Part shown: positions 1-64,000 of the stretch, one piece after another
How positions within the stretch are numbered: position 1 is the stretch's first letter
Layout of the letters: each line of letters opens with the position of its first letter
Source of the DNA: Candidatus Kerfeldbacteria bacterium
GTDB taxonomy: Bacteria > Patescibacteriota > Patescibacteriia > SBBC01
Direction of reading: 5' to 3'
DNA length: 64,000 nt
NCBI GenBank assembly: GCA_016207275.1
Contig: JACQPY010000014.1
Span: 6,035 to 70,034 of the forward strand
Program-made: the position numbers and the translations under genes
Notes under the pieces: model-generated
Seen by the model: the letters and a program-made list of their open reading frames with translations, nothing else
Told to the model about the DNA's origin: nothing
The model's database searches: none

Positions 1-67
1 GCCAAGCTGCTGACGTGCGCTCGTTAACGACCGGAATCTCTCCTGCTGTTTCGACGCCGAGGCGTCG

Positions 68-1105
68 CTACTGATTGCCGCTGGCCCGTGCCGCCGCCCG
101 CGCGTTGCCTGAACCAACGTCCAGGCCGAGGCCGCGGGCAGCGGCCAGCAGCGACTCGGGCAGTGGGAAGAAGTGCTCTTCTGACTTGCCGCTGAGCTCC
201 TGTACCGCGGTGCCGGGAACGAGCCACTGGATCCGGCGAACGCAGGCTTGCACCAACTCCTCGGGTGTCGAGGCGGCGGCGGTGATACCGACGTCACCGT
301 CGAGCGAGTCGTCTCGTATCTCGTCGGCCATCTCGACCAGGTTCGACCGACAGCCGCGGGCCCAGGCCACTTCAGCCAGGCGGTTACCGTTACTGCTGGC
401 TCGTGAGCTAACGACCACGATCACCCGGCAACGTGCGGCCAGCCGCTTGACCGCGTCTTGGCGATTCTGCGTGGCGTAGCAGATGTCAGCCTTGGCCGGC
501 TCCCTGATGCCCGGCCAACGCTGCTTGAGCGCGGCCACCACCTCGGCCGTGTCGTCAACCGACAGCGTTGTCTGGGTGACGTAGGCCACCGGTCCGTCCG
601 GCACCTCCAGGCGGGCGACGCCCTCGACGCTGTCGACCACGCTGATGGTCGCCGGCGCTTCGCCGAACGTCCCTTGCACCTCGACGTGCTCCCGGTGACC
701 GACCAGAATGACATGGTATCCGTCACGCGCGTACCGGGCCACCTCGAGGTGGACTTTGGCCACCAGTGGACAGGTCGCATCTAACACCAGTAGACCGCGC
801 TGACGAGCCTCGGCTCTGACTGCTGGCGATACACCGTGGGCTGAGAAGACTACCAGCGAACCAGCCGGAACCTCAGACAGTTCCTCGACGAAGATCGCCC
901 CGGCGGCCGTCAGTTCATCAACCACCAACTGGTTGTGGACAATCGCGTGCCGGACATAGACCGGGCGACCGTAGACCTGAATCGCCCGGCGAACGACATC
1001 GATGGCGCGGACCACGCCGGCGCAGAATGATCGGGGGTTTGCCAGGTAGATCTTCAGCTGGCCGCCCCGGTCGGTGGACGAAGACTGTACTCCCGATACG
1101 CTCAT
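68..1105 (-). CDS. ispH: 4-hydroxy-3-methylbut-2-enyl diphosphate reductase (IspH/LytB)
   Basis: 347-aa ORF with N-terminal 'LANPRSFCAGVVRAI' and overall LytB family similarity; ATG at 1105 is 8 nt downstream of GGAGGA (track start TTG 1111). Confidence 0.85.
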   Translation of the reverse strand: MSVSGVQSSSTDRGGQLKIYLANPRSFCAGVVRAIDVVRRAIQVYGRPVYVRHAIVHNQLVVDELTAAGAIFVEELSEVPAGSLVVFSAHGVSPAVRAEARQRGLLVLDATCPLVAKVHLEVARYARDGYHVILVGHREHVEVQGTFGEAPATISVVDSVEGVARLEVPDGPVAYVTQTTLSVDDTAEVVAALKQRWPGIREPAKADICYATQNRQDAVKRLAARCRVIVVVSSRASSNGNRLAEVAWARGCRSNLVEMADEIRDDSLDGDVGITAAASTPEELVQACVRRIQWLVPGTAVQELSGKSEEHFFPLPESLLAAARGLGLDVGSGNARAAARASGNQ

Positions 1106-1270
1106 GGCCAATCCTCCGTTGGTTGGCTTCGGTTGATGTCTGCGACCGCAGCCAGGCGTCGCCGGTAAACGTTATGCGAACGAGCGAGAATCCAGATGAG
1201 TCCAAAAGCAACCGCCCAACTGATGCTGGGTCAGTTTGCCACAGACGCAAAAAAGTGGCAACCGGTGCGT

Positions 1271-2356
1271 TCAGGCTTGTCGATCGACGACGGCCATCGC
1301 TAAATCGTGAAGGAGCCGACGAGATGAAGCGGGCAACCGAACAGCGCGCAGTGCACGCCGGGCCGATTGGACATACCGTTGCTGAATCAAACGGACTCGC
1401 GACAGCACCCCGCGCGCGATTAACGTTTTTCGAAACCACACCAGTTCATTCGGACTAACCCGCCGACGGGCCAGGATTCGCTTGAGGTGCCGTCGTTCGG
1501 CAGACCGGAAACGCTCCCGCGCCAGCACCGTCAGCAACGTCACCTTGCCCTCGGCGAGGTCAGATGAGGTTGACTTCCCTACCTGTCCAGGCCGTCCAAA
1601 AACACCCAGCACGTCGTCGTCAATTTGAAAAGCAATACCGACCAGTAAGGCATAGCGAGCGACGCCGCGCTGAACCGATGGCCCGACGCCCGCGACCGTC
1701 ATACCCACCTGCAACGGCATGACCAATGAGTAGTGCGCCGTTTTCAGGGTGGCGATTGCCTCGACGGTCCGGCGACTGCCTCGACCCGTCAGTGGTGCAA
1801 TCACGTCCAGCGCTTCGCCGACAATCGTCCGATCGACCGTGTGCAATATCGTCCGCAGTACCGACCGCTGTTGATGTTCGGAAAAACGTGAACCGAGGAC
1901 GGCTTCGACGGCCAAGTCGGCGCACAGATCGCCAGCGACGACGGCAATCGAACGGCCGACTTCCCGACGCCGGTCATCGGCAATCCGCGCCCCCAATCGC
2001 GGCCACTGCCGGACGGCTTGATGAACCGTCGGCCGTCCGCGGCGGACGAGGGACCGGTCGATAATATCGTCGTGGATCAACAAGAAGTGGTGGACCAATT
2101 CGACCGCCACGCCAATCTGCATCAAGGCCGCCGGCACCGACCGCCCACTAACGAGGTATCCGAGTTCAACCAGGGCCGGGCGCAGACGCTTGGCTGGCCC
2201 GCCGACAAAATTAATAATCAATTGGCTCAAGCGTCGACCGAGCGGATGATCGCTGGCCAAACGGGACTGCTGTTGGCGCAGGTACGCCTGCAGGACGGGA
2301 TTGAACCGCCCTCGGACGTCGGCCGCAAACGTCTTGAAGTGATTCGCCTCAACCAT
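1271..2356 (-). CDS. polyprenyl diphosphate synthase (IspA/GGPP synthase family)
   Basis: two Asp-rich motifs 'LIHDDIIDRS' and 'FQIDDDVLG' typical of trans-isoprenyl diphosphate synthases; start 3 nt after gatB stop. Confidence 0.8.
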   Translation of the reverse strand: MVEANHFKTFAADVRGRFNPVLQAYLRQQQSRLASDHPLGRRLSQLIINFVGGPAKRLRPALVELGYLVSGRSVPAALMQIGVAVELVHHFLLIHDDIIDRSLVRRGRPTVHQAVRQWPRLGARIADDRRREVGRSIAVVAGDLCADLAVEAVLGSRFSEHQQRSVLRTILHTVDRTIVGEALDVIAPLTGRGSRRTVEAIATLKTAHYSLVMPLQVGMTVAGVGPSVQRGVARYALLVGIAFQIDDDVLGVFGRPGQVGKSTSSDLAEGKVTLLTVLARERFRSAERRHLKRILARRRVSPNELVWFRKTLIARGVLSRVRLIQQRYVQSARRALRAVRLPASSRRLLHDLAMAVVDRQA

Positions 2357-2359
2357 GCG

Positions 2360-3874
2360 TCATTCCGCTGGCATCGCCTGTTCTAAGGCTTGGCGTACAG
2401 CCTCGGCATCAACCCGTCCCTTGGTCTTACGCATGACCTGACCAATGAGGAACTGCAGCACGGCCGTTTTACCCCGGCGGTACTGTTTGACCTGTTCAGG
2501 GTTATCGTTGATCACCTGCGCGACGATCGGATCAAGCCAGGCTGCATCACGCAGACGCTCGAGTCCCAATTCCTGTACCAGCGCATGCGGTCCTTTCCTG
2601 GTTCTGACCATGCCCTCATATACCTGCATCGCCCCGGCCGTCGTCACGGTCCCGTGGAACACCATCCACAGCAGCCGCCCGAGATCGGCCGGAGGTACCG
2701 ACCGCCCCTGTGCCGTTCGATGTTCGACCGGAATTCGGTTCAACAACCAGTTCGCCGCCAACGAGGTAGCTTCTGGCTTTCGATCCCGCCAGAACGTTTC
2801 GCCGCCCTCACGCCCGAGCTCACCATCGGCGTAGGTACGCAGCTCCGTGACGACTTCTTCAAAGTACGCGGCCAACTCCCGATCCTCGACCAGCCGGCTA
2901 CTGAGATCAATGGGCAGGCCGTACATCTCAACGAACCGGTGACGTTTGGCTGACGGTAGTTCCGGAGTTTCTGCTCTCACCTTGCTCAAAAATTCTGGCG
3001 TAAAGTGCAGCGGAGGAATATCTGGCTCAGGGAAATACCGATAGTCGGCTGAAGTTTCTTTATCTCTTTGTTCTACCAAAGGTGAATCCGTATCCTCACG
3101 GTATCCATATGTCCTTGGGCTCGGGATTAACTCCTTTTTCAATTTTCCTGATTTGAAAGCATTCTTCCACCAATTTTCTTGAAATACCTGAGCATACCCC
3201 AAAGCTCGCTCGACTGCTCTGAATGAATTAAGGTTTTTAATCTCGCTTTTAGAGTACAGATTCTTATCGCCTTTCGGCCGTAGCGAAATATTGGCATCGC
3301 ACCGCAGTTCACCTTTTTCCATGTCGGCGTTCGACACGCCCAGGAAGCGCATGATCAAACGCAACTCCTGCAAAAACGCTTTCGCTTCCGCTGGCGTTCG
3401 AATATCTGGTTCAGTGACAATCTCGACTAACGGCGTCCCTGCCCGATTGTAGTCGATCAGCGTCTGCCCGCCAACGTGCAACAACTTACCGACGTCCTCT
3501 TCCACGTGTACGCGCGTAATTCCGATCGTTCTCGGCTGGGCATCAACCTGGACGGTGAGTGCTCCGCGGACGCCGATCGGTTCATCGTACTGCGAAATTT
3601 GGTACCCTTTTGGCAAATCCGGGTAGGTGTAGTGCTTGCGATCGAACTTGGTATGCTCGGGTATGGTGCAGCCCAACGCCTGAGCCGCCATCACGGCCCA
3701 GCGAATGGCTTGTTTGTTTGGTAACGGCAAGGTGCCGGGGTGACCGGTGCAAATCGGGCAAATCAGGGTGTTGGGTGCCGCACCCTCGCTCATATTGTTG
3801 CAGCGGCAGAACATCTTCGACTTGGTCTTAAGCTGGATGTGAATCTCCAGGCCGATGACCGCTTCCAGGTTCAT
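2360..3874 (-). CDS. gatB: Asp-tRNA(Asn)/Glu-tRNA(Gln) amidotransferase subunit B
   Basis: 504 aa, N-terminus 'MNLEAVIGLEIHIQLKT...FCRC' is the canonical GatB start; full-length similarity. Confidence 0.9.
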   Translation of the reverse strand: MNLEAVIGLEIHIQLKTKSKMFCRCNNMSEGAAPNTLICPICTGHPGTLPLPNKQAIRWAVMAAQALGCTIPEHTKFDRKHYTYPDLPKGYQISQYDEPIGVRGALTVQVDAQPRTIGITRVHVEEDVGKLLHVGGQTLIDYNRAGTPLVEIVTEPDIRTPAEAKAFLQELRLIMRFLGVSNADMEKGELRCDANISLRPKGDKNLYSKSEIKNLNSFRAVERALGYAQVFQENWWKNAFKSGKLKKELIPSPRTYGYREDTDSPLVEQRDKETSADYRYFPEPDIPPLHFTPEFLSKVRAETPELPSAKRHRFVEMYGLPIDLSSRLVEDRELAAYFEEVVTELRTYADGELGREGGETFWRDRKPEATSLAANWLLNRIPVEHRTAQGRSVPPADLGRLLWMVFHGTVTTAGAMQVYEGMVRTRKGPHALVQELGLERLRDAAWLDPIVAQVINDNPEQVKQYRRGKTAVLQFLIGQVMRKTKGRVDAEAVRQALEQAMPAE

Positions 3875-3952
3875 CCCGTTAGAAAGTCAGTTGATGAGGC
3901 ATTCATAAATGTATTTCGATGGTGCTGTATGATTTGCGGTCTTTCTAACGGG
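3875..3952. repeat. CCCGTTAGA-family inverted-repeat element, copy 1a
   Basis: arms cccgttagaaag (3875-3886) / ctttctaacggg (3941-3952) around a 54-nt AT-rich core; left arm abuts gatB start codon. Confidence 0.8.
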
Positions 3953-3957
3953 ACCAT

Positions 3958-4033
3958 CCCGTTAGAAAGTTAACGTGTAAAACACTAAGGATATTAATAG
4001 TTGCCACCGCCGAAAGACAAGTTTTCTAACGGG
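3958..4033. repeat. CCCGTTAGA-family inverted-repeat element, copy 1b (tandem with 1a)
   Basis: arms cccgttagaaag (3958-3969) / tttctaacggg (4023-4033); 5-nt spacer 'accat' from copy 1a. Confidence 0.8.
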
Positions 4034-4133
4034 ATCCATACCCTGTCATTCTACCAGCCAATCGAGGTAACGAAAAGCGCCGCACCCATCAGTATCTTGG
4101 GCGCGGCGCATCGAGCTTCACCTCAAGCAAACA

Positions 4134-4259
4134 TCACGGCTGACGCCGAGCACATAGCGCCGCCGCCCCGATCAGCACGACCAGGCTGATCGTCAGGATG
4201 AGCAGCAGCCGGTTCATCCACGGCGGCCCGCCGCTGTCGTGGTCATGACCGGTGCTCAT
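4134..4259 (-). CDS. small membrane peptide (41 aa), hypothetical
   Basis: ATG preceded by strong SD 'GGAGGTGA' 6 nt upstream overlapping tdk stop; product 'MSTGHDHDSGGPPWMNRLLLILTISLVVLIGAAALCARRQP' has one TM helix; below 60-aa cutoff of the ORF track. Confidence 0.45.
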   Translation of the reverse strand: MSTGHDHDSGGPPWMNRLLLILTISLVVLIGAAALCARRQP

Positions 4260-4272
4260 CGAGCTCACCTCC

Positions 4273-4935
4273 TCACTTCGGCGATTCGCCCCAGTACGTC
4301 TCGCGGTCGGGAATCCCGATCAAGCCGCGCTCGAGCGCTTCGTACGAACCAGGCGTCAACTGGAACCAGTGCTCCGTGCAGAGCGGCCGATACTGGGCAT
4401 CGCCGACTTCGAAGGTCGGTTCCGTCGAGTCAAGGATGTTAATCGGCGTACTGTCCCGAAGCTTCTGGTTCAGCATCGCCGTCGGCGTCCGCGAAGCGCA
4501 TGGTTCGCAGTAGGCCTTGTGCTTGTAGACCTTGAAGCCCGGAAGGATGGCGACGGCGGCCGTCGTTGCGAACGCCCGGTTCTTCCAGGTCGTGTCAAGG
4601 CCACCGTATACGATGTGGACACCGTGCTCGACGCGCAGACGATACAGGACGGCTGCAAGGCTCGGAGGGAACATGTGTCCCTCATCGATCCCGCAGAATG
4701 TAGCCTCGCGGGCAGCCTCGTACACCTCCTCTGCCGTCGAGACGATGGTCGGCGGAAAGAGGAGCTCGATACCGCTGCGGCTCCGAACCGTCCCCAACGG
4801 ATCGCGTGTATCGCGCGACGGTTTGATGAAGACCGTTCTTCCCCCGCCCGCAAGGTGATGCTTGTTCGCAAGAAGGATCACGAGATCAGACTTTCCTCCT
4901 CGCATCGGAGCGACATTAACTTCACCAAGAGGCAT
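4273..4935 (-). CDS. tdk: thymidine kinase
   Basis: P-loop 'APMRGGKSDLVIL', 'FIKPSRDTRD' and C-terminal Cys pairs ('YCEPC', 'LCTEHW') typical of Tdk; start at MPLGEV with GGGAGG SD (track ORF extends to 4992 without RBS). Confidence 0.8.
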   Translation of the reverse strand: MPLGEVNVAPMRGGKSDLVILLANKHHLAGGGRTVFIKPSRDTRDPLGTVRSRSGIELLFPPTIVSTAEEVYEAAREATFCGIDEGHMFPPSLAAVLYRLRVEHGVHIVYGGLDTTWKNRAFATTAAVAILPGFKVYKHKAYCEPCASRTPTAMLNQKLRDSTPINILDSTEPTFEVGDAQYRPLCTEHWFQLTPGSYEALERGLIGIPDRETYWGESPK

Positions 4936-5042
4936 GACCAGTTCCTCCCTCGACATATAGCGCACTGTCAAATGGCAGGTGGATGCTCTCACCCCCCGTT
5001 AGTATCCGCTCGGAGCTTACGCCAAAGCTGGCTGGCGGTCAA

Positions 5043-5122
5043 CCCCGTTAGAGAGTTATTATATTCCGGTATGATGTCAGATCTTTTACCGAGTACTTTA
5101 TATCAGCTGCTCTCTAACGGGG
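5043..5122. repeat. CCCGTTAGA-family inverted-repeat element, copy 2
   Basis: arms ccccgttagagag / ctctctaacgggg; AT-rich core; flanked by direct repeat gtcaac; a partial arm 'ccccgttagtat' lies at 4995-5006. Confidence 0.8.
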
Positions 5123-5138
5123 TCAACCTGCTGCATAG

Positions 5139-5215
5139 CCGCATAGCGCGGGTTTTATCTCCCCTCCTGCCCGAGGAGGGAGTTGGGGGAGGAGGGAGAA
5201 ACCCGCGCTATGCGG
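5139..5215 (-). terminator. long hairpin downstream of folA (17-bp perfect inverted repeat enclosing a CCTCCCCTG...GGAGG inner hairpin)
   Basis: ccgcatagcgcgggttt (5139-5155) / aaacccgcgctatgcgg (5199-5215); sits immediately 3' of folA stop; no clear U-tract so function as terminator is inferred. Confidence 0.4.
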
Positions 5216-5224
5216 AATTATCGC

Positions 5225-5752
5225 TCAAGCCTTTTCGTACGTCACAAACTGGTACTTGACGCCGCCTTCCTCGTGTGAGTCCGAACGGCTGGTCTCGTGA
5301 AACGCCGGGGGAATGCCCGGAAAAAACGTGTCGCACTGGAACGTCTGCTGAATCTCAGTCAGGTAGAGCTTCGTGCAGGCCGGATGCACGATGGCTTGGG
5401 CATAGACTGACGCCCCGCCGATAACAAAGATGTCGCCGCTGCCGTACTGCTCGGCTAGCTGTAGTGCCTCATCAAGACTTTTGGCGACCAAAACGTTCGG
5501 GGCTGGAACAAAGCCAGCAGGATCGCGGGTCAGGACGATGTTCAAGCGCTGCGGCAGCGGCCGAAACTTGGCGGGCAGCGAATCCCAAGTCGTGCGACCC
5601 ATAATCACGGAATTGACGCGGCCGGCGTCAAACTGACCGACGGTGAGCTTCCGAAAGTGGTCCAAGTCGCCTTTCAGGTTCCAGGGCAGCTTATTCGCAA
5701 TGCCAATCCCGCGCTTGGCGTCAACGGCGGCGATGATGGAAAATGATTTCAC
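5225..5752 (-). CDS. folA: dihydrofolate reductase
   Basis: 175 aa; 'IAAVDAKRGIGIANKLPW', 'IMGRTTWDSLP', 'VIGGASVY' DHFR motifs. Confidence 0.85.
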   Translation of the reverse strand: MKSFSIIAAVDAKRGIGIANKLPWNLKGDLDHFRKLTVGQFDAGRVNSVIMGRTTWDSLPAKFRPLPQRLNIVLTRDPAGFVPAPNVLVAKSLDEALQLAEQYGSGDIFVIGGASVYAQAIVHPACTKLYLTEIQQTFQCDTFFPGIPPAFHETSRSDSHEEGGVKYQFVTYEKA

Positions 5753-5872
5753 GAAAAGAATTACCTTAATTTTTTGTTCGAGCGGAGCGAAGCGAAGTCG
5801 AGAACCAACCGGACAATTAGACGGCTTCTCGACTCCCCCGCCCAGACGGGGTCGCTCGAAGAGAAAATCCCC

Positions 5873-6796
5873 TTACACGGCAATCTGAAACTTAATGGCC
5901 GGATGACTTTGGTAGTTCTCCAGTTTGAAGTCCTCGTACTGCAGTTCATCAATTGGCTTCTTGGCAATCGTCAGCTTTGGCAAAGGATACGGTTTTCGCG
6001 TCAACTGCTCTTTCAAACCTTCAACGTGGTTCTTATAAATGTGTACGTCGCCGAACGTATGGATGAAGTAGCGAGGCTTCAACGCGCACTCCTGGGCAAT
6101 CATACTCAGCAGCGCGGCGTAACTGGCAATGTTATACGGTACGCCCAGCGCCGTATCGGCGCTGCGTTGGTAGAGCTGCAGATCGAGCCACCGAGCCGAA
6201 ACGTAGAACTGAAAAACCGTGTGGCACGACGGCGGGGCGCGATGGTGGTGGCGAATCAGTTCCTGAATCTCGCCGACGTTCCAGCCGGAGACGATAATCC
6301 GGCGTGAGGTCGGATCATGCTTAATCAAGTCGATGACGCCGTTAATTTGATCGATCTCCTCGCCGGACGACGATAGCCAGCGGCGCCATTGCTTGCCGTA
6401 AATCGGACCGAGTTCGCCGTACTGCTTGGCAAACTCGTCGTCGGTTTTGACGCGTTCCACGAACTTCACCATTTCTTCTTTCCACGCGTCGGAGTATCGC
6501 GGCAATTTCTCAACCAGTTTGTTCTGTTCCAAGTAAATCTGGTAGGCCCACTCGTTCCAGATTTTGACGTCGTGCTGGACTAAGTATTGAATGTTGGTGT
6601 CGCCGCGCAAGAACCACAGCAGCTCGACAATCACGTTCTTGAAGCTGACTTTCTTGGTCGTCACGATGGGAAAACCCTGGCGCAAGTCGTAGCGCGTTTG
6701 GTAACCGAACACCGAGACGGTCCCGATGCCGGTCCGGTCATCACGACTCTCGCCGTGCTCGAGAATGTGGCGAACCAGGTCGAGGTACTGCTGCAT
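5873..6796 (-). CDS. thyA: thymidylate synthase
   Basis: 307 aa; '[15 protein letters not shown]', 'DRTGIGT', active-site region '[11 protein letters not shown]' typical ThyA. Confidence 0.9.
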
Positions 6797-6808
6797 GGTT
6801 TCACTATA

Positions 6809-7483
6809 TCACACGACACCTCGCAGCGCCCGACGCACACGTTCGTGAATTTCGCGTTTCGACAACAACCGTCCTTCTACAATACACTCCACCACGCGTA
6901 TCTCTCGGTTCAACCGTGCCAACTCACGGTACGTTTCTAAGACTTTTCCCTGATAGCGAATGTCCTGTTCATGCGCGTCGCGCTTGTTCCGTTTCAGATA
7001 CTGCCGGCGGTGTTTCTGCAAAATCAGCTTCTGCGCAATCTTCGGCGGAACCGCCAGCACCACGGTCCGATCAGGTTTTGGAATGTTGAACAGCCCGAAC
7101 TCAAGCTGTTTATCCCAGCGCCAATACTTCCGACGCGCTGCACGGGAGAGCAACGCTCCGCCGTATGCCCAGTTCGAGGCTAAGTAACGGTCGGCGATGA
7201 CGATATTCTCCTGATTCAGCCATGAGAGGATTTTCATCCGAGCGGCTGCCCGATCCACCGCATAAAAAATTGCTGCTCGGTACGTTCCGACCTGCTGTGG
7301 CGTTCCATACACGCCGTTCAAGTACGCCTCGACTGCGCCGGCCGACTTCTGGCCGTACTGCGGAAAGGCAATCGTCCGGACTTTTTTACCTCGTCGCCGC
7401 AGCGTCGCGGCCAGCAATCGAGTCTGGGTGGCCTTGCCCGAGCCGTCGGTGCCTTCGATGACGATGAATTTTCCTTTTTTCAT
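6809..7483 (-). CDS. tmk: thymidylate (dTMP) kinase
   Basis: 'FIVIEGTDGSGKATQ' P-loop and Tmk-like overall pattern. Confidence 0.85.
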   Translation of the reverse strand: MKKGKFIVIEGTDGSGKATQTRLLAATLRRRGKKVRTIAFPQYGQKSAGAVEAYLNGVYGTPQQVGTYRAAIFYAVDRAAARMKILSWLNQENIVIADRYLASNWAYGGALLSRAARRKYWRWDKQLEFGLFNIPKPDRTVVLAVPPKIAQKLILQKHRRQYLKRNKRDAHEQDIRYQGKVLETYRELARLNREIRVVECIVEGRLLSKREIHERVRRALRGVV

Positions 7484-8050
7484 TTAATGCCCCGACGGTA
7501 TTTCTTGCATGACTGCATCGATCTTTTTGTACAGCTCTTTCGTACTACCAACATTGTCAATCTGAAAATCAGCCAACCGCCCGATCCTGGGTATCTCGCG
7601 TTCGTGCGGCAATGTTTCAATCCGACGGAATTCGGACAAGCTGACGCGGTCATCAATGCGTTCATTGCGTCCGAACGCCCGCCGCCACCGATACTCCGCC
7701 GGTGCGGTCACGTACAATAACCGAAAATTCTTCATCCGGCGCAGCAGGCGAAGTTCGCCAAACTTCCGAACTCCGTCAACCACGATCACCCGTGCCCGCT
7801 GGTGCTGCCGAACTTGTTTCAAAACAGCCCGGGCCACCACGTCGAGCCCAAAAGTGTTGCGCAGTGCTTCGGCCAGTCGGCCTTGAACTCGATGGTCGCG
7901 CCAATTCAGATCAAGCAATTCAAGGATGACATTAAGCACATCTTCCGAAAAAACGATGAACGGATACCCGTACTTTCGTGCGATGTATCGACCGACCACG
8001 GCCTTTCCGCTGCTCTTCTCGCCGACAATGCCGAGAATCAGCGGGCGCAT
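7484..8050 (-). CDS. P-loop nucleotide kinase, possibly dNMP-kinase-like
   Basis: N-terminal 'LILGIVGEKSSGKAV' resembles the G-x-K-x-SGK loop of phage T4 gp1-type dNMP kinases; embedded between tmk and dcd; function inferred. Confidence 0.35.
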   Translation of the reverse strand: MRPLILGIVGEKSSGKAVVGRYIARKYGYPFIVFSEDVLNVILELLDLNWRDHRVQGRLAEALRNTFGLDVVARAVLKQVRQHQRARVIVVDGVRKFGELRLLRRMKNFRLLYVTAPAEYRWRRAFGRNERIDDRVSLSEFRRIETLPHEREIPRIGRLADFQIDNVGSTKELYKKIDAVMQEIPSGH

Positions 8051-8622
8051 CAGCGGTGATTATTTTTGAAATACTCGTCAATCCGCGAGGCTTGCGGTTC
8101 GGACGAACCGTAGTACTTGTTGGACTTTTGCGAGCCGTACGGCCGTTCGACCGGCGAGCTCATCGGAATGTACGACATCTGGGCGATCGGCATTTTGAAG
8201 TACAGCTTGATCGGCAGCGGGCTGACGTTGTGCAGCTCGAGCGTCGGGTGGAGCGAGTTGCCGGGATCGATGTAGCCGGCAGTGGCGTGGATGAGCAAGC
8301 CGATCCGGCCGAGGCTGCTCTTACCCTCTAACCGGCCGGCAATGTCCGAACCGAAACCGGTCCGCTCGATGGTGATCCCCAGCGCGAATTCGCCGGGGTG
8401 AATGATAAACGGTTCGTCTTCGGCAATCTCAATTCTCCGCATCAGCGTTCCAATCGGCTTCTTAATATCGATCTCAGTAAACTTGCCCGTGTCGAAGACT
8501 AAAAAAACTTTGCCCAAGTGTAGGTCAATCGAGGCTGGCTGAATCGCGTTCGGAAACAACGGGTCAACAACGATCCGGCCGGAATCAATCGCCTTTTTAA
8601 TGTCACGGTCAGAAAGAATCAT
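8050..8622 (-). CDS. dcd: dCTP deaminase (dUTPase superfamily)
   Basis: 'MILSDRDIKKAI..G.IVVDP...IQPASIDLHLG' canonical Dcd N-terminus. Confidence 0.85.
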   Translation of the reverse strand: MILSDRDIKKAIDSGRIVVDPLFPNAIQPASIDLHLGKVFLVFDTGKFTEIDIKKPIGTLMRRIEIAEDEPFIIHPGEFALGITIERTGFGSDIAGRLEGKSSLGRIGLLIHATAGYIDPGNSLHPTLELHNVSPLPIKLYFKMPIAQMSYIPMSSPVERPYGSQKSNKYYGSSEPQASRIDEYFKNNHR

Positions 8623-8700
8623 TCCGTTAGAAAGTTAGTTGGTGAAGCACTGATAAATATATAGTACTGGTGATGCATAATTTGCGGTCTTTCTAACGGG
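8623..8700. repeat. CCCGTTAGA-family inverted-repeat element, copy 3
   Basis: arms tccgttagaaag / ctttctaacggg; core homologous to copy 1a (…gataaat.tat…tgat..at.atttgcggt); flanked by direct repeat atcat; abuts dcd start codon. Confidence 0.8.
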
Positions 8701-8723
8701 ATCATCGCTGGTTTTTCCCCAAC

Positions 8724-9410
8724 TTACGTGGCGGAAAGGTTAATTTTCACCGCCGGCCCCATACTCGAAGTTAAGGTTGCGCTCGCGAGGTAGGTGCCTT
8801 TAGCTTCCGCTGGCTTCGCTCGCTTAATGGCATCTAAAAAGGCGGTCACGTTCTCCGCCAGCGGCTGGCTGTCAAACGACACCCGGCCGACCACCTGGTG
8901 AATGTTGCCGGTGTCGTCGCTCCGAAAAGCCACCTTGCCTTGGCGCAGAACCTTGACCACGGTCGCCGGATTCGGATTGACCGTTTCGTTTTTGGGGTTA
9001 GGCATCAGCCCCCGCGTCCCGAGGGTTTTCGCGATCGGTGCCAGCTTCTTCATCATCTCCGGCGGGGCCACGGCGATATCAAAATCGGTCACCCCCTTTT
9101 CTTTTATCTGCTTGATCAACTCTTCCCCGCCGACGACGTCGGCGCCGGCCGCCGTTGCTTCGTCAGCCGCTTGGCCGGTGGCAAAGACCGCAATCCGCAG
9201 CTGCTGACCAGTGCCGTGCGGCAGCTGAACGGTGCCGCGGACCGCTTGCTCAGCCTTCTTCGGGTCAATACCAAGATGAACATGCAATTCGACGGAGGCG
9301 TCGAACTTGACATTCGAGGTTTTCTTTACGAGTTGGACGGCCTCCGCCAGGGTGTAGAACTTTGAGCGATCAACCTGCTGGCTGACACTCCGAAATCGTT
9401 TGCTGCGCAT
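8724..9410 (-). CDS. rplA: 50S ribosomal protein L1
   Basis: 228 aa with L1 family similarity throughout. Confidence 0.9.
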   Translation of the reverse strand: MRSKRFRSVSQQVDRSKFYTLAEAVQLVKKTSNVKFDASVELHVHLGIDPKKAEQAVRGTVQLPHGTGQQLRIAVFATGQAADEATAAGADVVGGEELIKQIKEKGVTDFDIAVAPPEMMKKLAPIAKTLGTRGLMPNPKNETVNPNPATVVKVLRQGKVAFRSDDTGNIHQVVGRVSFDSQPLAENVTAFLDAIKRAKPAEAKGTYLASATLTSSMGPAVKINLSAT

Positions 9411-9477
9411 CGTTTATTCCTTTCGTGGTACGAACCCCCGCCTACGCCAAGGCTTCGGCGGGGTCCCACAAAATAAA

Positions 9478-10476
9478 TCAAGTCGTTGGCGGTGCTGGGG
9501 ATGACGATTCTGGTACTGCCGTTTCTCGACGGATAGTCAAAAAATGATACAGGAACAACGGCAACAGCACGAGCAGCAGCGGAATATTGCTGGCCAAAGA
9601 CGACTGCGTGTTGCTCGGGGTAGGGTAGGTGATGATATTCTGCTTCTGCCACGCATCAAAATCCACGAGCCACTCTTGAGCGAGCTGCCGGTCTTCGTCA
9701 GTGAGCTGGCACTTCTCTGCGCAGTTCACCACGCTCTTCACACCGTAGTTCTCGGTGGAGACGCCGACGGGTGAGACGGCAGCGGGTTCGCGACTGGCTG
9801 TCGACTTGTCCGTGTCGATCTTCAAAGCGACGTTGAGCGCGGTATTGACCAGCAGGGCCGCTGATACCACCGCGCCAATCAGTCCAGCAAAGGCCACGAG
9901 GTAAAAGTACACCGAACGAAGCGGTCCGGGCTTTTGGCCGGCGGCGCGGTTCTTTCGAGCATCCCCCTGTACCATGCGGATGAAGAACCACCAGTACAGC
10001 GGCAGGGACACGATCAGGAACGACAGGGCATTGACCACATTTCGCTTTTTCTGGAGCGAGGCGGATTGCGCTCCCTTGCCTTCGTTCTTCCAAGTCGCGT
10101 ACTGCTCTTTCCAGGTCTTGAACTGCTCGCGGTCAGCAGTGTTAAACTCGCACTTCTCGTCGCAACTATAGAGAACCGGCCCACCGGCCGCCTTGTCACC
10201 GCTCAAGTACAGCATCGGCGGAGGCGATGCGGCGGGGCGGAACGGATCCTGCGCTTTGGTAAACACCCAGGATTTAAAGCCGAGCTGCAGGAGGTAAATG
10301 GAAGACGCGACCAGGAACGACAGCATCACCAATGACACAATGTGCACGAACGCGTTTTTGACCGCCTCGCCCCGGCCCATCGCCTTCCCTTCCTGCACTA
10401 AGGCAATCACGAAAAACACGATCACGCCGATGGCGATGACTGGAATAAATATCCCGAGTGTACCGTAGAATTCCAT
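9478..10476 (-). CDS. membrane protein with duplicated C-x-E-K-C motif, hypothetical, inserted between rplA and rplK
   Basis: 332-aa ORF, several TM helices; two repeats 'CDEKCEFNTADREQFKTWKEQ' and 'CAEKCQLTDEDRQLAQEWL'; no family recognised. Confidence 0.6.
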   Translation of the reverse strand: MEFYGTLGIFIPVIAIGVIVFFVIALVQEGKAMGRGEAVKNAFVHIVSLVMLSFLVASSIYLLQLGFKSWVFTKAQDPFRPAASPPPMLYLSGDKAAGGPVLYSCDEKCEFNTADREQFKTWKEQYATWKNEGKGAQSASLQKKRNVVNALSFLIVSLPLYWWFFIRMVQGDARKNRAAGQKPGPLRSVYFYLVAFAGLIGAVVSAALLVNTALNVALKIDTDKSTASREPAAVSPVGVSTENYGVKSVVNCAEKCQLTDEDRQLAQEWLVDFDAWQKQNIITYPTPSNTQSSLASNIPLLLVLLPLFLYHFLTIRRETAVPESSSPAPPTT

Positions 10477-10520
10477 GAATGTGAGAATAGCCGTTACGTC
10501 CTGACAATCACTCTAGCGGA

Positions 10521-10946
10521 CTATTCCTCAACCGTCAAACCCATGTTGCGGGCTGTGCCTTCGATAATGCGCATCGCCCCGTCTAAGTCTTTCGCGTTCA
10601 AGTCAGGCAGCTTCTTCTTCGCAATTTCCTTAACCTGAGCCTTGGTCACTTTGCCAACTTTGTTTCGCAGCGGATCGCCGCTGCCCTTGGTAATCCCCGC
10701 CGCCTTCTTTAACAGTTCGGCCGCCGGCGGCGTTTTCAGGATGAAACGGTACGTCCGGTCTTCGAATACGGTCAGTTCCACCGGCGTTACTTCGCCCATC
10801 CGGTCTTTTGTCTGATCATTGAACTTTTTCACGAATTCGCCGATGTTCAAACCGTGCGGGCCGAGCGCCGTGCCAACTGGCGGCGCCGGCGTGGCTTGCC
10901 CGCCGGGAATCTGAAGTTTGATAACGGTCTTAATTTTTTTAGCCAT
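10521..10946 (-). CDS. rplK: 50S ribosomal protein L11
   Basis: '[29 protein letters not shown]' canonical L11. Confidence 0.92.
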
Positions 10947-11044
10947 AGGTAATGCGTTTTAGATAGTGGGCGATCCCCGCCTCCCCTGTATTCAGGGGAG
11001 GCACATGCCATGTCCCAGCGAAGCGGACATGAGCATGGGTGGGG

Positions 11045-11590
11045 TCAAATTTTCTTCACCTGCAGGAAGTCTAGCTCAACCGGGGTGTCGCGTCCAAACA
11101 TGGAGACCAACACTTTGACCTTGCCGCGGGCTTCGTCGAGCTCGTTCACCTTACCCTCGAAATCCTTGAACGGGCCGTCGATGATCCGGACCGGCGAACC
11201 GACCTGGACGTCAATCTTGTACTTCGGCTCGGCCACGCCCATCCGCTGCATCAGCTGCTTCACTTCCTCGTCAGAAATCGGCGTCGGGGTCGTGCCGGAA
11301 CCGACGAAGCCGGTCACGTTCGGCGTGTTGCGGACCACGTACCAAGAGTCGTCGGTCACGATCATCTCCACCAACACGTAGCCGGGGAAGATCTTCTCCG
11401 TCACCACTTTCCGCTTGCCGTTCTTGATCCGAATTTTGTTCTCGGTTGGGATCAGGACATTAAAGATCTTGTCTTCCATATCCATCGACTCGATACGTTG
11501 GCGTAGGTTACGGGAGACGTTCTCCTCGTACCCGGAGTACGTGTGGAGGACATACCAACGACGTCCTTGCTGGAGGGTTTGTTTGGGCAT
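11045..11590 (-). CDS. nusG: transcription termination/antitermination factor NusG
   Basis: 'WYVLHTYSGYEENV' NGN domain and C-terminal KOW ('GSPVRIIDGPFKDFEGKV'). Confidence 0.9.
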   Translation of the reverse strand: MPKQTLQQGRRWYVLHTYSGYEENVSRNLRQRIESMDMEDKIFNVLIPTENKIRIKNGKRKVVTEKIFPGYVLVEMIVTDDSWYVVRNTPNVTGFVGSGTTPTPISDEEVKQLMQRMGVAEPKYKIDVQVGSPVRIIDGPFKDFEGKVNELDEARGKVKVLVSMFGRDTPVELDFLQVKKI

Positions 11591-11596
11591 GACGGC

Positions 11597-11785
11597 TTAG
11601 CGTTCGATCAAGGCCCGCAGGCCGATATTTAAGATAAAGTCGATGGCGCCTAAAAAAGCCGCCACCGCCAGGCTAATGACAATAACCAAAAGGGTGTCGT
11701 TAAGGGTTTTTTGGCGCGCCGGCCAAACGACTTTTCGGAGCTCGTCCCGGGCTTCTCGGAAGTAGGAAACAATGCGGTTTGCCAC
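11597..11785 (-). CDS. secE: preprotein translocase subunit SecE
   Basis: 62 aa, single C-terminal TM, 'VSYFREARDELRKVVWP' SecE signature, directly upstream of nusG. Confidence 0.85.
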   Translation of the reverse strand: MANRIVSYFREARDELRKVVWPARQKTLNDTLLVIVISLAVAAFLGAIDFILNIGLRALIER

Positions 11786-12041
11786 GTTGATTCACCTTTA
11801 AAATGCCCCGGCGGGGCAGTTCGTATGAAGTAGTGTACTACGCCGCTGAAAAGCCTGTCAAGCACACCTCCCATCGGCCGAGCATAAACGAGGCCGTTCT
11901 AAAAAACGTCGCATCCGAAGCGGCGACGATCAGGGTGTCCCGCCAAAGGCGGGACGGGCCCCTAGCGGAGCCGCGAGGTGCGACACCCAGAGGGAAAGGG
12001 AGGCATCGGAAGGGAAAACCGCTCAAGGTTTTCCCTCCGAG

Positions 12042-13139
12042 CTACACCCGCTTTTCCTCAAACCCAAACGTCAGGTTGGCCAGGGAAACCAGCACCACGG
12101 ACCACGCCGTCATCCAGGCCAGGTCATAATTGATGGCCGCCCAGCCGCCGCCGTTGCGCATGACTTCGCGCAGCGCGTCCGACAAGTAGGTCAGCGGCAG
12201 GTACTGGACAATCCCCTGCAGCCAGGTGGGCATAATCTCCAACGGGAAAAAGGTGCCGCCGAGGAACAGCATCGGGAAGACCACCAGGTTGGCAATCGCC
12301 GGTACGGCTTCGACTGTGCGGGCTACGCCGGAAATGGCAAAGCCCAGCCCTAAAAACATAATTCCGCCGAGGACGACCGCCGGCAGCAGCAGCCAGAGCG
12401 AGCCGATGACGTGGGCCTTGAAAGCAAAGACGCCGACCGCGATCAAGATCACTGCCTGGACCACGGCCACCAGCAAGCGGGTCACCACGTTAGCCGTCAC
12501 GAATTGGTACGGCTTCATGGGCGTCGCCAGCAGCCGCTTGAGAATGCCCTTCTCCTTGTAGTCGACAAAGATGAACGCCGTCGAAAACACCGACATCTGC
12601 ATGATCGCCAAGGCCACGATGCCGGGCAGCAAGAAGTCGATGTACTTGAGGTTTCGGCTGTTGACCTCCTCGGTCGCGACCGCGAACAGCTCTGGCGCGC
12701 CGACGACCGCCAAGTTGGTTTTGTCGAGCACCTGCCGGACGACTGAAATGGCGGTCTGCGCCTGCTGCTGCTCCCCGACGTTGACCAGCGCCTTGACGGT
12801 CTGCTGAACGGGCTGGCTCTCCCCCGCCGGCATCAAGGCATCGGGAATGACAAAGACGACGGAGCGATCGCCCTGCTCGAGTGCGCGGCGCTCGTCTGGT
12901 TCGTTTCCCATCGTGACGTCAAAGGCCGAGATGCCCTGCAGCCGATCCACAAATTGCTGGGTTGGCGGGCTCGGCGTACCGGTCACCAGGCCGACGTCAA
13001 TCTTTGCCACGCTGTCGAAACCAATCAAACCAAAAATGGTCATAATGATAATCGGCACGAACAGCGTGAAGAAGACCGCTTGCCGATTGCGGACGAACAT
13101 TTTAATCGACGACGATGTCAGTTTGACAGTGGTATTCAT
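12042..13139 (-). CDS. ABC-2 type transporter permease
   Basis: 365 aa, N-terminal TM plus large loop then 5 TM; ABC-2 family topology; coupled to ATPase upstream. Confidence 0.7.
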   Translation of the reverse strand: MNTTVKLTSSSIKMFVRNRQAVFFTLFVPIIIMTIFGLIGFDSVAKIDVGLVTGTPSPPTQQFVDRLQGISAFDVTMGNEPDERRALEQGDRSVVFVIPDALMPAGESQPVQQTVKALVNVGEQQQAQTAISVVRQVLDKTNLAVVGAPELFAVATEEVNSRNLKYIDFLLPGIVALAIMQMSVFSTAFIFVDYKEKGILKRLLATPMKPYQFVTANVVTRLLVAVVQAVILIAVGVFAFKAHVIGSLWLLLPAVVLGGIMFLGLGFAISGVARTVEAVPAIANLVVFPMLFLGGTFFPLEIMPTWLQGIVQYLPLTYLSDALREVMRNGGGWAAINYDLAWMTAWSVVLVSLANLTFGFEEKRV

Positions 13140-13187
13140 ACCCGTTTCCTAACTCCTAATCCCTTATTCCTAATCCATCCCCATACC

Positions 13188-14105
13188 TCATTCCCGCAGC
13201 GAATGGCCGGTCGATTTCAAGAACACGTCTTCGAGCGTGGCCTGGCGCAGCTGCAGGTTGTAGAGCTTAAATCGTTCCCGCTGTTCGAGGTTAAAGAGGG
13301 CCGGCAAGGTCTGCTCGGGATCGGTGGTCAGCATGGTAAAACCGTGGTCGGCGTTCGTCACCCGGTCGACTCCGGGCAACGCCCAAACGAGCTCCAGGGC
13401 GACCGCCCGATCAACGTGAAACTCGAGCGTCGAGCCGACCCCCGACTGCTTAATCAGGTTGATCGGCGTGTCGAGAGCAATAATCTTGGCGTGGTCCATG
13501 ATTGCCACGCGGTCGCACAGCACCTCGGCCTCTTCCATGTAGTGCGTGGTCAGGACAATCGTCTTGCCCTTGGCTTTGATCGACTCGATTAACTCCCACA
13601 GGTTGCGACGGGCTTGCGGATCAAGTCCGGTCGTCGGCTCGTCCAAGAACAACACCTTCGGATCGTTGACCAAGGCCATGGCAATGCTCAGCCGCTGTTT
13701 TTGCCCGCCGGACAGTTCTTTGACCTGACTCTTCCGCTTTTCCTCGAGCTGGACCTCCCGCAGCAGCGCCAGGGCGTCGACGGTCCGCCCGTAGAGGGCG
13801 GCAAAAGTTTCAACCAGTTCTTTCAGGTTCAGGCCATCGAAGAACGACGAGGCTTGCAGCTGGACGCCGATCAGCGATTTCACCATACGCGGCTCGGTTT
13901 TTACGTCATGACCATCGAGTACCGCGCTCCCGTTGGTGATCTGCTTCAATCCCTCGACCATCTCCAGCGTGGTCGTCTTGCCAGCGCCGTTCGGACCGAG
14001 AATGCCGAAGGTTTCTCCCTGCCGCACGCTAAAGTTAATTCCGTCCACCGCGGTGAAGTCGCCGTACTGCTTGGTGAGATTCTGAACAGTGATAATATCA
14101 GGCAT
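13188..14105 (-). CDS. ABC transporter ATP-binding protein
   Basis: Walker A 'GPNGAGKTT', signature 'LSGGQKQR', Walker B 'LFLDEPT'. Confidence 0.9.
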   Translation of the reverse strand: MPDIITVQNLTKQYGDFTAVDGINFSVRQGETFGILGPNGAGKTTTLEMVEGLKQITNGSAVLDGHDVKTEPRMVKSLIGVQLQASSFFDGLNLKELVETFAALYGRTVDALALLREVQLEEKRKSQVKELSGGQKQRLSIAMALVNDPKVLFLDEPTTGLDPQARRNLWELIESIKAKGKTIVLTTHYMEEAEVLCDRVAIMDHAKIIALDTPINLIKQSGVGSTLEFHVDRAVALELVWALPGVDRVTNADHGFTMLTTDPEQTLPALFNLEQRERFKLYNLQLRQATLEDVFLKSTGHSLRE

Positions 14106-14146
14106 GAGCTTCTATGGTAACGAACGGAGAAAAAATTTCAATCCTG

Positions 14147-14767
14147 TTAAAAACCTAGTTTTTCTTTGACCAGAATCACGGTCGCCCGCTTCGGCATGAT
14201 CTCCTTGTTGATGATCAGAATTTTGTTTACCCCGCTGTGCATGCCGTACGCCTTCTGCGCCCGCTCATCTTCCAGCGGGAAGACATACTCGTGAATCCGC
14301 CAAAGTGCTTCAGTATCGTCCTTAACCACTTTCTGCGCCCCGACCACCCAAATGACGTGAGCCGCGCCATAGGCGTAGGCACCGAGCTGACTGCCGGTGT
14401 TTGAGGCAATAAACACATGGCCGTCTTCGGTCACGGCCTGGACGCTGCCCACTGCGTAGTCCGGCGCTGCTCCAAGCTTCCGCATTTCCGCACCTTGCGT
14501 TTTTATGTCCATGGCCATGAGCTTCTTCCGCACCGAATCGTATTTTCCACTTTCATTGACGGCCGCAGCCAACCCGATTTGCGCGAGGGTCTCGGATGAC
14601 ATGGTAAAAACCTCGGCTCCTTCGAGAATAAGCTCAAGCACTTTCTGCTTTGCCGCATGTCCGTTCTCCACGACCATGGCGGTCATGCCATGCGCCTCAA
14701 GCGCGGCCACGGTTTTCTCTAAGCTCACGTCGTCAGCCAGTTTGGCAAATCGTGCATTGGGTTTCAT
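14147..14767 (-). CDS. LUD-domain (DUF162, LutC-like) protein
   Basis: 206 aa resembling LutC/YkgG-family LUD domain; ATGA overlap with upstream marR-family gene. Confidence 0.5.
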   Translation of the reverse strand: MKPNARFAKLADDVSLEKTVAALEAHGMTAMVVENGHAAKQKVLELILEGAEVFTMSSETLAQIGLAAAVNESGKYDSVRKKLMAMDIKTQGAEMRKLGAAPDYAVGSVQAVTEDGHVFIASNTGSQLGAYAYGAAHVIWVVGAQKVVKDDTEALWRIHEYVFPLEDERAQKAYGMHSGVNKILIINKEIMPKRATVILVKEKLGF

Positions 14768-15360
14768 AGAATTCCCCTCCTGTCACCGCCTCTGGCGGGA
14801 CCCCGCTTAAGGCGGTGGCCTGAGGAGGAGTGTCCGGTCGAATGACCGGACGGGGTGGTGGGAGCGGCTCTCCCCCTGCCTGCCTGCCCCGAGCCATGTC
14901 GAGGGGAGGGGGAGTTGGAGGGGATGGGAGCTACTTGTGCCATCACTTTCTTCTGAATAGCAATGAGCTGTTCAAGCTCCCGATCCGTCAGCGGCGACAG
15001 CAGCTTTGCCACCCAGGCCAAGTGATCCTTCCGAAACTTGGCAAACTTGGCTCGGCCCTTGGCAGACAGCTGGATCTGGACTTTTCGACGGTCGCGAGAG
15101 TCCTCTACCCGTTCGAGATAGCCAGCTCGCACCACGCCGTCAATCAGCTGCGTGGCCGCGCTGCTGGTCGTCCCCATCACCTGGGCCATATCTTTGACCG
15201 TCACCGGACCATGATGCTTCACAAAATACAAAATCCGCACCTGCGCTGGGTGCAGTTTAAATTCACGAAAACACCGTTCTTTTCCAGCCCACATCGCCCG
15301 TCCGAGGGCCCGGGCAGACTCAAGAAACTGTTCAGTTAAGGCGTGTCGTTGCGGTGGCAT
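14764..15360 (-). CDS. MarR family transcriptional regulator with low-complexity C-terminal extension
   Basis: winged-HTH MarR core over first ~145 aa ('HPAQVRILYFV', 'LERVEDSRDRRKVQIQLSAKG'); final ~55 aa Ser/Gly/Arg-rich; stop overlaps LUD gene start (ATGA). Confidence 0.8.
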   Translation of the reverse strand: MPPQRHALTEQFLESARALGRAMWAGKERCFREFKLHPAQVRILYFVKHHGPVTVKDMAQVMGTTSSAATQLIDGVVRAGYLERVEDSRDRRKVQIQLSAKGRAKFAKFRKDHLAWVAKLLSPLTDRELEQLIAIQKKVMAQVAPIPSNSPSPRHGSGQAGRGRAAPTTPSGHSTGHSSSGHRLKRGPARGGDRRGIL

Positions 15361-15384
15361 TGATCCTCGCTTCCACAGTTTAGA

Positions 15385-15419
15385 TTAGTTAGTTAATATA
15401 TTATCAGCTTAACTAATAT
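15385..15419. promoter_or_regulatory. AT-rich palindromic operator upstream of the MarR gene
   Basis: TTAGTTAA (15389-15396) / TTAACTAA (15409-15416) inverted repeat with 12-nt spacer, 25-60 nt upstream of marR-family start; typical MarR autoregulatory site. Confidence 0.55.
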
Positions 15420-15502
15420 TGTCAAGTCCGGGTATGAACTACGCCCTGGACCGGTCTTCCCAATCCAGGGCGTTAGCACACTCACATGAACGTTCCCGAA
15501 GC

Positions 15503-16090
15503 TTACGCCGACTCGCGCAGCGGTTCCTTCTTGACCGAGCGTGCCCCCTTGACCAAACGGTACGGCTTCTCCGGCAGGACGACGTAGAAGTCTTCGCCCT
15601 GCTCGAAGGATAGCCCCGGCAAATGCACGGTCTCACGGTCGGCCAGCAGCGCCTGACGATTGATCGTCACACGCTCTTCGTAGTACTGGGCGAGGCCACG
15701 ACGCTGCAGCATCGCCCTGAACCGCTCTTCGTCATCGATCACCGTGGCCCACTTGCCGAGCCGCCAGCCGACGACCATGTCGCCAACGCGGAAGCTCTTG
15801 CGGTCGGGACCACAGAGTGAATCGCGCCGCGGCTCGCTGAATCCGAAGATGGCCTTGAGCAAGGCGAAGCTCTGCCGATCGAGACTCGCCACCCGCTCGG
15901 CCAGTTCGGCTTCGAGCCGCGCCACCTCTGCCCGCAACGGAGCCAGCTTGATCTCGTACTCGGCGACCAGCCTGTCAGCCGCATCTTCATTCTGCCTCAG
16001 TTCCTGCGACCGCTCCGCAAGTTGCTCCTGGCTCTTGGGAACCGGAACCGTCACAGGCTTTGGCGCCCGGGAGCCCTTCTGCTTGGTCAT
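15503..16090 (-). CDS. Mu Gam-like host-nuclease inhibitor (DNA-end binding) protein
   Basis: N-terminal coiled coil then 'VGDMVVGWRLGKWATVIDDEERFRAMLQRRGLAQYYEERVTINRQALL…GLSFEQGEDFYVV' matching the Mu Gam pattern 'TGDVSWRVRPP…LGLQRFIRTKQEINKEAIL…GIEDFSIIP'; start at MTKQKG with GAGAGGA SD. Confidence 0.55.
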   Translation of the reverse strand: MTKQKGSRAPKPVTVPVPKSQEQLAERSQELRQNEDAADRLVAEYEIKLAPLRAEVARLEAELAERVASLDRQSFALLKAIFGFSEPRRDSLCGPDRKSFRVGDMVVGWRLGKWATVIDDEERFRAMLQRRGLAQYYEERVTINRQALLADRETVHLPGLSFEQGEDFYVVLPEKPYRLVKGARSVKKEPLRESA

Positions 16091-16163
16091 GTTCGTCCTC
16101 TCTTTCACCAGCCGAATCGGCCGCCAAACAACAACGCCGCCATCCACGCCTCACATATCGTCT

Positions 16164-16737
16164 TCAGGAATCCCCTTTCTCCGTGACGACCGCGCCGTAG
16201 GTCCGGCCGAGATGCGTGCCGCACTCCTCGAGGACGCGGAGGTCGTGTGCCAGTTGTGCCCGTTGTCCAAGGTACTGCTTCCGGATGCGTTCGACGTGCT
16301 TTCCAAACGTCATCCAGTAGACCGGGTTTCGACCGAGGAAGTAGAACAACGCCACGAAAACATTGTAGAGGAAAACGATGCCGATGATCCTCAGGAACAC
16401 GAGGACGATACTCTTCGGTGACGGAAACAGTGCCGTGACCTTTCCCCACAATCTCCAGACCGAAAAGCGCCATGGCGATGAACGATATCATCATCGCCCG
16501 ATTGAGGAGCATCAGGTCGATCCCCAGGAGCTCGACCAGACCTGAGAAGAGGTACACAGCTCGCTCACGCTCGTCGTACGAGAGGTCCTCCCGCGCATCG
16601 ATCCTCTTCGCGACCTCGATTTTGTCATCGAGGAACATCCGCACGAACCACGACGGATGTGCCGCACACCTCCTGGCAAACTCCTTGACGAACCAGCTGC
16701 CGTCCGGTTCGGTGAACCGGGTGAAGAAGATATTCAC
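16164..16737 (-). pseudogene. membrane protein gene with apparent +1 frameshift (two real-looking ORF halves in different frames)
   Basis: frame A 16737→~16455 and frame B ~16451→16164 both encode plausible TM-containing sequence; frame A downstream of the junction becomes Arg/Pro/Gly low-complexity; junction at a gtgggg run. Confidence 0.35.
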
Positions 16738-16903
16738 GGCGTAGTCCCTCCTTGGATGTGAAAGGTCGATCAGTTTCAGCGTAACCGCTGTACCAAAAAC
16801 GAGCCAATCCTACCTGTGGCGGAGGCGCTCGTCAAGCACGGATTGACAGCCTCAGGGAGTAAGCGTAAGGTACAGCCGATTTGGCTTCAGGAAAGGGGGC
16901 TCC

Positions 16904-17134
16904 ATGAGCCAGTCAGCGGATCTGATACGGTGGCAGCAAAGGGTGGGTCAAGCAGTCGACGCAGCGCTCGTTCGCAACGGCCATACAGGTCCAATCTCGA
17001 ACTGGACCACGCTGGGGGAGCATTTCGAACAGATCATCATCGAGGTTGCAAAGGAGCTCGATCGCCTTCCCGGCACCGATCTAGACATCGGACCGAATCT
17101 CACCAAAGCCGAGCTCGTAGGAATGTTCTCCTAG
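16904..17134 (+). CDS. small hypothetical protein (76 aa)
   Basis: ATG preceded by GGAAAGGGGG; upstream TTGACA-N17-TAAGGT promoter-like sequence at ~16847-16875. Confidence 0.45.
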   Translation: MSQSADLIRWQQRVGQAVDAALVRNGHTGPISNWTTLGEHFEQIIIEVAKELDRLPGTDLDIGPNLTKAELVGMFS

Positions 17135-17151
17135 GGAAGGAGGGAGTGGTC

Positions 17152-17385
17152 GTGGACTATCCGACACGCCTTCCAGCGAAGATCATCGTTCGGAACGCCT
17201 ACCTGAGGGCCTACCAGCTCGACGATCCATTAGCTGTTGACGAAGCAACACCGCTCGGCGAGCGTTTCAGGATGATTCTCAACGAGGTCCTTCGAGAGTA
17301 TGGACTCGTCCTCGGTCCGGGTGACGCTGTGGGACCGAGTACGACGATCGGCGATCTCGCGAGGATGGCGGGTGAGTTCCAGTAG
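17152..17385 (+). CDS. small hypothetical protein (77 aa, GTG start)
   Basis: GTG 6 nt after GGAAGGAGGG SD, 18 nt after stop of previous small ORF; in-frame tail of a longer low-complexity track ORF that I do not believe. Confidence 0.45.
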   Translation: MDYPTRLPAKIIVRNAYLRAYQLDDPLAVDEATPLGERFRMILNEVLREYGLVLGPGDAVGPSTTIGDLARMAGEFQ

Positions 17386-17407
17386 AGGGATGCACATGAC
17401 GACGCAG

Positions 17408-17446
17408 AGTCCGCGGATGGAAGAAGCCGCGGACTCACAATTTTTC
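17408..17446 (+). terminator. rho-independent terminator
   Basis: hairpin agtccgcgg-atggaagaag-ccgcggact followed by cacaaTTTTT. Confidence 0.7.
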
Positions 17447-17463
17447 AGCTTCGCTGGCGTGTG

Positions 17464-17492
17464 TTGACACGCGGGAATACCCGGTGTAGGAT
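17464..17492 (+). promoter_or_regulatory. sigma-70-like promoter (TTGACA-N17-TAGGAT)
   Basis: consensus -35 at 17464-17469, 17-nt spacer, -10 TAGGAT at 17487-17492; ~50 nt upstream of the TTG-initiated ORF at 17544. Confidence 0.55.
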
Positions 17493-17543
17493 CACGGGTC
17501 AACCACACCAACCAAAAAACCCAAAACCACGGAGGGTCGTACC

Positions 17544-18083
17544 TTGAAGAACCTGAAGACCGTCATACCCGCGACATCCCTCTGTCTCAGACTGGGGCAG
17601 GACTACGGGTTCACGAACGGCGGCGGCAACATGCCCGCTGTCTGCATGAACTTTCCGCCGCTCTGGGCGGAAGTCGTCGCGTCGGGGCTGCTCCGGCCGT
17701 ACGCGAAACCCGAGGACTGCTTCGTCGGGATGCGTCAGAACGGCGAGTGCTTCGAGATCAATGCGTTCTGCATCGTCGAAGTTCCAGTGCCGACTGAGCT
17801 CCGGCTCGTGGGACTCGACATCCCCGACCACGGAACGTTCGTCATCGACAACGATGCGGACATCCCCATCGACGGCGTCATCGCCTTCATGGAGCGCCGG
17901 CAGCAGATGCCGCATCACGAGTTCTTCCTCACCGTCGGCATCGAGTATCCGGATCCGCGCCGCACGCCAATCCTGTCCGATCGGTGGAAGGTGACGCTCA
18001 GGACCATGCTCGGCGACGACATCAGGGAGCGCATGAGCCAGCGCCTCGGCCTCCTGCCTTCCATGCTCCTTTCGCGGCTATAA
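17544..18083 (+). CDS. hypothetical protein
   Basis: 179-aa ORF with TTG start 7 nt after GGAGGG; no family recognised. Confidence 0.5.
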   Translation: MKNLKTVIPATSLCLRLGQDYGFTNGGGNMPAVCMNFPPLWAEVVASGLLRPYAKPEDCFVGMRQNGECFEINAFCIVEVPVPTELRLVGLDIPDHGTFVIDNDADIPIDGVIAFMERRQQMPHHEFFLTVGIEYPDPRRTPILSDRWKVTLRTMLGDDIRERMSQRLGLLPSMLLSRL

Positions 18084-18226
18084 GCGCGGCCACCCCAACC
18101 CACCCCGGGTCTCTCACGAGATCTGGGGTGGAACCATATTAATGTGAAGAGCCCGCCCAGGATGGATCCCGGACGGGCTCAGTTGTTGACGTATACGTCA
18201 GTGAAAAACGAATATGAACGACGGGA

Positions 18227-19822
18227 TCAGCCTTCGGCCGTGGTCCCCGACCCCGTTCGCACGACTTCGGTATCCGGCTCCACAGTCTCCGGCAGTCCGA
18301 ACTTACCGCGGATGTGATCGATCCAGTACTGCGGATCGAGCGACCGGCCGGTCGCCACGACGATCAGGTCGTCCAGCGTGGCCGTGTGGCCGAACGAGTA
18401 GACGCGCTGACGTAGGAACTCGTTCAGATGGCCGAACATCCCCCGCCCGAACTGTTCCTGCCACTCCGGCTCGACCAGAACGAAACTCGCGAACTGCTGA
18501 GCTGCGCCGAGATTGCCGAGCGTGTAGGTCCCGAAGTAACCGAGACTGCCGCTCGACCAGTGGACATCCTGGAGAACGCCCTCCGCGTCGTTCCCCGGCC
18601 GAATGCCGAGCAACTCTTCGTAGCCGTCGTTCCACGCCTGCGGCAGGTCCTCGACCGACAGCTGTCCCGACAGGAGCTGCATCTCCAGCCGCACCCGGAT
18701 CAGGATGTGCAGGTTGTAGGTCGCCTCGTCCGCGTCGACCCGAATCAGGCTCGACCGCACCATGTTGACCGCCCGGTAGAAATGCTCCGGCGCGATGTCC
18801 TGGAGCATCGGATCGTGATCGCGGACGTCGGCGAAGAAGTACTCCCAGAACGCGCGGCTGCCAAAAACATGATTCTGCCACAGCCGCGACTGCGTCTCGT
18901 GGATCCCGAGCGAATAAATGAACCCGCTCGGCATTCCCCAGGCGAGCAGCTCCGGCTTGGCCTGCTCGAACAGGCCGTGTCCGCACTCATGGGCCGTCGC
19001 CGACAGCGCCTTGAGCACGGCCGTTGGCGCGAACCGGGTCGTCAGTCGGACGTCGTCCGGCCCGACCGTTGAACAGAACGGGTGGACCGTCGTGTCGAAG
19101 CCGCCGGCGTCGAAATCGAATCCGAAGGACTCGAGCAGTTTCCGGCAGAGGGCTTGCTGCACCCAGACCGGCCAGGGACCCATCTCCGCCCGAAGGTCAT
19201 CCCGATCGTCCTGCCGAACTGTCCGGAGGAAATCCGGGAGCCAGCTTGTCGCCTGTTCGAGAACGTCGATCAGGCGTGTCGTGGTGAACCCCGGTTCGTA
19301 GCCCTGCAGCAGGGCGTCGTACAGCGAGTATGGATCGCCTGCCACGCCGCCGTACGCCAGCGCTTCGGCCTGAACCAGCTCGATGACGCCCTTGAGATGC
19401 GGCGCGAACATCGAGAAGTCGCTGGCCGCCCGAGCTGCCTGCCAAGCGGCCTGAGCTTCCGTCGTTACGGCCGCCCGACGCTGAACCAATTCTCGGGGAA
19501 GCCGCGTTGCGCGACGGTAGCTGAACGCCAACCGCCGGATGTACGCCGCCTCATCCGGACCAAACTCATCGATCCGGCTCTCGAGCTCATCGAGCTGACC
19601 AGGGCTGATGCCGTTGACGAACGCCTCATGCGCCTCCACCGCCATCAGGCTCCGAAGGTATCCCCGGCCGACCGCTCCCTTCGCCGAACCGTGCGTTCGG
19701 CTAAACCAGTCGTCCCGCTCGAGCAGGTACATCCACCCGGATGCTGCTTTCAACCGCTGCATCACACTGTCAAAGACCTCTCGCGCGCTCATGGCCCGTT
19801 CCTCCTTTGGTTTAAGGGCCAA
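18227..19822 (-). CDS. carboxypeptidase Taq (M32) family metallopeptidase
   Basis: 'HECGHGLFEQ' HExxH and 'GIHETQSRLWQNHV' (HESQS-like) motifs characteristic of M32. Confidence 0.8.
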   Translation of the reverse strand: MALKPKEERAMSAREVFDSVMQRLKAASGWMYLLERDDWFSRTHGSAKGAVGRGYLRSLMAVEAHEAFVNGISPGQLDELESRIDEFGPDEAAYIRRLAFSYRRATRLPRELVQRRAAVTTEAQAAWQAARAASDFSMFAPHLKGVIELVQAEALAYGGVAGDPYSLYDALLQGYEPGFTTTRLIDVLEQATSWLPDFLRTVRQDDRDDLRAEMGPWPVWVQQALCRKLLESFGFDFDAGGFDTTVHPFCSTVGPDDVRLTTRFAPTAVLKALSATAHECGHGLFEQAKPELLAWGMPSGFIYSLGIHETQSRLWQNHVFGSRAFWEYFFADVRDHDPMLQDIAPEHFYRAVNMVRSSLIRVDADEATYNLHILIRVRLEMQLLSGQLSVEDLPQAWNDGYEELLGIRPGNDAEGVLQDVHWSSGSLGYFGTYTLGNLGAAQQFASFVLVEPEWQEQFGRGMFGHLNEFLRQRVYSFGHTATLDDLIVVATGRSLDPQYWIDHIRGKFGLPETVEPDTEVVRTGSGTTAEG

Positions 19823-19885
19823 CCAGAAACAACCGTTTACAACAACGGCAGAACCTTATCAGAGCGTTAGCGGGCCGTCAATTCG

Positions 19886-20518
19886 TTATGCCTCGCCTAG
19901 CCGATCGACGGCTTGCGGCACGTCGGAAAATTTTTCGACCGTCACATCCGCGCCCGGCAGCGGCTGGGCAGCGTAGAGGATCATCCGCATATCGGCGGCC
20001 TTGGCCGCTTCAATGTCCGTAGCCGCGTCACCAACGTATACGACTTGCGATACTGACAAACCTAGCTTCTGAGCGCCAAACAGCAACGGCGCCGGATGCG
20101 GTTTATGTTCTAGCGTATCTTCAAAACCCACGCGCACCGGGAATAGGCCGTCCAAATCGAAATAGTCCAGCAAACTATTTATTGACGCATGGAGTCGGCT
20201 GGAAACAACGCCGAGCGCATACCGTTTTCCCAACTCCACGAGCACTTCTCTAACGCCGTCCATCAGCACCATCAGGTCATGGCCGCGAGGCAGCACCACG
20301 CCATAGTCGAAAATTTTCTGGATTAACTCATCGCTGGCGCCGGGCGCATAGTGCCGGATGTTATCAATAAACGTGTGGTGATTGCGCTCGGACTGTTCCT
20401 CGTCGGTCGGCCCGCGGAAACCGAAATGACGGAGCACATCACGGTAGAGCTGCGCATTCGCCCGAACCGAGTCCACGAGCACGCCGTCAATGTCGAAGAG
20501 GATAGCCTTCATCGTCAA
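19886..20518 (-). CDS. HAD-IA family hydrolase (phosphatase/phosphoglucomutase-like)
   Basis: 'KAILFDIDGVLVDS' motif I, 'VVSS' motif II, 'YVGDAATDIEAAKAA' motif III/IV. Confidence 0.8.
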   Translation of the reverse strand: MTMKAILFDIDGVLVDSVRANAQLYRDVLRHFGFRGPTDEEQSERNHHTFIDNIRHYAPGASDELIQKIFDYGVVLPRGHDLMVLMDGVREVLVELGKRYALGVVSSRLHASINSLLDYFDLDGLFPVRVGFEDTLEHKPHPAPLLFGAQKLGLSVSQVVYVGDAATDIEAAKAADMRMILYAAQPLPGADVTVEKFSDVPQAVDRLGEA

Positions 20519-20576
20519 CGATAGTATAGCAAATGAGATCCGGGTGGAATTTCATTGATATGGTGGACCGGCCGGA

Positions 20577-20819
20577 TCACGAAGACCCGGCCGGGGTGAT
20601 GTGGTGTCGGCTGATGCAGGCACGAAATTCGCCGACACTGTGGCAGTGGGTGAGATCATCGTCCGGGATGGTCTCGCAGACGCCATCTCGAGAGAGATCG
20701 CCAGCTGCCTGGCGACAGATTTCCAGGGTGAGCGGAAACCAATCTGGCAGCTGACGCCAGATGCGGAACGATAGGGCGCGCCCGACCTGATCCTCAAACG
20801 GCAACGAGCGAGTGGCCAT
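20577..20819 (-). CDS. small Cys/His-rich protein (80 aa), hypothetical
   Basis: ATG 20817-20819 preceded by GGAGGT; 'CRQAAGDLSRDGVC…HCHSVGEFRAC' possible metal-binding motif. Confidence 0.4.
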   Translation of the reverse strand: MATRSLPFEDQVGRALSFRIWRQLPDWFPLTLEICRQAAGDLSRDGVCETIPDDDLTHCHSVGEFRACISRHHITPAGSS

Positions 20820-20903
20820 GACAGACCTCCAATTGTGGCGTGGAACATCAAAAAACTGGCCATTCGTACTGTAACTCATGGGACGAGCGGCTGTCAACCG
20901 TCC

Positions 20904-21218
20904 TTAACCGAGCGGCCGACCAAACCATTCCTCAACTTGATGATGGTACACTTCAAAGGTTTCGCGCAGGCTCTGCCGGACCTCTAACGGAATGGCTTGA
21001 CTCCTCGATTCCCATTGTTTCAACGCCACGGCGTACGCTTTGTGCAAACGGTCGAACAGCTCCTCGACTTCTGGCACACCTGCCGGAAATCGTTCGGTAT
21101 TCAGCCGATGTCGCAGTTCGTCCGCCTGCCAGTGCAAGCGCTCAAACTCACCGAACAGGTCCTGCTGCCAGGCTTCGAATCGTTCGCGTTCGTGGTTGCC
21201 GCCTTCGCGTTCGGGCAT
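20904..21218 (-). CDS. hypothetical protein (104 aa)
   Basis: clean ORF, charged helical composition; no family recognised. Confidence 0.4.
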   Translation of the reverse strand: MPEREGGNHERERFEAWQQDLFGEFERLHWQADELRHRLNTERFPAGVPEVEELFDRLHKAYAVALKQWESRSQAIPLEVRQSLRETFEVYHHQVEEWFGRPLG

Positions 21219-21419
21219 ATAATACCATCATACTAAAACACAACGCGGCTTGAAACTCGCGTCATGTTGATGATGAGAAGGTTCTCGACTCCCCAGCACC
21301 TTGTTGACAAAAGTGCTGGGTCGCTCGAACAACAATTCCTCCCCTGCCCGAGGGGAGGCTAGGTAGGGTGGGAGTTTTCTTCGAGTGAAGCGCAGCGAAG
21401 TCGAGAAGCTACCTATCCA

Positions 21420-21478
21420 TCCGAATCCACGAGCACGCCGTCAATGTCGAACAGAATGGCTTTGATCAAGGCTTTAAA
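21420..21478 (-). pseudogene. remnant duplicate of the HAD hydrolase N-terminus
   Basis: reverse complement encodes '…LIKAILFDIDGVLVD', ~88% identical over ~43 nt to the start of the intact HAD gene at 20476-20518; no ORF continues. Confidence 0.6.
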
Positions 21479-21580
21479 TATTCAAGTTCTACACCCTGCG
21501 ATTCACTATGTTCAATAAACGCCCCGGCCACGCCGAAGGTTAGGTCAAAGGATTGGTACACATCAGATTTATTTCAATTC

Positions 21581-21826
21581 TTATAGCTGATCTTTAAAAT
21601 CGTCCTCTGAACAAATTCCCCATGTTACTAGCTTTGCTGCTAAAGATTTAAGAATGTGTTTATTGATTTCTTTGTGAGCAGTCGGCACAGGATACGTTTC
21701 GCCGTTATAAACATATTTAATAAGCGTATGTTTGTGCCCCTCTATAATAACGATGCCGGGCTTATTGCCCAGCCACGCCAATGCACTCCTAAACTTTTTT
21801 CTTTTTACATTAGCGAACTCCGCCAT
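21581..21826 (-). CDS. hicA: HicA-family toxin (mRNA interferase)-like protein
   Basis: 'KRKKFRSALAWLGNKPGIVIIEGHKHTLIKYVYNGETYPVPTAHKEINKHILKSLAAKL' fits HicA fold pattern (K..L...G…H.KH…vP.H.keI..g.lksI.k); in ~38% GC island. Confidence 0.55.
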   Translation of the reverse strand: MAEFANVKRKKFRSALAWLGNKPGIVIIEGHKHTLIKYVYNGETYPVPTAHKEINKHILKSLAAKLVTWGICSEDDFKDQL

Positions 21827-21836
21827 ACTATTGCCG

Positions 21837-22199
21837 TCATGCTCTTTGTGGAATGGCTTTATGCGTGCTGAATCTGGATCGAGTCACCGCCACGCTTTCT
21901 AACTTTTCTTTCTCTTCCGGTTTTGGAAAATACGGTCGTAATTGGCTTACCACCTCTATATAATCATTTGGAATTTCGTAGGCTGAATATACGGCGTCAT
22001 TAACCATTTCGATAAAATCATCCGAATCGACGCCCTGCGTTAAAAATTCTTTATCATCAGTTTTAATCCTTCCGATAATATACTGACCATCTTTTTCCCA
22101 GCTTACTTCTATTTTTTCTGGTAATCGATAAAAATAAGCCAAAAGTGCTTCTGGTTCAATCTGTCTTTTCCCAAAAAACTTTCTAAACACTTTAAACAT
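21837..22199 (-). CDS. HicB-like antitoxin candidate
   Basis: 'IEVSWEKDGQYIIGRIKTDDKEFLTQGVDSDDFIEMVNDAV' resembles HicB/UPF0150 N-terminal domain; immediately upstream of hicA-like gene in same low-GC island. Confidence 0.4.
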   Translation of the reverse strand: MFKVFRKFFGKRQIEPEALLAYFYRLPEKIEVSWEKDGQYIIGRIKTDDKEFLTQGVDSDDFIEMVNDAVYSAYEIPNDYIEVVSQLRPYFPKPEEKEKLESVAVTRSRFSTHKAIPQRA

Positions 22200-22414
22200 T
22201 AGCTCTATAGTTAGCAGATTTTTGCAACTCTATTGAATTATATCACAAGTTGCAACCTCGAGCTGCAACATTACAAAGAGCCAACTCAGAAGTCAAGTCG
22301 TGCTAGATGTCCAGGTTTTGGACGCTCTCGGCATGCATTTCGTCGACTTTCTTTTCGAGGGCGGCGAGTTTTTGTTCGGAGGGGTTGGTCCATACCGATA
22401 TCCTATCACAAAAA

Positions 22415-22705
22415 TCAATAAAGTCGACTGGTGAGGTCGTGCCACGATGGATTCAACGATTCGATCAGTTTAACCTTCTTGCTGCGACGCCAATCCTTAA
22501 CTCGTTTTTCCGCAACAATCGCCTCATATGCGCTGGCGTGTTCTTCAACGTATACCAAGCGGTACACGTTGTATCGGTACGTGAAGCTGTTGCGGAATTG
22601 ACCGCTGCGGTGTTCCATGATGCGGCAGGCGATGTCATTGGTTATGCCTGTATAGAAAACCGTCCGTCGATCATTGCAGAGAATATAGACGAAAAAACGA
22701 CGCAT
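22415..22705 (-). CDS. GIY-YIG nuclease domain protein (UPF0213-like)
   Basis: 'FFVYILCNDRRTVFYTGITNDIACRIMEHRSG…YRLVYVEEHASAYEAIVAEKRVKDWRRSKKVKLI' GIY-YIG motif order; start at second Met. Confidence 0.7.
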   Translation of the reverse strand: MRRFFVYILCNDRRTVFYTGITNDIACRIMEHRSGQFRNSFTYRYNVYRLVYVEEHASAYEAIVAEKRVKDWRRSKKVKLIESLNPSWHDLTSRLY

Positions 22706-22991
22706 ATACACATTTGCGCCGCCGAACTGTCTCACACAGTTTCTCTTAAACGCCGATGGTTGTCAAATCCGCGGGACTTCTCGGATTTTGATACTACCTT
22801 GGAACTCAAATCATCGGGACCTCTCGCGTTCGCTCGAGGTGACGCCGTGCAGCAAACTGTCACTTCGAGGCAAAGCCGAGAAGTCCCGCGAATCAGCTAA
22901 CAGGCGAGGCGGTTCGTGCTCAGGCAACAGCTAAATATCCAAATTCTGCACCCTTCGACTCGCCGCATTTGCGGCTCGCTCAGGGCGGGCT

Positions 22992-25308
<2,317 letters not shown>

Positions 25309-25312
<4 letters not shown>

Positions 25313-27570
25313 CGAATCGTTGCTCCCAAACGCTTAAGCGCCTCATTAATTACCTTCATTTTAGCGGAAATTTCGCTATCAGTCAATGTCCGATCGGGTG
25401 CCCGGAAGGTCAAGTGCAGGGCATAGCTCCGCCGGCCGGCCTGCTCAAAAACGTCGAATAATTCAACTGATTCTAAGAGCGGTTGGCCGGCTTGACGAAT
25501 GGTTTTTTCAATGTCGACATATCGAACATTTTCCTTTAACCAAAACGATACGTCGCGCCGGATGGCCGGAAAGGTGGGTAGCGGTGTAAAGCGTTTTGGC
25601 TGGCGACGATCTCGCAACTCAACCACGTCAAGCTCACACCATTCAACCACGCGGCCCTTTAACTCACCTTCATATAAATGAACTGGAATTTTACTAGGCA
25701 AGACTCCAAGGGCCTCTAATAATGACTCGATAACGCCTTTTATTTTTCTAGCCTTGCTGTATCCCCGTCTTGACTTGAATGACAAACCGATAACAATTTT
25801 CCAAGGTTGCTGAGCCTCGATTGGCTTTCCTGATGTCGGCAAAAATACACGACCGATCTGGAATACTTTTGCGTCTCGCCCTGCGTCAACTTCATGCCAT
25901 AGAATTGAATGTAGTTGAGGTATGATACTTCTACGCAAATGATGTTGAGATTTATCTAGTGGGTTAGCAATATCAAAATGTGGACCGGACGTATACTCTG
26001 TATTGACCCACGGATTTCCGTAAAACGCATGCGTCATCACCTCGGTAAACCCCAGCTGTACCAGGACATCTCTTATTTCGTCCTTCAGCTGCACCAGCGA
26101 AGGAACCGGCATGGGCACGGTTGGTATGAGCGGCAGCTCTTCCGGCAGTTTGTCGTAGCCCACCAGCCGACCGACCTCTTCAACCACGTCTTCCGGTAAC
26201 GTTACGTCGCGCCGCCAGAACGGAACAGTAACCGTCCACTGCTTGACGGTGCCGCGCACGCCAAAGCCGAGCTTTGTTAAAACTTGTTTCGCTTTCGTTG
26301 GCGCCACGGCCAGGCCCAGCAATTCGGATATGTACGAGGGTGATACTTTCACCACCGTCGGTCGGTCGGGCCGGCGCCCGGCGCGTACCGTTCCTTTGTC
26401 CACGGTCCCGCCGCACCGTTTCGCCATCAACGCGGCCGCCGCCGCACTGGCTTGCGCGGGGAGCTGTACTGTAATTCCTTTTTCAAATCGCCGCGACGAT
26501 TCGGAAATTAATCCAAGCTTCCGCGAAGTTTTGCGCACGCTGACCGGATCGAACACGGCTGACTCCAAAATAACGGCGGTGGTCTGGTCGTTGATTTGCG
26601 TATGCGCGCCGCCCATCACCCCGGCCAAGGCAATCGGACCTTGCGAATCGGCAACCACCAACATTGATGGTTCTAATTTCCGCTCCACGCCATCGAGCGT
26701 GATCAAGCGCTCCCCAACCCTGGCCGTCCGGATAACAATCGCGCCGTGGACTTTGGCCGCATCGAACGCATGGAGTGGCTGGCCGTATTCGACCATCACG
26801 TAGTTGGTAACATCGACCAGAGCGTTGACCGGCCGAATACCGGCCGCCCGCAAGCGCTGCTGCAGCCACGGCGGCGACGGCTTTATCTCAAGACCACGGA
26901 TCACCCGCGCGGTGTAGACAGGACATAACGCCGGCGCTTCGATTTTTACCCGCACCGAGCGCGCGGCCAACGTGGCGCTCTCGCGCACGTCGACCGGCTT
27001 GTCCTTAAACGTCCGGCCGGTAATCGCCGCCACTTCCCAGGCCAGTCCACGCACGGACATCAAGTCGCCGCGGTTGGCCGGCACGGCGATATCGAGCACC
27101 ACCTCGTCAAACCCCATGGCGGTGGCGAACGACATACCGGTTTCAAGATTCGGATCGAGCACCATGATGCCATTCTGATCAGTGCCCAACCCCAGCTCCC
27201 GTTCGGAGCAAACCATGCCCTGCGACACGACGCCGCGAATCGGTCGCGCCGCAATCGTCAATCCGCTTGGCAGCTTGGCGCCGAGCAAGGCGACCGCCAC
27301 CTTTTGGCCGACGGCAACGTTCGGCGCGCCGCAGACGATTTCCTGCGGTTGTCCCCCGCGCGTGGTGACTACCTTGGCTAGCCGCAGCTTGTCGGCGTTC
27401 GGGTGCGGCTTAAGGTCGACGACTTCACCCACCACCACCTTGTCAAAATCTCGGCCGCGGTCAGTCACCTGTTCGACCTCAATTCCAGCCATCGTCAACC
27501 GTTCAGCCAGCTGCTCAGCGGTCAGCTTGACCGACACGAACTCGCGAAGCCAGGACAGCGAGAGTTTCAT
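25309..27570 (-). CDS. pheT: phenylalanine--tRNA ligase beta subunit
   Basis: 'MKLSLSWLREFV' canonical PheT start; B3/4, B5 and class II core similarity. Confidence 0.9.
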
Positions 27571-27648
27571 CCCGTTAGAGCGTTAGATCGTAAACATTCA
27601 GACATAACTCTTTTAATAATGCTTCGGTAAAAACGGCGCTCTAACGGG
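27571..27648. repeat. CCCGTTAGA-family inverted-repeat element, copy 4
   Basis: arms cccgttagagcg / cgctctaacggg; AT-rich core; left arm abuts pheT start codon. Confidence 0.8.
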
Positions 27649-27649
27649 A

Positions 27650-28093
27650 TCATGCCGCCTCCTCTTCGTCTTGGTGCAAGGCCGCTAGGATGAGGTCGAG
27701 AATGTCGTCGCCTTCCCGAATCTGCTCGTCAGTGGTCGGTTGTGCCGGATCGACCGATTTTCGGAGCGCCTCCGCACGGTCCATGACGTGTCGACGCATC
27801 GAGGCGTCCTTGATGAACGTCTCCGCCGCCAAATCAGCGTATGATACGACGCCGGTCAACCAAGCGACCCGGCGCTTGTTCCGCGACTGCGCCTTGAATC
27901 GCAGCTCAGCCAACTCGTCGCTGTCCGGTCCAGGGTAGTCCTCCTTCTTCAGCCGGTCGTCCGGCATATCAACCCACCCGTTTCTCAGGTCCCGGACGCG
28001 GTCGATCAGCCAGTCTTTCGTTCCGGCTTCAAATCGACTCTCTTCAGGGACGTTGTATTGAATCGCGGTATCGCGAGGACGTGGACGTTCCAT
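27650..28093 (-). CDS. hypothetical protein (147 aa)
   Basis: start MERPRPRD overlaps pheS stop (TGATG); no family recognised; track ORF extends further 5' in-frame over pheS coding sequence which I reject. Confidence 0.45.
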   Translation of the reverse strand: MERPRPRDTAIQYNVPEESRFEAGTKDWLIDRVRDLRNGWVDMPDDRLKKEDYPGPDSDELAELRFKAQSRNKRRVAWLTGVVSYADLAAETFIKDASMRRHVMDRAEALRKSVDPAQPTTDEQIREGDDILDLILAALHQDEEEAA

Positions 28094-29088
28094 CAAAACT
28101 GCTTTAGAAATTCCACGTTGCCGCTGTACAGCAAACGAATATCGGGAATGCCGGACTGGAGCAAGACCAGCCGGTCCAAACCCATGCCCCAGGCAAAACC
28201 CTTCCACCTTTTCGGGTCGAGCTTCATCGCCTTAAGCACGTTCGGATGAACCATGCCGGCCCCCAACATTTCCAGCCACGTCGTTTTTTTCCCTTTAACC
28301 CAGCGCAGGTCAATTTCAATCGCCGGTTCGACAAACGGAAAGTGACTTGGCCGAACGCGCAGTTCGACCGCCGGTCCGAGCAAGAGTCGGAAGAACGTCT
28401 TCAACGTCGTGACCACATGGGCCATCGTCAGGTGACGGTCAATGGCAATGCCGTCGCACTGGGTGAACATTGATTCGTGCGCGGCATCGGTGGCTTCGTG
28501 ACGAAAGACCCGGCCGACCTCGACAAACTTGAGCGGCGGCTTCCGGTGAAACTCAACCGCGCGCAGCTGAACGGTCGAGGAATGCGTCCGCAACACCAGC
28601 TCGGGGTGGTCCTTGATGTAGAACGTATCCTGGATGTCGCGAGACGGATGGTCTCTGGGAATGTTCAATCCGGCAAAATTGTACCAGTCAAGTTCCAGTT
28701 CCGGCCCTTCGTGAACGTCGTAGCCGAGGCTGCGCCAGACGCTGAGTACCCGCCGGCCGAGCTGCGTCAGTGGGTGAAGATGACCGCGCTCGATTTTCTC
28801 GCCGGGCAAAGTCGGATCAATCGTCGGCGCCGCGGCACTAAGCTGACGCCGTCGTTGCTCGGCGGCCTGGTCAAGCGCGGCCTGAAGGTCATTCACCAGT
28901 TGACCGAGCTTCGGCCGCTCCGTCGCCGGCAGTCCCGCCAGCCGCCGTCGCCACTCGGTCAATAAACCGTGTCGTCCTTGGAAAGTAGTGACCGCTCGTT
29001 CGAGATCGTCCTGATTGGCGGCGGCGGCGTAAGCCGCCAAGGCTTGCTGTCGAATCTGGGAGAACTCACGTTCCACGATGGCCTCCAT
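28093..29088 (-). CDS. pheS: phenylalanine--tRNA ligase alpha subunit
   Basis: 'FPFVEPAIEIDLRW' and class II motifs; start chosen at MEAIVER (in-frame ATG 29121 also possible). Confidence 0.85.
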   Translation of the reverse strand: MEAIVEREFSQIRQQALAAYAAAANQDDLERAVTTFQGRHGLLTEWRRRLAGLPATERPKLGQLVNDLQAALDQAAEQRRRQLSAAAPTIDPTLPGEKIERGHLHPLTQLGRRVLSVWRSLGYDVHEGPELELDWYNFAGLNIPRDHPSRDIQDTFYIKDHPELVLRTHSSTVQLRAVEFHRKPPLKFVEVGRVFRHEATDAAHESMFTQCDGIAIDRHLTMAHVVTTLKTFFRLLLGPAVELRVRPSHFPFVEPAIEIDLRWVKGKKTTWLEMLGAGMVHPNVLKAMKLDPKRWKGFAWGMGLDRLVLLQSGIPDIRLLYSGNVEFLKQF

Positions 29089-29542
29089 TACGCGACTGTC
29101 GGCTTTCCGCCCGGGCGACAAAAAAAGCTTCGACCAACGACAAAAACATGACCAAGGCCGCTGCCGTCCACCAGGTAAACAACTGCTGCGACTGCAACCA
29201 CAAGCTGCCGGTCAACAACAGGCCAGCCAAAATCGCTTGCCGGAACGAAATGGACACCAGTCGGAAACTGGTTTCCCGCCGTTGGAAGATCCACCGCACC
29301 ACGAAACCGACGATCGAGGCCAAGCCGAAAATCATCAAGAAAAAACTGGAGAAAAACAAGACTAAACCGATGAATCCCGTGCTCTGAGGATCGAGAAATA
29401 ACAAGACCATCACCCAGGACGACGCCGCAATCGCCGTACCGACCGCCATCGTGGTGAGGTATCGCTTAAGAGACATGCTCGGGCTAACTGACGCTGCCCC
29501 GCCTCCCGGAAGTAGGATCAGGATGTCGGGCCAGGCGACCAT
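29066..29542 (-). CDS. membrane protein, hypothetical
   Basis: 4 predicted TM helices; start uncertain (29542 or internal Met at 29476). Confidence 0.45.
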   Translation of the reverse strand: MVAWPDILILLPGGGAASVSPSMSLKRYLTTMAVGTAIAASSWVMVLLFLDPQSTGFIGLVLFFSSFFLMIFGLASIVGFVVRWIFQRRETSFRLVSISFRQAILAGLLLTGSLWLQSQQLFTWWTAAALVMFLSLVEAFFVARAESRQSRNGGHRGT

Positions 29543-29673
29543 ATCGTGTTGTCAGCATACCAGCGCCAGCGGTATTTTTCAAGGAATTACCGTGAAAAAA
29601 TCGACCGTTCTAGTATCGCGGCTGGTTTTCCACAGGCCTAACAATCCATCGCCCTGGACACGGTCAGCGAAAA

Positions 29674-29692
29674 CTACTACACTACGTAGTAG
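29674..29692. promoter_or_regulatory. CTACTAC-N5-GTAGTAG palindromic operator upstream of dsbA-like gene
   Basis: perfect 7-bp arms with 5-nt spacer 'actac', 11 nt upstream of the ORF start; identical arms recur at 35888-35906. Confidence 0.55.
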
Positions 29693-29702
29693 AAACTAAA
29701 CA

Positions 29703-30479
29703 TTGGCCAAACGCGACATGGAAGAAAAACCTTCGAGCAGTCCAAAAACCCCATTTTTCCAGGACACCCAAAAACTGACCTTTGCCCTGGGCCTGTCCTC
29801 GGGATTGGCGGTCATGGCCATTGCTGGCCTGATTATTGTCTCTGTCCAGGGCGGTAACCGAGTCGCCTCGGCTGACGTGAGCGGCAGTGGCAACGACACC
29901 ATCGCTGACACGTCTGTCTCTGACACGGGCAGCGGCGACACAACCACGCCCAACTACGACCCTCTGGCCGTAGCCAGCGCAGTCGGACTTGATCAGAACA
30001 AATTTAAAACCTGTCTTGACAGCAAGAAGTACACCTCCCGGGTCGACCGTGACCTGACCGAAGGCAACAACATCGGCGTCAATGGTACGCCGACCACCTT
30101 CGTCAACGGCACCGCGGTGTCCGGCGCGCTGCCCTACACCCAAATTAAATCGGCCATCGATGCTGCCTTAGCCGGCACCAAAGGCTCAACCGCCGTTCCC
30201 GAGGTTCGCAAAGACGACCATGTCCGCGGCGCCAAAAACCCCAAGGTCTACTTGGTTGAGTATTCTGACTTCCAGTGCCCGTTCTGCCTACGATTTCATC
30301 CCTCGTTGAAACAAGCGCTCGACGAGTACAAAGACAAAGTCGCCCTCGTCTATCGCCACTTCCCGTTGGAATCAATCCACCCGTCCGCCCGACCGCTGGC
30401 TGAGGGATCCGAATGTGCGGCTGAGCTTGGCGGTGAAAACGCCTTCTGGGAATTCCACGACAAGGTCTTCGAGGGCTAA
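29703..30479 (+). CDS. DsbA-like thiol:disulfide oxidoreductase (membrane-anchored thioredoxin-fold protein)
   Basis: N-terminal TM, Ser/Thr/Asp-rich linker, 'YLVEYSDFQCPFCLRFHP' CxxC active site in DsbA context. Confidence 0.8.
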   Translation: MAKRDMEEKPSSSPKTPFFQDTQKLTFALGLSSGLAVMAIAGLIIVSVQGGNRVASADVSGSGNDTIADTSVSDTGSGDTTTPNYDPLAVASAVGLDQNKFKTCLDSKKYTSRVDRDLTEGNNIGVNGTPTTFVNGTAVSGALPYTQIKSAIDAALAGTKGSTAVPEVRKDDHVRGAKNPKVYLVEYSDFQCPFCLRFHPSLKQALDEYKDKVALVYRHFPLESIHPSARPLAEGSECAAELGGENAFWEFHDKVFEG

Positions 30480-30488
30480 CCCTTGACC

Positions 30489-31040
30489 TTAACGGGCGGC
30501 CCTCGCGAGCTGCTCGTTTTGTTTTGAAGTACGTAAAACTTTTTCTCGAAAACCGACGGTTCCGAGGTTAACCACGCTGGCGGGAAAGCCATCGTGGAGA
30601 AAACGCCGCAGCACCCGCCGCATTTCCGGCGGAAAAATCCTCAGTCGGAAAATCGAACTAATGGGAATCCAGACCGGCCTCGTCAGTCCACGACTTTGGC
30701 GATAGGCTGGGGAGCGCTCGGGTGCGGCGCGCGGCACGGCCACCGGCAAGAACGGGGCCTGAACCAAAAAGTAGTCCTGCCGTCCGCCGCTGATGGTCCG
30801 ACTGGTGATCACGCGCTTAATCACCCGGCCACGCAAACCTGTTTCTTCATGTAGTTCACGTTGCGCCGCGGTTCGCGGGGTTTCGTGCTTTTCAACTTCT
30901 CCACCAGGAAAAACGTAATAGATACTCGTTCCCGGCCGCTGTCGTTCCATCAGTAAGACGTGACCTTTTGCCACCACAATCGCCGCCGCCCGATTTCGCC
31001 CTGACTGTGGTCGATTTCGTTTGTGCATTAGATGCTTCAT
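30489..31040 (-). CDS. NUDIX hydrolase
   Basis: Nudix box 'GGEVEKHETPRTAAQRELHEETGL'. Confidence 0.8.
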   Translation of the reverse strand: MKHLMHKRNRPQSGRNRAAAIVVAKGHVLLMERQRPGTSIYYVFPGGEVEKHETPRTAAQRELHEETGLRGRVIKRVITSRTISGGRQDYFLVQAPFLPVAVPRAAPERSPAYRQSRGLTRPVWIPISSIFRLRIFPPEMRRVLRRFLHDGFPASVVNLGTVGFREKVLRTSKQNEQLARAAR

Positions 31041-31207
31041 TCTTCAACAACAATCGTCGTGTCCGATGCGGCGACCCCGTACAACTCGCTTCGCTCGTAT
31101 ACGGGGCAGACGATCAGGAGCCGAGGGACCCCTTGCCCCGTATATCCCGCGTCAGCGGGATTGTACGGGGTAGCCGAGCGCGGAGGCGCGACACCGACCG
31201 CCCGAGT

Positions 31208-34183
31208 TCAGTAGTTCGGATCACGAAACTCGCAAATATCGCGGTAATCACAGAACTTACAGACCATGCCGGGCGTAGCGGCAAAGTTTCCCGACTGAAT
31301 TTTTTCGGCCACCGTCGTAATCCAAGCTTTGGTTTTCTCCAACTCGGCGTCGGATATCGGTACCTCCCGTTCCACGCCATCATCGAGGAAGTAGTAGCTC
31401 AAGCGCTGAACCTTGGCATTGAGAATATTCGGATCTTGGGCGGCCAGCGCATAGATCAGCAGCTGGTAACGGTCAGTGCTGTCCATGTCACGCGACCGGC
31501 CAGATTTATAATCAACAATGCCGACGGTTCGCTGGTGTGCGGCCGGATGAAGACCGAGCAGGTCAACCCGATCCATTTTTCCGGTGATCGTAAAGCGATC
31601 GAGCTTGAGGTTGAAGTCCTGTTCCAACCCTACCACCGCCGGCAGCTTCGCCGCCTGCTGCTCGTAGAATCGTTTCAGTGACTCGCGACCACGCACGCGG
31701 AACTGGTCACGCTGCTGTTCGCTCTCGTACCATTCGTCAACGAAGGACTCGTCGTAGAGTTGTAACAGTTCGTCAAGACTGACCGGCGATTGGCTCGTTG
31801 TCGGTGGTGGCGAGGAGCCAAATAAGTCAGCTTGTTTTGCCGCCCGTCGCTCCTGGACCACCTCGAAAAACCGCTGCAACGTTCGGTGCATGGACTCGCC
31901 GAACGACAGTAAGGCGTTACCACCGACGGGCACTTTCAGCACGTAGGCGTAGCGGAACTGCCACGGACATTTTTCGTAGGATCGCAACGCCGAAAAGCTG
32001 TACTTACTTCCCACAAACCGGACGTCGGCGGCGTCGACCGGCTGTCGCGGCTGAGGCTCAAGCTGGGCCAACCCTTTCGGTCGCCGCGGCGGTGATGCTT
32101 GGATAAAGCCGAGCTCGTACAGGAACCGCGACGGCTTTTTGACTCGCTGGCCGCCGTAGTCTTCGGCCGCGGTCAAAAATAGTCCGACCTTGGCTCGGGT
32201 CATGGCCACGTACAGCAGTCGGCGTTCCTCCTGCAGGTGCACATCGCCCGCCGGTAACGTTTCGCGGATTAACGCCTCGGGCACCTCAATCGGATCTTTC
32301 CGCTCAGTCGTCGGAAACCGGCGATCCACCAGCTGGACAATAAAGACGTAACTAAATTCCAAGCCTTTGGCCCCGTGAACGGTCATCAGCCGCACGCCGC
32401 CAGCATCCGGCTCGACGGTGCCCGCCAGACTGCCGGCATCACCCGACTCGAGCTTCAACTCGAATACTTCAAGGAAGTCGCGAACCGTCGGCTGGGCGTG
32501 TGATTTTTCAAACTCGGCGACTTCGTCCAAAAACTTTCGGATCGTGGCGACCCGCTCCACGGCGTGCGGTGTCGCCCGCTTACCCAACTCAGCCAGCACG
32601 CCGGCTCGCTTCAGGAAATCGAGCAGCACTTCCGAGACCTTGTGCGCCCGGGCAAACGTCGCTCCGTGCCTGATGACGCTCAGCAACTCGTCCATTCCTT
32701 TTCGTGATGAAGCGGAAATGTTCGGGACCGCTCGGCTTTGCACTAACGTTTGGTAGAGCGAAATTCCCTTCCGCCGAGCGTGAGCATTCAGTTCAACGAC
32801 ATCATCTGGCTTAAGAGCAAACGCCGGCAAGTTAAGCGTCCGAAACAACGCCGGACTCTCATGGTAATTATCAAGCAACCGTAAGTAGGCGACGAGGTCA
32901 AGAACGTCCGGCTTGCGGTACAGCCCTTTCGAAGCAAAAAACTGATACGGTACACCCGCTAATTCAAGGCTATGGGCAAACTGCTCGGCCTGGTCGTTAG
33001 CGCGAACCAAAATGGCGAACTCACGCCAATCCAAACCCGTCTTCTTCTGGAGCTCGATGATCCGCACGGTTACTCCTTGCGCTTCTTGCTCTTGCGTTTC
33101 GGCATGAACGAACTCAATCAAACCGTCTTCGGCGGCCACCGACTTAAGCTGCTTGGAAACCCGCACCTTGCCATCACGGAGCGCGACCTCCAGGCGGTTC
33201 GGATTGTTGAGCTGAATGAATTTGTAGGCCAGATCAAGAATGTTCTGACGCGAGCGGTAGTTGGTGGTCAGGACAACTTGTCGACAGTTCGGAAAATCTT
33301 TTCGGAATTCCAAAATATTAGAAATTGACGCGCCGCGGAACTTATAAACGGACTGGTCATCATCACCCACAACCGTCAGGTTGTTCTTCGGCGCGGCCAG
33401 CAGCTTAATCAGCTCGTACTGCGCCCAGTTCGTGTCCTGAAACTCATCCACTAAAACGTGCTGAAACTGCTGGCGGTACTGTTCAAGAACGGCCGGCCGT
33501 TTCTTGAACAGCTCCAGGGTGTAGGTAATCAGGGTACCAAAGTCCAAACTCGACGATTCCAACAACAGCTGACGGTAGGTGGCGTAGGCGTTGGCAACTT
33601 CTTCCAATCGCTTGGCTTCGCTAATTCCCGTTTCACCGCTGACGAACTGTTCCTGGCCGCGATCGAGCTTGTCCGATCGGGCGTAGGCCAGGTACGCTTC
33701 GGGCGTAATGTCTTCGTCCTCCAGACGCGAGAAGTGCTTGAGCAGCGCCCCAATGAACCGCGTCGGATTGCCCAGCGGTCGGTAGTAGTCGAGGTTGAAC
33801 CGATCGAAGTGGCGACGGATCAGCAGCCACTGCTCAGTTTGGTTAAGCAGCCGAAAGTCGTTCGGCAAACCGATGTCAATGGCGTGCTGTCGCAGGATGC
33901 GCTCGGCAAAGGCATGGAAGGTCGAGACCCACAAGTTAACGTAGCCGTACGGCAGCAGCCGGTCAACGCGCTCTTCCATTTCGGTGGCCGCTTTGTCCGT
34001 AAACGTCAGCGCCAAAATACCGTCGGTCGGCACTTTTTTCTCCAAAATTAACCACGCCACCCGCTGGGTAATGACCGTGGTTTTGCCCGTGCCAGCGCCG
34101 GCCACGATCAACAGCGGGCCGTCGCCGTGCTCGATCGCCTTTTTCTGCTCGGGATTGACGGTCGTTGGTGTCTCACCAGTCAT
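31208..34183 (-). CDS. UvrD/PcrA-family helicase fused to C-terminal RecB/Cas4-like PD-(D/E)xK nuclease with Cys cluster (AddA/AdnA-like)
   Basis: Walker A 'AGAGTGKTT' near N-terminus, UvrD motifs throughout; C-terminal 'EKCPWQFRYAYVLK…IVDYKSG…CKFCDYRDIC' nuclease + Fe-S cysteines. Confidence 0.8.
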   Translation of the reverse strand: MTGETPTTVNPEQKKAIEHGDGPLLIVAGAGTGKTTVITQRVAWLILEKKVPTDGILALTFTDKAATEMEERVDRLLPYGYVNLWVSTFHAFAERILRQHAIDIGLPNDFRLLNQTEQWLLIRRHFDRFNLDYYRPLGNPTRFIGALLKHFSRLEDEDITPEAYLAYARSDKLDRGQEQFVSGETGISEAKRLEEVANAYATYRQLLLESSSLDFGTLITYTLELFKKRPAVLEQYRQQFQHVLVDEFQDTNWAQYELIKLLAAPKNNLTVVGDDDQSVYKFRGASISNILEFRKDFPNCRQVVLTTNYRSRQNILDLAYKFIQLNNPNRLEVALRDGKVRVSKQLKSVAAEDGLIEFVHAETQEQEAQGVTVRIIELQKKTGLDWREFAILVRANDQAEQFAHSLELAGVPYQFFASKGLYRKPDVLDLVAYLRLLDNYHESPALFRTLNLPAFALKPDDVVELNAHARRKGISLYQTLVQSRAVPNISASSRKGMDELLSVIRHGATFARAHKVSEVLLDFLKRAGVLAELGKRATPHAVERVATIRKFLDEVAEFEKSHAQPTVRDFLEVFELKLESGDAGSLAGTVEPDAGGVRLMTVHGAKGLEFSYVFIVQLVDRRFPTTERKDPIEVPEALIRETLPAGDVHLQEERRLLYVAMTRAKVGLFLTAAEDYGGQRVKKPSRFLYELGFIQASPPRRPKGLAQLEPQPRQPVDAADVRFVGSKYSFSALRSYEKCPWQFRYAYVLKVPVGGNALLSFGESMHRTLQRFFEVVQERRAAKQADLFGSSPPPTTSQSPVSLDELLQLYDESFVDEWYESEQQRDQFRVRGRESLKRFYEQQAAKLPAVVGLEQDFNLKLDRFTITGKMDRVDLLGLHPAAHQRTVGIVDYKSGRSRDMDSTDRYQLLIYALAAQDPNILNAKVQRLSYYFLDDGVEREVPISDAELEKTKAWITTVAEKIQSGNFAATPGMVCKFCDYRDICEFRDPNY

Positions 34184-34345
34184 GCTCCCATTCTAGCAGT
34201 TCGCTTTGTCTCTTGACACCGGTCGTACCGAGGAGTAGGTTTGCCGTGCTTTCTGATGGAAAAGACCACGGAAGCAAGGCGAAAAAATCGCCTCTGCTTC
34301 GTTGACAATACGGAGAAGTACAACTCTACAACGCGGAGGTAGCAG

Positions 34346-35131
34346 ATGAAACTCCTGAAAGTGCTGTTCACGTTCGCGCTGTTCGCCCTGCCCTCGCTCG
34401 CCCTGGCTGTCCCGCTCCAGATCCCGTACTCCGGCCAGTTGTCGGAGAGCGGGACGCCGGTCAATGGCACGCGGAACATCATGGTCAACGTCTACGACGT
34501 TCCGACCGGCGGGTCACTGCTCTACACCGAGAACTTCGCTGGCACACAAGTGACGAACGGAATCTTCCACGTCACCCTCAACGCTCCGGATACCGTCTGG
34601 ACCGGCGCTGACCGCTGGCTCGGCGTGTCAGTCAACGGCGGAGCAGAGCTCACCCCTCGGACCAAGATCGGAAGTGTGCCGTATGCGGTGAGGACGGCTG
34701 CTGCCGAAGCACTCGTCAATCCGTTGCCGCAAGTTGGCGGGAACTACAAGTACGACGGGAATACCGTTAGCCCCTATGTTACCTCGATTTCATGGGTGGC
34801 TGTGGACCAAATCACCGTGAGCTGCCCTGCTGATGGATACCTCATCACGAGTGCGTCCGGCAGCATTATCCTCGATAATGCCACAGGCTACCTGGGGAGG
34901 CTCCGTGTTCAGGAACAAGCTCCTTCTGATTTGGGAGGAGGGTTTATCTTCGGCGGTAGCTCAACACCTGGGTGGATGTACGTGCCCGTTACCATTTCGG
35001 AGGTACAGTCAGTCACAGCAGGCGTTCATACTATTACGGTATGGGCGCATCTGCCGAGTGGGACTTACCAGTCGTACCGATACTATCGGCACACGATCCA
35101 AGCCCTCTGGTTCCCCAACCGCTACCAGTAA
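34346..35131 (+). CDS. secreted hypothetical protein
   Basis: signal peptide 'MKLLKVLFTFALFALPSLALA'; no family recognised. Confidence 0.5.
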   Translation: MKLLKVLFTFALFALPSLALAVPLQIPYSGQLSESGTPVNGTRNIMVNVYDVPTGGSLLYTENFAGTQVTNGIFHVTLNAPDTVWTGADRWLGVSVNGGAELTPRTKIGSVPYAVRTAAAEALVNPLPQVGGNYKYDGNTVSPYVTSISWVAVDQITVSCPADGYLITSASGSIILDNATGYLGRLRVQEQAPSDLGGGFIFGGSSTPGWMYVPVTISEVQSVTAGVHTITVWAHLPSGTYQSYRYYRHTIQALWFPNRYQ

Positions 35132-35143
35132 GGAGGTGTTCCT

Positions 35144-35677
35144 ATGAGAATTACGGTTCTCACGCTCGTCATCACGGCCTTCTTGGCTGCTTCGACAGCA
35201 AGCGGGCAAACGGTGCAGCCCAAGTCCCTCTTCTCCAGCGGCGGTCAACTCATGACCGACGGCGCGACGCAGGTCAACGCCAACCTCGGCGACGTGTTCA
35301 CCGGCGTGAGCTTCGGCGGCACGACCGAGGTCCAACACGGATTCTGGACGTCGCCGGAGAATCAGGTCATCGGAGTAGACGGGCCGAAGTTGACCCTCGT
35401 CTTCTACCTCAGCCAGGCCCAGCCGAACCCGGCTCGGACATCAACGACGATCGAATTCGGTCTGCCAGTCGAGGAGCCGGTCGTAACGCTCAACATCTAC
35501 GACGTCTCTGGTCGGCTCGTCCGGCGGCTCTTCAACGGCAAGATGAACGCCGGCGTGTTCCGCCAGACCTGGGATCTCCGGAACGATGCCGGAACGCGTA
35601 TGCCGGCGGGTCTGTACTTCTCCCGTCTGACAGCCAGCTCGTTCCGAGCGGTCCGCAAGATCGTCGTCATCAACTGA
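35144..35677 (+). CDS. secreted protein with T9SS-type C-terminal sorting (Por_Secre_tail-like) domain
   Basis: signal peptide; C-terminal 'QPNPARTSTTIEFGLPVEEPVVTLNIYDVSGRLVRRLFNGKMNAGVFRQTWDLRNDAGTRMPAGLYFSRLTASSFRAVRKIVVI' matches the CTD consensus (NPFNp.T.I.f.Lp…v.L.IYDvsGrlVr.L……G……WdG.d..G..v.sGvYf.rL). Confidence 0.6.
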   Translation: MRITVLTLVITAFLAASTASGQTVQPKSLFSSGGQLMTDGATQVNANLGDVFTGVSFGGTTEVQHGFWTSPENQVIGVDGPKLTLVFYLSQAQPNPARTSTTIEFGLPVEEPVVTLNIYDVSGRLVRRLFNGKMNAGVFRQTWDLRNDAGTRMPAGLYFSRLTASSFRAVRKIVVIN

Positions 35678-35868
35678 CAATTGCGGCTGACTCGATCAAA
35701 CAGGTGGTCGCTCATCCGGAGTGGCCACCTGTCTTACATTACATCAGTCCAACCAGCCATAAACCGCAGTCGCACTGGCCGTGCAATCGCCGCCTTTTGT
35801 TGAGGATTGACCGTGCGTGGAATTACCGAGGGCATAACCGTATTCTAGCATTTCACTGCTCGGTTGAC

Positions 35869-35906
35869 TTGACAGGTAAATTCAATGCTACTACAGTCTG
35901 TAGTAG
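35869..35906 (+). promoter_or_regulatory. promoter-like TTGACA plus CTACTAC-N5-GTAGTAG operator heading the thiol-redox/metal gene cluster
   Basis: TTGACA at 35869-35874; palindrome CTACTAC-agtct-GTAGTAG at 35888-35906 with same arms as the site at 29674-29692. Confidence 0.55.
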
Positions 35907-35947
35907 ATGATCAAACTTCCGAAACTTATCCACAGGCCGTAAAAGTC

Positions 35948-36367
35948 ATGACTGACCGTAACAGAGCACTCATTGGAATGTTCATACTGACGGCCATGCT
36001 CAGCCTAGCCGTTTTTTGGTCGAACGGCGGACATTTCGGCGACCATGAAGGAATCTGTGTGGCTGCTTCGATGCAAGGAGGCGTCTGTCCAGAATCAGCC
36101 ACCTTCGACTCGCTCATCTTTCATGGCAATGCGCTGAAAAGCTACATACAGAACGAGTCTGGAAATTCCTCGCTCTTACTGGCCTCGCTCGTCCTGACGC
36201 TTGTCCTCGCCCTTGTTCATGTTGCGTCAAAGCCGACTCTCTCGCAACCGATCGAAGTTGCCAGATACCGCGCACAATCCGTCTCCCCTAAACCACGAAC
36301 GCAGCAGTTCAACCGCTGGTTGGCCCTCCACGAAAGCAGCCCATCAGACTTTACTGGACGCGCCTAG
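35948..36367 (+). CDS. two-TM membrane protein with loop Cys pair, hypothetical
   Basis: start at MTDRNR (track ORF begins 35885 inside the operator); 'CVAASMQGGVC' between TM helices. Confidence 0.45.
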   Translation: MTDRNRALIGMFILTAMLSLAVFWSNGGHFGDHEGICVAASMQGGVCPESATFDSLIFHGNALKSYIQNESGNSSLLLASLVLTLVLALVHVASKPTLSQPIEVARYRAQSVSPKPRTQQFNRWLALHESSPSDFTGRA

Positions 36368-36497
36368 GTCGCTGTTGTAGCGGTTCATTTTCGCGCGTCC
36401 AAACGCCCTATCAGACGGGCGTTTTATGTATCAACGAATTAATCCCACCTGCCTATGACAACATACCGCTTCCCACAATCCATCCAGCGTCACGCAC

Positions 36498-37424
36498 ATG
36501 TCTAAACCTTGCCACCCCGACGGTCTTACCTGCACTCGGTTCGTCCAACCATCATCGACTCCGACCAGCAGTGTTACGAAGCCGTCTTATGTGCGAAGAT
36601 TCGGCCTCGGCTACTTCGTCCTGTTCGTTGTGGCCGCCGCCTTGCTGATCGCCAACGCCACTATGCTCCAGGCCATGAACAGCGACGTACAAACCCAAAA
36701 ACGTCAGGCTGAAGAAGCGATCAAACCGGCCGAGATCGAGGTGACCGCCGTCACTGCTCCGTCGTGCCAAAACTGCTTCAACCTGATGAATCTCCTCGGT
36801 AGTCTGAGCGGGAATGAGAAAATCAAAGTCGTGAAAACCGACACCGTTGACTACACCTCCGCCGCCGGAGCGTCCATGGTCAAGCAGTACAACCTCGAGC
36901 GGGCGCCGGCCTTCATTATTAAGGGACAAACGGAGAAACTGTTGTCGGTGTTGCCGGCCGTGAAATCGTACGGCCAGTTGGCGGGCAATGACTTTGCCGG
37001 CAAGAACACGCCAGCGCCGTACCTCGAGATTGCCACCGGCCAGGTTCGTGGAGAGTTCCAGGCGACTTACCTGACCGAGAAGCAATGTTCGGAATGCTAC
37101 GACCCGACAGTCAACCGCCAGGCCCTCCAGCAGCTCGGCATGCGGCCGACTTCGGAAACAACCGTCGACCGCGCTGATCCCGACGGACAGAATCTGGTCA
37201 AGCAGTACAAACTGACGACCACGCCGACCGTTATTCTGACCGGCGATCTTGCCGCCTACGTCAACTTCAATCAGGTCTGGAAGAAGGTGGGCACGATCGA
37301 GCCGGACGGCGCCTACGTCTTCCGCAGCGGCCAAGATCTGATGGGCACCTACTACGACTTGGCTACCAAAAAAGTCATCAAACCGAAAAATGACGAGACC
37401 AACACCAACACTTCAACGCCGTAA
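36498..37424 (+). CDS. membrane-anchored protein with two thioredoxin-like CxxC modules
   Basis: N-terminal TM; 'PSCQNCF…APAFIIKG' and 'CSECYD…TTPTVILTG' (CxxC plus cis-Pro-region like thioredoxin fold) duplicated. Confidence 0.55.
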   Translation: MSKPCHPDGLTCTRFVQPSSTPTSSVTKPSYVRRFGLGYFVLFVVAAALLIANATMLQAMNSDVQTQKRQAEEAIKPAEIEVTAVTAPSCQNCFNLMNLLGSLSGNEKIKVVKTDTVDYTSAAGASMVKQYNLERAPAFIIKGQTEKLLSVLPAVKSYGQLAGNDFAGKNTPAPYLEIATGQVRGEFQATYLTEKQCSECYDPTVNRQALQQLGMRPTSETTVDRADPDGQNLVKQYKLTTTPTVILTGDLAAYVNFNQVWKKVGTIEPDGAYVFRSGQDLMGTYYDLATKKVIKPKNDETNTNTSTP

Positions 37425-37447
37425 TCGTATCAACTAACAAGGATAAA

Positions 37448-37726
37448 ATGACCATGGACCACCCAACTCCTCCCCCCGCTGAAAAACCGGCAATTCGACC
37501 TGAACCGGAGCCGAACCGAAGCTTCACCCTCCGCATCCCCAAACCGAACTGGCAAGTCATTGCGCTCATCCTGATCGCGGTGATCGCCGGATTCCAGACA
37601 ATTCAATTGGCCCGGCTCAAAGGCAATGTGACAGCCAAAGTGTCAGCCGCCACAACGACTGCGCCGACGCCGGCTGCATCCGCCGGTTCCGATTCGGGGC
37701 TCCAATCGCAAGTCGGCGGTTGCTAA
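37448..37726 (+). CDS. small membrane protein (92 aa) with C-terminal Cys
   Basis: Pro-rich N-terminus, one TM, Ala/Thr/Ser-rich tail ending '…QVGGC'. Confidence 0.4.
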   Translation: MTMDHPTPPPAEKPAIRPEPEPNRSFTLRIPKPNWQVIALILIAVIAGFQTIQLARLKGNVTAKVSAATTTAPTPAASAGSDSGLQSQVGGC

Positions 37727-37732
37727 ACGCGT

Positions 37733-38515
37733 ATGATTGACTTCCATCACAACCGTTCCAAAGCGCCGCGACCGCAATGGTTTGCGCCGGTCGATCGACA
37801 GACCAACGAGCGTCTTGCTCGCACGGTCGTCTGGCTGGTGACTGCGACCTTGGCAACCAATCAGTTCTTGATTGCCTCGATTTCCCCGAAGTCGGCAGGC
37901 GCCTCTCCCCTGGCATCGCTGAAATCGATGCTGGGGATGAAGACGGCCTCGGCCATGGTCATCGTCGGGCCGAAGCTCAATTCCGACGGCAAAACCACCA
38001 GCCTGGTTCAGCAACCGACCATTTCCAGCGTACCGGCCAATCCGAAATCAGGCGATGACCTAACTGATGCTAAGGCCGTCATGCTGGCCACTGGTCGGCC
38101 GCCCTACGCTCCCGATGGCGTCTCCTTCGACGATCCGATCAATGCCCAGAATGTCTGGGTAGCCTACGAACAGAGCATCACGCTCAGCGGCAGTCTGGAA
38201 ACTCGCTACAACAACCTGATCAACGGCTTCACCTGCAACTACTGCTGCGGCGAAGCGGCCATTGTCACGCGCAACCGGCAGTGCGGGTGCGCCCACGCCA
38301 AAGCCGCCCGCGGGTTCTTCAAGTACATGCTGCAAACCTTCGGCGACCAGTACAGCGACGAACAACTGATGGGCGAAGCCTTCCGCTGGCAGGCGATCTG
38401 GTACCCGAAAGGCGCGGTCGAAGACTACCTGCTGGCTACCGGCAAGGCGAATGTCATCGGTCACGCTCCGCACGGCGGCGCTGGTGCTGACAACATGCAC
38501 GGATTAACCACGTAG
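37733..38515 (+). CDS. Cys-rich hypothetical protein (260 aa)
   Basis: N-terminal TM; 'CNYCCGEAAIVTRNRQCGCAHAKAA' cluster; no family recognised. Confidence 0.45.
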   Translation: MIDFHHNRSKAPRPQWFAPVDRQTNERLARTVVWLVTATLATNQFLIASISPKSAGASPLASLKSMLGMKTASAMVIVGPKLNSDGKTTSLVQQPTISSVPANPKSGDDLTDAKAVMLATGRPPYAPDGVSFDDPINAQNVWVAYEQSITLSGSLETRYNNLINGFTCNYCCGEAAIVTRNRQCGCAHAKAARGFFKYMLQTFGDQYSDEQLMGEAFRWQAIWYPKGAVEDYLLATGKANVIGHAPHGGAGADNMHGLTT

Positions 38516-38522
38516 CAGTTAC

Positions 38523-38969
38523 ATGATCAAACGATCAACCATCATCGGCACCATCAGCACGGTCGGCTTACTGGTCGTCTACCTGTCGGTTGTCAGCGCT
38601 TTGTCCGGTTGGTCCACGACCGCAGAGCAATGGTCGAGTTTCTGGCCGTATCTGGTCGGCTTGGCGATCGGTTTCGGTGTCCAGGTCGGGCTCTACGCAT
38701 ACCTTCGCCAGGCCGTTCACCGTAGTCAGTCAACCGGCAAAGTCGTGGCGCTAACTGGTACGACCTCAACCGCCGCCATGGTCTCCTGCTGCACCCACTA
38801 CCTCGTCAACCTCCTGCCCGTTCTCGGCGCCTCGGGTATCGCCACCTTCGTCGGCCAGTATCAGGTCAATCTGTTCTGGGTCGGACTGGCCGCTAACGCC
38901 GCTGGTCTGGCGTACCTGGCTTCGCGGATCATGAAATTCAGGAAACATCTGCCAGCCATGGCTGCTTGA
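38523..38969 (+). CDS. polytopic membrane protein with CC motif (148 aa), hypothetical
   Basis: 4 TM helices, 'VSCCTHYLVNLLP'. Confidence 0.45.
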   Translation: MIKRSTIIGTISTVGLLVVYLSVVSALSGWSTTAEQWSSFWPYLVGLAIGFGVQVGLYAYLRQAVHRSQSTGKVVALTGTTSTAAMVSCCTHYLVNLLPVLGASGIATFVGQYQVNLFWVGLAANAAGLAYLASRIMKFRKHLPAMAA

Positions 38970-39008
38970 GCGCCTTGCTCATTCCTTACCAACGAGGTAC
39001 GTAAATCT

Positions 39009-39659
39009 ATGCCTGACACCCAAACATCATCGTTCCGCGATCCGGTCTGCGGCATGAGCGTCAACCCGGCCACTGCCACGTTCACCGCCGACCACGCCGG
39101 GGCGACCGTCTACTTCTGCTCGCCCGGCTGCCGCGACCAATTTCTGGCCAATCCAGAATCCTTCACCACCTCTCCAAAAACAACGGTGGTGACGATCCGG
39201 CCGGAAGTTCTCTACGCCGTCCTGGGGCTCATCGCCGTTATCCTAGTCATTTTCGCCTTTCGACCAGGCCCGCCAAGCTCGTCGGTCAGCACCGGATCAA
39301 CCGCGGCGGTTACCGGCACGCCAGCTGGCCAGGACCAGGTGGTCGATGACGGCTCCGGCGGGGTAATTACGTCAGCCAGTCTAAACCGCTCAGCCAGCAC
39401 CCCTGATCAACTGGTCATCACCGTGTCCCTCAATACCCACTCTGTCGACCTGACCGACTTCCGCCCCGTTGACCAAGTCCGCCTGCGAATGGCTGCCGGC
39501 GACGAACTCGAACCGCTGGCTGTCAGCGGTCAGGGCGAGATCAGCTCGCACCATCAAAACTACCGTCTGACCTTTCCGCGGCCGGGCAGCGCGGAGGCCT
39601 CTGTCGTGGTGAAAAACGTGGCTGGCGTAACCGAACGTAAGCTGCCAATCCAACTATGA
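39009..39659 (+). CDS. YHS/TRASH metal-binding domain protein with TM anchor
   Basis: 'DPVCGMSVNP…YFCSPGCRDQFLANP' canonical YHS/TRASH Cys motif, then TM helix and Ser/Thr-rich domain. Confidence 0.65.
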   Translation: MPDTQTSSFRDPVCGMSVNPATATFTADHAGATVYFCSPGCRDQFLANPESFTTSPKTTVVTIRPEVLYAVLGLIAVILVIFAFRPGPPSSSVSTGSTAAVTGTPAGQDQVVDDGSGGVITSASLNRSASTPDQLVITVSLNTHSVDLTDFRPVDQVRLRMAAGDELEPLAVSGQGEISSHHQNYRLTFPRPGSAEASVVVKNVAGVTERKLPIQL

Positions 39660-39661
39660 AT

Positions 39662-39820
39662 CCCGTTAGACGGCTCACGCATCAACGTATACTCATTGAA
39701 GGTTACGATCATACTTACAAGACTAACCATCTAATCCCGTTAGACGGTCCTGCAGTTGGGCCCGACAGTGGGATAGGCGTAGATCTTCAGTTTCTTAACC
39801 GTCTAACGGGACTAACGGGA
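39662..39820. repeat. CCCGTTAGA-family element, compound copy 5 (two left arms, one right arm plus extra half-arm)
   Basis: cccgttagacgg at 39662-39673 and 39736-39747; ccgtctaacggg 39799-39810; ctaacggg 39813-39820 abutting ATG of next gene; flanked by atgaa direct repeat. Confidence 0.75.
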
Positions 39821-40695
39821 TGAACCTGCTCGTCAGCGCCTCGATCGTCGCGTCGTTCGTGGCTGGGGTGGCCGCACTGTTCGCACCGTGCTGCATCACG
39901 GTGCTCCTACCGTCGTACCTCGGCTCAATCTTCCGCGAACGGAAGGCCGTCTTCTTGATGACCTTCATCTTCTTCCTCGGCATCCTGACGGTCTTTTTCC
40001 CCTTGGGATTGGGGTCGGCAGCGTTCGGCCAGTTCTTGAGCCGCAACCACACGCTCATCTTCTCGATCGGCGGCGCCTTCTTACTCATCCTTGGACTCGG
40101 CCTGCTCCTCGGCAAGAGCTTCTCCCTCCCCTTCCACGTCAACCCCACCCTCAAGAACCACCACCCCTGGTCAGTCTTCACGCTCGGCATCTTCTCCGGC
40201 ATTGCCACCACCTGCTGTGCGCCGGTTTTAGCCGGCGTCTTAGCCCTGGCCGCCCTGCCCGGCTCGATCTTTTGGGGCGCCGCTTACACCGTCAGCTACG
40301 TCCTCGGCATGGTCACGCCGCTGTTCATCCTGGCGTCGGTGCTCGATCGCACCAAACTCACCCAGCGATTCATGGCCTGGCGGCGCAGGTGGACGTACTC
40401 GATTGGCAAACTGGTTGTCAACCTCAGCGTGGCCGAAGCGATGGCCGGCGTCATCTTCGTTGGCATGGGCCTGACAACGATCTGGCTGGCAATGAACAAC
40501 CGCCTGGCCGTCCACTCACGCTACCAGGTTGACGTCAACATCTTCCTGACCAAAGTGCTCCGGAGCATCAAGGGTGCCGTGACCGCCATTCCCGAAGTTG
40601 TCTGGGCAGTCGTGCTGATCCTCGCGCTCATCGGCATTATCGCCCGAACACGTTATCTTATTCGTCAAGAAAAACACTATGACCATAAACCATAA
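39820..40695 (+). CDS. DsbD_2/CcdA-like polytopic membrane protein with CC pairs in TM1 and TM4
   Basis: 'FAPCCITVLLP' and 'TTCCAPVLAGV' in TM helices; ~8 TM; family assignment tentative. Confidence 0.45.
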   Translation: MNLLVSASIVASFVAGVAALFAPCCITVLLPSYLGSIFRERKAVFLMTFIFFLGILTVFFPLGLGSAAFGQFLSRNHTLIFSIGGAFLLILGLGLLLGKSFSLPFHVNPTLKNHHPWSVFTLGIFSGIATTCCAPVLAGVLALAALPGSIFWGAAYTVSYVLGMVTPLFILASVLDRTKLTQRFMAWRRRWTYSIGKLVVNLSVAEAMAGVIFVGMGLTTIWLAMNNRLAVHSRYQVDVNIFLTKVLRSIKGAVTAIPEVVWAVVLILALIGIIARTRYLIRQEKHYDHKP

Positions 40696-41332
40696 AGGCA
40701 TCTCCGTCGGGACGTCGATTGTTCTCTCCGCGATCATTCTCGTGGTCGGCGGACTCATCTATCTGAGTGGCCGTGAACGGTCGAGCCCGAGCAGTTCGAC
40801 CGCGGCCGCTGGCGACACCGCCGACCATCACGGCCTGGCCAGCAGCGGTCCGACCTCGAACCTCCAAAACCTCATCAACCAAGCTGCGCCCGACTTCTCG
40901 CTGACCGATCACAACGGCGTGACCTATTCCCTGGCTAGTCTGAAAGGGAAAAACGTGGTCTTATTCTTCAACGAGGGTGTCATGTGTTACCCGGCCTGCT
41001 GGAATCAGGTTGCTCTCTTTGGCGCGGATGATCGGTTCAAGGGCGACGACGTCGTTGCGCTGTCGGTGGTGGTGGATAGTCAACAGGAATGGAATGAAGC
41101 AGTCCGTCAGCTTCCCGAGCTGGCCCAAGCCACGGTCGTTCATGATAACGGCGCAAAAGTATCCTCCGCCTACGGAGTGCTGACCACCAAGTCCTCAATG
41201 CACTACGGCCAGCTGCCGGGCCACACCTACGTCGTGATCGACCAGAACGGCATCATCCGCCACGTCTACGACGATCCGAACATGGCCATTCACAATGACC
41301 AGCTCGTTGAAGAGATCGCCAAACTGTCGTAA
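40679..41332 (+). CDS. membrane-anchored redoxin/TlpA-like thioredoxin-fold protein
   Basis: N-terminal TM; 'FSLTDHNGVTYSLASLKGKNVVLFFNEGVMCYPAC' AhpC/TSA-redoxin-like arrangement (non-canonical CxxxC). Confidence 0.5.
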   Translation: MTINHKGISVGTSIVLSAIILVVGGLIYLSGRERSSPSSSTAAAGDTADHHGLASSGPTSNLQNLINQAAPDFSLTDHNGVTYSLASLKGKNVVLFFNEGVMCYPACWNQVALFGADDRFKGDDVVALSVVVDSQQEWNEAVRQLPELAQATVVHDNGAKVSSAYGVLTTKSSMHYGQLPGHTYVVIDQNGIIRHVYDDPNMAIHNDQLVEEIAKLS

Positions 41333-41373
41333 ACTTCAGACTAGAGCTTGTAATCTAAAAGGAGGTGATTGAG

Positions 41374-41505
41374 ATGATGGACTACAATATGATGGGTGGT
41401 AGCAACGTCGGCGGCATGATGTTCTTCGCCTGGATTACCTACATCATCGTCAACGTTGCTCTCGTCTACGCAATTCTGTGCATGGCGAAGTATTTGAAAA
41501 AGTAA
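41374..41505 (+). CDS. small hydrophobic peptide (43 aa)
   Basis: ATG 5 nt after AAGGAGGTGA; 'MMDYNMMGGSNVGGMMFFAWITYIIVNVALVYAILCMAKYLKK'; C-terminal 8 aa repeated at 41870-41893. Confidence 0.5.
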   Translation: MMDYNMMGGSNVGGMMFFAWITYIIVNVALVYAILCMAKYLKK

Positions 41506-41540
41506 CATTTCGTAAATTTGCTTTCCTGCTCGTCTTCCCA

Positions 41541-41768
41541 TCACGACCCCCTGGCAGGGTTGAGACAGATATATTCTCGAGTATTCTCAAGGTCACGTTC
41601 GGTGCGGAGAACGTGTTCATGGAACGATCGTTGCCAAAGCGACGCGCCGGGTGTTCTTTGCATACGATTCACCGCAGCGGCTGAAAACGTTTTGAAACCC
41701 CGGATGATTTCTGTAAGTGGGTGCTGGACGGTGCCACGCCCCCTCCGTAGCTGCGGGTGTATAACCAT
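41541..41768 (-). pseudogene. C-terminal fragment of IS200/IS605-type (RAYT-like, Y1) transposase
   Basis: 'EIIRGFKTFSAAAVNRMQRTPGASLWQRSFHEHVLRTERDLENTREYICLNPAR' matches the conserved C-terminal half (…LKG.ss..i..…..WQr.f.dhviR.e.dl…r.YI..NP); HuH N-terminal half absent. Confidence 0.5.
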
Positions 41769-41827
41769 GACGTAACATGTTCTTCCTCGCTCGAAAAAAC
41801 CTTTTCGCTGAAAAAACCCGCTTAATC

Positions 41828-41893
41828 ATGTCCATCAGCGGCGTGGCCTTGATCCACTCAATTCCGGGCATGGCTAAATATCTCAAAAAGTAA
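41828..41893 (+). other. 21-codon ORF duplicating the C-terminus of the 43-aa peptide (MSISGVALIHSIPGMAKYLKK)
   Basis: shares 'GMAKYLKK*' / 'CMAKYLKK*' with 41374-41505; no SD; possibly the displaced original 3' end after transposase insertion. Confidence 0.25.
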
Positions 41894-41903
41894 ACCCCAC
41901 CGC

Positions 41904-43019
41904 GTGCCGACCCTCCTCATCGCCCTCCGCAATCTGTTCGGCGAACGCAGCCGGTTCGTCATCACCGTAACTGGCGTGACGTTCTCGGTTGTGCTAATCA
42001 TCATTCTTCAGGCTCTCTACCAGGGCTGGAGCTTTAAGACCGGCCAGTACATCCGGGCCCAGGACGCCGACCTATGGGTAGCCCAGGCCGGCTCGCGCGA
42101 CATGTTCCACAGCATTTCGTTGCTGCCGGCAAGCGCTGCCAGCGCGATTGCTTCCCTCGACGGAGTGGCCAAGGTCAGGCCGTTCGTCGGCAAACGCGTC
42201 GGCCTCCACATTGATGACAAGGACCGCGTCCTCTACCTCGTCCGCGACGACGGGAGTTCGGATCGGACTGGCCCGGTACGCCTGGAGCAAGGGGGATCAC
42301 CACCGCGACCCGGCGAAATCATAGTCGACCGTATTTTCGCCAACAACAACGGACTGGTGATCGGCGACAGCCTCGAGATCGGCAATCAACGGTTCACCAT
42401 CGCCGGACTGGCCAGCGGCGGCGATTTGGTCACGCTCTCGTTCGCTTTCATCAACGCCGAGGACGCTGACCGAATGTTCCAACTCCCCAACCTGGTCAAC
42501 TACTTCTTAGTCAAGCTCAAGCCAGCGACTGACCAACCGCCTATCGCCGGGAGCATTACCTCGCTGTTCGATAACGCCACTGTCTTTCCGAAAGACGAAT
42601 TCGTCAGCATCAACGGCGAATTCATCCGTGAATCGTTCCTGCCGATCATCTTCGTCCTGGTCCTCATCGGCGTGGCCGTCGGCATCGTTGTCATCGGGCT
42701 GACTATCTTCACTTCCACGATCGACAAATCGCGCGAGTTCGGCGTGCTGAAGGCGATTGGCGCAAGCGGAACGCACCTCAACCGTATCGTCGCTATCCAA
42801 TCGCTCGTCGCCAGCCTCTTCGGATACACAGCTGGAACGATAGTGGCAATCCTCCTCGGCTTGGTAGTCGGCAGGTACGTTCCAGAGTTCGTCGTCCTCT
42901 TCCGCCCGATTGACTTTGCCTGGATTTTTGCCGTGGCCGTGGCCATGGCCCTGCTGGCCGCCCTCATTCCGATCCGACGGATCGCCAGCATCAACCCGGC
43001 TGACGTTTTCAAAGCCTAG
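41904..43019 (+). CDS. ABC transporter permease, FtsX/MacB-like
   Basis: N-terminal TM, ~200-aa extracytoplasmic domain, C-terminal 3-TM FtsX-like region; GTG start. Confidence 0.75.
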   Translation: MPTLLIALRNLFGERSRFVITVTGVTFSVVLIIILQALYQGWSFKTGQYIRAQDADLWVAQAGSRDMFHSISLLPASAASAIASLDGVAKVRPFVGKRVGLHIDDKDRVLYLVRDDGSSDRTGPVRLEQGGSPPRPGEIIVDRIFANNNGLVIGDSLEIGNQRFTIAGLASGGDLVTLSFAFINAEDADRMFQLPNLVNYFLVKLKPATDQPPIAGSITSLFDNATVFPKDEFVSINGEFIRESFLPIIFVLVLIGVAVGIVVIGLTIFTSTIDKSREFGVLKAIGASGTHLNRIVAIQSLVASLFGYTAGTIVAILLGLVVGRYVPEFVVLFRPIDFAWIFAVAVAMALLAALIPIRRIASINPADVFKA

Positions 43020-43020
43020 C

Positions 43021-43758
43021 ATGGTCGAGCTTCAAAAGATTACCAAAATCTTCGGCCGGGGAGAAACCTCCGTTCACGCCGTCAACAACGTCAGCCTGAA
43101 CATTCAGCCGGGCGAGATCGTCGTCATTATGGGACCGTCGGGATCAGGCAAGACCACACTCGTCTCAATTGCGGGCGGGTTGATGAAACCAACTGATGGA
43201 ACTATCATCATCGACGGCACCGACATCACCGCGAAAAACGAGCGCCAGCTGCCGAAGATTCGCCTGACCACCATGGGTTTCATCTTCCAGTCGTTTAACC
43301 TGCTACAGAATCTAACGGCTATGGAAAACGCGGCCATTCCCCTGCTCCTCGCTGGCCAGTCAAAGCAGACGGCCTTTGATAAAAGCCGGGCCCTGCTTGA
43401 ACGGCTCAACCTCAGCCATCGGTCTCACGCTCGTCCGCGAGAACTGTCCGGCGGCGAGCAGCAGCGCGTAGCCATTGCCCGGGCCCTCGTGAACAACCCA
43501 AAAGTCATTTTCGCCGACGAACCGACTGCCAACCTTGACCGGGCGATCGGCCACCAGGTCATGCAGCTCCTCTGCTCGGTCGGCTGCGAGCAGGGCAAGA
43601 GCGTCATCATCGTCAGCCACGACGAACGCATTAAGGATGTTGCCCACCGGGTGATTTACATCGAGGATGGTAAGCTCATACGCGAGGAACCGGGTCAGCA
43701 CAACCGCATCTGCACCATGCGCGCTCACTCGTACCAATTGCGCGACCAACGCGCTTGA
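43021..43758 (+). CDS. ABC transporter ATP-binding protein (MacB/LolD-like)
   Basis: 'GPSGSGKTT', 'LSGGEQQRVAIARAL', 'IFADEPTANLD'; starts 2 nt after permease stop. Confidence 0.9.
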   Translation: MVELQKITKIFGRGETSVHAVNNVSLNIQPGEIVVIMGPSGSGKTTLVSIAGGLMKPTDGTIIIDGTDITAKNERQLPKIRLTTMGFIFQSFNLLQNLTAMENAAIPLLLAGQSKQTAFDKSRALLERLNLSHRSHARPRELSGGEQQRVAIARALVNNPKVIFADEPTANLDRAIGHQVMQLLCSVGCEQGKSVIIVSHDERIKDVAHRVIYIEDGKLIREEPGQHNRICTMRAHSYQLRDQRA

Positions 43759-43801
43759 CAATTAAGCTCATCACTACTAGGCTTTTTCGTAGCATTTGCC
43801 T

Positions 43802-44194
43802 ATGCCCCGTTTCCTGACCACGACCGTCCTCATCGCCTTCAGCCTTAGCCTGATGCTGAGCGTCTGGCTGTTATCTTCCTGCAGCGCCCACACGCTGGCC
43901 AGCCTGCAACCGTTTGCTCCCTACGTTAATGCTTGTTCCCTGTCAGCGGGCACTGAACACGTCCAACTCTGGAAAACGCTGCTGCTGACCTTCGTGCTCA
44001 CCACCGTCGTCCTCGGGACTATCCGCCTTACCGCCACAGTTGTTCAGGGATTCGTCACCTATGCGATTGTTCCGCTGGCTACGCAGTCCTGGCCGAACAC
44101 CGATAAAGACCGAGACTGGCGACTCAAGCGGCGTGATCCGCTCGCTGTCGCCCTTGCTTCCGGCATTCTGCAGCACGGTTCTCGCAATCACTAG
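43802..44194 (+). CDS. membrane protein, hypothetical
   Basis: 3 TM helices; followed by hairpin + T-rich tract. Confidence 0.45.
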   Translation: MPRFLTTTVLIAFSLSLMLSVWLLSSCSAHTLASLQPFAPYVNACSLSAGTEHVQLWKTLLLTFVLTTVVLGTIRLTATVVQGFVTYAIVPLATQSWPNTDKDRDWRLKRRDPLAVALASGILQHGSRNH

Positions 44195-44288
44195 TAGTTA
44201 GCCTCCGCATCCTGTAACCCCACTTCCGTGGGAGGTCTTTGGCTGTTTTCTTGAATTGCATCTAACCACTAGCCACTAACTACAAACC

Positions 44289-44756
44289 ATGAAACTTCGC
44301 CCTGCCTACACGACTACCCTCGTCCTCGCCAGCTTCGGCTTGCTCTTGTCCGGCTACCTGTCGTACTGGAACCTGTGGGGCCCGAGCTGCCATCAAGGGC
44401 CGCTCAGCTGGCTGGTCAGCTGCGGCGGGCCGCAGAAAGTCCTGATCTTCGGTTTGCCGACCTGCGTCTACGGTTTCTTCATGTACCTGGCCGTAGCCGT
44501 CACCGCCTTGATTGGATTGACCAGCAACAAACACCGCGGAACGACCGCTACCCTCATCGGCCTCGGATCGCTCGGTACGGCCTTTGCTGGCGGATTAATG
44601 ATCTACGAAATCTTTGTTTTGAAACTGACCTTCACCACGGTGCCAGCCTGCGTCTACGGCTTGGTCCTCTACCTCGGCATCCTCACTGCCGCCATCGTCG
44701 GTCGACGGTCAATCAGTCGCTCTCCAGCGTCACCGCCGTCGGATAGGCTACCTTGA
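44289..44756 (+). CDS. VKOR-like membrane protein candidate (4 TM, conserved Cys)
   Basis: loop Cys pair 'SCHQGPLSWLVSCGG' followed by 'VLIFGLPTCVYGFFMY' resembling the VKOR loop-Cys/'S.Y..fGiP' region; canonical CxxC not evident, so tentative. Confidence 0.3.
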   Translation: MKLRPAYTTTLVLASFGLLLSGYLSYWNLWGPSCHQGPLSWLVSCGGPQKVLIFGLPTCVYGFFMYLAVAVTALIGLTSNKHRGTTATLIGLGSLGTAFAGGLMIYEIFVLKLTFTTVPACVYGLVLYLGILTAAIVGRRSISRSPASPPSDRLP

Positions 44757-44906
44757 AAACCTAAGACACAAACTCTGACCAAACAACTTGACAGCACCCC
44801 CGCTGCCCACTACGGTGGGGGGTGCTGTTGTCTGGAAAGAACATGAATAGACACACTGCTTAGCTTCGTTGAGAAATCAACTACGGCAACGGAAAGGAGG
44901 TGCTCG

Positions 44907-46043
44907 ATGGGCACCGACTACGGTATGCGCATTGCCGCTCTGGCCGCCTATGCGTCGCCGCAAGTGGTGACGAACGACGAGATTGCCGAGCGCCTCCGCC
45001 AGGCGATGGTCCAACTCGATGATCGGCTGAAGCGCGAGCGTGGGGTAGGACTGAGCGAAGATGAACAGCGGAGGTTCATGACGAACGCCCGGTGGATTCA
45101 GAAGAACATCGGCTTTACCGAGCGTCGGTTCTGCCAGCCCGGCCAGGGAACGATCGACCTCGCGATCGAAGCCAGTCGGCTCCTCATCAACCAAACCGGC
45201 ATCCCGCCGTCGAGCATTGGCGCCATTCTCTTCGGCACCGTCACCTCCTCCTATCTCTATTCCCCGCCTGATGCCGCGCTCCTTCAAGCCGCGCTCGGCA
45301 TTCCGGCCTGGAACGGGCCTTTCCCGCGGGAGACGTTCGGCGCCGACGTCAGCCTCGCCTGCAGTACCTGGGGCACAGCTCTCCGGATCGCGTACAACTT
45401 CATGCATGAAGTCGAGCACGTCCTCGTCATCGGAGCGGACGCGATGAGTGCCGCGATCAGCTGGCACGATCGGGCCTTCGCCTGCGTCCTCGGTAATGCC
45501 GGCACCGCGACGCTCTGCTCGCGCGTACCGCTCGAGGAAGACTGGTTCGGGCCGGAACGCTTCTTCAGCTGGCTCGATGGCAGCCGGGCCGAAGTGATTT
45601 CGACGCCGGTCGGCGGCTCGAAGCGTCCGCTCACCAGCTACCAAGAACTCGACACCTACCAGCACCGGCTGCGCATGGATGGGGCACGGGTTCGCCAGGA
45701 CATGGTACCGTTCATCAGCGGTCCGGGGATCGACGCCGTTCTGGCGAAGACACGCCTGAACCTGGCGGACATCGACCATCTCGTCCTCCACGAAGCGAAC
45801 GGCGTGCTCAACCGCGACATTGTCAGGAACTGGGAGCAGCGCGGCTTTCGCGGAACAGCGCTCAACGCTGGCGGCCGGTTCGGCAACACGACGAGTGCCA
45901 GCATTCCGCTCGCGCTCGCGCTCAACCCCGACGCCTTGGGCATCGGAAAAACCATCGCCCTGGTGGCGTTCGGCGGCGGCTACTCGATGAACACCGCGAT
46001 CGCCACCATCAAACATCCGTTCCCCGTTTGGGCGAACGTCTGA
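44907..46043 (+). CDS. 3-oxoacyl-ACP synthase III (FabH)-like condensing enzyme
   Basis: active-site 'LACSTWGTAL' Cys, 'LHEANGVLN' His, 'GRFGNTTSASIPLALAL' Asn region in FabH order; AAAGGAGGTG SD. Confidence 0.7.
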   Translation: MGTDYGMRIAALAAYASPQVVTNDEIAERLRQAMVQLDDRLKRERGVGLSEDEQRRFMTNARWIQKNIGFTERRFCQPGQGTIDLAIEASRLLINQTGIPPSSIGAILFGTVTSSYLYSPPDAALLQAALGIPAWNGPFPRETFGADVSLACSTWGTALRIAYNFMHEVEHVLVIGADAMSAAISWHDRAFACVLGNAGTATLCSRVPLEEDWFGPERFFSWLDGSRAEVISTPVGGSKRPLTSYQELDTYQHRLRMDGARVRQDMVPFISGPGIDAVLAKTRLNLADIDHLVLHEANGVLNRDIVRNWEQRGFRGTALNAGGRFGNTTSASIPLALALNPDALGIGKTIALVAFGGGYSMNTAIATIKHPFPVWANV

Positions 46044-46101
46044 AAAAACGCTCGTTCCCCCGACCAGACTCGAGAACTGGTCGGGATTTCTTTTTGCTCG
46101 A

Positions 46102-46854
46102 TCAGCGGGTAAACCTATTCCCCCACCAGAACGTGAGGATGTACACCGCCGGGAGTGCGAACAGTGTGACGGACCACACGAACTTTGTCACCTTTTCACC
46201 GAACATCGAAGCGATGCGCACGAAAAGCATGAATGCGAGGAACCAGCCGACGAGCAAGCCTGCACCAGGCCATTCAGGATGGACAAGCTCTTTCTCTCCT
46301 CCCTTCTGGTACCAAGAGATCCACGCCGGGAGCTTCAGCGCACCGACGTGGAGCACAACGAGGAGAAACCCAATGCGCATCCCCCAGTTCTGCAGTACTC
46401 GCCAACGGTTCACTCCAAGGCGTTCCCTCAGGAATCGATACGAAATCACGAGCAGGATCGCAAAAACGACGAGTGCTACAACCCCGAAGAGCACTGACCA
46501 AAGATTCTCGACAAACCAGGTTCTTGAAAAATGAGACTCAAGGAAAAAAGACGACACCACGCTATGCACGAGCGCGAGGAAAAACGCAACAATGCCGAGT
46601 TCTTTACGGAGATCGATGCTCTGTTGAAGACCGGGGAAGGAACGCCGAAGTGGTCCGAGGATAAGGACAAGTCCAAAGAGGATTGCAGCAACACCTGCAA
46701 AGATTTTGTTCGCGATGAACAGGTCGTAGTACCCACGCCGGAAGAACAGGTACAGCGAGAGCAGTGCGAATGGCAAGACCGCGATGACCACAGCTGTACG
46801 GTACCGACGAAATGCATCTGCAACCGTGGGTGGTTCGTGCCTTCTCCCGTTCAT
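46102..46854 (-). CDS. polytopic membrane protein, hypothetical (conserved His in TM helices)
   Basis: 6 TM helices with His residues ('LALVHSVVSSFF', 'LLVVLHVGAL'); ferric-reductase/MsrQ-like topology possible. Confidence 0.4.
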   Translation of the reverse strand: MNGRRHEPPTVADAFRRYRTAVVIAVLPFALLSLYLFFRRGYYDLFIANKIFAGVAAILFGLVLILGPLRRSFPGLQQSIDLRKELGIVAFFLALVHSVVSSFFLESHFSRTWFVENLWSVLFGVVALVVFAILLVISYRFLRERLGVNRWRVLQNWGMRIGFLLVVLHVGALKLPAWISWYQKGGEKELVHPEWPGAGLLVGWFLAFMLFVRIASMFGEKVTKFVWSVTLFALPAVYILTFWWGNRFTR

Positions 46855-46883
46855 GGAGGATACGAGATTTCCCGGTGGAGTGC

Positions 46884-49800
46884 TTATTTCGCGCTCAATT
46901 TCTTGTACGTAATCTGCTCACCATCCGAGTTAATGACCTTCACTGAAAACGATTTGTTCTTCTTCAGGGCCGACGTATCGATCGTCACCGTCAGCGTTTG
47001 CTCGCCGCTGGACTTGACCTTCTTAGCTGGGGTGGTGCCATTGACCAGCACGGTCGTACCCGACCCCAGGTTTTCACCGGTAATGGTAATAGTCACCCGC
47101 TTAGCCCGCTTGACCGTGGTCGGTGTAACTGATCGGATACTTGGCTGGAGGTTAACCCGCTCAATCCGATCGCCGCTGACCCGCACCCGCCGCGTGTCTG
47201 GGCTGAATTGCGTGAAGCCACGCTTGCTACTCGCGAATTTCCAGCCGCGGAGCTGCGTTCCAGACTTGGTGATCAGCTGCTTGGTGCCGGTCTTGAGCAC
47301 ATCGAGCGGTTCAGCTAAGACGCTGCCGGTCGCCCCGCTATCAATTGTGTAGGTCTTCTTGTTGCTCAAGTCGTATACTTTGACTGTCCGTTGGCGGACC
47401 GGCGACAACGTCACGTCGTCGTAGGTGTCGTTGGTAAGATCATCAACGTCAATTGACGCTCCCAAGCGGTAGCCGCTGCCCCATGGTTTATTCATCCGGG
47501 TAAGTTTACCCTTAACGTTGTACACCTTGACCGTCGTGGCATCGGTTGAGGTTCCAGCTTGCACGGCGACGATTACCTGACCGGCCTTCTTGGTCGACAG
47601 CGTGCCAACCGCCACCTTCCCTTTGTACGTGGCGAATGGCGTGATAATCTTCTTGCTCGAACCGCTGCCAACAGTAACTTTGGTGATGCCCTTGGACTGG
47701 CTGATTTTGACTGGCGTCAGGACTTTGCCGCGGCCCTTACCGCTAGTGCTGACCACGCCGTAGGTCGTGAAGTGGTCAGAGCGGACGCAGACCGTGTTGT
47801 TGTCGGTGTCTTGGGTAATGTTGCTTGGCTGCTTCCAGGTGCCCGAGGCCGAATCCCAGTAGCTCGGCACCAGCGAGGCCTCCTCGACGCCGATGGCTGC
47901 AAGCTGCTCGTCGCTGTACTTGAAGCAGGCCGTGATCGTATCCTTGAACTTGGTGATCGGCTGACCGTTAGCGTCGATGGCCTCAAAGTTGTACCCGTAG
48001 CCGAGCGGCTGAGCCGTCTTCTGGCTTTGGACGTTGATCGTCGGATTGGCGTTGACCGTAACCGTGCCTGAGGAAGCGAGTGCGTTCGCCGGGATGTTGA
48101 TGGTCGTGCCGTCGCCGAGGGTGATGACGTGGGACTGGGTGGCGTCGAACGACTCAGACACTGGCGGCGGAATCTGGAAGTTAGCCGCCCCGAGCGTGAA
48201 GTTGACCGTCTTGGCCTTCTCCTTGGTGATGGTGATAATCTTTTCGTCGCTGTGGAGGAAGGCCGTGCCCGATTGGGCGTTGGCGTTGCAGTGGTAGGAC
48301 GAGTTGAAGGTGTAATTCAGGCTGTAGGAGCCGTTGATGATCGGCCCGCCGTTGTTGTTTCCGTCTTCGCTCCAGCAGCTGACCCAGCCGTTCTGGACGG
48401 CCGTGTCGTTGAAGGTGACGAAACCGACCATCTTCCCGTCAGCGTCGCGAAGCTTGAGCGTCACGTTGGCCGATTTACCAGACAGGTTGACCCGCTCGAA
48501 CTTCGGCGGCATGTACTTGCTGTCAGGCGGCAAGCCGGCGTTGACCGTGTACTGGTGGCCGGACAGCAAGCTCAAGACGGCCACGCCTTTGTCATCGGTC
48601 TCCGAACCGGATCCCAACATGTTCTCGAAAAAGTCCCGGTCCTCGTCGCTGCTTTCGGCCTGCGCGCGAACCAGCTTCAGGCTGGCTACCTGCGACTTGC
48701 GTTCACGGGTACTGATGCTAAGCTTGCCGGCGGCGGCGCTGTGCTCGCCCTCGAACTCTTTTTCGCACTCTGACTTGTGCTTCGAGCAGTACTGCGTGCA
48801 CTCCAAGGCGTTCTTGCAGCCTCCCGGCCCTTCGGCGCCGGGCGGTAGCTTGAAGTCGCGGCACTCCTGCTCGTTCTCCGACTTCGAGCAGTACTTCAGC
48901 ACCTCTTCCGGACTGGTGGTGCCGCCCGGACCCTTGAAGTTTTCGTCGCGTCCACCCTCGCGCTCTTCGCTGTTCCGGCGGAGCCCATCAACTTCCTCGT
49001 GGTTGTCCGCCCAGACCCACACGCGCCGGGCCGGACTGCCGTCAGGATTCAAAACCAGCACGGTCAAGCGGGCATCACCGATCAGCACCTTTAGATCTTT
49101 CTGCACCCTGGTCCCCGAGGCGACGACGATCGGCTCGTTGGACGGCGGCCGGTTCAAGAAGCCCGATGACTGGTCGAAGTTGTAGCCGAGCTGGTAGGTC
49201 CCGGACAGCAGGCTGATCTCGTAGGAACAGTCCGAGTTAATCTGGGTGCCGTACCACTGGCCCCGTTCGGAGTTGGCGTAAACGTCGCCCCGAAAGTTGC
49301 AGTTCTTGAGCGGCAAGCCCGAGCTGTCGATGATTCGGCCGACAATCGCGCCGTCGTTCTTCCGGACCACAATGTCCTTCTCGATCGTCGCATCGGCCAC
49401 CAAGGTAATGGTTTGGCCGGTGGCCGACGAGTACTGGCTGTTCGGCGGCATGTGGATGCCCAGCTCGGCCTGGGTGAAGAGTTTCGAGGGCACGCGGAAG
49501 TTGAACGTCCCTTGGTTGACCGACCCGCCGTACTCGCGGTAGCCGGCCCCGGCCGTGGTGGTCAGCGGCCGGACGTAGGCCCAACCGTTAAGGTCAGCAA
49601 AGGCTTTGCCGTTCTCGTCGACGACTTTGCCTTTGATCGTAACGTCGGCGTAGGTCAACTGAATGTTCACGCCCGAGACAGTGGCCGTTTCCGACGAGAC
49701 GTAGATATCGAGCGGCGGGCCGTCGTAGATGTAGGTGGCGGTCTGACCGCCATCAAAGTTGATGAACCATTGACCAGCGGTGGCCGCCAAGTCGAAGTTA

Positions 49801-51671
49801 CCGTCGGCATCGGTCTTAGTGTTGCTCCAGGCGCTGCACCCTTGCGGCCCGCAATCGAGGTTGCCGTTGATTTGGATGTTGGCTAGTCCGGTTCCATCCT
49901 TGGTCGTCACCTTGCCGGTGATGTGCGCCAGCTTTTCGCTCATCACGAAGTTGGCCGTGACGGTCTGGTTGTCCGCCACCGTTACTTTTTGGTTCTTGGT
50001 GTACAGCCGCGTCTCCGGCGTCCAAACATTCAGGTCGTAGGTGCCAGCTACCAGGTAAAGCTTGTAGGTGCCGTCGGCCTTAACCTGGGCGTTTGACCAA
50101 CGGCTGCGCCCGTCTTGCGTCTGCGAATTGGCGTTGACGTTGCCATTGGTGACGAGCGTCCCGTCCTTCTTCGTTACGGTACCGATGATGACGGCGTTGG
50201 CCTTCTGGACCGTCAGGTTGACGGTTTCGGCCTGACGCGTGCTGTCACTGGAAAACTCGACGATCGCCTCTTGGTCGACGAATACCCAGTCCGGTTCGGG
50301 ACAGTCAAAACTCCGGTCCGGCTCGACCCGGATGTTCCACGAACCCGGCGCCAGGGTCAGGATGTACTCGCCTTGGCTGTTCGTTCGGGTATTGGCCCAG
50401 CCGTTGGCGCCGCGGCGATTGGCGTTGACTTGCGCGCAGGACACGGGCGTACCATCTTTCTTCTTGACCGTACCGGTGGCGTACTTCGAGGCACCGGACA
50501 GGGTCACGTTCTTGGTCGTTTTCTCCGACGTGACGGTCACGCTCACCGGCTCGGGTCGGACCACGTCGGTCATGTCGGACGGCGGATTGACCTCGAAGGT
50601 GTAGGTGCCGGCCGGCAAGCCCCCGATCCGGTACTTGCCGTTGGCGTCGGTGTTTGATCCCTGGTTCTGCGTCCAGTCGTCGTTGTGGAGGCTGACCCAG
50701 GCGTTCGGAACGGGCGTCGTACCATCCGGTCGGTACACCACCCCAGACAGCTGCGGCGTGGTCAGCTTGACGGGCGTCGCGGTCAGATCGAGTCCGCTAG
50801 CCGGAACCGTGAGGCTGACGTTTTCCGAGCCGGTGTACTGTTCAGTGTCCCAGATGTTAACGTGGAGGGTGTAGGTGCCGGCCGGCACGCGGCCAAACTT
50901 AAACTTACTGGCGTTGTCGTAATCGGAATGCTTATTAATGGTGAAATCGCTGTTCCACAGATCGACCGACAGGTGGTATCGCTTGCTCCAGTCCTCATCC
51001 CACGGCAACAGCGAGCCGTTGGGAAACGCAACTTTACCAATGATGAACGGATTGTCGAGCTTGACGGTACCGAGATTGACGGTAATGGTCGGGTCAGTAA
51101 TGGTTACCTTCTGTTCTGAACTGACGAAGGCTGAATTTGCCGGCGGATTCGCTTCTAAGATGTAGCTGCCCGCCTCCAGCCCGCCAAGCTTCCATCCGCC
51201 GTCGTCGCCGGGGCAGGTGTTCTGGTTAACCGTCCAGGTGGAGTTTCGGACCGTGACGCAACCGCTGGTCGCCGTGCCATCGGGTTTTGCCAGCGTTCCC
51301 TTGAGCGACGGGTTGGTGACTTTTATTTGGAAGTTGGTGAGGCTCTCGGTCAGGGTGATTTTCTGGTTGGCCGGGCTGGCGTAGCTGCTGGCGTTCGGCA
51401 CGTTGAGGTTGTATTCGTACGAGCCTGGTTCCAGGCCAGTGACCTCGAACCGGCCACTGCTGTCAACGCTGGATCCCCAACCACCGCTTGAACTCCAGAT
51501 GTTGAAGTTGCCGCCGTCGGCGTACGTCCCGCCGTTCGGGCTGACGACCGTGCCGCTCAAGGTCAGTGAGCCAGCCTGAGCTGGAAGTCGACTGACTGCT
51601 AAGAACAGTACTAAAATTGCCGCGGAACCAAATATTAGTGTCGCGGACCGCCCTCTCATAAAAATAGGCAT
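46884..51671 (-). CDS. giant secreted surface protein (1595 aa) with repeated carboxypeptidase-regulatory-like/Ig-like beta-sandwich domains
   Basis: signal peptide; recurring 'GxYxxEVNPP', 'GKYRIGGLPAGTYTF' modules; Cys/Glu/Lys-rich insert 'KYCSKSENEQECRDFK…CTQYCSKHKSECEKEFEGEH'; C-terminal Ig-like repeats. Confidence 0.75.
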   Translation of the reverse strand: MPIFMRGRSATLIFGSAAILVLFLAVSRLPAQAGSLTLSGTVVSPNGGTYADGGNFNIWSSSGGWGSSVDSSGRFEVTGLEPGSYEYNLNVPNASSYASPANQKITLTESLTNFQIKVTNPSLKGTLAKPDGTATSGCVTVRNSTWTVNQNTCPGDDGGWKLGGLEAGSYILEANPPANSAFVSSEQKVTITDPTITVNLGTVKLDNPFIIGKVAFPNGSLLPWDEDWSKRYHLSVDLWNSDFTINKHSDYDNASKFKFGRVPAGTYTLHVNIWDTEQYTGSENVSLTVPASGLDLTATPVKLTTPQLSGVVYRPDGTTPVPNAWVSLHNDDWTQNQGSNTDANGKYRIGGLPAGTYTFEVNPPSDMTDVVRPEPVSVTVTSEKTTKNVTLSGASKYATGTVKKKDGTPVSCAQVNANRRGANGWANTRTNSQGEYILTLAPGSWNIRVEPDRSFDCPEPDWVFVDQEAIVEFSSDSTRQAETVNLTVQKANAVIIGTVTKKDGTLVTNGNVNANSQTQDGRSRWSNAQVKADGTYKLYLVAGTYDLNVWTPETRLYTKNQKVTVADNQTVTANFVMSEKLAHITGKVTTKDGTGLANIQINGNLDCGPQGCSAWSNTKTDADGNFDLAATAGQWFINFDGGQTATYIYDGPPLDIYVSSETATVSGVNIQLTYADVTIKGKVVDENGKAFADLNGWAYVRPLTTTAGAGYREYGGSVNQGTFNFRVPSKLFTQAELGIHMPPNSQYSSATGQTITLVADATIEKDIVVRKNDGAIVGRIIDSSGLPLKNCNFRGDVYANSERGQWYGTQINSDCSYEISLLSGTYQLGYNFDQSSGFLNRPPSNEPIVVASGTRVQKDLKVLIGDARLTVLVLNPDGSPARRVWVWADNHEEVDGLRRNSEEREGGRDENFKGPGGTTSPEEVLKYCSKSENEQECRDFKLPPGAEGPGGCKNALECTQYCSKHKSECEKEFEGEHSAAAGKLSISTRERKSQVASLKLVRAQAESSDEDRDFFENMLGSGSETDDKGVAVLSLLSGHQYTVNAGLPPDSKYMPPKFERVNLSGKSANVTLKLRDADGKMVGFVTFNDTAVQNGWVSCWSEDGNNNGGPIINGSYSLNYTFNSSYHCNANAQSGTAFLHSDEKIITITKEKAKTVNFTLGAANFQIPPPVSESFDATQSHVITLGDGTTINIPANALASSGTVTVNANPTINVQSQKTAQPLGYGYNFEAIDANGQPITKFKDTITACFKYSDEQLAAIGVEEASLVPSYWDSASGTWKQPSNITQDTDNNTVCVRSDHFTTYGVVSTSGKGRGKVLTPVKISQSKGITKVTVGSGSSKKIITPFATYKGKVAVGTLSTKKAGQVIVAVQAGTSTDATTVKVYNVKGKLTRMNKPWGSGYRLGASIDVDDLTNDTYDDVTLSPVRQRTVKVYDLSNKKTYTIDSGATGSVLAEPLDVLKTGTKQLITKSGTQLRGWKFASSKRGFTQFSPDTRRVRVSGDRIERVNLQPSIRSVTPTTVKRAKRVTITITGENLGSGTTVLVNGTTPAKKVKSSGEQTLTVTIDTSALKKNKSFSVKVINSDGEQITYKKLSAK

Positions 51672-51729
51672 AGTTTTTAGCTTATTTAGCTATTTTCTCT
51701 ACTTTCCACGGGTAGTATATCACATTTAT

Positions 51730-52341
51730 TCAGATTTTTCCAGGTCCTCGCTGCTTTCCGTGAACGACCAACAGCGCGTGAAACTCCTGGTAGAGTTTCA
51801 CGCTCCTCGGTAACCGCTTCTCAAAAAACTCCCGATACTCGTCATACTGGCGAAAGGCTACTCCCTGGGTGGCCAAGAAGCGCTTGGTGTAGGCGTCAAT
51901 GACGAAGACCGGTTTGTTCCCGGCGTATAGTAAGATTGAGTCGGCTGTTTCCCTGCCAATGCCGTGGACGGTCAAGAGCTCCTCGCGCAAAGCCGTGGCT
52001 GGCTGTTTGAACATCTTCCTGAAACTTCCAACGTATTGCGCTTTGACAAAAGCGGCAAAGGCCTGAAGCTTGATTGCTTTCTGGTTGTAATAACCAGACG
52101 GCCGGATCAGGATGGCAATGGTGCTCCGGCGCATGGTCAGCAGCTTTTTCAACGATAACGCTCGAGTCTCTCGCAGGTTCGCCAACGCCCGCTCGACGTT
52201 CTTCCAGTTCGTATTCTGCGTCAAAATGGCGCCGATACAAATCTCCAGACAGCGCGCTTCATACCCACGGGCCTTGGCTGGCCACCAGTGTTGGGAACCG
52301 TACTGCTTAAACAATTTCCGGAACAGTAAACGAAGATTCAT
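51730..52341 (-). CDS. HhH-GPD superfamily DNA glycosylase (endonuclease III-like)
   Basis: 'LLTVHGIGRETADSILLYAG' helix-hairpin-helix/GPD motif. Confidence 0.65.
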   Translation of the reverse strand: MNLRLLFRKLFKQYGSQHWWPAKARGYEARCLEICIGAILTQNTNWKNVERALANLRETRALSLKKLLTMRRSTIAILIRPSGYYNQKAIKLQAFAAFVKAQYVGSFRKMFKQPATALREELLTVHGIGRETADSILLYAGNKPVFVIDAYTKRFLATQGVAFRQYDEYREFFEKRLPRSVKLYQEFHALLVVHGKQRGPGKI

Positions 52342-52395
52342 GCCCGATATACTTGTCGCATGCCGATTTATCGGCGGCGCCCATGAATGGGCACG

Positions 52396-52817
52396 CTACA
52401 CGATTTTCTCGAAATCAACCTGGCCGCCCTCATCGATTCGCGCCAGAATCTTGACCACGCTCAAACCGTCGAAACGGCGCTCGATGAAATCCTTGGCCAC
52501 CTGCAAATCTCGCCGGTGCCGTCCTCGTTCTTCGTCAGCATTCGCAAACGTGCCTTGGCCGTACGCGCCGCAGTCGAAGTGGTTGATGACGTAGACCTCG
52601 GAGATGCCGTGCAGCTTTCGGGCGATGGCGATTTGTCGCAAGACAAACTCCCGATCATGATCATCGTATGGATCGGCCAGGTTTTTGGCGGCCCCGGCCG
52701 CGGCCACGTCGTCGTACTGACCGAGCAAGCCAACGTTCTTCATGAAGTGAACGATGTCGTGGATGAACCGGAAATCAATGCAATGGAGAACGAGGGCTTT
52801 GGCGGAATGATTCATCC
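52396..52817 (-). CDS. beta-carbonic-anhydrase-like protein (140 aa)
   Basis: 'LVLHCIDFRF' (C-x-D-x-R) and 'INHFDCGAYG' (H-x-x-C) zinc-ligand motifs in beta-CA order; start at MNHSAK with AAAGG upstream (track ORF longer, low-complexity N-terminus rejected). Confidence 0.45.
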
Positions 52818-52918
52818 TTTGTAGTATACCATAGGAAAAAACAACGCCGCCCCAGGTACCTCGGTCCTGGGGTCGGTCCAAAATGAGCGAACATCGTCTC
52901 CGAATTGTCAGTGACGGC

Positions 52919-53584
52919 CTAGGCGACCGTCGGCGCGAGCGCCGCCTCGCCGTGGAACTTCTCGATGAAGCGCCGCATGTCGCAGCGCGGGGCATAGTAG
53001 GTCAGCCCGGAGGGCATAACCGGCTCGCCAAGATAGTACAGCAGGCCGACCTTGAAGGTCACGCCGTGGGGATGAAAACCCTTGAGGTGCGTCTTGGCCC
53101 GAATCGAGGATTGGACGAAGGCCGACGGCGTCAGCCCGAGATGGGCGATGACCTTGCAGGGCGCGTCATAGTACAGGTAGGCGGACAGCCGCTCGCCCTG
53201 CTCGATCGTGCCGTCGTTCACGGCCAGGTCGATGAAGTCCATGATCTGACCGACCGCGGCCTCGTGGTACAACCCAGCCTGGCGGCTGGTTCGGGCGTAC
53301 TCGGGGTCGAGCACAATCCCCCCGCCGTTGAAGCCGAAGAGCTGCGTCTGATCGGTCACCCGCTCCCAGATGTGCGGGAGACGGTCGGTGTTGTGGGCAA
53401 TATGCCCGCAGGCAAGCACGATCGCCTTCCGTGGATTGACCGGGTCCCTCATCAACGGCACCTTCTTGAGAAACCCCCGGTCGATGGCGGCGGTGAAAAA
53501 CGGGGTGAATGTCTCCAGAGCCAGCGAAACGCTCATCCGATTACCCTCCATGGAATGCGGGTTGCGGTCAGCGACCGGTTTCAT
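52919..53584 (-). CDS. hypothetical protein (222 aa)
   Basis: start chosen at MKPVAD; conserved-looking 'AIVLACGHIAHNTDRLPHIWERV' but no family recognised. Confidence 0.4.
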   Translation of the reverse strand: MKPVADRNPHSMEGNRMSVSLALETFTPFFTAAIDRGFLKKVPLMRDPVNPRKAIVLACGHIAHNTDRLPHIWERVTDQTQLFGFNGGGIVLDPEYARTSRQAGLYHEAAVGQIMDFIDLAVNDGTIEQGERLSAYLYYDAPCKVIAHLGLTPSAFVQSSIRAKTHLKGFHPHGVTFKVGLLYYLGEPVMPSGLTYYAPRCDMRRFIEKFHGEAALAPTVA

Positions 53585-53774
53585 CGAAGCGCTTGATGCG
53601 CCAGACCATGACGCCGAAAGCGCCCAAGCCCAGCGGCAGCAGGAACGGAATGTGACGATCGAAGTCGTAAGTGTGCCGAGCGAGCGACCACACGTCACGG
53701 CCGAGCGCCAGGACGGTCAGGATGCCGAGCACGATCAGTGAAGGCCACCAGTTCTGCTTCTCTCTCTTTTCCAT
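53568..53774 (-). CDS. small two-TM membrane protein (68 aa)
   Basis: 'WWPSLIVLGILTVLALG…FLLPLGLGAFGVMVW'; promoter-like TTGACA-N17-TACACT upstream on minus strand (~53845-53875). Confidence 0.4.
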   Translation of the reverse strand: MEKREKQNWWPSLIVLGILTVLALGRDVWSLARHTYDFDRHIPFLLPLGLGAFGVMVWRIKRFDETGR

Positions 53775-54006
53775 TGAACCTCCGAGATAGGGTTGTTCGG
53801 CGGCAACTAACGAAGAATAAAACGAGCGGAAACGACAGTGTACCGCTCTTGAACGAATCTGTCAAGAGGGGCTTGCTGGGTAGGGAATTCTGCGCCAGAT
53901 TTTCCTCACCGGAAATCTTCGTATCGCCCCGTCACTACTTATCCGAAACCCTAACCCTTATACCACCAAGGTGACAGAACCCGGCTTGCTTGTCCGGTCC
54001 AGTGGA

Positions 54007-54462
54007 CTACTCTCTTCTCACCCCTTCCTGCGTAATCCCGACGTGCCCGCGGTGCTTGTGCTTTCGGACCACGTGCAGCCGAGCCAACTCACGTTCGATT
54101 TTGCCAGCCAGCTGCGCGTACTGCGTATCGTCAGCCGCCACTGACTGCCTCAGTTGCTCGACGCGCTGCCGAGCTTCTTCGGCCCGCTGTTCGTCAATTT
54201 CATCAAAACGTTCGGCGGTGTCGGCCAAAATGCTCAGTTTCTGTCCATCAACTTTCGCAAAACCGCCGGAGACGGCATAGGGCGACTCGGTACCGTCTTT
54301 GCGGATAACCAACTCCCCGGCGGTAAGGACCGTCACCACGGGCAGATGGTTAGCCAGGACCGTAATCTCACCGTTAACCGTCGGCAGGGTGACGCTCGTC
54401 GCTTCGTCGCGGTACACGACGTGTTCGGGAGTGGTGATTTCTAGTTTGAAGGTTTTCATCAT
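54007..54462 (-). CDS. atpC: F0F1 ATP synthase subunit epsilon
   Basis: N-terminal beta-sandwich 'LEITTPEHVVYRDEATSVTLPTVNGEITVLANHLP' plus C-terminal helical tail. Confidence 0.85.
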   Translation of the reverse strand: MMKTFKLEITTPEHVVYRDEATSVTLPTVNGEITVLANHLPVVTVLTAGELVIRKDGTESPYAVSGGFAKVDGQKLSILADTAERFDEIDEQRAEEARQRVEQLRQSVAADDTQYAQLAGKIERELARLHVVRKHKHRGHVGITQEGVRRE

Positions 54463-54534
54463 AACTACTGACTATTGACATTTAACATTTGATCAGAACG
54501 CTTCAGCATAAAGTCAAAAGTCAATTGTCACCTG

Positions 54535-56130
<1,596 letters not shown>

Positions 56131-56132
56131 CT

Positions 56133-57053
56133 TCAGGCCTCCAGCGCCGCCCGGCTGGCTGAAATTTCCGACAGGTCCTGCGTAATTGCTGCTTGTCGAG
56201 CTTGGTTGTACGTCAACGTTAAATCGTCAATCAGGTCGGCCGCCGCATCAGAGGCGTTGCGCATCGCCACCATTCGTGCGGCGTGCTCCGAGGCGTTTGA
56301 TTCAAGCACGGCCTGGTACAGCTGCAGCTCAACCAACCGCGGCAGCAGCGCTTCGAGCACGACGTCGGCGTTCGGTTCAAACAGGTACTCCCGTGATCGG
56401 GCTGATGGCCGAGATATAACCGCTGGTCCGGCCGCGCCTAACTCAACGTCACGCTGCAACGGCAAGAGCTGCCGAACGCGTGGTCGCTGGACCAACGTTG
56501 AAACGAAGTCGGTGTAGGCAATTAGTACCCGTTCGTACCGCCGTTTAGTAAAACCTTGTATGACTTCTTTCGCCATCGGCCTGACCTCTTCGACTCCGGT
56601 CAGTAAATCTGGTTTGGCAAAATCAGCCACACCGTCATACCTATACCTAGTAACCAACGATCGTGCTTTTTTGCCATATAGAATAATTTTTCCTAGCTTA
56701 GTTGCCTGATAAACATACTTGTCTAAATGTTGTCGAGCTTTTAAAACAAGCTGAGTATTAAATCCACCGACCAGTCCTCGATTTGAGCTAATCACTACCA
56801 CTCCAACATTTTTACTCACTGGTTCGCCAGGAAATGAAGCTGGTCTCAATAACGGGTGAAGCTCCGGGTCAGTCCGGGCGGCTAAGTCCAACACTAAGTC
56901 CCACGCCTGGGCCGCGTAGGCCCGGCTGGCCAGCACGGCCTGGACCGCCCGGCGCATCTTGGCCGAAGCCACCATTTCCATCGCCTTGGTGACCTTGCGG
57001 GTGTTAGTGATCGAGCGAATGCGTCGTCGGATTTCGCGTGTCTGAGAAGGCAT
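56133..57053 (-). CDS. atpG: F0F1 ATP synthase subunit gamma
   Basis: 'IRRRIRSITNTRKVTKAMEMVASAKMRRA' canonical gamma N-terminus. Confidence 0.9.
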   Translation of the reverse strand: MPSQTREIRRRIRSITNTRKVTKAMEMVASAKMRRAVQAVLASRAYAAQAWDLVLDLAARTDPELHPLLRPASFPGEPVSKNVGVVVISSNRGLVGGFNTQLVLKARQHLDKYVYQATKLGKIILYGKKARSLVTRYRYDGVADFAKPDLLTGVEEVRPMAKEVIQGFTKRRYERVLIAYTDFVSTLVQRPRVRQLLPLQRDVELGAAGPAVISRPSARSREYLFEPNADVVLEALLPRLVELQLYQAVLESNASEHAARMVAMRNASDAAADLIDDLTLTYNQARQAAITQDLSEISASRAALEA

Positions 57054-57056
57054 TGG

Positions 57057-57440
57057 TTACGAAACAAAAATCCGGCGGAGATCAATTGCCAACACGCCGA
57101 GGGCCACGACCGCGGCCGCGGCGCAGGCGATCCACCGCCAGCTTAGAAACTCCGTATCGAGATAGCCGACGACGAACAGGTTGCCAATGGCGAAAACCGC
57201 GATGGCCAGGCGCAGCGTTGACAAACCCTGGGTCGCGTGCTGGGCCACGAACGGCACGTCGCGCATCGGCACGGCAAAGAGCACAACTAACGCCACTGAA
57301 GCGCTAAAAACAAACGGTAGGACCACTTGGTAAAAGGCGTCGCGGGCCACCACCGGCAAGGTTAAGGCCAAGACCGCCACATCGGCCGTCAGCTGACGAC
57401 CCAGGTCACTGCGGGGATCGACAAAACTGCTACGGGCCAT
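57057..57440 (-). CDS. small polytopic membrane protein inserted between atpA and atpG
   Basis: 3-4 TM helices; start at MARSSF just after atpA stop. Confidence 0.45.
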
Positions 57441-58944
57441 GGGTAAAGGTCGCGACGAATTCTTCCAGCAGCTGCTTGAGTTGCGTTTCCGTCTTGGCCG
57501 AAAGTTCCTTCGTCTGATCGATTGTGGCAACTACCTTCCGTCCTTTAGTCTCCATAAAGGTCCGCCACTCAGTCTCGAACTGTTGGATTCGCTCAACCGA
57601 CACGGCATCAAGGAAGCCATGGGTGGCGGCGTACATGACGGTCACCTGGTGTGCCAGCGGCACTGGTTGGTACTGACCTTGCTTCAAAATTTCACTGGTT
57701 CGGCGACCGCGCTCCAGCTGTTTCCGCGTCGTTTCATCAAGGTCAGAGCCGAACTGGGCAAACGCGGCCACGTCGCGGTACTGCGCCAACTCGAGCCGGA
57801 GCTGGCCAGCCACGTTCTTCATCGCCTTGGTCTGGGCGGCTGAGCCGACCCGGGAGACTGACAAGCCAACGTTGAGGGCCGGCCGCTGGCCCTGGTAGAA
57901 CAGGTCGGACTCGAGGTAGATTTGGCCGTCGGTGATCGAGATGACGTTGGTTGGGATGTAGGCGGAAATATCACCCGCTTGCGTCTCGATGATCGGCAAA
58001 GCGGTCAGGCTGCCGCCGCCGTGCTGTTGATTCATCTTGGCCGCTCGTTCCAGCAAGCGCGAGTGGAGGTAGAACACGTCACCCGGATAGGCTTCACGAC
58101 CCGGCGGCCGGCGCAGCAGCAGCGATACTTGGCGGTAGGCCCAGGCGTGCTTGGATAAATCATCGTAGACCACCAAGGCGTCCTTACCCTGATCCATGAA
58201 GTACTCACCGATGGCGCAGCCGGCGTACGGCGCAATGTAGGACAAGGCGGCTGGGTCGGAAGCGCCCGCCACCACGACCACCGTATGAGCCATGGCACCG
58301 TGCGCTTCGAGTTTAGCCACCAACCGCGCCACCTTCGACTCTTTCTGACCGATAGCGACGTAGATACAGGTTAAGTCCTTGCCGTGCTGATTGATAATGG
58401 TGTCAATCGCCACGGCCGTCTTGCCGGTCTGCCGGTCACCGATGATCAATTCGCGTTGGCCGCGACCGATCGGGATCATCGCGTCAATCGCTTTGATGCC
58501 GGTCTGGACCGGCGTGTCAACCGACTGTCGCGTAATCACGCCCGGGGCGATCTTTTCAATCGGATAACGTTTGGCGCTCTTGAGCGTTCCTTTCCCGTCG
58601 AGCGGCTGGCCGAGCGGACTGACCACGCGCCCGACCAAGTTCTCACCTACGGGTACGTCGAAAATTCGGCCGGTCGCCTTAACGACGTCGCCTTCGCCAA
58701 TGCCGGTGACATCACCGAGAACCATGGCGCCGACACTATCCTCTTCAAGGTTGAGGACAACGCCGAGCTGGCCCTGGGAAAACTCAACCAGCTCCGAGGC
58801 GCGAACCTGGCTCAAGCCCGACATTCGGGCAATGCCGTCGCCCACCTCGGTCACGTAGCCGATGTGCTCGACCGCCGCTGTGGCGGTGAACCCGGCGATT
58901 TCCTTCCGCAGGGCTTCAACGATCGCATCCTTATGTTGCGTCAT
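57430..58944 (-). CDS. atpA: F0F1 ATP synthase subunit alpha
   Basis: 'GDRQTGKTA' P-loop and full-length alpha similarity. Confidence 0.95.
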
Positions 58945-59336
58945 GGCCGTTCTGCCTGGTTACCGACAAGTCGCTGCTGGAGGCGGCGCAGGTGGGTTCG
59001 GACTGAGCCGTCAATGCGATCATTGCCGCGTTCAATGATGGCGCCGCCGATGAGCGCTGAATCGACGTTCATCGCGACGAGCGCGTCACGGCCGACGGCA
59101 GTGGTTAGCGCGGTTTGCTCAATCGCCCGAGCGGTCGTCACGCGCACCGGCAGCGTACCGTGACGCTGGTGCCACAAGTGCTCAACCGCCGCCATAATCC
59201 GCGGCAGCAATTTGCCCTGGCGTCGTCGCGTTACCGTGGTCACAAGGGCCCGCGCGACATTCGGCAATTCGTCTAGTGACGCCTGATTCGTAGCCGCTAG
59301 GTACGCCTCGGCTAACCGACGCGGACTAAGCCGCAT
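58941..59336 (-). CDS. atpH: F0F1 ATP synthase subunit delta (short, OSCP C-terminal domain)
   Basis: '[28 protein letters not shown]' delta C-terminal signature; only 131 aa. Confidence 0.7.
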
Positions 59337-59820
59337 AGGTGGCCTCCTGGCTCGGTCCGTATAAAAATCCGTACATTTTTTTCCGGAAATAGTGGCCGCC
59401 GCTGGCCAGCAAATCAGTTAACCAAACGACGTTGTCGGCCATCCACACCACCCAGGCTTCAAGCGAGGCTGGCCGGATCCGACCGTACGGCCACATGTGG
59501 GTGGCAATAATGTCGGTCACGGCCGCCGGCTCGCCGAGGCCGCGAGCGTTGCGGGCGGCGATCTGGGGATGATGGACATTAGCGCCAACGCGATTCTGGT
59601 GCTCATGGCGATTTTCAAAGTACCAATCGTGCAGCAGGGCGGCGCGGACACAAACGCGAGTGTCGGCCCCGACCAACCGGCCGAGGTAGTAGGACAGCTT
59701 GGCCACGGCCAGGCAATGCTGCAATCGATTGCGGGAAAAGTGGTGCGCGCCGCGCCGAGCCAGGCGCCGCACCTCAGGTCGCTGGAGGAGGTCATCGATG
59801 TAGGATTCAAACCGGCGCAT
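59326..59820 (-). CDS. HD-domain phosphohydrolase inserted between atpF and atpH
   Basis: 'LQHCLAVAKLSYYLG…VRAALLHDW' H…HD metal-binding motif of HD superfamily. Confidence 0.65.
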   Translation of the reverse strand: MRRFESYIDDLLQRPEVRRLARRGAHHFSRNRLQHCLAVAKLSYYLGRLVGADTRVCVRAALLHDWYFENRHEHQNRVGANVHHPQIAARNARGLGEPAAVTDIIATHMWPYGRIRPASLEAWVVWMADNVVWLTDLLASGGHYFRKKMYGFLYGPSQEATYAA

Positions 59821-59821
59821 G

Positions 59822-60319
59822 CTACTTCATCTCCTTGAGTGCTTCGTCAATGAGCTGGCGATCAGCGACCGTATCGAGCTTCACCCGCACCATCTTTTCG
59901 GTTCCGGCGACGATCAGGTCGGCCAGGTCCTGCTTGGCCTCAGCCACGATCGCGTCCTTCATCCGTTGCGCTTCCTTGCTGGCGGCGGTAACGACCGCGG
60001 CTGCTTCGATTTTAGCCTGCTCCCGGGCGCTAGTTAAAAACGTCTCGGCGTCCTGCCGGGCGGCGGCCAGCAACTGCTGGGCCGCGGTCCGCGCTTTGGC
60101 CATTTCAACCTGTTGCTCCGCCGCAAGCTTGGCGCGCTCGGCCTCAATCTCCTTTGCCTGTGCTAAACTCTGCTCGATCGTTTTCGATCGCTTTTCCAGC
60201 GCTCGAACGATCGGACCGTAGGCATACCGCTTCAGCACCCAGAGCAAAATCAGGAAGTTGACGATTTGGGCCAGCAGCAGCTTCCAGTCAATGCCGAGTT
60301 TGGCGAACAAGTCAGACAT
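59822..60319 (-). CDS. atpF: F0F1 ATP synthase subunit b
   Basis: N-terminal TM 'LLLAQIVNFLILLWVL' then long charged helix. Confidence 0.85.
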   Translation of the reverse strand: MSDLFAKLGIDWKLLLAQIVNFLILLWVLKRYAYGPIVRALEKRSKTIEQSLAQAKEIEAERAKLAAEQQVEMAKARTAAQQLLAAARQDAETFLTSAREQAKIEAAAVVTAASKEAQRMKDAIVAEAKQDLADLIVAGTEKMVRVKLDTVADRQLIDEALKEMK

Positions 60320-60404
60320 AGGTTGCGGGTTAAAGGTTACCGGTTGTCAGTTATCAGGAGTGCTCCGAATCCTTCAACGTTCAACGTACAACCGTTAACT
60401 ATCC

Positions 60405-60647
<243 letters not shown>

Positions 60648-60681
60648 TTACTTCGTAATTCATGAATCAAAATCGTGTGGA

Positions 60682-61446
60682 CTAATGCGCTTCTTCCGTG
60701 GTCGCCACTTTCAAGAACACTAAGGTCAGAATGGCAAAGATGAACGCTTGAATCAGGCCGACGAAAATTTCCAAAAACATAAACGGCAGCGGGATCACGA
60801 CCGGCACCAGGAACGCGATGACCACCAGCAGCACTTCGCCGGCAAAGACATTGCCGAACAACCGAAAGGAAAATGAGATAAACTTTGCTAACTCTGAAAT
60901 AAGCTCAATCAGGCCGACGAACGTAAAAATTGGATTTTTAAAATTGAAAAATCGCTTGGCATACTTGGCGGCCGAGATAGCGATGATGCCGAAAATTTGA
61001 GTCGCAATGACCGAGATGATGGCCAAGGCCAAGGTCACGTTCAAGTCGGCGTTGGTCGAGCGGAACAACGGGGTGACGACCTGGTGACCGTTGGCCGTCA
61101 CCGCCAAACTAATCGGACCGATCCCCGGCAGCAAGCCCAGCCAGTTCGACACTAAAATGAAAATGAAAAACGTGAAGACCAGCGGGAAAAACCGCAGGCT
61201 CTGTTTCCGGCCGCCGGTAACGGTATCCATCATTGCCAACGCCCCGTCAATCAACACTTCGGTCACGTTCTGCAACCCCCGCGGCGTCCCCGATCCAGTC
61301 GGGGACCTCATCCGGCGCGAGAGCAGTACCGCGGCCACGATCAGCACGACCGTGCTAACCAGGGACATAAGCAACGTATTGGTTATGGGAAACGACCCAA
61401 GGTGTCCCAGTGTTTCGGCGATCAGTGAAATGTGAACTTCGTTCAT
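60682..61446 (-). CDS. atpB: F0F1 ATP synthase subunit a
   Basis: 5-6 TM; 'SFSFRLFGNVFAGEVLL' conserved Arg region. Confidence 0.9.
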   Translation of the reverse strand: MNEVHISLIAETLGHLGSFPITNTLLMSLVSTVVLIVAAVLLSRRMRSPTGSGTPRGLQNVTEVLIDGALAMMDTVTGGRKQSLRFFPLVFTFFIFILVSNWLGLLPGIGPISLAVTANGHQVVTPLFRSTNADLNVTLALAIISVIATQIFGIIAISAAKYAKRFFNFKNPIFTFVGLIELISELAKFISFSFRLFGNVFAGEVLLVVIAFLVPVVIPLPFMFLEIFVGLIQAFIFAILTLVFLKVATTEEAH

Positions 61447-61451
61447 GTCGG

Positions 61452-61796
61452 CTACTGTTTCGACTGCTTATTGTCCTTAGTGATGAGCTGGCTCAAACGG
61501 GTAACCACCAATATTGATGAAATGATAATGGCCACCACGGCGCCGACCAGGAACAACCATGGACTGGTATCAAGTTTTTGATCGAGGTACCGTCCGCCGA
61601 CGCCCAGCACCACCAGCGGTACCACCACCATGATTCCGAAATCCCAGGCAAAGCCGATGGCCTGCCAGACCATGCCGCGCCCCGTTGCCGCGGCGCTTGG
61701 TTCGGGGTTTTTTGCCTGCCCGCCCGTTATTTCACCATTCGTTTTTTTTGATATTTCTGTCATTTTGGCGCCTACAGAATACTCGAAATCAGCCAC
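61452..61796 (-). CDS. ATP synthase operon protein AtpZ/AtpI-like
   Basis: two TM helices 'GMVWQAIGFAWDFGIMVVVPLVVLGVGGRYLDQ'; first gene of atp operon; GTG start. Confidence 0.6.
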   Translation of the reverse strand: MADFEYSVGAKMTEISKKTNGEITGGQAKNPEPSAAATGRGMVWQAIGFAWDFGIMVVVPLVVLGVGGRYLDQKLDTSPWLFLVGAVVAIIISSILVVTRLSQLITKDNKQSKQ

Positions 61797-61833
61797 CGGC
61801 GCAAGGGTGGCAAAAAGAAATGGCTAAGGTTAG

Positions 61834-61935
61834 CCCCGTTAGAGCTGGCAAGGATGAGAAGTATCGAAATAGGCATGTGCTTGGCTTCTATGCTGGGTTT
61901 TCCGTAGAGTAATATCTTTCCCAGCTCTAACGGGG
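61834..61935. repeat. CCCGTTAGA-family inverted-repeat element, copy 6
   Basis: arms ccccgttagagctgg / ccagctctaacgggg; 72-nt AT-rich core; flanked by gttagc direct repeat. Confidence 0.8.
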
Positions 61936-61950
61936 TTAGCAAAAACTATG

Positions 61951-64000
61951 TTATTCAGTAATAAAGATCGGCAACCGTCGGGCTGGCGGCTTAACGATCC
62001 CAGTGTTTCGAATGGTAATTTGTGTATCCGGTGATCGTGCTACACCAGCACTACAACCAAACGCGATCGCATAAACTATATATGACCCGTCCGGAATACG
62101 CGTCGTATCCCAAATAACCGAATATGGGCTCGTCGCGGACGATCCGATAGCTTGAGGCGCCTCACTTCCTTGTTTGTAAAAGTAATAGACCGAGGGGTTC
62201 TGCAGGCGTTGGACGGTCGACTGCAATGTCGTACTGCCACGCAGCGTATCTCCGGGTTGCGGTGTAACCAGCTGTATCGACGTTGGTCCATTGTTGACGT
62301 TAACCCACACCGTATCTAGTGCGTTATTGCCAGAAACACCAAAGGGCACGCCTGAACGGTCGAAGGCGTTTGCGTAAATGCTGTACGAGCCGTAAGTAAA
62401 ACTATTCGTGTCCCATGTTGTTTCGTACGGCGGGTTCGAAGTCGATGACAACAGTTGAGGCGATGATTCTAGACAGGCGTGCTTGACGCTGAATTCAACG
62501 TGGTCGATTCCGGTCTGCTCATCAGTGGCCGAAGCCCGGATCAACGCTGTTCCGCTGATAGCTTGATTTTCAACTGGCTCGGTAATGTTCACGGTCGGAG
62601 GGATGGTATCAGTTCGTCCGGACAAAACACGGACGGTCAACCGTGCGGTTTCAGGATTGTTAGCGTTGTCAAGCGAGACAGCCTCAATGCCGACGCCGGA
62701 CACGACATCATTTAACCTCGCGCCAACCGGCAAGGACGAATTGAGGTTGCTCGCCTGTTCGCCTGGCGGCACAAAAGCGTCAATCAGTCCGCCGTCAATG
62801 GTAATCGACGCGCCAGCAAACAGATCTCCCTCGTTGTTGAAGCGTGCATCGTAACCAATCGGACGCCGGAACTCAACGTGGAAATAGTCTGGCGTTATGC
62901 CGCGTCGAACCTTCAGCACCTTCAATCCGTTGGATTGAAGTTCAAGCGGCTCGATAACGAACGTTCCTTCAGCTCGTCCCGAAGGGCCGATGGGCAACGA
63001 TTGCGGATCGATTTCCTGAATCATCGACGCCGTCAAAAAATGGAGCTGATCTTTCATCCCGGCATTGCTATGGCCAAGTTGGATGTTGCTCATGACATCA
63101 AACGGATGGCCGTATTCGACCGTTATGCAGTCTTGCCCAAAAACGACCTCGTGAGTCTCGCAGGGGAGAAATTCAGCGTGGGCCCAACCAAGATTGTGAC
63201 CTATTTCATGAGAGAGAACATGTAAGGGCGTATTCTGTGGCGGAACTCCGTTTGGGTTAACGATCGATAGCGAAAGACTAACCAGACCGTCGTTCGTCAA
63301 CATTTCGTAACTGCCGATCGACCCCGAGCCAGATCCTCCGCATGCCTCCTCAAAACCACTGCCATTCACCACAGTCACTCGGTCGAACTGCAAGTAATCG
63401 ACGGTAGCATCAAAATACGGAATTACCGAACTCTGAATGTCCCAGAATGAGCACATTCCAAACGGCACTTCTGTCCAGTCGCTGCGAACCTCACCGGTCA
63501 GGTTCACAGTGCTGTTCGAGTTCTCTCGGTGAAAACTACGTGCGCTATTCGAATCGCCAAATACAAAGTTCTGGACTTCTGCGAAGGTCGGACTCGTCGG
63601 TCTGGAAAAAATTGAAGAGTACAGCATCAGGACCAAGGTGCGTTGGGTTGAAGCGCCACCTTCTTGATCATCCGGTATTTTCCGTGGCGTAACCCCGGTC
63701 GTAACATCTTCAGTCTCGGTGCTGAACGAACTAACCATCACAGCATCATCAAGTCCAAGTCCGCTGACGCTAACCATGCTCCTTGGCAACACTTCCGCTT
63801 CTCCCGATACAAAGAAAAACCGATGGACTTTTCCATTTCCAACGTCAAGTCCGTATTCTTTACGACCCGTACCATCCAAAAACTCGGTGTGTCCGACGAT
63901 CGCTTGACCACTCAGACGTACTGCTTGTTCAACGCACCCTTGGCTGACATCGGATACGAGTTTGCGTTCGTTCTCAGGGAGGAGCACGGGTGAAAGCTGC
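61951..64000 (-). CDS. secreted zinc metallopeptidase with multiple Ig-like domains (5' end beyond window)
   Basis: 'VLSHEIGHNLGWAH' HExxH; repeated beta-sandwich domains toward C-terminus; no signal peptide at the in-window Met so N-terminus probably upstream. Confidence 0.6.
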   Translation of the reverse strand, partial: QLSPVLLPENERKLVSDVSQGCVEQAVRLSGQAIVGHTEFLDGTGRKEYGLDVGNGKVHRFFFVSGEAEVLPRSMVSVSGLGLDDAVMVSSFSTETEDVTTGVTPRKIPDDQEGGASTQRTLVLMLYSSIFSRPTSPTFAEVQNFVFGDSNSARSFHRENSNSTVNLTGEVRSDWTEVPFGMCSFWDIQSSVIPYFDATVDYLQFDRVTVVNGSGFEEACGGSGSGSIGSYEMLTNDGLVSLSLSIVNPNGVPPQNTPLHVLSHEIGHNLGWAHAEFLPCETHEVVFGQDCITVEYGHPFDVMSNIQLGHSNAGMKDQLHFLTASMIQEIDPQSLPIGPSGRAEGTFVIEPLELQSNGLKVLKVRRGITPDYFHVEFRRPIGYDARFNNEGDLFAGASITIDGGLIDAFVPPGEQASNLNSSLPVGARLNDVVSGVGIEAVSLDNANNPETARLTVRVLSGRTDTIPPTVNITEPVENQAISGTALIRASATDEQTGIDHVEFSVKHACLESSPQLLSSTSNPPYETTWDTNSFTYGSYSIYANAFDRSGVPFGVSGNNALDTVWVNVNNGPTSIQLVTPQPGDTLRGSTTLQSTVQRLQNPSVYYFYKQGSEAPQAIGSSATSPYSVIWDTTRIPDGSYIVYAIAFGCSAGVARSPDTQITIRNTGIVKPPARRLPIFITE

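Follow-up and report, generated by a model that had tools for sequence, protein, structure and literature searches.

Described systems

Bacterial MITEs, such as Correia/NEMIS of Neisseria, RUP, Nezha and ERIC, are short, non-coding elements that are present in many copies and bounded by terminal inverted repeats with a target duplication. Located between genes and transcribed along with them, they fold into hairpins and share their ends with a longer coding element. The repeats described here resemble them in these respects but have a different partner, a unit of ~279 bp with an 86-aa GIY-YIG gene rather than a DDE transposase. They further differ in inserting at TNNA, typically at start or stop codons which are regenerated in the process, and in having nearly unconstrained interiors between arms that are the same across several phyla. 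The ends of piggyBac/IS1380 elements provide a second, tentative likeness; these also have a 4-bp duplication with T first and A fourth, and 13-bp repeats whose conserved part begins CCC. The piggyBac terminal repeat is CCCTAGAAAGATA and its target is TTAA. In contrast, the elements here are without a DDE/DDD transposase, use TNNA rather than TTAA, possess an extra Y/R terminal pair and are five to ten times smaller. REPIN-RAYT systems likewise tie dispersed hairpin doublets to one small nuclease-type gene and reside in genomes over the long term. However, REPINs carry a GTAG motif without duplicating their target and are tied to RAYTs, which belong to the HUH Y1 enzymes, features which were not seen here.

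With regards to the nuclease, the 86-aa protein has its best matches, in both sequence and fold, among Slx1 and the UPF0213 (YhbQ/BH0048-type) proteins, with the catalytic residues kept. Slx1 cuts branched and stem-loop DNA, and cutting of this type would suit a palindromic element. Unlike the 86-aa protein, these relatives are cellular, single-copy proteins of repair or unknown function, and their genes are without bounding inverted repeats, duplications or MITE derivatives. GIY-YIG homing endonucleases (I-TevI, Seg and Mob of phage T4) are also selfish genes with the same catalytic fold, but are set apart by their long DNA-binding domains and by repair-driven copying into a cognate allele, with no inverted repeats, duplication or dispersed non-coding derivatives. 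No description of the present element family was found in the searchable literature. One paper mentions a GIY-YIG gene only within a list of transferred genes.

Repeat elements in the window

The stretch of DNA analysed, referred to here as the window, comprises 64,000 nt from a MAG of Candidatus Kerfeldbacteria (CPR). The 9-mer TCTAACGGG/CCCGTTAGA has 14 exact matches within it, and 25 when up to one mismatch is allowed, compared with 11.2 +/- 3.3 in shuffled sequence, no shuffle having reached 25. These matches pair up as the arms of eight elements of 75-100 bp each. A sequence-only reading of the window had already recognised the repeats; its count of seven copies rises to eight by arm pairing. 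The elements (to which no strand is assigned) and the start codons associated with them are as follows.

3872..3874, minus strand: gatB start codon, of the ORF at 2360-3874 with a GatB_N match; flush with an arm
3874..3953: element copy 1, core 3875-3952, 78 nt; arms CCCGTTAGAAAG/CTTTCTAACGGG
3957..4034: element copy 2, tandem neighbour of copy 1; core 3958-4033
4037..4039, minus strand: duplicated original gatB start, upstream copy; reads ATGGAT in the direction of the gene
5043..5122: element copy 3, core 5044-5121, in the DHFR-TK spacer; terminal pair C/G
8620..8622, minus strand: dcd start codon, inside the gene-proximal duplication copy
8623..8701: element copy 4, core 8623-8700; left arm with CC in place of CCC
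27570-27568, minus strand: pheT start codon, flush with an arm
27570..27649: element copy 5, core 27571-27648, upstream of pheT
39661..39820: composite site, with an inner element nested in the right arm of an outer one
39662-39734 plus 39816-39819: outer element of the composite site, 77 nt
39735-39811: inner element of the composite site, arms at 39736-39810
39820..39822, plus strand: DsbD_TM gene start codon, its A being the terminal base of the outer element
61834..61935: element copy 7, core 61835-61934, 100 nt; inverted repeat I12

All six sites lie between co-directional genes. A 4-bp duplication is clear at the copies at 5043, 8623, 39661, 39735 and 61834, while at the gatB and pheT copies it is off register by one base. 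Copy 3 is flanked by TCAA (5039-5042 and 5123-5126) and copy 4 by a perfect TCAT, ATGA on the gene strand (8619-8622 and 8702-8705). The outer element of the composite site is flanked by TGAA (39657-39660 and 39821-39824), which corresponds to the ATGA overlap of the stop codon of a 216-aa gene with the DsbD_TM gene start, and the inner one by CTAA (39731-39734 and 39812-39815). Copy 7, with arms of 25 nt that are 88% complementary, is flanked by TTAG (61830-61833 and 61936-61939) and occupies an intergenic spacer, away from any start codon. Copies 1 and 4 are 82% identical (family D2). The terminal pair of copy 1 is T/A at 3874/3953, base 3874 doubling as the A of the minus-strand gatB ATG. 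A solo arm, ACTAACGGG at 4995-5003 beside a GTG, was considered as a further element; since its counterpart in the relative L121 is an SD-like GGGAGGG, it is treated as a chance match.

Ends and target duplications across genomes

Scanning a collection of genomes for two arms 55-85 nt apart returned at least 119 loci, nearly all of them in MAGs of Patescibacteria, Omnitrophota, Planctomycetota, Desulfobacterota and Nitrospirota. Statistics were drawn from 144 copies in more than 100 genomes of several phyla, the copies being not phylogenetically independent. The terminal inverted repeats are 13 bp in length, (T/C)CCCGTTAGAnnn...nnnTCTAACGGG(A/G), and consist of one Y/R pair, nine conserved bp (CCCGTTAGA) and three co-varying bp. 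Pairing at positions 0-12 is found in 116-139 of 139 copies, nine positions being fixed by construction in the arm pattern used to collect them, and falls to ~47% from position 13. Co-variation is seen at arm positions 10-12 and at the terminal pair, where 116-134 of 139 copies are paired and each position has four pair types. Copy length ranges from 58 to 120 nt, with peaks at 76-78, 92-93 and 99-103 nt, and the interiors are unrelated between copies.

Outside the arms, flank positions -5 to -2 match +2 to +5 directly in 78, 68, 69 and 74% of the 144 copies, against a background of ~28%, and in 92% the bases at -1 and +1 are complementary. The 4-bp duplication is perfect in 81 of the 144 and has one mismatch in 19. 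It takes the form TNNA, most commonly TGAA/TTCA (27) and TAAA/TTTA (23); the perfect duplications listed include TGAA, TAAA, TCAA, TCCA, CTCA, TAGA and several rarer ones, with TTAA absent among them.

Such ends bear on the possibility that the repeats are single-strand hairpin recombination sites, either REP/REPIN doublets with a RAYT or integron attC sites. The elements are dispersed and hairpin-forming, and GTTAGA/TCTAAC resembles the attC core GTTRRRY/RYYYAAC. This explanation is nevertheless extremely unlikely, as target-site duplications are present here, unlike in REPINs and attC, and the GTAG motif of REPs is missing from the arms. Integron attC was rejected because the order GTTAGA...TCTAAC is the reverse of its own and the neighbours are housekeeping genes (gatB, dcd, pheT) rather than cassette arrays.

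Insertion at start and stop codons

The gap between arm and ATG is 0 nt at all four genes for which abutment had been reported, namely gatB, dcd, pheT and the DsbD_TM gene. Their start codons are genuine, as judged by the N-termini of the products: position 2 of the GatB_N profile aligns to residue 6 of the window protein, position 1 of the DCD profile to residue 2 and position 4 of the DsbD_TM profile to residue 8. In addition, the N-terminus M-x-LEAVIGLEIH is common to the window protein and 30 GatB orthologues, and window PheT begins MKLSLSWLREF. The preference for gene starts extends beyond the window, with an ORF of at least 80 codons starting at exactly offset 0 in 53 of the 144 copies (42 ATG, 11 GTG), compared with 0-3 ORF starts at every other offset. 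GTG starts occur where the terminal pair is C/G. Starts thus account for 37% of copies, the rest being located at stop codons or in spacers. The stops of incoming ORFs peak at -5 with 21 cases, the codon there being bases one to three of the duplication, with a second peak at a TAG within the arm (12 cases).

The repeats are a mobile element which in many cases inserts into the TGNA of ATGNA, often at an ATGA stop/start overlap inside an operon. The suggestion that ATGA-like sites at gene starts are targeted was therefore essentially right, the duplication being a 4-bp TNNA and insertion at TGNA regenerating the start. The target duplication, the spread over several phyla and the form that encodes a GIY-YIG protein were not part of that suggestion. 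The distal copy of the duplication keeps the old start codon or the stop codon of the upstream gene, while the proximal copy, together with the terminal purine of the element, rebuilds ATG or GTG against the arm. As codons are rebuilt or kept at both sides, both neighbouring genes stay intact and insertions survive in compact genomes. Copy 5 illustrates this arrangement: the distal duplication holds the TGA stop of the upstream ORF (27652-27650, minus strand) and the proximal one the pheT ATG (27570-27568), so that the original site was an ATGA stop/start overlap. At copy 4, the upstream ATG opens a 28-codon ORF, the TGA of which overlaps the dcd ATG. Enzyme bias, selection or a combination of the two could underlie the preference for start codons.

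Excision would restore a spanning ORF in only 9 of 131 copies. An in-frame coding insertion like the Rickettsia RPE, or a translational bypass, was rejected, as lengths are without 3-nt periodicity and only those 9 of 131 interrupt an ORF.

Mobility and the predicted hairpins

The gatB site forms a series, being empty in the relative L122 (ATGGAC), occupied by one element in L121 and by two in the window. The empty site reads ...GTCGTACTATGGACCTC, and the flank GTATGGAT at the upstream gatB start is common to the window and L121. Copy 2 is the orthologue of the single L121 element, the arms of the two being identical at this site and their interiors diverged. The upstream duplicate of the gatB ATG sits 8 nt past a conserved -10-like box, TGGTAGAAT. 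No arms occur in the L121 DHFR-TK spacer, the conserved block of which begins at a single TTGA. Near-identical copies are present at different loci within one genome, both in L021 and in L011/L017/L074. The duplications, the empty gatB site, the arm-free L121 spacer, the nesting and the near-identical copies all point to insertion events.

This evidence has to be weighed against a second proposal of the sequence-only reading, a 5'-UTR hairpin that could occlude ribosome binding. Taken more widely, the hairpin would be a cis-acting RNA structure, in the 5'-UTR or between cistrons, selected because it governs ribosome access, processing or stability, with mobility secondary or absent. Hairpins are predicted, with z from -2.1 to -5.1 (-3.96 for copy 1), and the A of AUG forms part of the closing pair. 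The gatB arms, the same in the window and L121 while interiors differ, also favour such a role. So does the frame from the retained upstream start, which stays open across the interior in 17 of 37 copies compared with 40 of 185 for the other frames (p = 0.0035), a modest enrichment among copies that are not phylogenetically independent. Nonetheless, this reading is unlikely. Besides the insertion events, starts make up only the 37% of copies noted above, interiors are unrelated with no Rfam family, and the same arms bracket a protein gene. Rfam gave no match in the whole window at gathering score and a single chance-level one (E = 0.6) at a lenient threshold, and on these grounds, together with the unrelated interiors, a hammerhead, another ribozyme or a riboswitch was rejected. 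Scans of the elements for promoter and terminator consensus yielded nothing above shuffle level.

A regulatory structure is also not needed to account for the abutment, and genes without an SD are usual in this genome. The four starts do lack a canonical SD as had been reported, but this does not set them apart: only 9 of the 56 long window ORFs have an SD-like motif, compared with 12.8% of random positions, and its absence is thus uninformative. The organism of the window is mostly without Shine-Dalgarno sequences.

The full-length unit and its GIY-YIG protein

The full-length form of the element is ~279 bp and consists of the same arms around one gene, which encodes the 86-aa Slx1/UPF0213-like GIY-YIG nuclease. 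The gene is bracketed by arms in L007, L127 and L131, and 66 of 80 metagenome relatives have inverted repeats at both ends, with unit length peaking at 279 bp. The right arm forms the last codons of the gene (S-L-T-G), its stop codon usually falling at the duplication position, and the C-terminal LTG that the arm encodes is present in 87 of the best 120 relatives. Variants of the arms switch on both sides together, such that CTA ACG GGG pairs with CCCCGTTAG, TTA ACA GGG with CCCTGTTAA and TTC ACG GGG with CCCCGTGAA. At 66 of 80 loci the two arms change along with the lineage of the protein. Among 49 unique full-length copies, a host ORF starts at offset 0 in nine, in five of which the old host ATG is in frame with the GIY-YIG ORF; only 10 of the 49 have a perfect duplication.

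The protein matches PF01541, which is recorded for all hits. Y5, Y16, E50 and R61 are invariant within the family, with R24 and N31 almost invariant, the catalytic Tyr, Arg, Glu and Asn being kept. The model of the protein (pLDDT 92) has the alpha/beta GIY-YIG fold, with the UPF0213 protein BH0048 and Slx1 as its best structural matches. GIY-YIG homing endonucleases rank 9-12 among structural matches, and there is a weak NCBIfam match to grpIintron_endo. Neither the 64-kb window nor the other Kerfeldbacteria pieces examined contain a full-length copy with CCCGTTAGA arms. A GIY-YIG ORF in the window (22415-22705), only 28% identical to the family and without arms, is at most a candidate for the cognate enzyme.

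The repeats could instead be ordinary MITEs moved in trans by a DDE transposase, IS1380/piggyBac-like or IS5-like, with the GIY-YIG gene as a passenger or frequent resident. Their 4-bp T..A duplication and 13-bp repeats starting CCC may resemble the piggyBac-type ends described above, and the known bacterial MITE partners are all transposases. This is quite unlikely, since arm pairs enclosing a transposase-sized unit were absent from the ~0.93 Mb of fetched loci and a ~279-bp unit is too small for another gene. The coding of the GIY-YIG C-terminus by the right arm, and the co-variation of arms with protein lineage, also argue against it.

Several features by which MITEs are recognised are found, namely inverted repeats, a duplication of fixed length, small non-coding multicopy elements, a longer coding partner and both empty and filled sites. 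The repeats are probably non-autonomous, MITE-like copies of a very small mobile element family, of which the GIY-YIG form is the full-length member. The longer coding partner is known from outside the window's own lineage.

Proposed mechanism and implications

In the mechanism proposed, the GIY-YIG nuclease would cut the element ends and TNNA targets, mobilising both full-length and short copies, and host repair or ligation would complete the insertion. GIY-YIG nucleases hydrolyse DNA and are not known to carry out strand transfer. Downstream genes may be kept expressed in part by translation from the retained upstream start through the element, which would terminate at or next to the real start codon and be followed by reinitiation, in line with the modest excess of open upstream-start frames given above. 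Whether the family represents a new superfamily is a closer question, and we place it a little short of an even chance. Its members would be the smallest known autonomous DNA elements, of ~279 bp, mobilised by an 86-aa Slx1-like GIY-YIG nuclease and targeting TNNA at starts and stops. Their stop codon would be supplied by the duplicated target and their expression would rely on the start codon of the host gene, with abundant MITE derivatives in CPR bacteria, Omnitrophota, Planctomycetota and Desulfobacterota.

If this holds, transposon-like mobility would have a GIY-YIG nuclease among its drivers, next to the DDE, HUH, serine, tyrosine and Cas1 enzymes, and a 279-bp unit would lower the minimum size of an autonomous mobile element. 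The elements also provide a system for asking how essential genes stay translated with a stable hairpin of ~80 nt against the start codon. For annotation, the family explains recurrent genes named "GIY-YIG nuclease family protein" and hairpin repeats, which break assemblies and sit in core operons of uncultivated bacteria. Examples of the latter are gatB, pheST, rplA-dcd, pgk-tpiA and the rpsS operon.

Repeats in the window

The window has a G+C content of 57%, and its GatB matches a protein of a Candidatus Kerfeldbacteria MAG (CPR/Patescibacteria) with 100% identity. The arm core CCCGTTAGA and its complement TCTAACGGG occur exactly 14 times, and allowing one mismatch in the 9-mer yields 25 matches, against 11.2 +/- 3.3 in shuffled sequences, none of which reached 25. 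These arm matches pair into eight units rather than the seven copies counted in the sequence-only reading. Copies 1 and 4 are alike in their interiors (82%), all other interiors being unrelated.

Repeat units in the window, as paired arm matches
3875-3952, copy 1, gene-proximal at gatB
3958-4033, copy 2, distal at gatB
5044-5121, copy 3, DHFR-TK spacer
8623-8700, copy 4, dcd
27571-27648, copy 5, pheT
39662-39734 plus 39816-39819, outer unit at the DsbD-like gene site
Arms at 39736-39810, inner unit, within the right arm of the outer unit
61835-61934, unit

The gap between arm and start codon is 0 nt at gatB, dcd, pheT and the DsbD_TM gene. The abutment first noticed at these four genes therefore stands, because comparison of the N-termini with orthologues and profiles shows these starts to be correct: Pfam profiles start only a few residues from each N-terminus of the abutted genes, 30 GatB orthologues open with M-x-LEAVIGLEIH, as does the window GatB, and the window PheT begins with MKLSLSWLREF.

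Evidence of insertion

The gatB start differs among three related genomes. One locus, L122 (GatB 63% identical), has an empty site, ...GTCGTACTATGGACCTC, another, L121 (GatB 68% identical), carries a single element with flanks A-TGGA-T and A-TGGA-A, and the window carries two. Judged from its sequence context, the distal window copy is orthologous to the L121 element, since the upstream flank GGTAGAAT...GTATGGAT is conserved and the arms are identical, the interior having diverged. Because the gene-proximal copy falls into the dcd copy's subfamily, it represents a later insertion into a site of the same kind. No arms were found in the DHFR-TK spacer of L121, where the left part of the alignment is unreliable; the conserved DHFR-TK block of this locus begins at a single TTGA, at which window copy 3 lies with TTGA on both sides. 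In addition, the 39.7-kb site consists of an element within the arm of another element, with CTAA duplicated, and near-identical copies occupy different loci of single genomes (L021; L011/L017/L074).

Distribution, arms and target-site duplication

Scanning one genome per species for two arms spaced 55-85 nt apart gave at least 119 loci. Among the matches listed, nearly all are from MAGs, belonging to Patescibacteria (about 60%), Omnitrophota, Planctomycetota, Desulfobacterota, Nitrospirota and a few others, a concentration that would not be expected of chance matches.

Across 144 copies the interiors are unrelated, with length peaks at 76-78, 92-93 and 99-103 nt. Arm positions 10-12 are variable yet complementary (116-134 of 139 paired, with four pair types each), while pairing is about 47% from position 13 on, and the inverted repeat is therefore 13 bp. 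The base just outside each arm pairs further, as T..A or C..G, in 92% of copies. Beyond it, flank positions -5 to -2 repeat directly at +2 to +5 in 78, 68, 69 and 74% of copies, respectively, against a background near 28%. Insertion takes place at TNNA and duplicates these 4 bp; the duplication is perfect in 81 of the 144 copies and has one mismatch in 19, the commonest forms being TGAA/TTCA (27) and TAAA/TTTA (23).

At a locus of a Saccharibacteria MAG (L050, 4972-5130), a tRNA-Thr(CGT) gene lies exactly between two arms, which lengthen its acceptor stem. Next to it is an incomplete second copy of the tRNA, closed by a third arm; the site has no flanking duplication.

Placement at start and stop codons

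An ORF of at least 80 codons starts exactly at the base following ...CGGG in 53 of the 144 copies (42 ATG, 11 GTG), and each other offset from -2 to +39 has 0-3 ORF starts. GTG starts are found where the terminal pair is C/G, typical flanks being atgaac-element-gtgaag. The distal flank retains ATG or GTG at the matching position in 37 of 51 start-abutting copies, and the target is therefore A-TGNA. The start codon is rebuilt by insertion at ATGNA or ATGA: the old start codon stays in the distal copy of the duplication, and the proximal TGNA and the element's terminal purine before it form the new one. The earlier proposal that the element targets ATGA-like sites at gene starts is largely borne out by the starts at offset 0 and the retained distal codons.

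ORFs running into an element stop most often at the first three duplication bases (TGA 13, TAA 6, TAG 2), with a second peak at a TAG within the arm (12); excision would restore a spanning ORF in only 9 of 131 copies. Two window sites were formerly ATGA stop/start overlaps, and at each both flanking genes are still intact: pheT (upstream TGA at 27652-27650) and the DsbD-like gene (upstream TGA at 39657-39659). Target choice and survival probably both contribute to the many copies at start and stop codons; in compact genomes, these are the TNNA sites where insertion spares both neighbours.

The ORF between pheS and pheT (27650-~28090, minus strand, at most 185 codons, acidic C-terminus) has no match in Pfam or NCBIfam, and its TGA formed the pre-insertion ATGA overlap with pheT.

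Translation of the downstream genes

The lack of a canonical SD at the abutted genes, noted previously, is real but not special to them, as an SD-like motif precedes only 9 of 56 long window ORFs, versus 12.8% at random positions. A -10-like box (TAnnnT) lies 5-8 nt upstream of many window starts (TAGAAT-gggagc-ATG at 34183; TATAGT-gaaacc-ATG at 6796), suggesting that leaderless transcripts are widespread in this Kerfeldbacteria genome. TGGTAGAAT is located 8 nt ahead of the old gatB ATG.

The element hairpins are predicted to form, with a closing pair that includes the A of AUG. Of 37 copies, 17 have an interior without stops in the frame set by the retained upstream start, versus 40 of 185 for the other frames (p = 0.0035). 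This upstream-start frame ends 4 nt ahead of the downstream start, at the TAA of the arm, in 12 cases, at a TGA overlapping that start in 2, and by in-frame fusion with the downstream gene in 2; at dcd, a 28-codon ORF terminates in the TGA of ATGA. These open frames and their ends are suggestive, not proof, of termination-reinitiation coupling.

The coding partner

At L007, a locus from Omnitrophota, the same arms, CCCGTTAGAGATA, are separated by 384 bp, and the small GIY-YIG gene that they enclose is in turn split by a short element. The GIY-YIG ATG follows the left arm by a few bases, and the right arm, TCT CTA ACG GGG, provides the codons for the C-terminal residues S-L-T-G. Among word-sharing candidates, about 3,000 are relatives of the reconstructed 86-aa protein, the best 120 of which include 87 with an LTG C-terminus, and a profile search retrieved 3,492 clusters (50% identity) at E <= 1e-10. 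The architecture is confirmed by L127, where a coding element lies between pgk and tpiA and the arm's TAG is the PGK stop, and is the same at L131. Among metagenome loci, inverted repeats are present at both gene ends in 66 of 80, with a unit length peak of 279 bp. The usual place of the GIY-YIG stop codon is just outside the arm, at the duplication position (24 of 49 unique loci; 87 of 120 proteins), which could help explain the TRRA targets.

The ends are common to the short and coding forms. Arm variants change on both sides together, following synonymous changes in the C-terminal codons, which shows that selection acts on the end symmetry itself.

Arm variants of the coding form
CTA ACG GGG, paired with CCCCGTTAG
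TTA ACA GGG, paired with CCCTGTTAA
TTG ACG GGG, paired with CCCCGTCAA
TTC ACG GGG, paired with CCCCGTGAA

A sister lineage in Patescibacteria has arms CCCTGTTAAAT (for example at L118 and L215); no full-length copy with the window's arms was found in the Kerfeldbacteria sequence examined. The window's own GIY-YIG ORF (22415-22705, minus strand, YhbQ/UPF0213-type, 96 aa) is a distant relative that shares 28% identity with the element-encoded family (E = 5e-8), with neither CCCGTTAGA arms nor convincing flanking inverted repeats.

Some coding elements lie within core operons. The pgk-tpiA element of L127 (1480-1880) is followed by a degenerate tandem copy, and that of L215 (370-665) lies upstream of rpsS in a ribosomal-protein operon of a Nomurabacteria MAG. 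In many metagenomes (L132-L153, e.g. L148 956-1812) a coding element has an identical insertion point, close to the 3' end of an ORF6N-domain-like gene, with the GIY-YIG C-terminus fused to the host protein's last ~17 residues.

Protein and proposed mechanism

All hits of the 86-aa family carry PF01541, and there is little or no variation at the Tyr, Arg, Glu and Asn positions that characterise a GIY-YIG active site. AlphaFold models the protein with high confidence (pLDDT 92), and the best structural matches are two UPF0213 proteins from structural genomics and Slx1, a structure-specific nuclease (TM 0.60-0.65, 25-28% identity); the nuclease domains of I-TevI and UvrC score well below these. 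The nuclease, probably as a multimer, would recognise the two arms or their possible cruciform or hairpin and make staggered cuts at the element boundaries and TNNA targets, the move being completed by host ligation or repair. A Slx1-like enzyme cutting at the stem base would fit such a mechanism. Furthermore, the start-codon site may also give the coding form its expression: in 5 of 9 start-codon coding copies the old ATG of the host gene shares the reading frame of the GIY-YIG gene, and the TGA of the GIY-YIG ORF overlaps the rebuilt ATG of the host gene.

Relation to known systems

The window repeats are MITEs by each testable criterion, and differ from described bacterial MITEs in their partner, precise start- and stop-codon placement and cross-phylum spread. 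The 4-bp duplication (T..A) and the 13-bp ends starting with CCC resemble those of piggyBac/IS1380; no such transposase is present here, and their TTAA is absent among the duplications listed for the 144 copies. REPIN/RAYT, attC and each of the Rfam families considered fail on the tested features. GIY-YIG homing endonucleases have the fold of the element's nuclease but a different architecture. In the literature, of which coverage was incomplete so that a prior description is possible, no account was found of these repeats or of inverted-repeat elements encoding a GIY-YIG nuclease. Should this nuclease prove to be what mobilises the elements, the coding form would represent a transposable element of a new kind.

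Other repeats in the window

A second palindromic element, unrelated to the arm family, lies at 5127-5225, between the DHFR stop and copy 3 (CCGCATAGCGCGGGTTT...AAACCCGCGCTATGCGG, enclosing a further hairpin, CTCCCCTCCT...AGGAGGGAG), with related pieces in L121 at about 1150-1205 and 1800-1830. A 1595-aa ORF (46884-51671, minus strand) contains internal 61-nt repeats spaced about 270-290 nt. A dispersed direct repeat of 39 nt, 85% identical and of the form TTTTGTTCGAGCGGAGCGAAGCGAAGTCGAG, is found at 5772-5810 and 21375-21413, and GCGAAGC-rich strings resembling it lie just upstream of YhbQ-type GIY-YIG genes at two loci from other genomes, L024 and L093.

Follow-up and report, generated by a model that had tools for sequence, protein, structure and literature searches.

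The BlaI/BlaR1 and MecI/MecR1 systems of Staphylococcus aureus and Bacillus licheniformis couple a beta-lactam-inducible repressor to a sensor-protease of the M56 family. In Mycobacterium tuberculosis, the M56 partner of BlaI is not known to carry a classical penicillin-binding domain, and the regulon extends beyond beta-lactamase. The Scs (suppressor of copper sensitivity)/Dsb systems of Proteobacteria co-express DsbA-, DsbD/CcdA- and TlpA-like proteins, which guard envelope thiols under copper stress. Most members of the Patescibacteria (CPR) are uncultured and, to our knowledge, gene regulation in this group is almost uncharted, with very few regulators. The BlaI/MecI/CopY family recognises TACA/TGTA dyads (PMC7253601), which in CopY/CopR of Enterococcus, Streptococcus and Lactococcus take the form of the cop box TACAnnTGTA, with the consensus RNYKACANNYGTMRNY (PMC7253601); CopY itself is defined by a C-terminal CXC/CXCX4CXC metal site (PMC11672702). 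In Clostridium thermocellum, DAP-seq and EMSA have assigned to BlaI_0696 an operator of 6-bp inverted repeats 5 nt apart, autoregulation and a small regulon (PMC8457756).

The DNA analysed here is a 64-kb stretch from a Candidatus Kerfeldbacteria bacterium (the window). The initial annotation had reported in it two palindromes with identical 7-bp arms and a 5-nt spacer, and the coordinates of both were verified: CTACTACACTACGTAGTAG at 29674-29692 (referred to as operator 1) is a perfect 7-5-7 dyad, and CTACTACAGTCTGTAGTAG at 35888-35906 (operator 2) is a perfect 8-3-8 dyad, both being strand-neutral. An 8-3-8 description, CTACTACA-N3-(T/C)GTAGTAG, fits the dyad better; the consensus is CTACTACA-N3-TGTAGTAG. 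CTACTAC-N5-GTAGTAG occurs exactly twice in the window, compared with 0.02 copies expected; these two sites are still the only matches when up to two mismatches are allowed, and none of 100 shuffled windows gave two copies. The arms CTACTAC and GTAGTAG had no match in the window with any other spacer length scanned from 0 to 20. Within the window, the palindrome is rare and strictly tied to promoters, and the frequent, random occurrence that the initial annotation had named as an argument against its own reading was not observed.

The promoter scan returned the same plus-strand architecture and register at both sites. At site 2, the TTGACA-N17 element proposed to overlap the palindrome was verified as TTGACA-N17-TACAGT (35869-35897), with the -35 hexamer of the cluster promoter at 35869-35874 and the -10-like hexamer TACAGT at 35892-35897, inside operator 2. 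At site 1, TGGACA-N17-TACACT (29655-29683) comprises the -35-like hexamer TGGACA of the dsbA-like promoter (29655-29660) and the -10-like hexamer TACACT (29678-29683) inside operator 1. Both sites conform to T(G/T)GACA, 13 nt and a palindrome containing the -10 TACAnT, predicted to be a promoter of the sigma-70-like type. The pattern TKGACA-N13-CTACTA has three matches in the window (0.01 expected), the third of which falls at a possible degenerate operator 3, CTACTAGGCTTTTTCGTAG (43774-43792, no strand assigned), with three arm mismatches; the same site is the sole additional palindrome match in the window once three mismatches are allowed. The -35 hexamer of this third promoter (TTGACA, 43755-43760, plus strand) is in the register shared with sites 1 and 2, and a -10 TAGGCT is embedded in the possible operator (43778-43783). 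All three predicted promoters have the -10 within the dyad and the -35 13 nt before it.

The gene behind operator 1 (29703-30479, plus strand) encodes a DsbA-like thiol-disulfide oxidoreductase (Pfam Thioredoxin_4/DSBA) with an N-terminal membrane anchor, a CPFC motif and, according to BLASTP, a circularly permuted domain order; the end of the site is 10 nt from the TTG start at 29703 and 25 nt from the ATG at 29718. The end of operator 2 is 41 nt from the ATG (35948) of a gene for a 139-aa membrane protein, the first of the eight genes of a probable operon (35948-41332, plus strand; Pfam and NCBIfam), the thiol-redox/metal cluster. The following genes encode, in order, a 308-aa thioredoxin-like protein, a 92-aa membrane protein ending in VGGC, a 260-aa Cys-rich protein (CNYCCG...CGCAH), a 148-aa membrane protein, a YHS-domain protein, a CcdA/DsbD_TM protein and a TlpA/AhpC-TSA-like protein. 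This gene order is kept in the closest relative (L001, below) and largely kept in locus L083, where BlaI-M56 genes lie directly 5'. The initial claim that each palindrome lies 10-45 nt before a plus-strand gene of thiol-redox function stands for the distances and, with regard to function, for site 1; the first gene behind site 2 encodes a small membrane protein that is no obvious thiol-redox enzyme. On the 3' side of site 3, genes for a 132-aa membrane protein (43796/43802-44194) and VKOR (44289-44756) occupy 43796-44756 of the plus strand, and a VKOR homologue adjoins a motif-blaI-M56 unit in locus L128.

The closest relative (L001) is a Candidatus Kerfeldbacteria MAG with a 70% identical helicase; it keeps both perfect sites at orthologous positions, before both orthologous transcription units. 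The orthologues of operators 1 and 2 are CTACTACACATTGTAGTAG and GTACTACACTCTGTAGTAG, respectively, and the cluster promoter retains its TTGACA in the same register. The spacer from the -35 to the palindrome and the central 3 nt have diverged between L001 and the window, and the content between the two sites is different. With the site found before both units of L001, the absence before orthologous genes that the initial annotation had named as its other refutation does not hold. As a caveat, a more distant relative, L002, has kept the dsbA-like gene with no palindrome 5' of it.

DnaA-type boxes are also present around the palindromes. A DnaA-box-like TTTTCCACA lies 48 nt 5' of operator 1 (29626-29634, plus strand; kept in L001 and L002), and TTATCCACA, a perfect match to the DnaA-box consensus, lies 20 nt 3' of operator 2 (35926-35934, plus strand; kept in L001). 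At 24 other loci, the latter box is found near the palindrome, locked in position.

A metagenome scan with TKGACA-N14-TACTACA-N4-GTAGTAG, combining promoter and palindrome, yielded 112 sites on 110 metagenomic stretches, or 98 unique contexts, with GC contents of 30-63%, loci that were mostly ascertained by the motif itself and whose -10-in-dyad layout is built into the scan. At the positions left free, the last base of the -10 is T in 99% of the 98 unique sites, and the outer C is present in 79%. The first genes 3' of the sites encode DsbA-like proteins (36), DsbD_2 plus cupredoxin (14), DUF305 (11), the Cys-rich p260 family (10), DUF3105 (7) and CsoR (3), and the 150 non-redundant operon genes include DsbA/Trx_4 (20), HMA (17), Cupredoxin_1 (15) and DsbD_2 (11); further genes behind the sites encode CsoR-CopA and multicopper oxidase. 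The same putative switch, apparently undescribed so far, recurs in many Patescibacteria.

The motif is tightly linked to a pair of regulatory genes. Among the 60 informative sites, defined as those with at least 2 kb of DNA upstream, 42 have genes for a Penicillinase_R protein (PF03965, BlaI-like) and an M56 peptidase (PF05569, BlaR1-like) immediately 5', the blaI-like gene being on the same strand 850-1400 nt upstream, while 1.28 Mb of control Patescibacteria DNA contained no blaI-M56 unit. The remaining 18 of the 60 have no adjacent regulator, which makes remote sites normal. The blaI-like genes are themselves preceded by the palindrome in 35 of 50 cases (at least 13/16 matching positions within ~25 nt of the start), compared with ~5% of random windows. 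In a reciprocal test, the four loci picked solely through BlaI homology (L191-L194) all have a 15-16/16 palindrome with in-register TTGACA between the M56 gene and dsbA, and three of them also carry a site before blaI. The family assignments scored 84.9 bits for Penicillinase_R and 42 bits for PF05569 (cutoff 31), and PF05569 was also called in L191-L194. The solved homologues closest to the BlaI-like protein are M. tuberculosis BlaI (2G9W), MecI (1OKR) and BlaI (1SD4). All 52 M56 partners contain HExxH; they are 240-394 aa long with three nearly invariant cysteines, and M56/M48 domains alone were detected in them, with no penicillin-binding (transpeptidase-like) sensor domain. These linkages, the autoregulatory sites and the reciprocal loci support and sharpen the initial interpretation of a dimeric regulator governing a small envelope thiol/metal-stress regulon.

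We consider it highly probable that the palindromes are operators of a BlaI/MecI/CopY-family (PF03965) repressor, fused to the promoters of envelope disulfide-bond and copper genes and gated by an M56 peptidase, the regulator being named by association as a PF03965 repressor with its M56 partner. What the data show is the motif, with its promoter register, conservation, gene contexts and close linkage to blaI-M56; how the regulator binds and represses, that proteolysis controls it and what signal it answers to are inferred as follows. A homodimeric winged-helix repressor (Pfam Penicillinase_R) would bind each operator, which is joined to a putative sigma-70-type promoter with its -35 TTGACA 13 nt upstream; the -10 TACAnT would be made up of the inner left arm and the spacer, and the right arm would span the predicted transcription start. 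Since the operator covers the -10 and the predicted start, bound repressor would occlude RNA polymerase. The standard unit of most element-bearing Patescibacteria runs from an operator through blaI and the M56 gene to a promoter/operator and its targets. On the model of BlaR1/BlaI and MecR1/MecI, the M56 peptidase would become active upon an envelope signal, leading to inactivation of the repressor and derepression of the regulon; copper or thiol stress may be this signal, with the three nearly invariant M56 cysteines as the sensor. The regulon would comprise here at least three units, namely, the dsbA-like gene, the eight-gene cluster and, probably, the membrane-protein/VKOR pair, and radiation-wide also DsbD-cupredoxin fusions, HMA, DUF305, DUF3105, CsoR-CopA and multicopper oxidases, forming an envelope disulfide-bond and copper-stress regulon. 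More tentatively, as a possibility that falls short of probable, we suggest that the switch is common to the Patescibacteria radiation, such that an M56 protease without penicillin-binding domain senses copper/thiol-redox stress by three cysteines, inactivates a BlaI-type repressor with an operator fused to the promoter -10, and turns on disulfide-bond formation/isomerisation and copper detoxification together.

No BlaI-like or M56-like gene was matched by tblastn in the 64-kb window, neither gene is found in the 19 kb of L001, and no Kerfeldbacteria protein appears among the 120 matches listed of 775 BlaI-like proteins; the presence of the repressor in this organism is assumed, and its gene must be encoded outside the window. 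It is worth weighing whether the palindromes serve another factor, such as CsoR (a copper-sensing repressor that is frequent in these islands), the MarR protein encoded at 14764-15360 or some other regulator, with BlaI-M56 as a mere shared neighbourhood, which we regard as unlikely. CsoR genes are indeed present within or close to several motif loci, directly 3' of the motif in three, and csoR of L191 and L193 has a palindrome-like site (13-14/16) in front of it, but CsoR is found in ~10 of 110 loci, against blaI-M56 at 42 of 60 informative sites, and the palindrome precedes blaI itself (35/50). Moreover, CsoR/RcnR operators contain a G/C tract, which the motif does not have. MarR is the sole recognised DNA-binding regulator in the window; its gene, however, has no CTACTAC nearby and stands first in a separate LUD/ABC-exporter gene string, and it has no homologue in the 80 helicase loci (L001-L080), so that MarR is most likely unrelated to the palindromes. 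It seems quite improbable that the BlaI-M56 pair has been lost in this lineage, leaving constitutive expression from relic operators, retained solely for their second role as promoter -10 and start region. The regulator gene missing from 64 kb of the window and 19 kb of the relative, the gene that stays in L002 after its operator is lost and the degenerate third site would all fit such a loss. On the other hand, the arms are perfect at two sites here and almost perfect in the relative with 70% identity while flanking bases have diverged, the bases kept include some in the right arm that are dispensable for a promoter, and 18 of 60 informative sites elsewhere likewise have no adjacent regulator.

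It is very improbable that the palindromes act not as DNA operators but as an RNA hairpin at the mRNA 5' end, with an effect on stability or translation, or as a minus-strand terminator. The sequences can fold into 7-8 bp stems (-8.1 and -9.0 kcal/mol), both are listed by the scan as terminator-like on the minus strand, and at site 1 of L001 an upstream extended -10 (TGgTATGAT) would move the start to the left arm, and a hairpin would then be transcribed there. The fixed register of -35 and -10, with 99% T at the free -10 position, nevertheless places the predicted start within the right arm, so that the stem is not transcribed intact; compensatory changes are absent, the arms being invariant across GC contents of 30-63%, no convergent minus-strand gene ends at either site, T tracts are weak and the stem has three GC pairs only. 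Between 29000 and 37000, no Rfam covariance model matched at its gathering score. Least probable of all is that the palindromes arose as repeats by chance or are the termini or remains of a mobile element, although identical copies bracket a 6.2-kb segment (29674-35906) holding a helicase-nuclease gene. The shuffle statistics, retention of the sites in the relative despite different intervening content, more than 100 independent promoter-linked occurrences and weak similarity outside the promoter-operator all oppose it, and the comparative data effectively refute it.

With the BlaI-type repressor as the preferred reading, the analysis defines a cis-element precisely as TTGACA-N13-CTACTACA-N3-TGTAGTAG, puts forward a BlaI-like repressor and an M56 peptidase as the candidate regulator pair and outlines a coherent regulon spanning GC contents from 30% to 63% (DsbA, VKOR, CcdA/TlpA, cupredoxin, HMA, DUF305, DUF3105 and CsoR-CopA). 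Envelope thiol/copper stress provides a physiological context for the Cys-rich CxxCCG...CGCAH family, DUF305 and DUF3105, which have no Pfam match or a DUF only. BlaR1/BlaI-type proteolytic signalling is proposed to extend to a non-antibiotic input; if true, such signalling would gain a new class of input, and the regulon would be among the first to be defined in CPR bacteria. An operator built into a promoter in this way could also find use as a compact regulatory part.

Compared with the known systems, the Scs/Dsb proteins of Proteobacteria offer a functional analogy only, being under other regulators (e.g., two-component systems) with no known BlaI-type operator. Among homologues of solved structure, M. 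tuberculosis BlaI (Rv1846c), encoded with BlaR (Rv1845c), gives the best match (2G9W; E 1.8e-10); AYTTVM is identical in the aligned region, and the regulon content differs. BlaI_0696 of C. thermocellum shares the geometry of the 7-5-7 dyad in the window (PMC8457756), whereas its half-site GTCTAT and its targets differ, and it needs paired dyads, of which there are none at the window's sites. With CopY/CopR, the Patescibacteria elements have in common the DNA-binding family, the TACA/TGTA core and a copper-connected regulon (HMA, P-type ATPase, cupredoxin); unlike CopY, the repressors are paired with a protease and do not have the C-terminal CXC/CXCX4CXC site (among 52 BlaI-like proteins, any CxC is found in 2, and in 50 the last 45 residues contain no Cys). 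The TACA and TGTA cores stand 3 nt apart here (N3), against 2 nt (N2) in the classical cop/bla box, and the arms are longer, reaching CTACTACA. In contrast to BlaR1/MecR1, the M56 partners, at 240-394 aa, had no detected penicillin-binding sensor domain, and the targets are DsbA, DsbD, cupredoxin, HMA and copper genes rather than beta-lactamase/PBP2a. What the Patescibacteria systems share with BlaI/BlaR1 and MecI/MecR1 is the PF03965 repressor domain (PDB matches 1SD4/1XSD and 1OKR), the adjacent M56 HExxH peptidase, a TACA/TGTA-core dyad overlapping the promoter, and operators before the regulator gene and the target gene alike.

The two palindromes proposed by the initial annotation are found at 29674-29692 (CTACTACACTACGTAGTAG) and 35888-35906 (CTACTACAGTCTGTAGTAG), and they are the only matches in the 64 kb at up to two mismatches (0.02 expected; two were reached in none of 100 shuffles). 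Scanning spacer lengths from 0 to 20 in the window returned no match besides the original spacing. A consensus promoter scan revealed identical promoter architecture and register at both sites: TGGACA-N17-TACACT at 29655-29683 for site 1 and, bearing out the TTGACA-N17 promoter-like element suggested earlier for site 2, TTGACA-N17-TACAGT at 35869-35897. At either site, the palindrome begins 13 nt past the end of the -35 hexamer, while the -10 hexamer is formed by the inner left arm and the spacer. TKGACA-N13-CTACTA has three matches in the window versus 0.01 expected, the third being TTGACA (43755-43760), N13 and CTACTAGGCTTTTTCGTAG (43774-43792), with an embedded -10 TAGGCT; this degenerate copy is also the sole additional match in the window once three arm mismatches are permitted. 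The half-site CTACTAC occurs 8 times versus 1.6 expected, with four copies outside the palindromes lying within or between other genes. Aligning about 220 nt around sites 1 and 2 showed little likeness beyond the promoter-operator.

The genes behind these sites, in what is a Candidatus Kerfeldbacteria metagenome-assembled genome (Patescibacteria/CPR), largely agree with the extracytoplasmic thiol-redox functions assigned to them. Site 1 precedes, as proposed, the gene for a DsbA-like protein that is anchored in the membrane and carries a CPFC motif. For site 2, the thiol-redox/metal assignment holds for the string of eight co-directional genes that it heads but not obviously for the first of them, a 139-aa membrane protein; the others encode, in order, a 308-aa thioredoxin-like protein, a 92-aa membrane protein, a 260-aa Cys-rich protein, a 148-aa membrane protein, a YHS-domain protein, CcdA/DsbD_TM and a TlpA/AhpC-TSA-like protein. 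The third site, located past the stop codon of an ABC ATPase gene, is followed by genes for a 132-aa membrane protein and for VKOR. The segment from site 1 to site 2 holds opposite-strand NUDIX and AddA-like helicase genes as well as two genes for secreted proteins.

Where the first gene behind operator 2 begins is ambiguous (35885-35947). NCBI puts its start at 35948 (139 aa), and for the relative L001 at a later Met (130 aa). With the in-frame ATG at 35885 as start, the palindrome would fall within the coding region and the conserved TTATCCACAGGCC would be read as YPQA, which the longer ORF of L001 also has. ATG 35907, abutting the operator, opens an 11-codon ORF only. The DsbA-like protein (29718-30479) is circularly permuted with respect to canonical Patescibacteria DsbA-like proteins: residues 157-252, CPFC included, match canonical 79-173, and residues 79-151 match canonical 183-262. 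This order is kept in three genomes, including two relatives (L001, 10004-10753, and L002, 8545-9264, both minus strand), and is therefore not an assembly artefact; a single-sequence AlphaFold model (mean pLDDT 54) was too poor for a fold search.

Presence of the palindrome upstream of orthologous genes in relatives, on which the initial annotation had staked its proposal, was observed at both sites in L001 (JACQKH010000025, Candidatus Kerfeldbacteria), the closest genome found (helicase identity, 70%), where gene order is wholly kept. The dsbA-like orthologue is preceded there by CTACTACACATTGTAGTAG and that of the 139-aa gene by TTGACA-N13-GTACTACACTCTGTAGTAG. The site 2 alignment shows islands of conservation at the -35, the palindrome (17/19 positions) and a TTATCCACA box, with differences in the 13-nt spacer and the three central bases. 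Site 1 of L001 has a spoiled embedded -10 (TACACA) and an extended -10, TGgTATGAT, just upstream, so that the operator would cover the start site. The more distant L002 (helicase identity, 69%) departs from this pattern, since it keeps the dsbA-like gene but lacks the palindrome even at three mismatches, which indicates that the element can be lost. The 139-aa protein has only one homologue among 5.8 billion proteins, confining footprinting via its orthologues to L001.

The pattern TKGACA-N14-TACTACA-N4-GTAGTAG, which specifies about 19.5 bases, matched 110 stretches among public metagenome contigs, with 112 sites in 98 unique contexts; GC spans 30% to 63%, and many stretches derive from groundwater filtrates of 0.1-0.2 µm. 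In 99% of these sites, T occupies the centre of the dyad, a position unspecified in the pattern; since this is the last base of TACAnT, it argues that the hexamer truly serves as a -10. Two further positions left free, the outermost C and the base symmetric to A8, are C in 79% and T in 66%, respectively. The first downstream gene encodes a DsbA-like protein at 36 sites, a DsbD_2 and Cupredoxin_1 fusion at 14, DUF305 at 11, a homologue of the window's Cys-rich 260-aa protein at 10, DUF3105 at 7 and CsoR at 3. A Pfam tally of 150 non-redundant genes in the downstream operons gave Thioredoxin_4/DSBA (20 genes), HMA (17), Cupredoxin_1 (15), DsbD_2 (11), DsbD_TM (7), DUF1573 (5), DUF305 and YtkA (4 each), DUF3105 (3), and P-type ATPase, multicopper oxidase and CsoR (2 each). 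One operon, L083, is much like that of the window, with the Cys-rich protein, thioredoxin-like protein, CcdA (65% identity), TlpA and the 148-aa membrane protein. The Cys-rich family, with the motif C-x-[FY]-C-C-G ... C-G-C-A-H and no Pfam match, recurs as first regulon gene at 10 loci; a C-terminal peptide, (Q/M)VGGC, is common to the window's 92-aa protein (37448-37726, next to the Cys-rich gene at 37733-38515), a 245-aa protein of L083 (6217-6954) and an 80-aa protein of another metagenomic locus, L096 (1047-1286). The start codon of the first called ORF, predicted at these loci as the first in-frame start yielding at least 60 aa, lies 1-6 nt past the palindrome in many cases (L082, L088, L097, L118, L129); with the predicted transcription start inside the right arm, such mRNAs would be leaderless or nearly so.

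Other boxes accompany the operators. GGAATTACCG and TTCTAGYAT are common to the regions upstream of both (29583-29616 and 35819-35851), at nearly equal mutual spacing (25 and 24 nt) and differing distances to the palindrome. The site 1 copy of GGAATTACCG directly adjoins the -35 of a divergent promoter predicted for a 158-aa membrane protein gene; a third copy lies inside a long minus-strand ORF (61951-63987), and GGAATT is also retained in the L001 site 2 region. The DnaA-box-like 9-mer TTWTCCACA occurs only twice in the window (29626-29634 and 35926-35934), each time beside a palindrome, and is conserved in L001 (5865-5873 and 10852-10860) and L002. In 18 of the metagenomic loci, TGTGGATAA keeps a set distance of -34 to -36 nt to the palindrome, and in 6 TTATCCACA stands at +19/+21. 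In unrelated Patescibacteria DNA, a DnaA-box-like box is followed by TTGAC within 3-10 nt 4 times versus 0.2 expected, and the 9-mer looks like a general promoter-proximal element.

A candidate regulator emerged from the metagenomic loci, one of which carries the motif directly ahead of a 130-aa protein with BlaI/CopY hallmarks (Pfam Penicillinase_R, 84.9 bits), with homologues in about half of the motif loci by tblastn. The next gene encodes a Peptidase_M56 protein of the BlaR1 peptidase family (42 bits versus a cutoff of 31). The standard layout is blaI, M56, the promoter-palindrome right after the M56 stop, and then the targets; at 42 of the 60 informative sites (those with at least 2 kb of upstream DNA), a blaI-like gene ends 850-1400 nt upstream on the same strand, against none in the 1.28 Mb of Patescibacteria DNA fetched via the helicase. 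Closed Patescibacteria genomes that carry the pair include CP065002 and OZ246394. The blaI-like genes themselves have a match to CTACTACAnnnTGTAGTAG of at least 13/16 within about 25 nt of their own start in 35 of 50 cases (such matches occur in about 5% of random 270-nt windows, many of those probably being real sites); these sites, which lie outside the selection imposed by the search pattern, point to autoregulation. Reciprocally, four BlaI-like proteins were picked by profile homology only, among them one from a closed 1.27-Mb Woesebacteria chromosome. Each is encoded in an island of the type CsoR/cupredoxin/CopA ... blaI-M56-dsbA-dsbD_2/cupredoxin-HMA(-multicopper oxidase), with a 15-16/16 palindrome and in-register TTGACA between M56 and dsbA in every locus and a 14/16 site just ahead of blaI in three. 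The best solved homologues of the BlaI-like proteins are Mycobacterium tuberculosis BlaI (2G9W), MecI (1OKR) and BlaI (1SD4/1XSD). The M56 partners retain HExxH in 52/52 cases and, at only 240-394 aa, are too short for a penicillin-binding sensor domain. Cysteines C64, C149 and C324 (L083 numbering) are 94-100% conserved across L083 and 51 other loci, and many partners carry CGC around residue 55-64 and have a C-terminal tail rich in Cys; these cysteines may form a metal or thiol sensing site.

In the window's organism, the presumed regulator gene would lie outside the 64 kb. A profile search gave no copy labelled Kerfeldbacteria among the 120 listed of 775 matches. About 30% of informative sites elsewhere have no adjacent regulator, so that remote sites like those of the window are normal. 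The palindrome could instead be bound by CsoR or MarR; however, CsoR is far less tightly linked to the motif than blaI-M56, and MarR is unlinked. The MarR gene at 14764-15360, the sole recognisable DNA-binding regulator in the window, was rejected as it heads its own LUD/ABC-exporter gene string with no CTACTAC nearby.

Less probably, the sites are relics left after loss of the regulator, yet two genomes retain, without a change, right-arm bases dispensable for the promoter. Stems folding at -8 to -9 kcal/mol would accord with an RNA hairpin or terminator, but a predicted start inside the right arm and arms that never covary would not; terminator and Rfam RNA readings were rejected, with no Rfam match and no convergent gene ending at the sites. 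The statistics, together with the comparative data, exclude chance or a remnant of a mobile element.

We thus favor the palindromes as operators of a BlaI/MecI/CopY-family repressor. The dyad is rare, stands in fixed register with the promoter into which it is built, and is kept at orthologous sites and over GC contents that vary very widely; its targets form a coherent set, and its linkage to a BlaI-like/M56 pair, itself preceded by the dyad, is tight and reciprocal. BlaI/MecI/CopY dimers bind TACA/TGTA dyads (PMC7253601), and the sites of one characterised BlaI are inverted repeats of 6 bp that lie 5 nt apart (PMC8457756). By analogy with the family, a repressor dimer would occupy two 8-bp arms with centres 11 bp apart, blocking the -10 and start site, until an envelope signal led the M56 peptidase to relieve repression; speculatively, that signal would be copper or thiol-redox stress, read by the conserved M56 cysteines. 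No relevant description of the CTACTAC-N5-GTAGTAG motif or of BlaI/BlaR1 in CPR turned up in the literature searched. The element defines a regulon that is testable and spans the radiation, in organisms about whose regulation almost nothing is known. The system would resemble BlaI/BlaR1 and MecI/MecR1 in its protein families and way of working. It differs in four respects: (i) an 8-3-8 operator has its core spaced by N3 and embeds the -10; (ii) the sensor has no penicillin-binding domain; (iii) the repressor lacks the metal site of CopY; and (iv) the output is envelope disulfide and copper genes. CopY is defined by C-terminal CxC motifs (PMC11672702), and any CxC motif is present in only 2 of 52 BlaI-like proteins.

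What the first reader, a model, noticed from the sequence alone, without database searches (positions are those of the whole stretch)
35948..41332. Eight-gene plus-strand cluster of Cys-rich membrane and thioredoxin-fold proteins with a YHS/TRASH metal-binding protein
The consecutive genes are:
- a loop-Cys two-TM protein;
- a protein with two thioredoxin-like CxxC modules;
- a 92-aa TM peptide ending in Cys;
- a 260-aa protein with a CNYCCG…CGC cluster;
- a CC-motif 4-TM protein;
- a YHS/TRASH (CGM…FCSPGC) protein;
- a CC-pair DsbD_2/MerT-like 8-TM protein;
- a membrane-anchored redoxin.

The combination of a Cu/Hg-type YHS domain, CC-pair transmembrane helices and several periplasmic thioredoxin folds suggests an envelope system for heavy-metal (Cu(I)/Hg(II)) handling or disulfide relay. 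Several members have no recognisable family.
Basis: partly seen in the sequence, partly recalled or inferred. Interest (0 to 1): 0.7.

Follow-up and report, generated by a model that had tools for sequence, protein, structure and literature searches.

The report
Envelope thiol–copper relay gene cluster
A groundwater Kerfeldbacteria (CPR) genome carries a conserved operon of cysteine-rich envelope proteins: an uncharacterised trio found only in CPR bacteria and DPANN archaea, next to a copper-associated membrane module, which together probably manage copper and thiol chemistry outside the cell.

Summary
Synteny is very strong, so the cluster is not a chance grouping.

The locus splits into two modules.

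**Module A (g2, g3, g4)**
- g2 is a membrane-anchored protein with two thioredoxin units, PDO-like.
- g3 is a 92-aa anchored peptide. Every homologue ends in ...VGGC.
- The trio is adjacent and co-oriented in 52 of 54 related loci. All are CPR, plus one Woesearchaeote.
- In 106 of 150 distant relatives the "LPxMVGGC" tail is fused to the g4-like domain itself.
- In DPANN archaea the trio shares an operon with an HMA-type P1B ATPase.

**Module B (g5 to g8)**
- It comprises a 4-TM "CC" protein, a YHS protein with an external His3 β-sandwich, a CC-type DsbD_TM protein, and a CxxxC redoxin.
- In a proteobacterial MAG, the YHS-g5 fusion and a g6C-like gene lie inside a copper-resistance island.

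Best reading: an extracytoplasmic, reductant-fed thiol and Cu(I) handling system. It works like Scs, MerT/P or CopC/D but belongs to none of them. Cytochrome c maturation and mercury resistance are not supported. The function is inferred from context, not demonstrated.

The parts
35948..36367 (+). g1: 139-aa (160 aa from the ATG at 35885) two-TM protein with a loop Cys pair (C37, C47). A lineage-specific accessory.
   Evidence: ORF. TM segments and Cys positions. No Pfam or NCBIfam hit. Homologues occur in only 5 Kerfeld-type loci out of 54, always directly upstream of g2. A promoter-like site lies at 35869-35897.
36498..37424 (+). g2: membrane-anchored extracytoplasmic protein with two thioredoxin-fold units, each carrying CxxC (CQNC, CSEC). 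PDO-like.
   Evidence: Both CxxC pairs are at least 90% conserved in 50 homologues. Family hits are weak: Thioredoxin_3 (E 2.5e-4) and TIGR02187 PDO (E 1.9e-4). The closest solved relative is P. furiosus protein disulfide oxidoreductase 1a8l, E 0.0066. A homologue lies within 1.5 kb of g4 in 52/54 loci. Relatives carry 2 or 3 units.
37448..37726 (+). g3: 92-aa single-TM peptide with a Ser/Thr/Ala-rich linker and an invariant C-terminal ...VGGC-COOH (a terminal-Cys 'arm').
   Evidence: All 52 homologues end in VGGC and share an 'FQTxQL' TM motif. Homologues lie within 1.5 kb of g4 in 52/54 loci. The same 'LPxMVGGC' tail is fused to g4-like domains in 106/150 distant relatives. Separate g3-like peptides also occur in DPANN loci.
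37733..38515 (+). g4: 260-aa TM-anchored extracytoplasmic domain with invariant C168-x-x-C171-C172 ... C184-x-C186-x-H188, and a His-rich tail (H244, H247, H256). The signature protein of module A.
38523..38969 (+). g5: 148-aa polytopic membrane protein with a conserved 'S-C-C-x-H-Y-L' motif in a TM helix.
   Evidence: Motif conservation. More than 605 homologues were found, many fused to an N-terminal YHS domain, in CPR and other phyla. The YHS-g5 fusion P0280 lies in a Cu-resistance island. Homologues occur in 41/54 loci.
39009..39659 (+). g6: YHS domain (N-terminal, cytoplasmic by position) + TM segment + external β-sandwich domain (g6C) with conserved His144, His181 and His182 ('LNTHSxxL', 'GGHH').
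39820..40695 (+). g7: DsbD_TM/CcdA-family membrane protein of a 'CC' subtype (FAPCCITVL, ATTCCAPVL).
   Evidence: PF02683, E 2.7e-9, 37.1 bits against a cut-off of 27.1. 21 of 24 members of the 260-310-aa subfamily carry both CC pairs. The ~225-aa and >=390-aa subfamilies, which in most loci that have them lie directly downstream of g4, have single Cys residues. A DsbD_TM gene occurs in 40/54 loci, and within 3 kb of g4 in 36.
40679..41332 (+). g8: membrane-anchored extracytoplasmic AhpC/TSA-Redoxin-fold protein with an invariant C-Y-P-A/S-C (CxxxC) motif and 'H-x-G-x-x-x-G-H'.
   Evidence: Pfam AhpC-TSA E 3e-19 and Redoxin E 1.5e-16. SCO1-SenC scores only 13.5 bits against a cut-off of 22.8. 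Motifs are conserved in all 23 homologues. The closest solved relatives are archaeal Bcp-type Prx-like proteins, E 4e-6. The gene overlaps the end of g7.

Best explanation
The locus encodes an extracytoplasmic thiol- and copper-handling system made of two co-localised modules. Function is inferred from context throughout; nothing here was measured.

**Module B (g5 to g8)**
- It forms a Cys/His ligand path across the membrane:
  - a cytoplasmic YHS domain;
  - an intramembrane Cys-Cys pair (g5, and the CC-type DsbD_TM protein g7);
  - an external His3 β-sandwich (g6C).
- A membrane-anchored CxxxC redoxin (g8) accompanies it.
- g7 belongs to the DsbD_TM family, so it probably supplies electrons from cytoplasmic thioredoxin.

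**Module A (g2, g3, g4)**
- It is a set of outward-facing proteins specific to CPR and DPANN.
- It consists of a PDO-like multi-thioredoxin (g2), a CcmH-like domain with a Cys5-His cluster (g4), and a flexible membrane-tethered arm ending in a free C-terminal cysteine (g3).
- I infer that the terminal-Cys arm shuttles either Cu(I) or a mixed disulfide between the g4 cluster and partner proteins, while g2 keeps these thiols reduced or reshuffled.

**Net function (inferred)**
Capture and hand over Cu(I) at the outer face of the membrane, and repair copper-induced thiol damage.

**Shown versus inferred**
- Shown: the anatomy, the motif conservation, the synteny, the fusion of the arm to the g4 domain, and the copper-gene context.
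- Inferred: the ligand (Cu), the direction of transfer, and the electron route.
For: 1. The trio g3-g2-g4 is adjacent and co-oriented in 52/54 loci from many CPR lineages and one Woesearchaeote. The two exceptions are truncated contigs.
2. The g3 tail 'LPxMVGGC' is the C-terminus of the g4-like domain itself in 106/150 cluster representatives. This is a fusion link between g3 and g4.
3. C168, C171, C172, C184, C186 and H188 are invariant across 70 relatives at about 25% identity.
5. DsbD_TM genes lie within 3 kb of g4 in 36/54 loci. From established knowledge of the CcdA/DsbD family, this implies an outward supply of reductant.
6. Copper context:
   - YHS domain.
   - g5 is frequently fused to YHS.
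   - YHS-g5 and a g6C-like gene lie between a multicopper oxidase, CopB, CusF, a cupredoxin and an LTXXQ protein.
   - In the archaeal operon L071, g4-GGC, g3, g2 and an HMA-HMA P1B ATPase have overlapping gene ends. L070 is similar.
   - P1B ATPases occur in 13/54 CPR loci and cupredoxins in 14/54. Cupredoxins also flank the Micrarchaeia locus.
   - BlaI-family repressors (the family that includes CopY, from my own knowledge) with M56 sensors lie upstream in 24-25/54 loci.
8. Precedent: Scs proteins couple a DsbD-like transporter and thioredoxin-fold proteins to copper tolerance, and ScsC binds Cu(I) (PMC10907172, PMC8900818, PMC5524982).
Against: - No biochemical or expression data exist for any member. 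The literature searches found nothing on this family.
- The window itself holds no P1B ATPase, cupredoxin, BlaI or BlaR1. For this genome the copper link rests on YHS and on context in other genomes.
- A Cys5-His cluster could bind Zn or an Fe-S cluster, or be purely redox-active.
- By sequence g8 is closest to Bcp-type peroxiredoxins, which points to peroxide defence rather than to metals.
- P1B ATPases in CPR loci are seldom close to g4: within 3 kb in 1 of the 13.
Confidence: 0.5

Rival explanations
1. General extracytoplasmic protein-disulfide isomerase or reductase machinery, a Dsb analogue for CPR and DPANN cells that lack quinones. g2 would act on secreted or pilus proteins, g4 and g3 would be its membrane-tethered redox partners, and copper genes would be neighbours only because both deal with envelope stress.
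For: g2 is PDO-like with conserved CxxC pairs. g4 has a CcmH-like thiol-oxidoreductase fold. DsbD_TM genes are adjacent. DsbA-like genes occur in 14 loci and in the Micrarchaeia locus. A VKOR-family gene lies 3 kb downstream in the window.
Against: The distribution looks patchy rather than universal, which is odd for a housekeeping foldase, although the search patterns limit that count. The trio is co-operonic with HMA P1B ATPases in archaea. It is tightly linked to the YHS/g5/g6C module, which sits in a proteobacterial Cu island. BlaI/BlaR1-type inducible regulation lies upstream. VKOR is not conserved near the trio: 0/54 loci.
Confidence: 0.2
2. Envelope peroxide or sulfenic-acid defence. 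The DsbD_TM protein (g7) would feed electrons to a membrane-anchored peroxiredoxin-like g8, as ScsB-TlpA-PprX does in Caulobacter. Module A would repair oxidised cysteines.
For: g8 scores best against AhpC/TSA and Bcp-type Prx. There is precedent for a DsbD-family-fed envelope peroxiredoxin (PMC3322552).
Against: g8 lacks the canonical Prx PxxxT/SxxC signature. It carries an invariant CxxxC motif plus His residues instead. g8 is present in only 17/54 loci. This reading does not explain YHS, the CC membrane proteins, the His3 domain or the P1B ATPase linkage.
Confidence: 0.1
3. A sulfane-sulfur or thiosulfonate carrier system. The g3 C-terminal GGC arm would carry covalently bound sulfur, like the GGCGG arm of SoxY, with thioredoxins and CcdA as reactivators in the manner of SoxV, SoxW and SoxS.
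For: The Gly-flanked cysteine on a flexible C-terminal arm parallels SoxY (PMC6067878). Thioredoxin-fold and CcdA-type partners are present.
Against: Among the Pfam-identified families that recur in the loci, none is SoxZ-, SoxB-, SoxAX-, rhodanese- or SQR-like. g3 has no SoxY Ig-like domain. The neighbours are metal genes, not sulfur genes.
Confidence: 0.07
4. Mercury (or another soft-metal) uptake and detoxification in the manner of MerT/MerP. CC pairs in TM helices would pass Hg(II) inward.
For: CC pairs occur in TM helices of g5 and g7. A YHS/TRASH-type domain is present. External thiol proteins are present.
Against: No MerA-, MerR-, MerP- or MerB-like family recurs in the 54 loci or occurs in the window, although I did not search with Mer proteins directly. 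Where the neighbours are metal genes, they are copper-type: a multicopper oxidase, CopB, CusF, cupredoxins and HMA ATPases.
Confidence: 0.05
5. Cytochrome c maturation (System I/II-like: CcdA + ResA + CcmH).
For: g7 hits the DsbD_TM model, which Pfam names 'Cytochrome C biogenesis protein transmembrane domain'. g8 hits ResA weakly. g4 has a CcmH-like fold.
Against: No WWD-motif heme-handling protein (CcsA, CcmC or CcmF) occurs in the 54 loci or in the window, and no CxxCH ORF of at least 80 aa occurs in the window. g4 gave no hit to any Pfam family, CcmH included, at E<=0.1 (homologues at E<=1). From general knowledge, CPR and DPANN genomes generally lack c-type cytochromes.
Confidence: 0.02

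Closest known systems
Scs (suppressor of copper sensitivity) system, ScsABCD, of Salmonella, Proteus and Caulobacter
   Different: The proteins are not orthologous. Here there is no ScsB-type multidomain protein and no ScsC/DsbG-like protein. Instead there is a PDO-like multi-Trx protein, a CcmH-like Cys5-His domain, a terminal-Cys arm peptide, YHS and CC membrane proteins. The host is a CPR cell without a classical periplasm (the latter from my own knowledge).
CcmH (System I cytochrome c maturation thiol reductant), PDB 2hl7
   Different: There is no sequence-level membership: no Pfam hit, hhalign probability 5%, and no Foldseek hit. g4 adds a third Cys, a CxCxH motif in place of CcmH's 'DSNA', an N-terminal β-hairpin region and a His-rich tail. 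Heme-lyase partners and cytochrome substrates are absent.
SoxY sulfur-carrier C-terminal arm (GGCGG)
   Same: A Gly-flanked cysteine at the very C-terminus of a flexible arm, accompanied by CcdA-like and thioredoxin-like helper proteins (PMC6067878; helper proteins from my own knowledge).
   Different: g3 is a TM-anchored peptide with no SoxY fold and no SoxZ partner. The motif is VGGC-COOH. The neighbours are metal and redox genes, not sulfur-oxidation genes.
MerT/MerP and CopC/CopD-type ligand-relay metal transport
   Same: An external metal-binding domain, intramembrane Cys pairs and a cytoplasmic Cys-rich acceptor. Here these are g6C (His3), the g5 and g7 CC pairs, and YHS. g5 and g6C occupy a CopC/CopD-like position beside a multicopper oxidase in a Cu island.
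   Different: No Pfam hit of the eight proteins was to a MerT, MerP, CopC or CopD family. The direction of transport and the substrate are untested.
Pyrococcus furiosus protein disulfide oxidoreductase (PDO, 1a8l)
   Same: Tandem thioredoxin-fold units, each with its own CxxC. It is the closest solved relative of g2 (E 0.0066; TIGR02187 hit).
   Different: g2 is membrane-anchored and extracytoplasmic, has 2-3 units, and scores far below the family cut-off (20.9 bits against 185).

Membership tests
YHS domain (PF04945) | Pfam model above the gathering score, with conserved Cys ligands | tested here: met
   g6 residues 11-53 score 42.4 bits against a cut-off of 30.3, E 7e-11. C37 is invariant and C14 and C41 are nearly invariant in 24 homologues.
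DsbD_TM / CcdA (PF02683) | Pfam model above the gathering score, with one conserved Cys in each of two TM helices | tested here: met
   g7 scores 37.1 bits against 27.1. Cys residues sit at the expected helices but as CC pairs (FAPCC, TTCC) in 21/24 members of the subfamily. Electron transfer itself is not testable here.
Peroxiredoxin (AhpC/TSA, Bcp/PrxQ) | Fold match plus the catalytic PxxxT/SxxC signature | tested here: not met
   The fold and Pfam match are met (69.5 bits; PDB Bcp-like E 4e-6). The active-site region reads 'FFNEG(L/V)MCYP(A/S)CWNQ' in all 23 homologues, with no Pro or Thr/Ser at the signature positions and CxxxC instead. NCBIfam Prx equivalogs score far below their cut-offs.
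Sco1/SenC copper chaperone | Pfam SCO1-SenC above threshold, plus CxxxC and a distal His | tested here: not met
   The CxxxC motif and conserved His residues are present. PF02630 scores only 13.5 bits against a cut-off of 22.8. This is a resemblance, not membership.
CcmH / NrfF | Sequence match to the family, and the three-helix fold with LRCxxC | tested here: inconclusive
Cytochrome c maturation (System I/II) | Heme-handling WWD proteins (CcsA, CcmC, CcmF) and CxxCH apocytochromes | tested here: not met
   A regex for the WWD motif found none in the ORFs of the 54 loci or the window. No CxxCH ORF of at least 80 aa occurs in the window.
mer operon (MerT/MerP/MerA/MerR) | Presence of mercuric reductase, MerR and MerP next to CC-bearing transporters | tested here: not met
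   No such family was noted among the 30 most widespread neighbour families (only some were scanned against Pfam) or among the window neighbours scanned. This was not an exhaustive HMM search with Mer models.
Protein disulfide oxidoreductase PDO (TIGR02187) | Two Trx units with two CxxC motifs, scoring above the NCBIfam cut-off | tested here: not met
   The architecture is met. The score is 20.9 bits against a cut-off of 185, and phmmer against 1a8l gives E 0.0066. g2 is PDO-like, not a member of the equivalog.
SoxY | C-terminal GGCGG on a SoxY Ig-like domain paired with SoxZ | tested here: not met
   g3 ends in VGGC and consists of a TM helix plus a low-complexity linker. No Pfam hit. Among the Pfam-identified neighbour families, none is a Sox family.
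DUF5643 (PF18705), for g6C | Pfam match | tested here: inconclusive
   14 of 24 homologues match at E<=1, best 7e-9. The window's own g6 does not match.
PCYCGC domain (PF13798) | Pfam match or profile similarity to g4 | tested here: not met
   No Pfam hit for g4 or its relatives. hhalign of the g4 family against the Micrarchaeia PCYCGC protein gives probability 0.4%. A PCYCGC gene is, however, the immediate upstream neighbour of the g4-like gene in L067.
Scs copper-sensitivity suppressor system | Copper-induced operon of a DsbD-like transporter plus Trx-fold proteins that confers copper tolerance | not testable with these tools
   The component logic is analogous, but induction and phenotype cannot be tested in silico. 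No Pfam or NCBIfam hit of the eight proteins was to an Scs family.

The most novel reading that the evidence does not exclude
The trio g2, g3 and g4 is a previously undescribed extracytoplasmic machine restricted to CPR bacteria and DPANN archaea. A membrane-tethered 'swinging arm' ending in a free C-terminal cysteine (LPxMVGGC-COOH), encoded either on the enzyme itself or as a separate mini-protein, services a CcmH-like Cys5-His centre. This would be a new solution for moving Cu(I) or redox equivalents at the cell surface of ultra-small, quinone-less, episymbiotic cells. It could be their missing envelope thiol and copper homeostasis system.
Probability: 0.3. Interest if true: 0.8.

Novelty: new variant of a known kind. 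Interest (0 to 1): 0.66.

Why it matters
CPR bacteria and DPANN archaea are a very large, almost uncultured part of microbial diversity. How they manage envelope redox chemistry and metal stress is essentially unknown, since they lack respiratory chains and quinones (general knowledge).

This locus defines a conserved, testable gene set:
- about 236 clusters at 50% identity for the signature protein;
- 54 species-level genomes with the same gene trio;
- no Pfam or NCBIfam family for g3 or g4 (g2 has only sub-threshold thioredoxin/PDO-like hits), and no literature found on the trio.

Its anatomy is unusual: a terminal-cysteine arm that is either fused to the enzyme or encoded separately.

The analysis also gives the widespread YHS/4-TM-CC/His3 module a copper-island context. 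That module is mis-labelled 'Cu+-exporting ATPase' in some source annotations.

If the mechanism holds, it adds a new architecture to the set of thiol- and metal-relay systems that includes DsbD, Scs, Mer, CcmH and SoxY.

Tried and rejected
- **Family searches.** Pfam and NCBIfam found nothing for g1, g3, g4 or g5.
- **PDB sequence and profile searches.** Nothing for the g4 family or for g6C.
- **Fold searches.** Foldseek against PDB gave no significant hit for the g4 model. The afdb50 library was unavailable.
- **Is g5 the detached N-terminal domain of g4?** I tested whether g5 corresponds to the N-terminal 4-TM 'CPVCG' domain that most CPR g4 proteins carry. BLASTP gave E 0.012 and there were jackhmmer cross-hits, but hhalign gave 1.7% probability, so I rejected homology. 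No such domain is encoded elsewhere in the window.
- **Is g4 related to the PCYCGC domain?** Rejected: hhalign probability 0.4%.
- **Is g4 a CcmH family member by sequence?** Not supported.
- **Structure prediction of g6.** I redid it with database homologues.
- **RNA genes.** Rfam and tRNA scans of the window found nothing.
- **Terminator scan.** Uninformative: 8 sites against 5.5 expected.
- **Literature.** Searches for the family, for CPR thiol or copper systems and for PCYCGC found no description.
- **Cytochrome c maturation and mercury resistance.** Considered and rejected.
- **VKOR as part of the system.** Rejected, because it is not conserved near the trio (0/54 loci).

Full report
**1. 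Observation**

The window is a Candidatus Kerfeldbacteria (CPR/Patescibacteria) MAG. The g4 protein is 100% identical to NCBI 'HY567_03255 [Candidatus Kerfeldbacteria bacterium]'. All eight plus-strand ORFs exist at 35948-41332 with the described features.

| Gene | Coordinates | Size | Features |
|---|---|---|---|
| g1 | 35948..36367 | 139 aa | 2 TM, loop Cys37 and Cys47 |
| g2 | 36498..37424 | 308 aa | two CxxC motifs |
| g3 | 37448..37726 | 92 aa | ends in Cys |
| g4 | 37733..38515 | 260 aa | CNYCCG...CGCAH |
| g5 | 38523..38969 | 148 aa | SCC motif |
| g6 | 39009..39659 | 216 aa | YHS |
| g7 | 39820..40695 | 291 aa | two CC pairs |
| g8 | 40679..41332 | 217 aa | redoxin |

Pfam and NCBIfam confirm three of the family assignments:
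- YHS in g6 (E 7e-11).
- DsbD_TM in g7 (E 2.7e-9).
- AhpC-TSA and Redoxin in g8 (E 3e-19 and 1.5e-16).

g2 gets only weak thioredoxin and PDO hits. g1, g3, g4 and g5 get none.

The gaps from g2 to g6 are 6-39 bp, and g7 and g8 overlap. A -35/-10-like site lies at 35869-35897, just before the g1 ATG at 35948.

**2. Synteny and two modules**

A profile of the g4 family retrieved 54 loci from species-representative genomes. They come from Kerfeld-, Uhr-, Davies-, Levy-, Roizman-, Woese-, Pace- and Komeilibacteria, WWE3 and unclassified Patescibacteria, plus one Woesearchaeote. I ran jackhmmer with the window proteins against six-frame ORFs of these loci.

| Gene or family | Loci (of 54) | Notes |
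|---|---|---|
| g3 | 52 | within 1.5 kb of g4, same strand |
| g2 | 52 | within 1.5 kb of g4, same strand |
| g5 | 41 | |
| DsbD_TM | 40 | 36 within 3 kb of g4 |
| g6C | 31 | |
| YHS | 18 | |
| g8 | 17 | |
| g1 | 5 | |

The two loci without g3 and g2 are truncated contigs.

Other Kerfeldbacteria keep the full eight-gene order. The locus therefore resolves into two modules:
- Module A: g2, g3 and g4.
- Module B: g5, g6 (YHS + g6C), the CC-type DsbD_TM protein g7, and g8.

In WWE3 and Daviesbacteria, module B appears as g5 - g6C - g8 - g7 - g8 - small YHS protein.

Other recurrent neighbours:
- BlaI-type repressor, 24 loci, with an M56 BlaR1-type sensor protease, 25 loci, immediately upstream of g3.
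- DUF1573, 19 loci.
- DsbA-like thioredoxin, 14 loci.
- DUF3105, 14 loci.
- P1B-type ATPase with a His-rich N-terminus, 13 loci.
- Cupredoxin, 14 loci.

**3. Module A anatomy**

*g3.* All 52 homologues end in ...VGGC-stop. This follows a Ser/Thr/Ala-rich linker and a TM helix carrying 'FQTxQL'.

*g4.*
- Identity is 55-81% across CPR lineages.
- In most CPR it carries an extra N-terminal 4-TM domain with 'CPVCG' in a helix and a CxxC in the following loop. The Kerfeld form lacks this domain.
- A profile search of 1.84 billion representatives found 236 clusters.
- Of the 150 listed, 145 keep CxxCC.
- 106 of the 150 end in '...LPxMVGGC' on the same polypeptide.
- Across 70 diverse members, C168, C171, C172, C184, C186 and H188 are invariant.

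The g3 arm and the g4 domain are therefore parts of one functional unit.

*DPANN archaea.* The trio recurs there, in some loci with the arm both fused and encoded separately:
- L067, Micrarchaeia: BlaI - PCYCGC protein - g4-GGC - g3-like - 3xCxxC g2-like, flanked by cupredoxins, an M56 protease and DsbA.
- L069: DsbD_TM - ... - g4-GGC - g3-like - g2-like.
- L071 (contig also encodes Topo VI and PCNA): wHTH regulator - g4-GGC - g3-like - g2-like - HMA-HMA P1B ATPase, with overlapping gene ends.
- L070: similar, with an HMA ATPase.

**4. Folds**

*g4.* The AF2 model of the g4 homologue P0037 has pLDDT above 90 over the ectodomain.
- I confirmed the 2hl7 sequence.
- hhalign aligns 'RYxxLxxxxxCxYCCG' with 'RFRNLTQELRCPKCQN'. 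This puts C168/C171 of g4 on the CcmH active-site CxxC, but at only 5% probability.
- Foldseek found nothing, and neither did the PDB profile searches.
- The CcmH-likeness is therefore a fold-level lead, not membership.

*g2.* Its closest solved relative is the two-unit P. furiosus PDO.

*g6.* The AF2 model has pLDDT 86. It shows a small YHS unit, one TM helix and an Ig-like sandwich.
- H144 and H182 are invariant and H181 is nearly invariant across the CPR-wide alignment; all three are invariant in the closer set.

*g8.* It keeps an invariant CYP(A/S)C (CxxxC) motif and two His residues. By sequence it is nearest to archaeal Bcp-type Prx-like proteins, but it lacks the Prx signature.

*DsbD_TM subtypes.* Three accompany the system:
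- a ~225-aa canonical CcdA type;
- a type of at least 390 aa with an N-terminal CxxC domain;
- the 260-310-aa CC type seen in the window.

In most loci that carry them, the first two types lie directly after g4.

**5. Copper context of module B**

g5 has more than 605 homologues, in CPR and other phyla. Many are fused to an N-terminal YHS domain. In a Pseudomonadota groundwater MAG, the YHS-g5 fusion P0280 is followed by a g6C-like protein ('LDTH...GSHHRKGILKF'). The pair lies between a multicopper oxidase, an LTXXQ metal-resistance protein, CusF, a cupredoxin and CopB.

**6. Mechanism**

*Shown:*
- an outward-facing set of thiol proteins;
- a terminal-Cys arm physically tied to a Cys5-His domain;
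- CcdA/DsbD-family transporters next to them;
- a YHS / intramembrane CC / external His3 series;
- recurrent copper-gene neighbours.

*Inferred:*
- Electrons enter through the DsbD_TM protein, which is the established role of that family. They keep g8, g2, g4 and g3 reduced.
- The arm cysteine and the g4 cluster bind Cu(I), or form mixed disulfides, and pass it on.
- Module B provides a ligand path across the membrane, like MerT/MerP or CopC/CopD.

The overall role would parallel the Scs copper-tolerance thiol system (PMC10907172, PMC8900818, PMC5524982, PMC3322552). The arm parallels the GGCGG arm of SoxY (PMC6067878). I put this at about 0.5. The ligand and the direction of transfer are untested.

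**7. Rivals**

- A general Dsb-like foldase system (0.2).
- Envelope peroxide defence through g7 and g8 (0.1).
- A SoxY-like sulfur carrier (0.07).
- Mercury handling (0.05).
- Cytochrome c maturation (0.02). No WWD heme-handling protein occurs in the 54 loci or the window, and no CxxCH ORF of at least 80 aa occurs in the window.

**8. Novelty**

g3, g4 and g5 have no Pfam or NCBIfam family. Sources call them 'hypothetical protein', or mislabel g5 as 'Cu+-exporting ATPase'. Four literature searches found no description.

The kind of system, an envelope thiol and metal relay, is known. The components and the fused-or-separate terminal-Cys arm on a CcmH-like Cys5-His domain are not. I file it as a new variant of a known kind, with interest of about 0.66.

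**9. Limits**

- Prevalence cannot be estimated, because the locus scan used CPR-clade peptide patterns.
- The window itself has no copper ATPase, cupredoxin, BlaI or BlaR1.
- Model coordinates could not be inspected for Cys-Cys distances.
- All functional statements are contextual inference.

Noticed in passing
window 44289-44756 (+): A VKOR-family protein (PF07884, E 1.5e-7) lies 3 kb downstream. Both places where a membrane CxxC would be expected read C-V-Y-G (GLPTCVYG, VPACVYG). It keeps only a loop Cys pair (C34, C45). It is not conserved next to the cluster in relatives (0/54 loci).
   Followed up: partly
window 41541-41768 (-): A 75-aa ORF lies in the 570-bp gap after g8. From memory, its sequence (…FHEHVLR…YICLNP…) looks like the C-terminal part of an IS200/REP-type Y1 transposase. 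Pfam gave no hit at E<=0.001. The Kerfeld relative L005 also has a 210-aa gene with a faint Y1_Tnp hit downstream of the cluster, there between the FtsX and ABC ATPase genes.
   Followed up: partly
window 41904-43758 (+): A MacB-type ABC transporter (MacB_PCD + FtsX permease, then an ABC ATPase) follows the cluster. FtsX homologues also occur near the cluster in 4 of the 54 loci, and downstream in L005. The pairing recalls the FtsX-type ABC transporter plus thioredoxins of the Campylobacter fetMP-fetABCDEF iron and copper locus (PMC10783030).
   Followed up: partly
window 35144-35677 (+): The gene directly upstream of g1 encodes a 177-aa protein with FlgD_ig and Por_Secre_tail (T9SS C-terminal sorting) domains. 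That is unexpected in a CPR genome.
   Followed up: no
L009:5334-6362, L003:7266-8348 (BlaR1-like M56/M48 proteins upstream of g3): The BlaR1-type sensors paired with BlaI upstream of the trio have no penicillin-binding domain. Instead they carry Cys/His-rich stretches, for example 'CSVDNVCRQECHH' at the C-terminus of L009 and 'VCGCANYF' in L003. These could form a metal or thiol sensor.
   Followed up: no
L067:9058-9297; N-terminus of P0144 (L070:6001-6648): A small conserved module, 'C..P.GY...W..HM.HHPDQY..C', appears as a separate 79-aa protein in the Micrarchaeia locus and as the N-terminal part of a g4-like protein in another archaeal locus. It is a further Cys/His-rich accessory of the system.
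   Followed up: no
L009:9260-9697, L070:5428-5826, L067:9307-9699: Another recurrent accessory is a ~130-145-aa polytopic membrane protein with CxxxC in its first helix (CQTTC, CHSLC, CHASC). It occurs in 26 of 54 CPR loci and in DPANN loci, and has no Pfam family. In Kerfeld-type loci g5 (SCC) occupies the equivalent position.
   Followed up: partly
L067:6480-6986: A PCYCGC-domain protein (PF13798) lies immediately upstream of the g4-like gene in Micrarchaeia. Its C-terminal half (CVTCQN...GKSLKEIRDYIDRKY) also looks CcmH-like by eye. hhalign did not link it to g4.
   Followed up: partly
L062:6874-6996: A 40-aa Met/Trp/Gly-rich TM peptide (MWHDGMSGWWGMGWMG...) is encoded between the multicopper oxidase and the YHS-g5 fusion in the proteobacterial copper island.
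   Followed up: no
window 46884-51671 (-): A 1595-aa predicted surface protein with CarboxypepD_reg, SdrD_B, SpaA-like and TIG repeats lies nearby. An AddA-like UvrD/PD-(D/E)XK helicase-nuclease lies at 31208-34183 (-).
   Followed up: no
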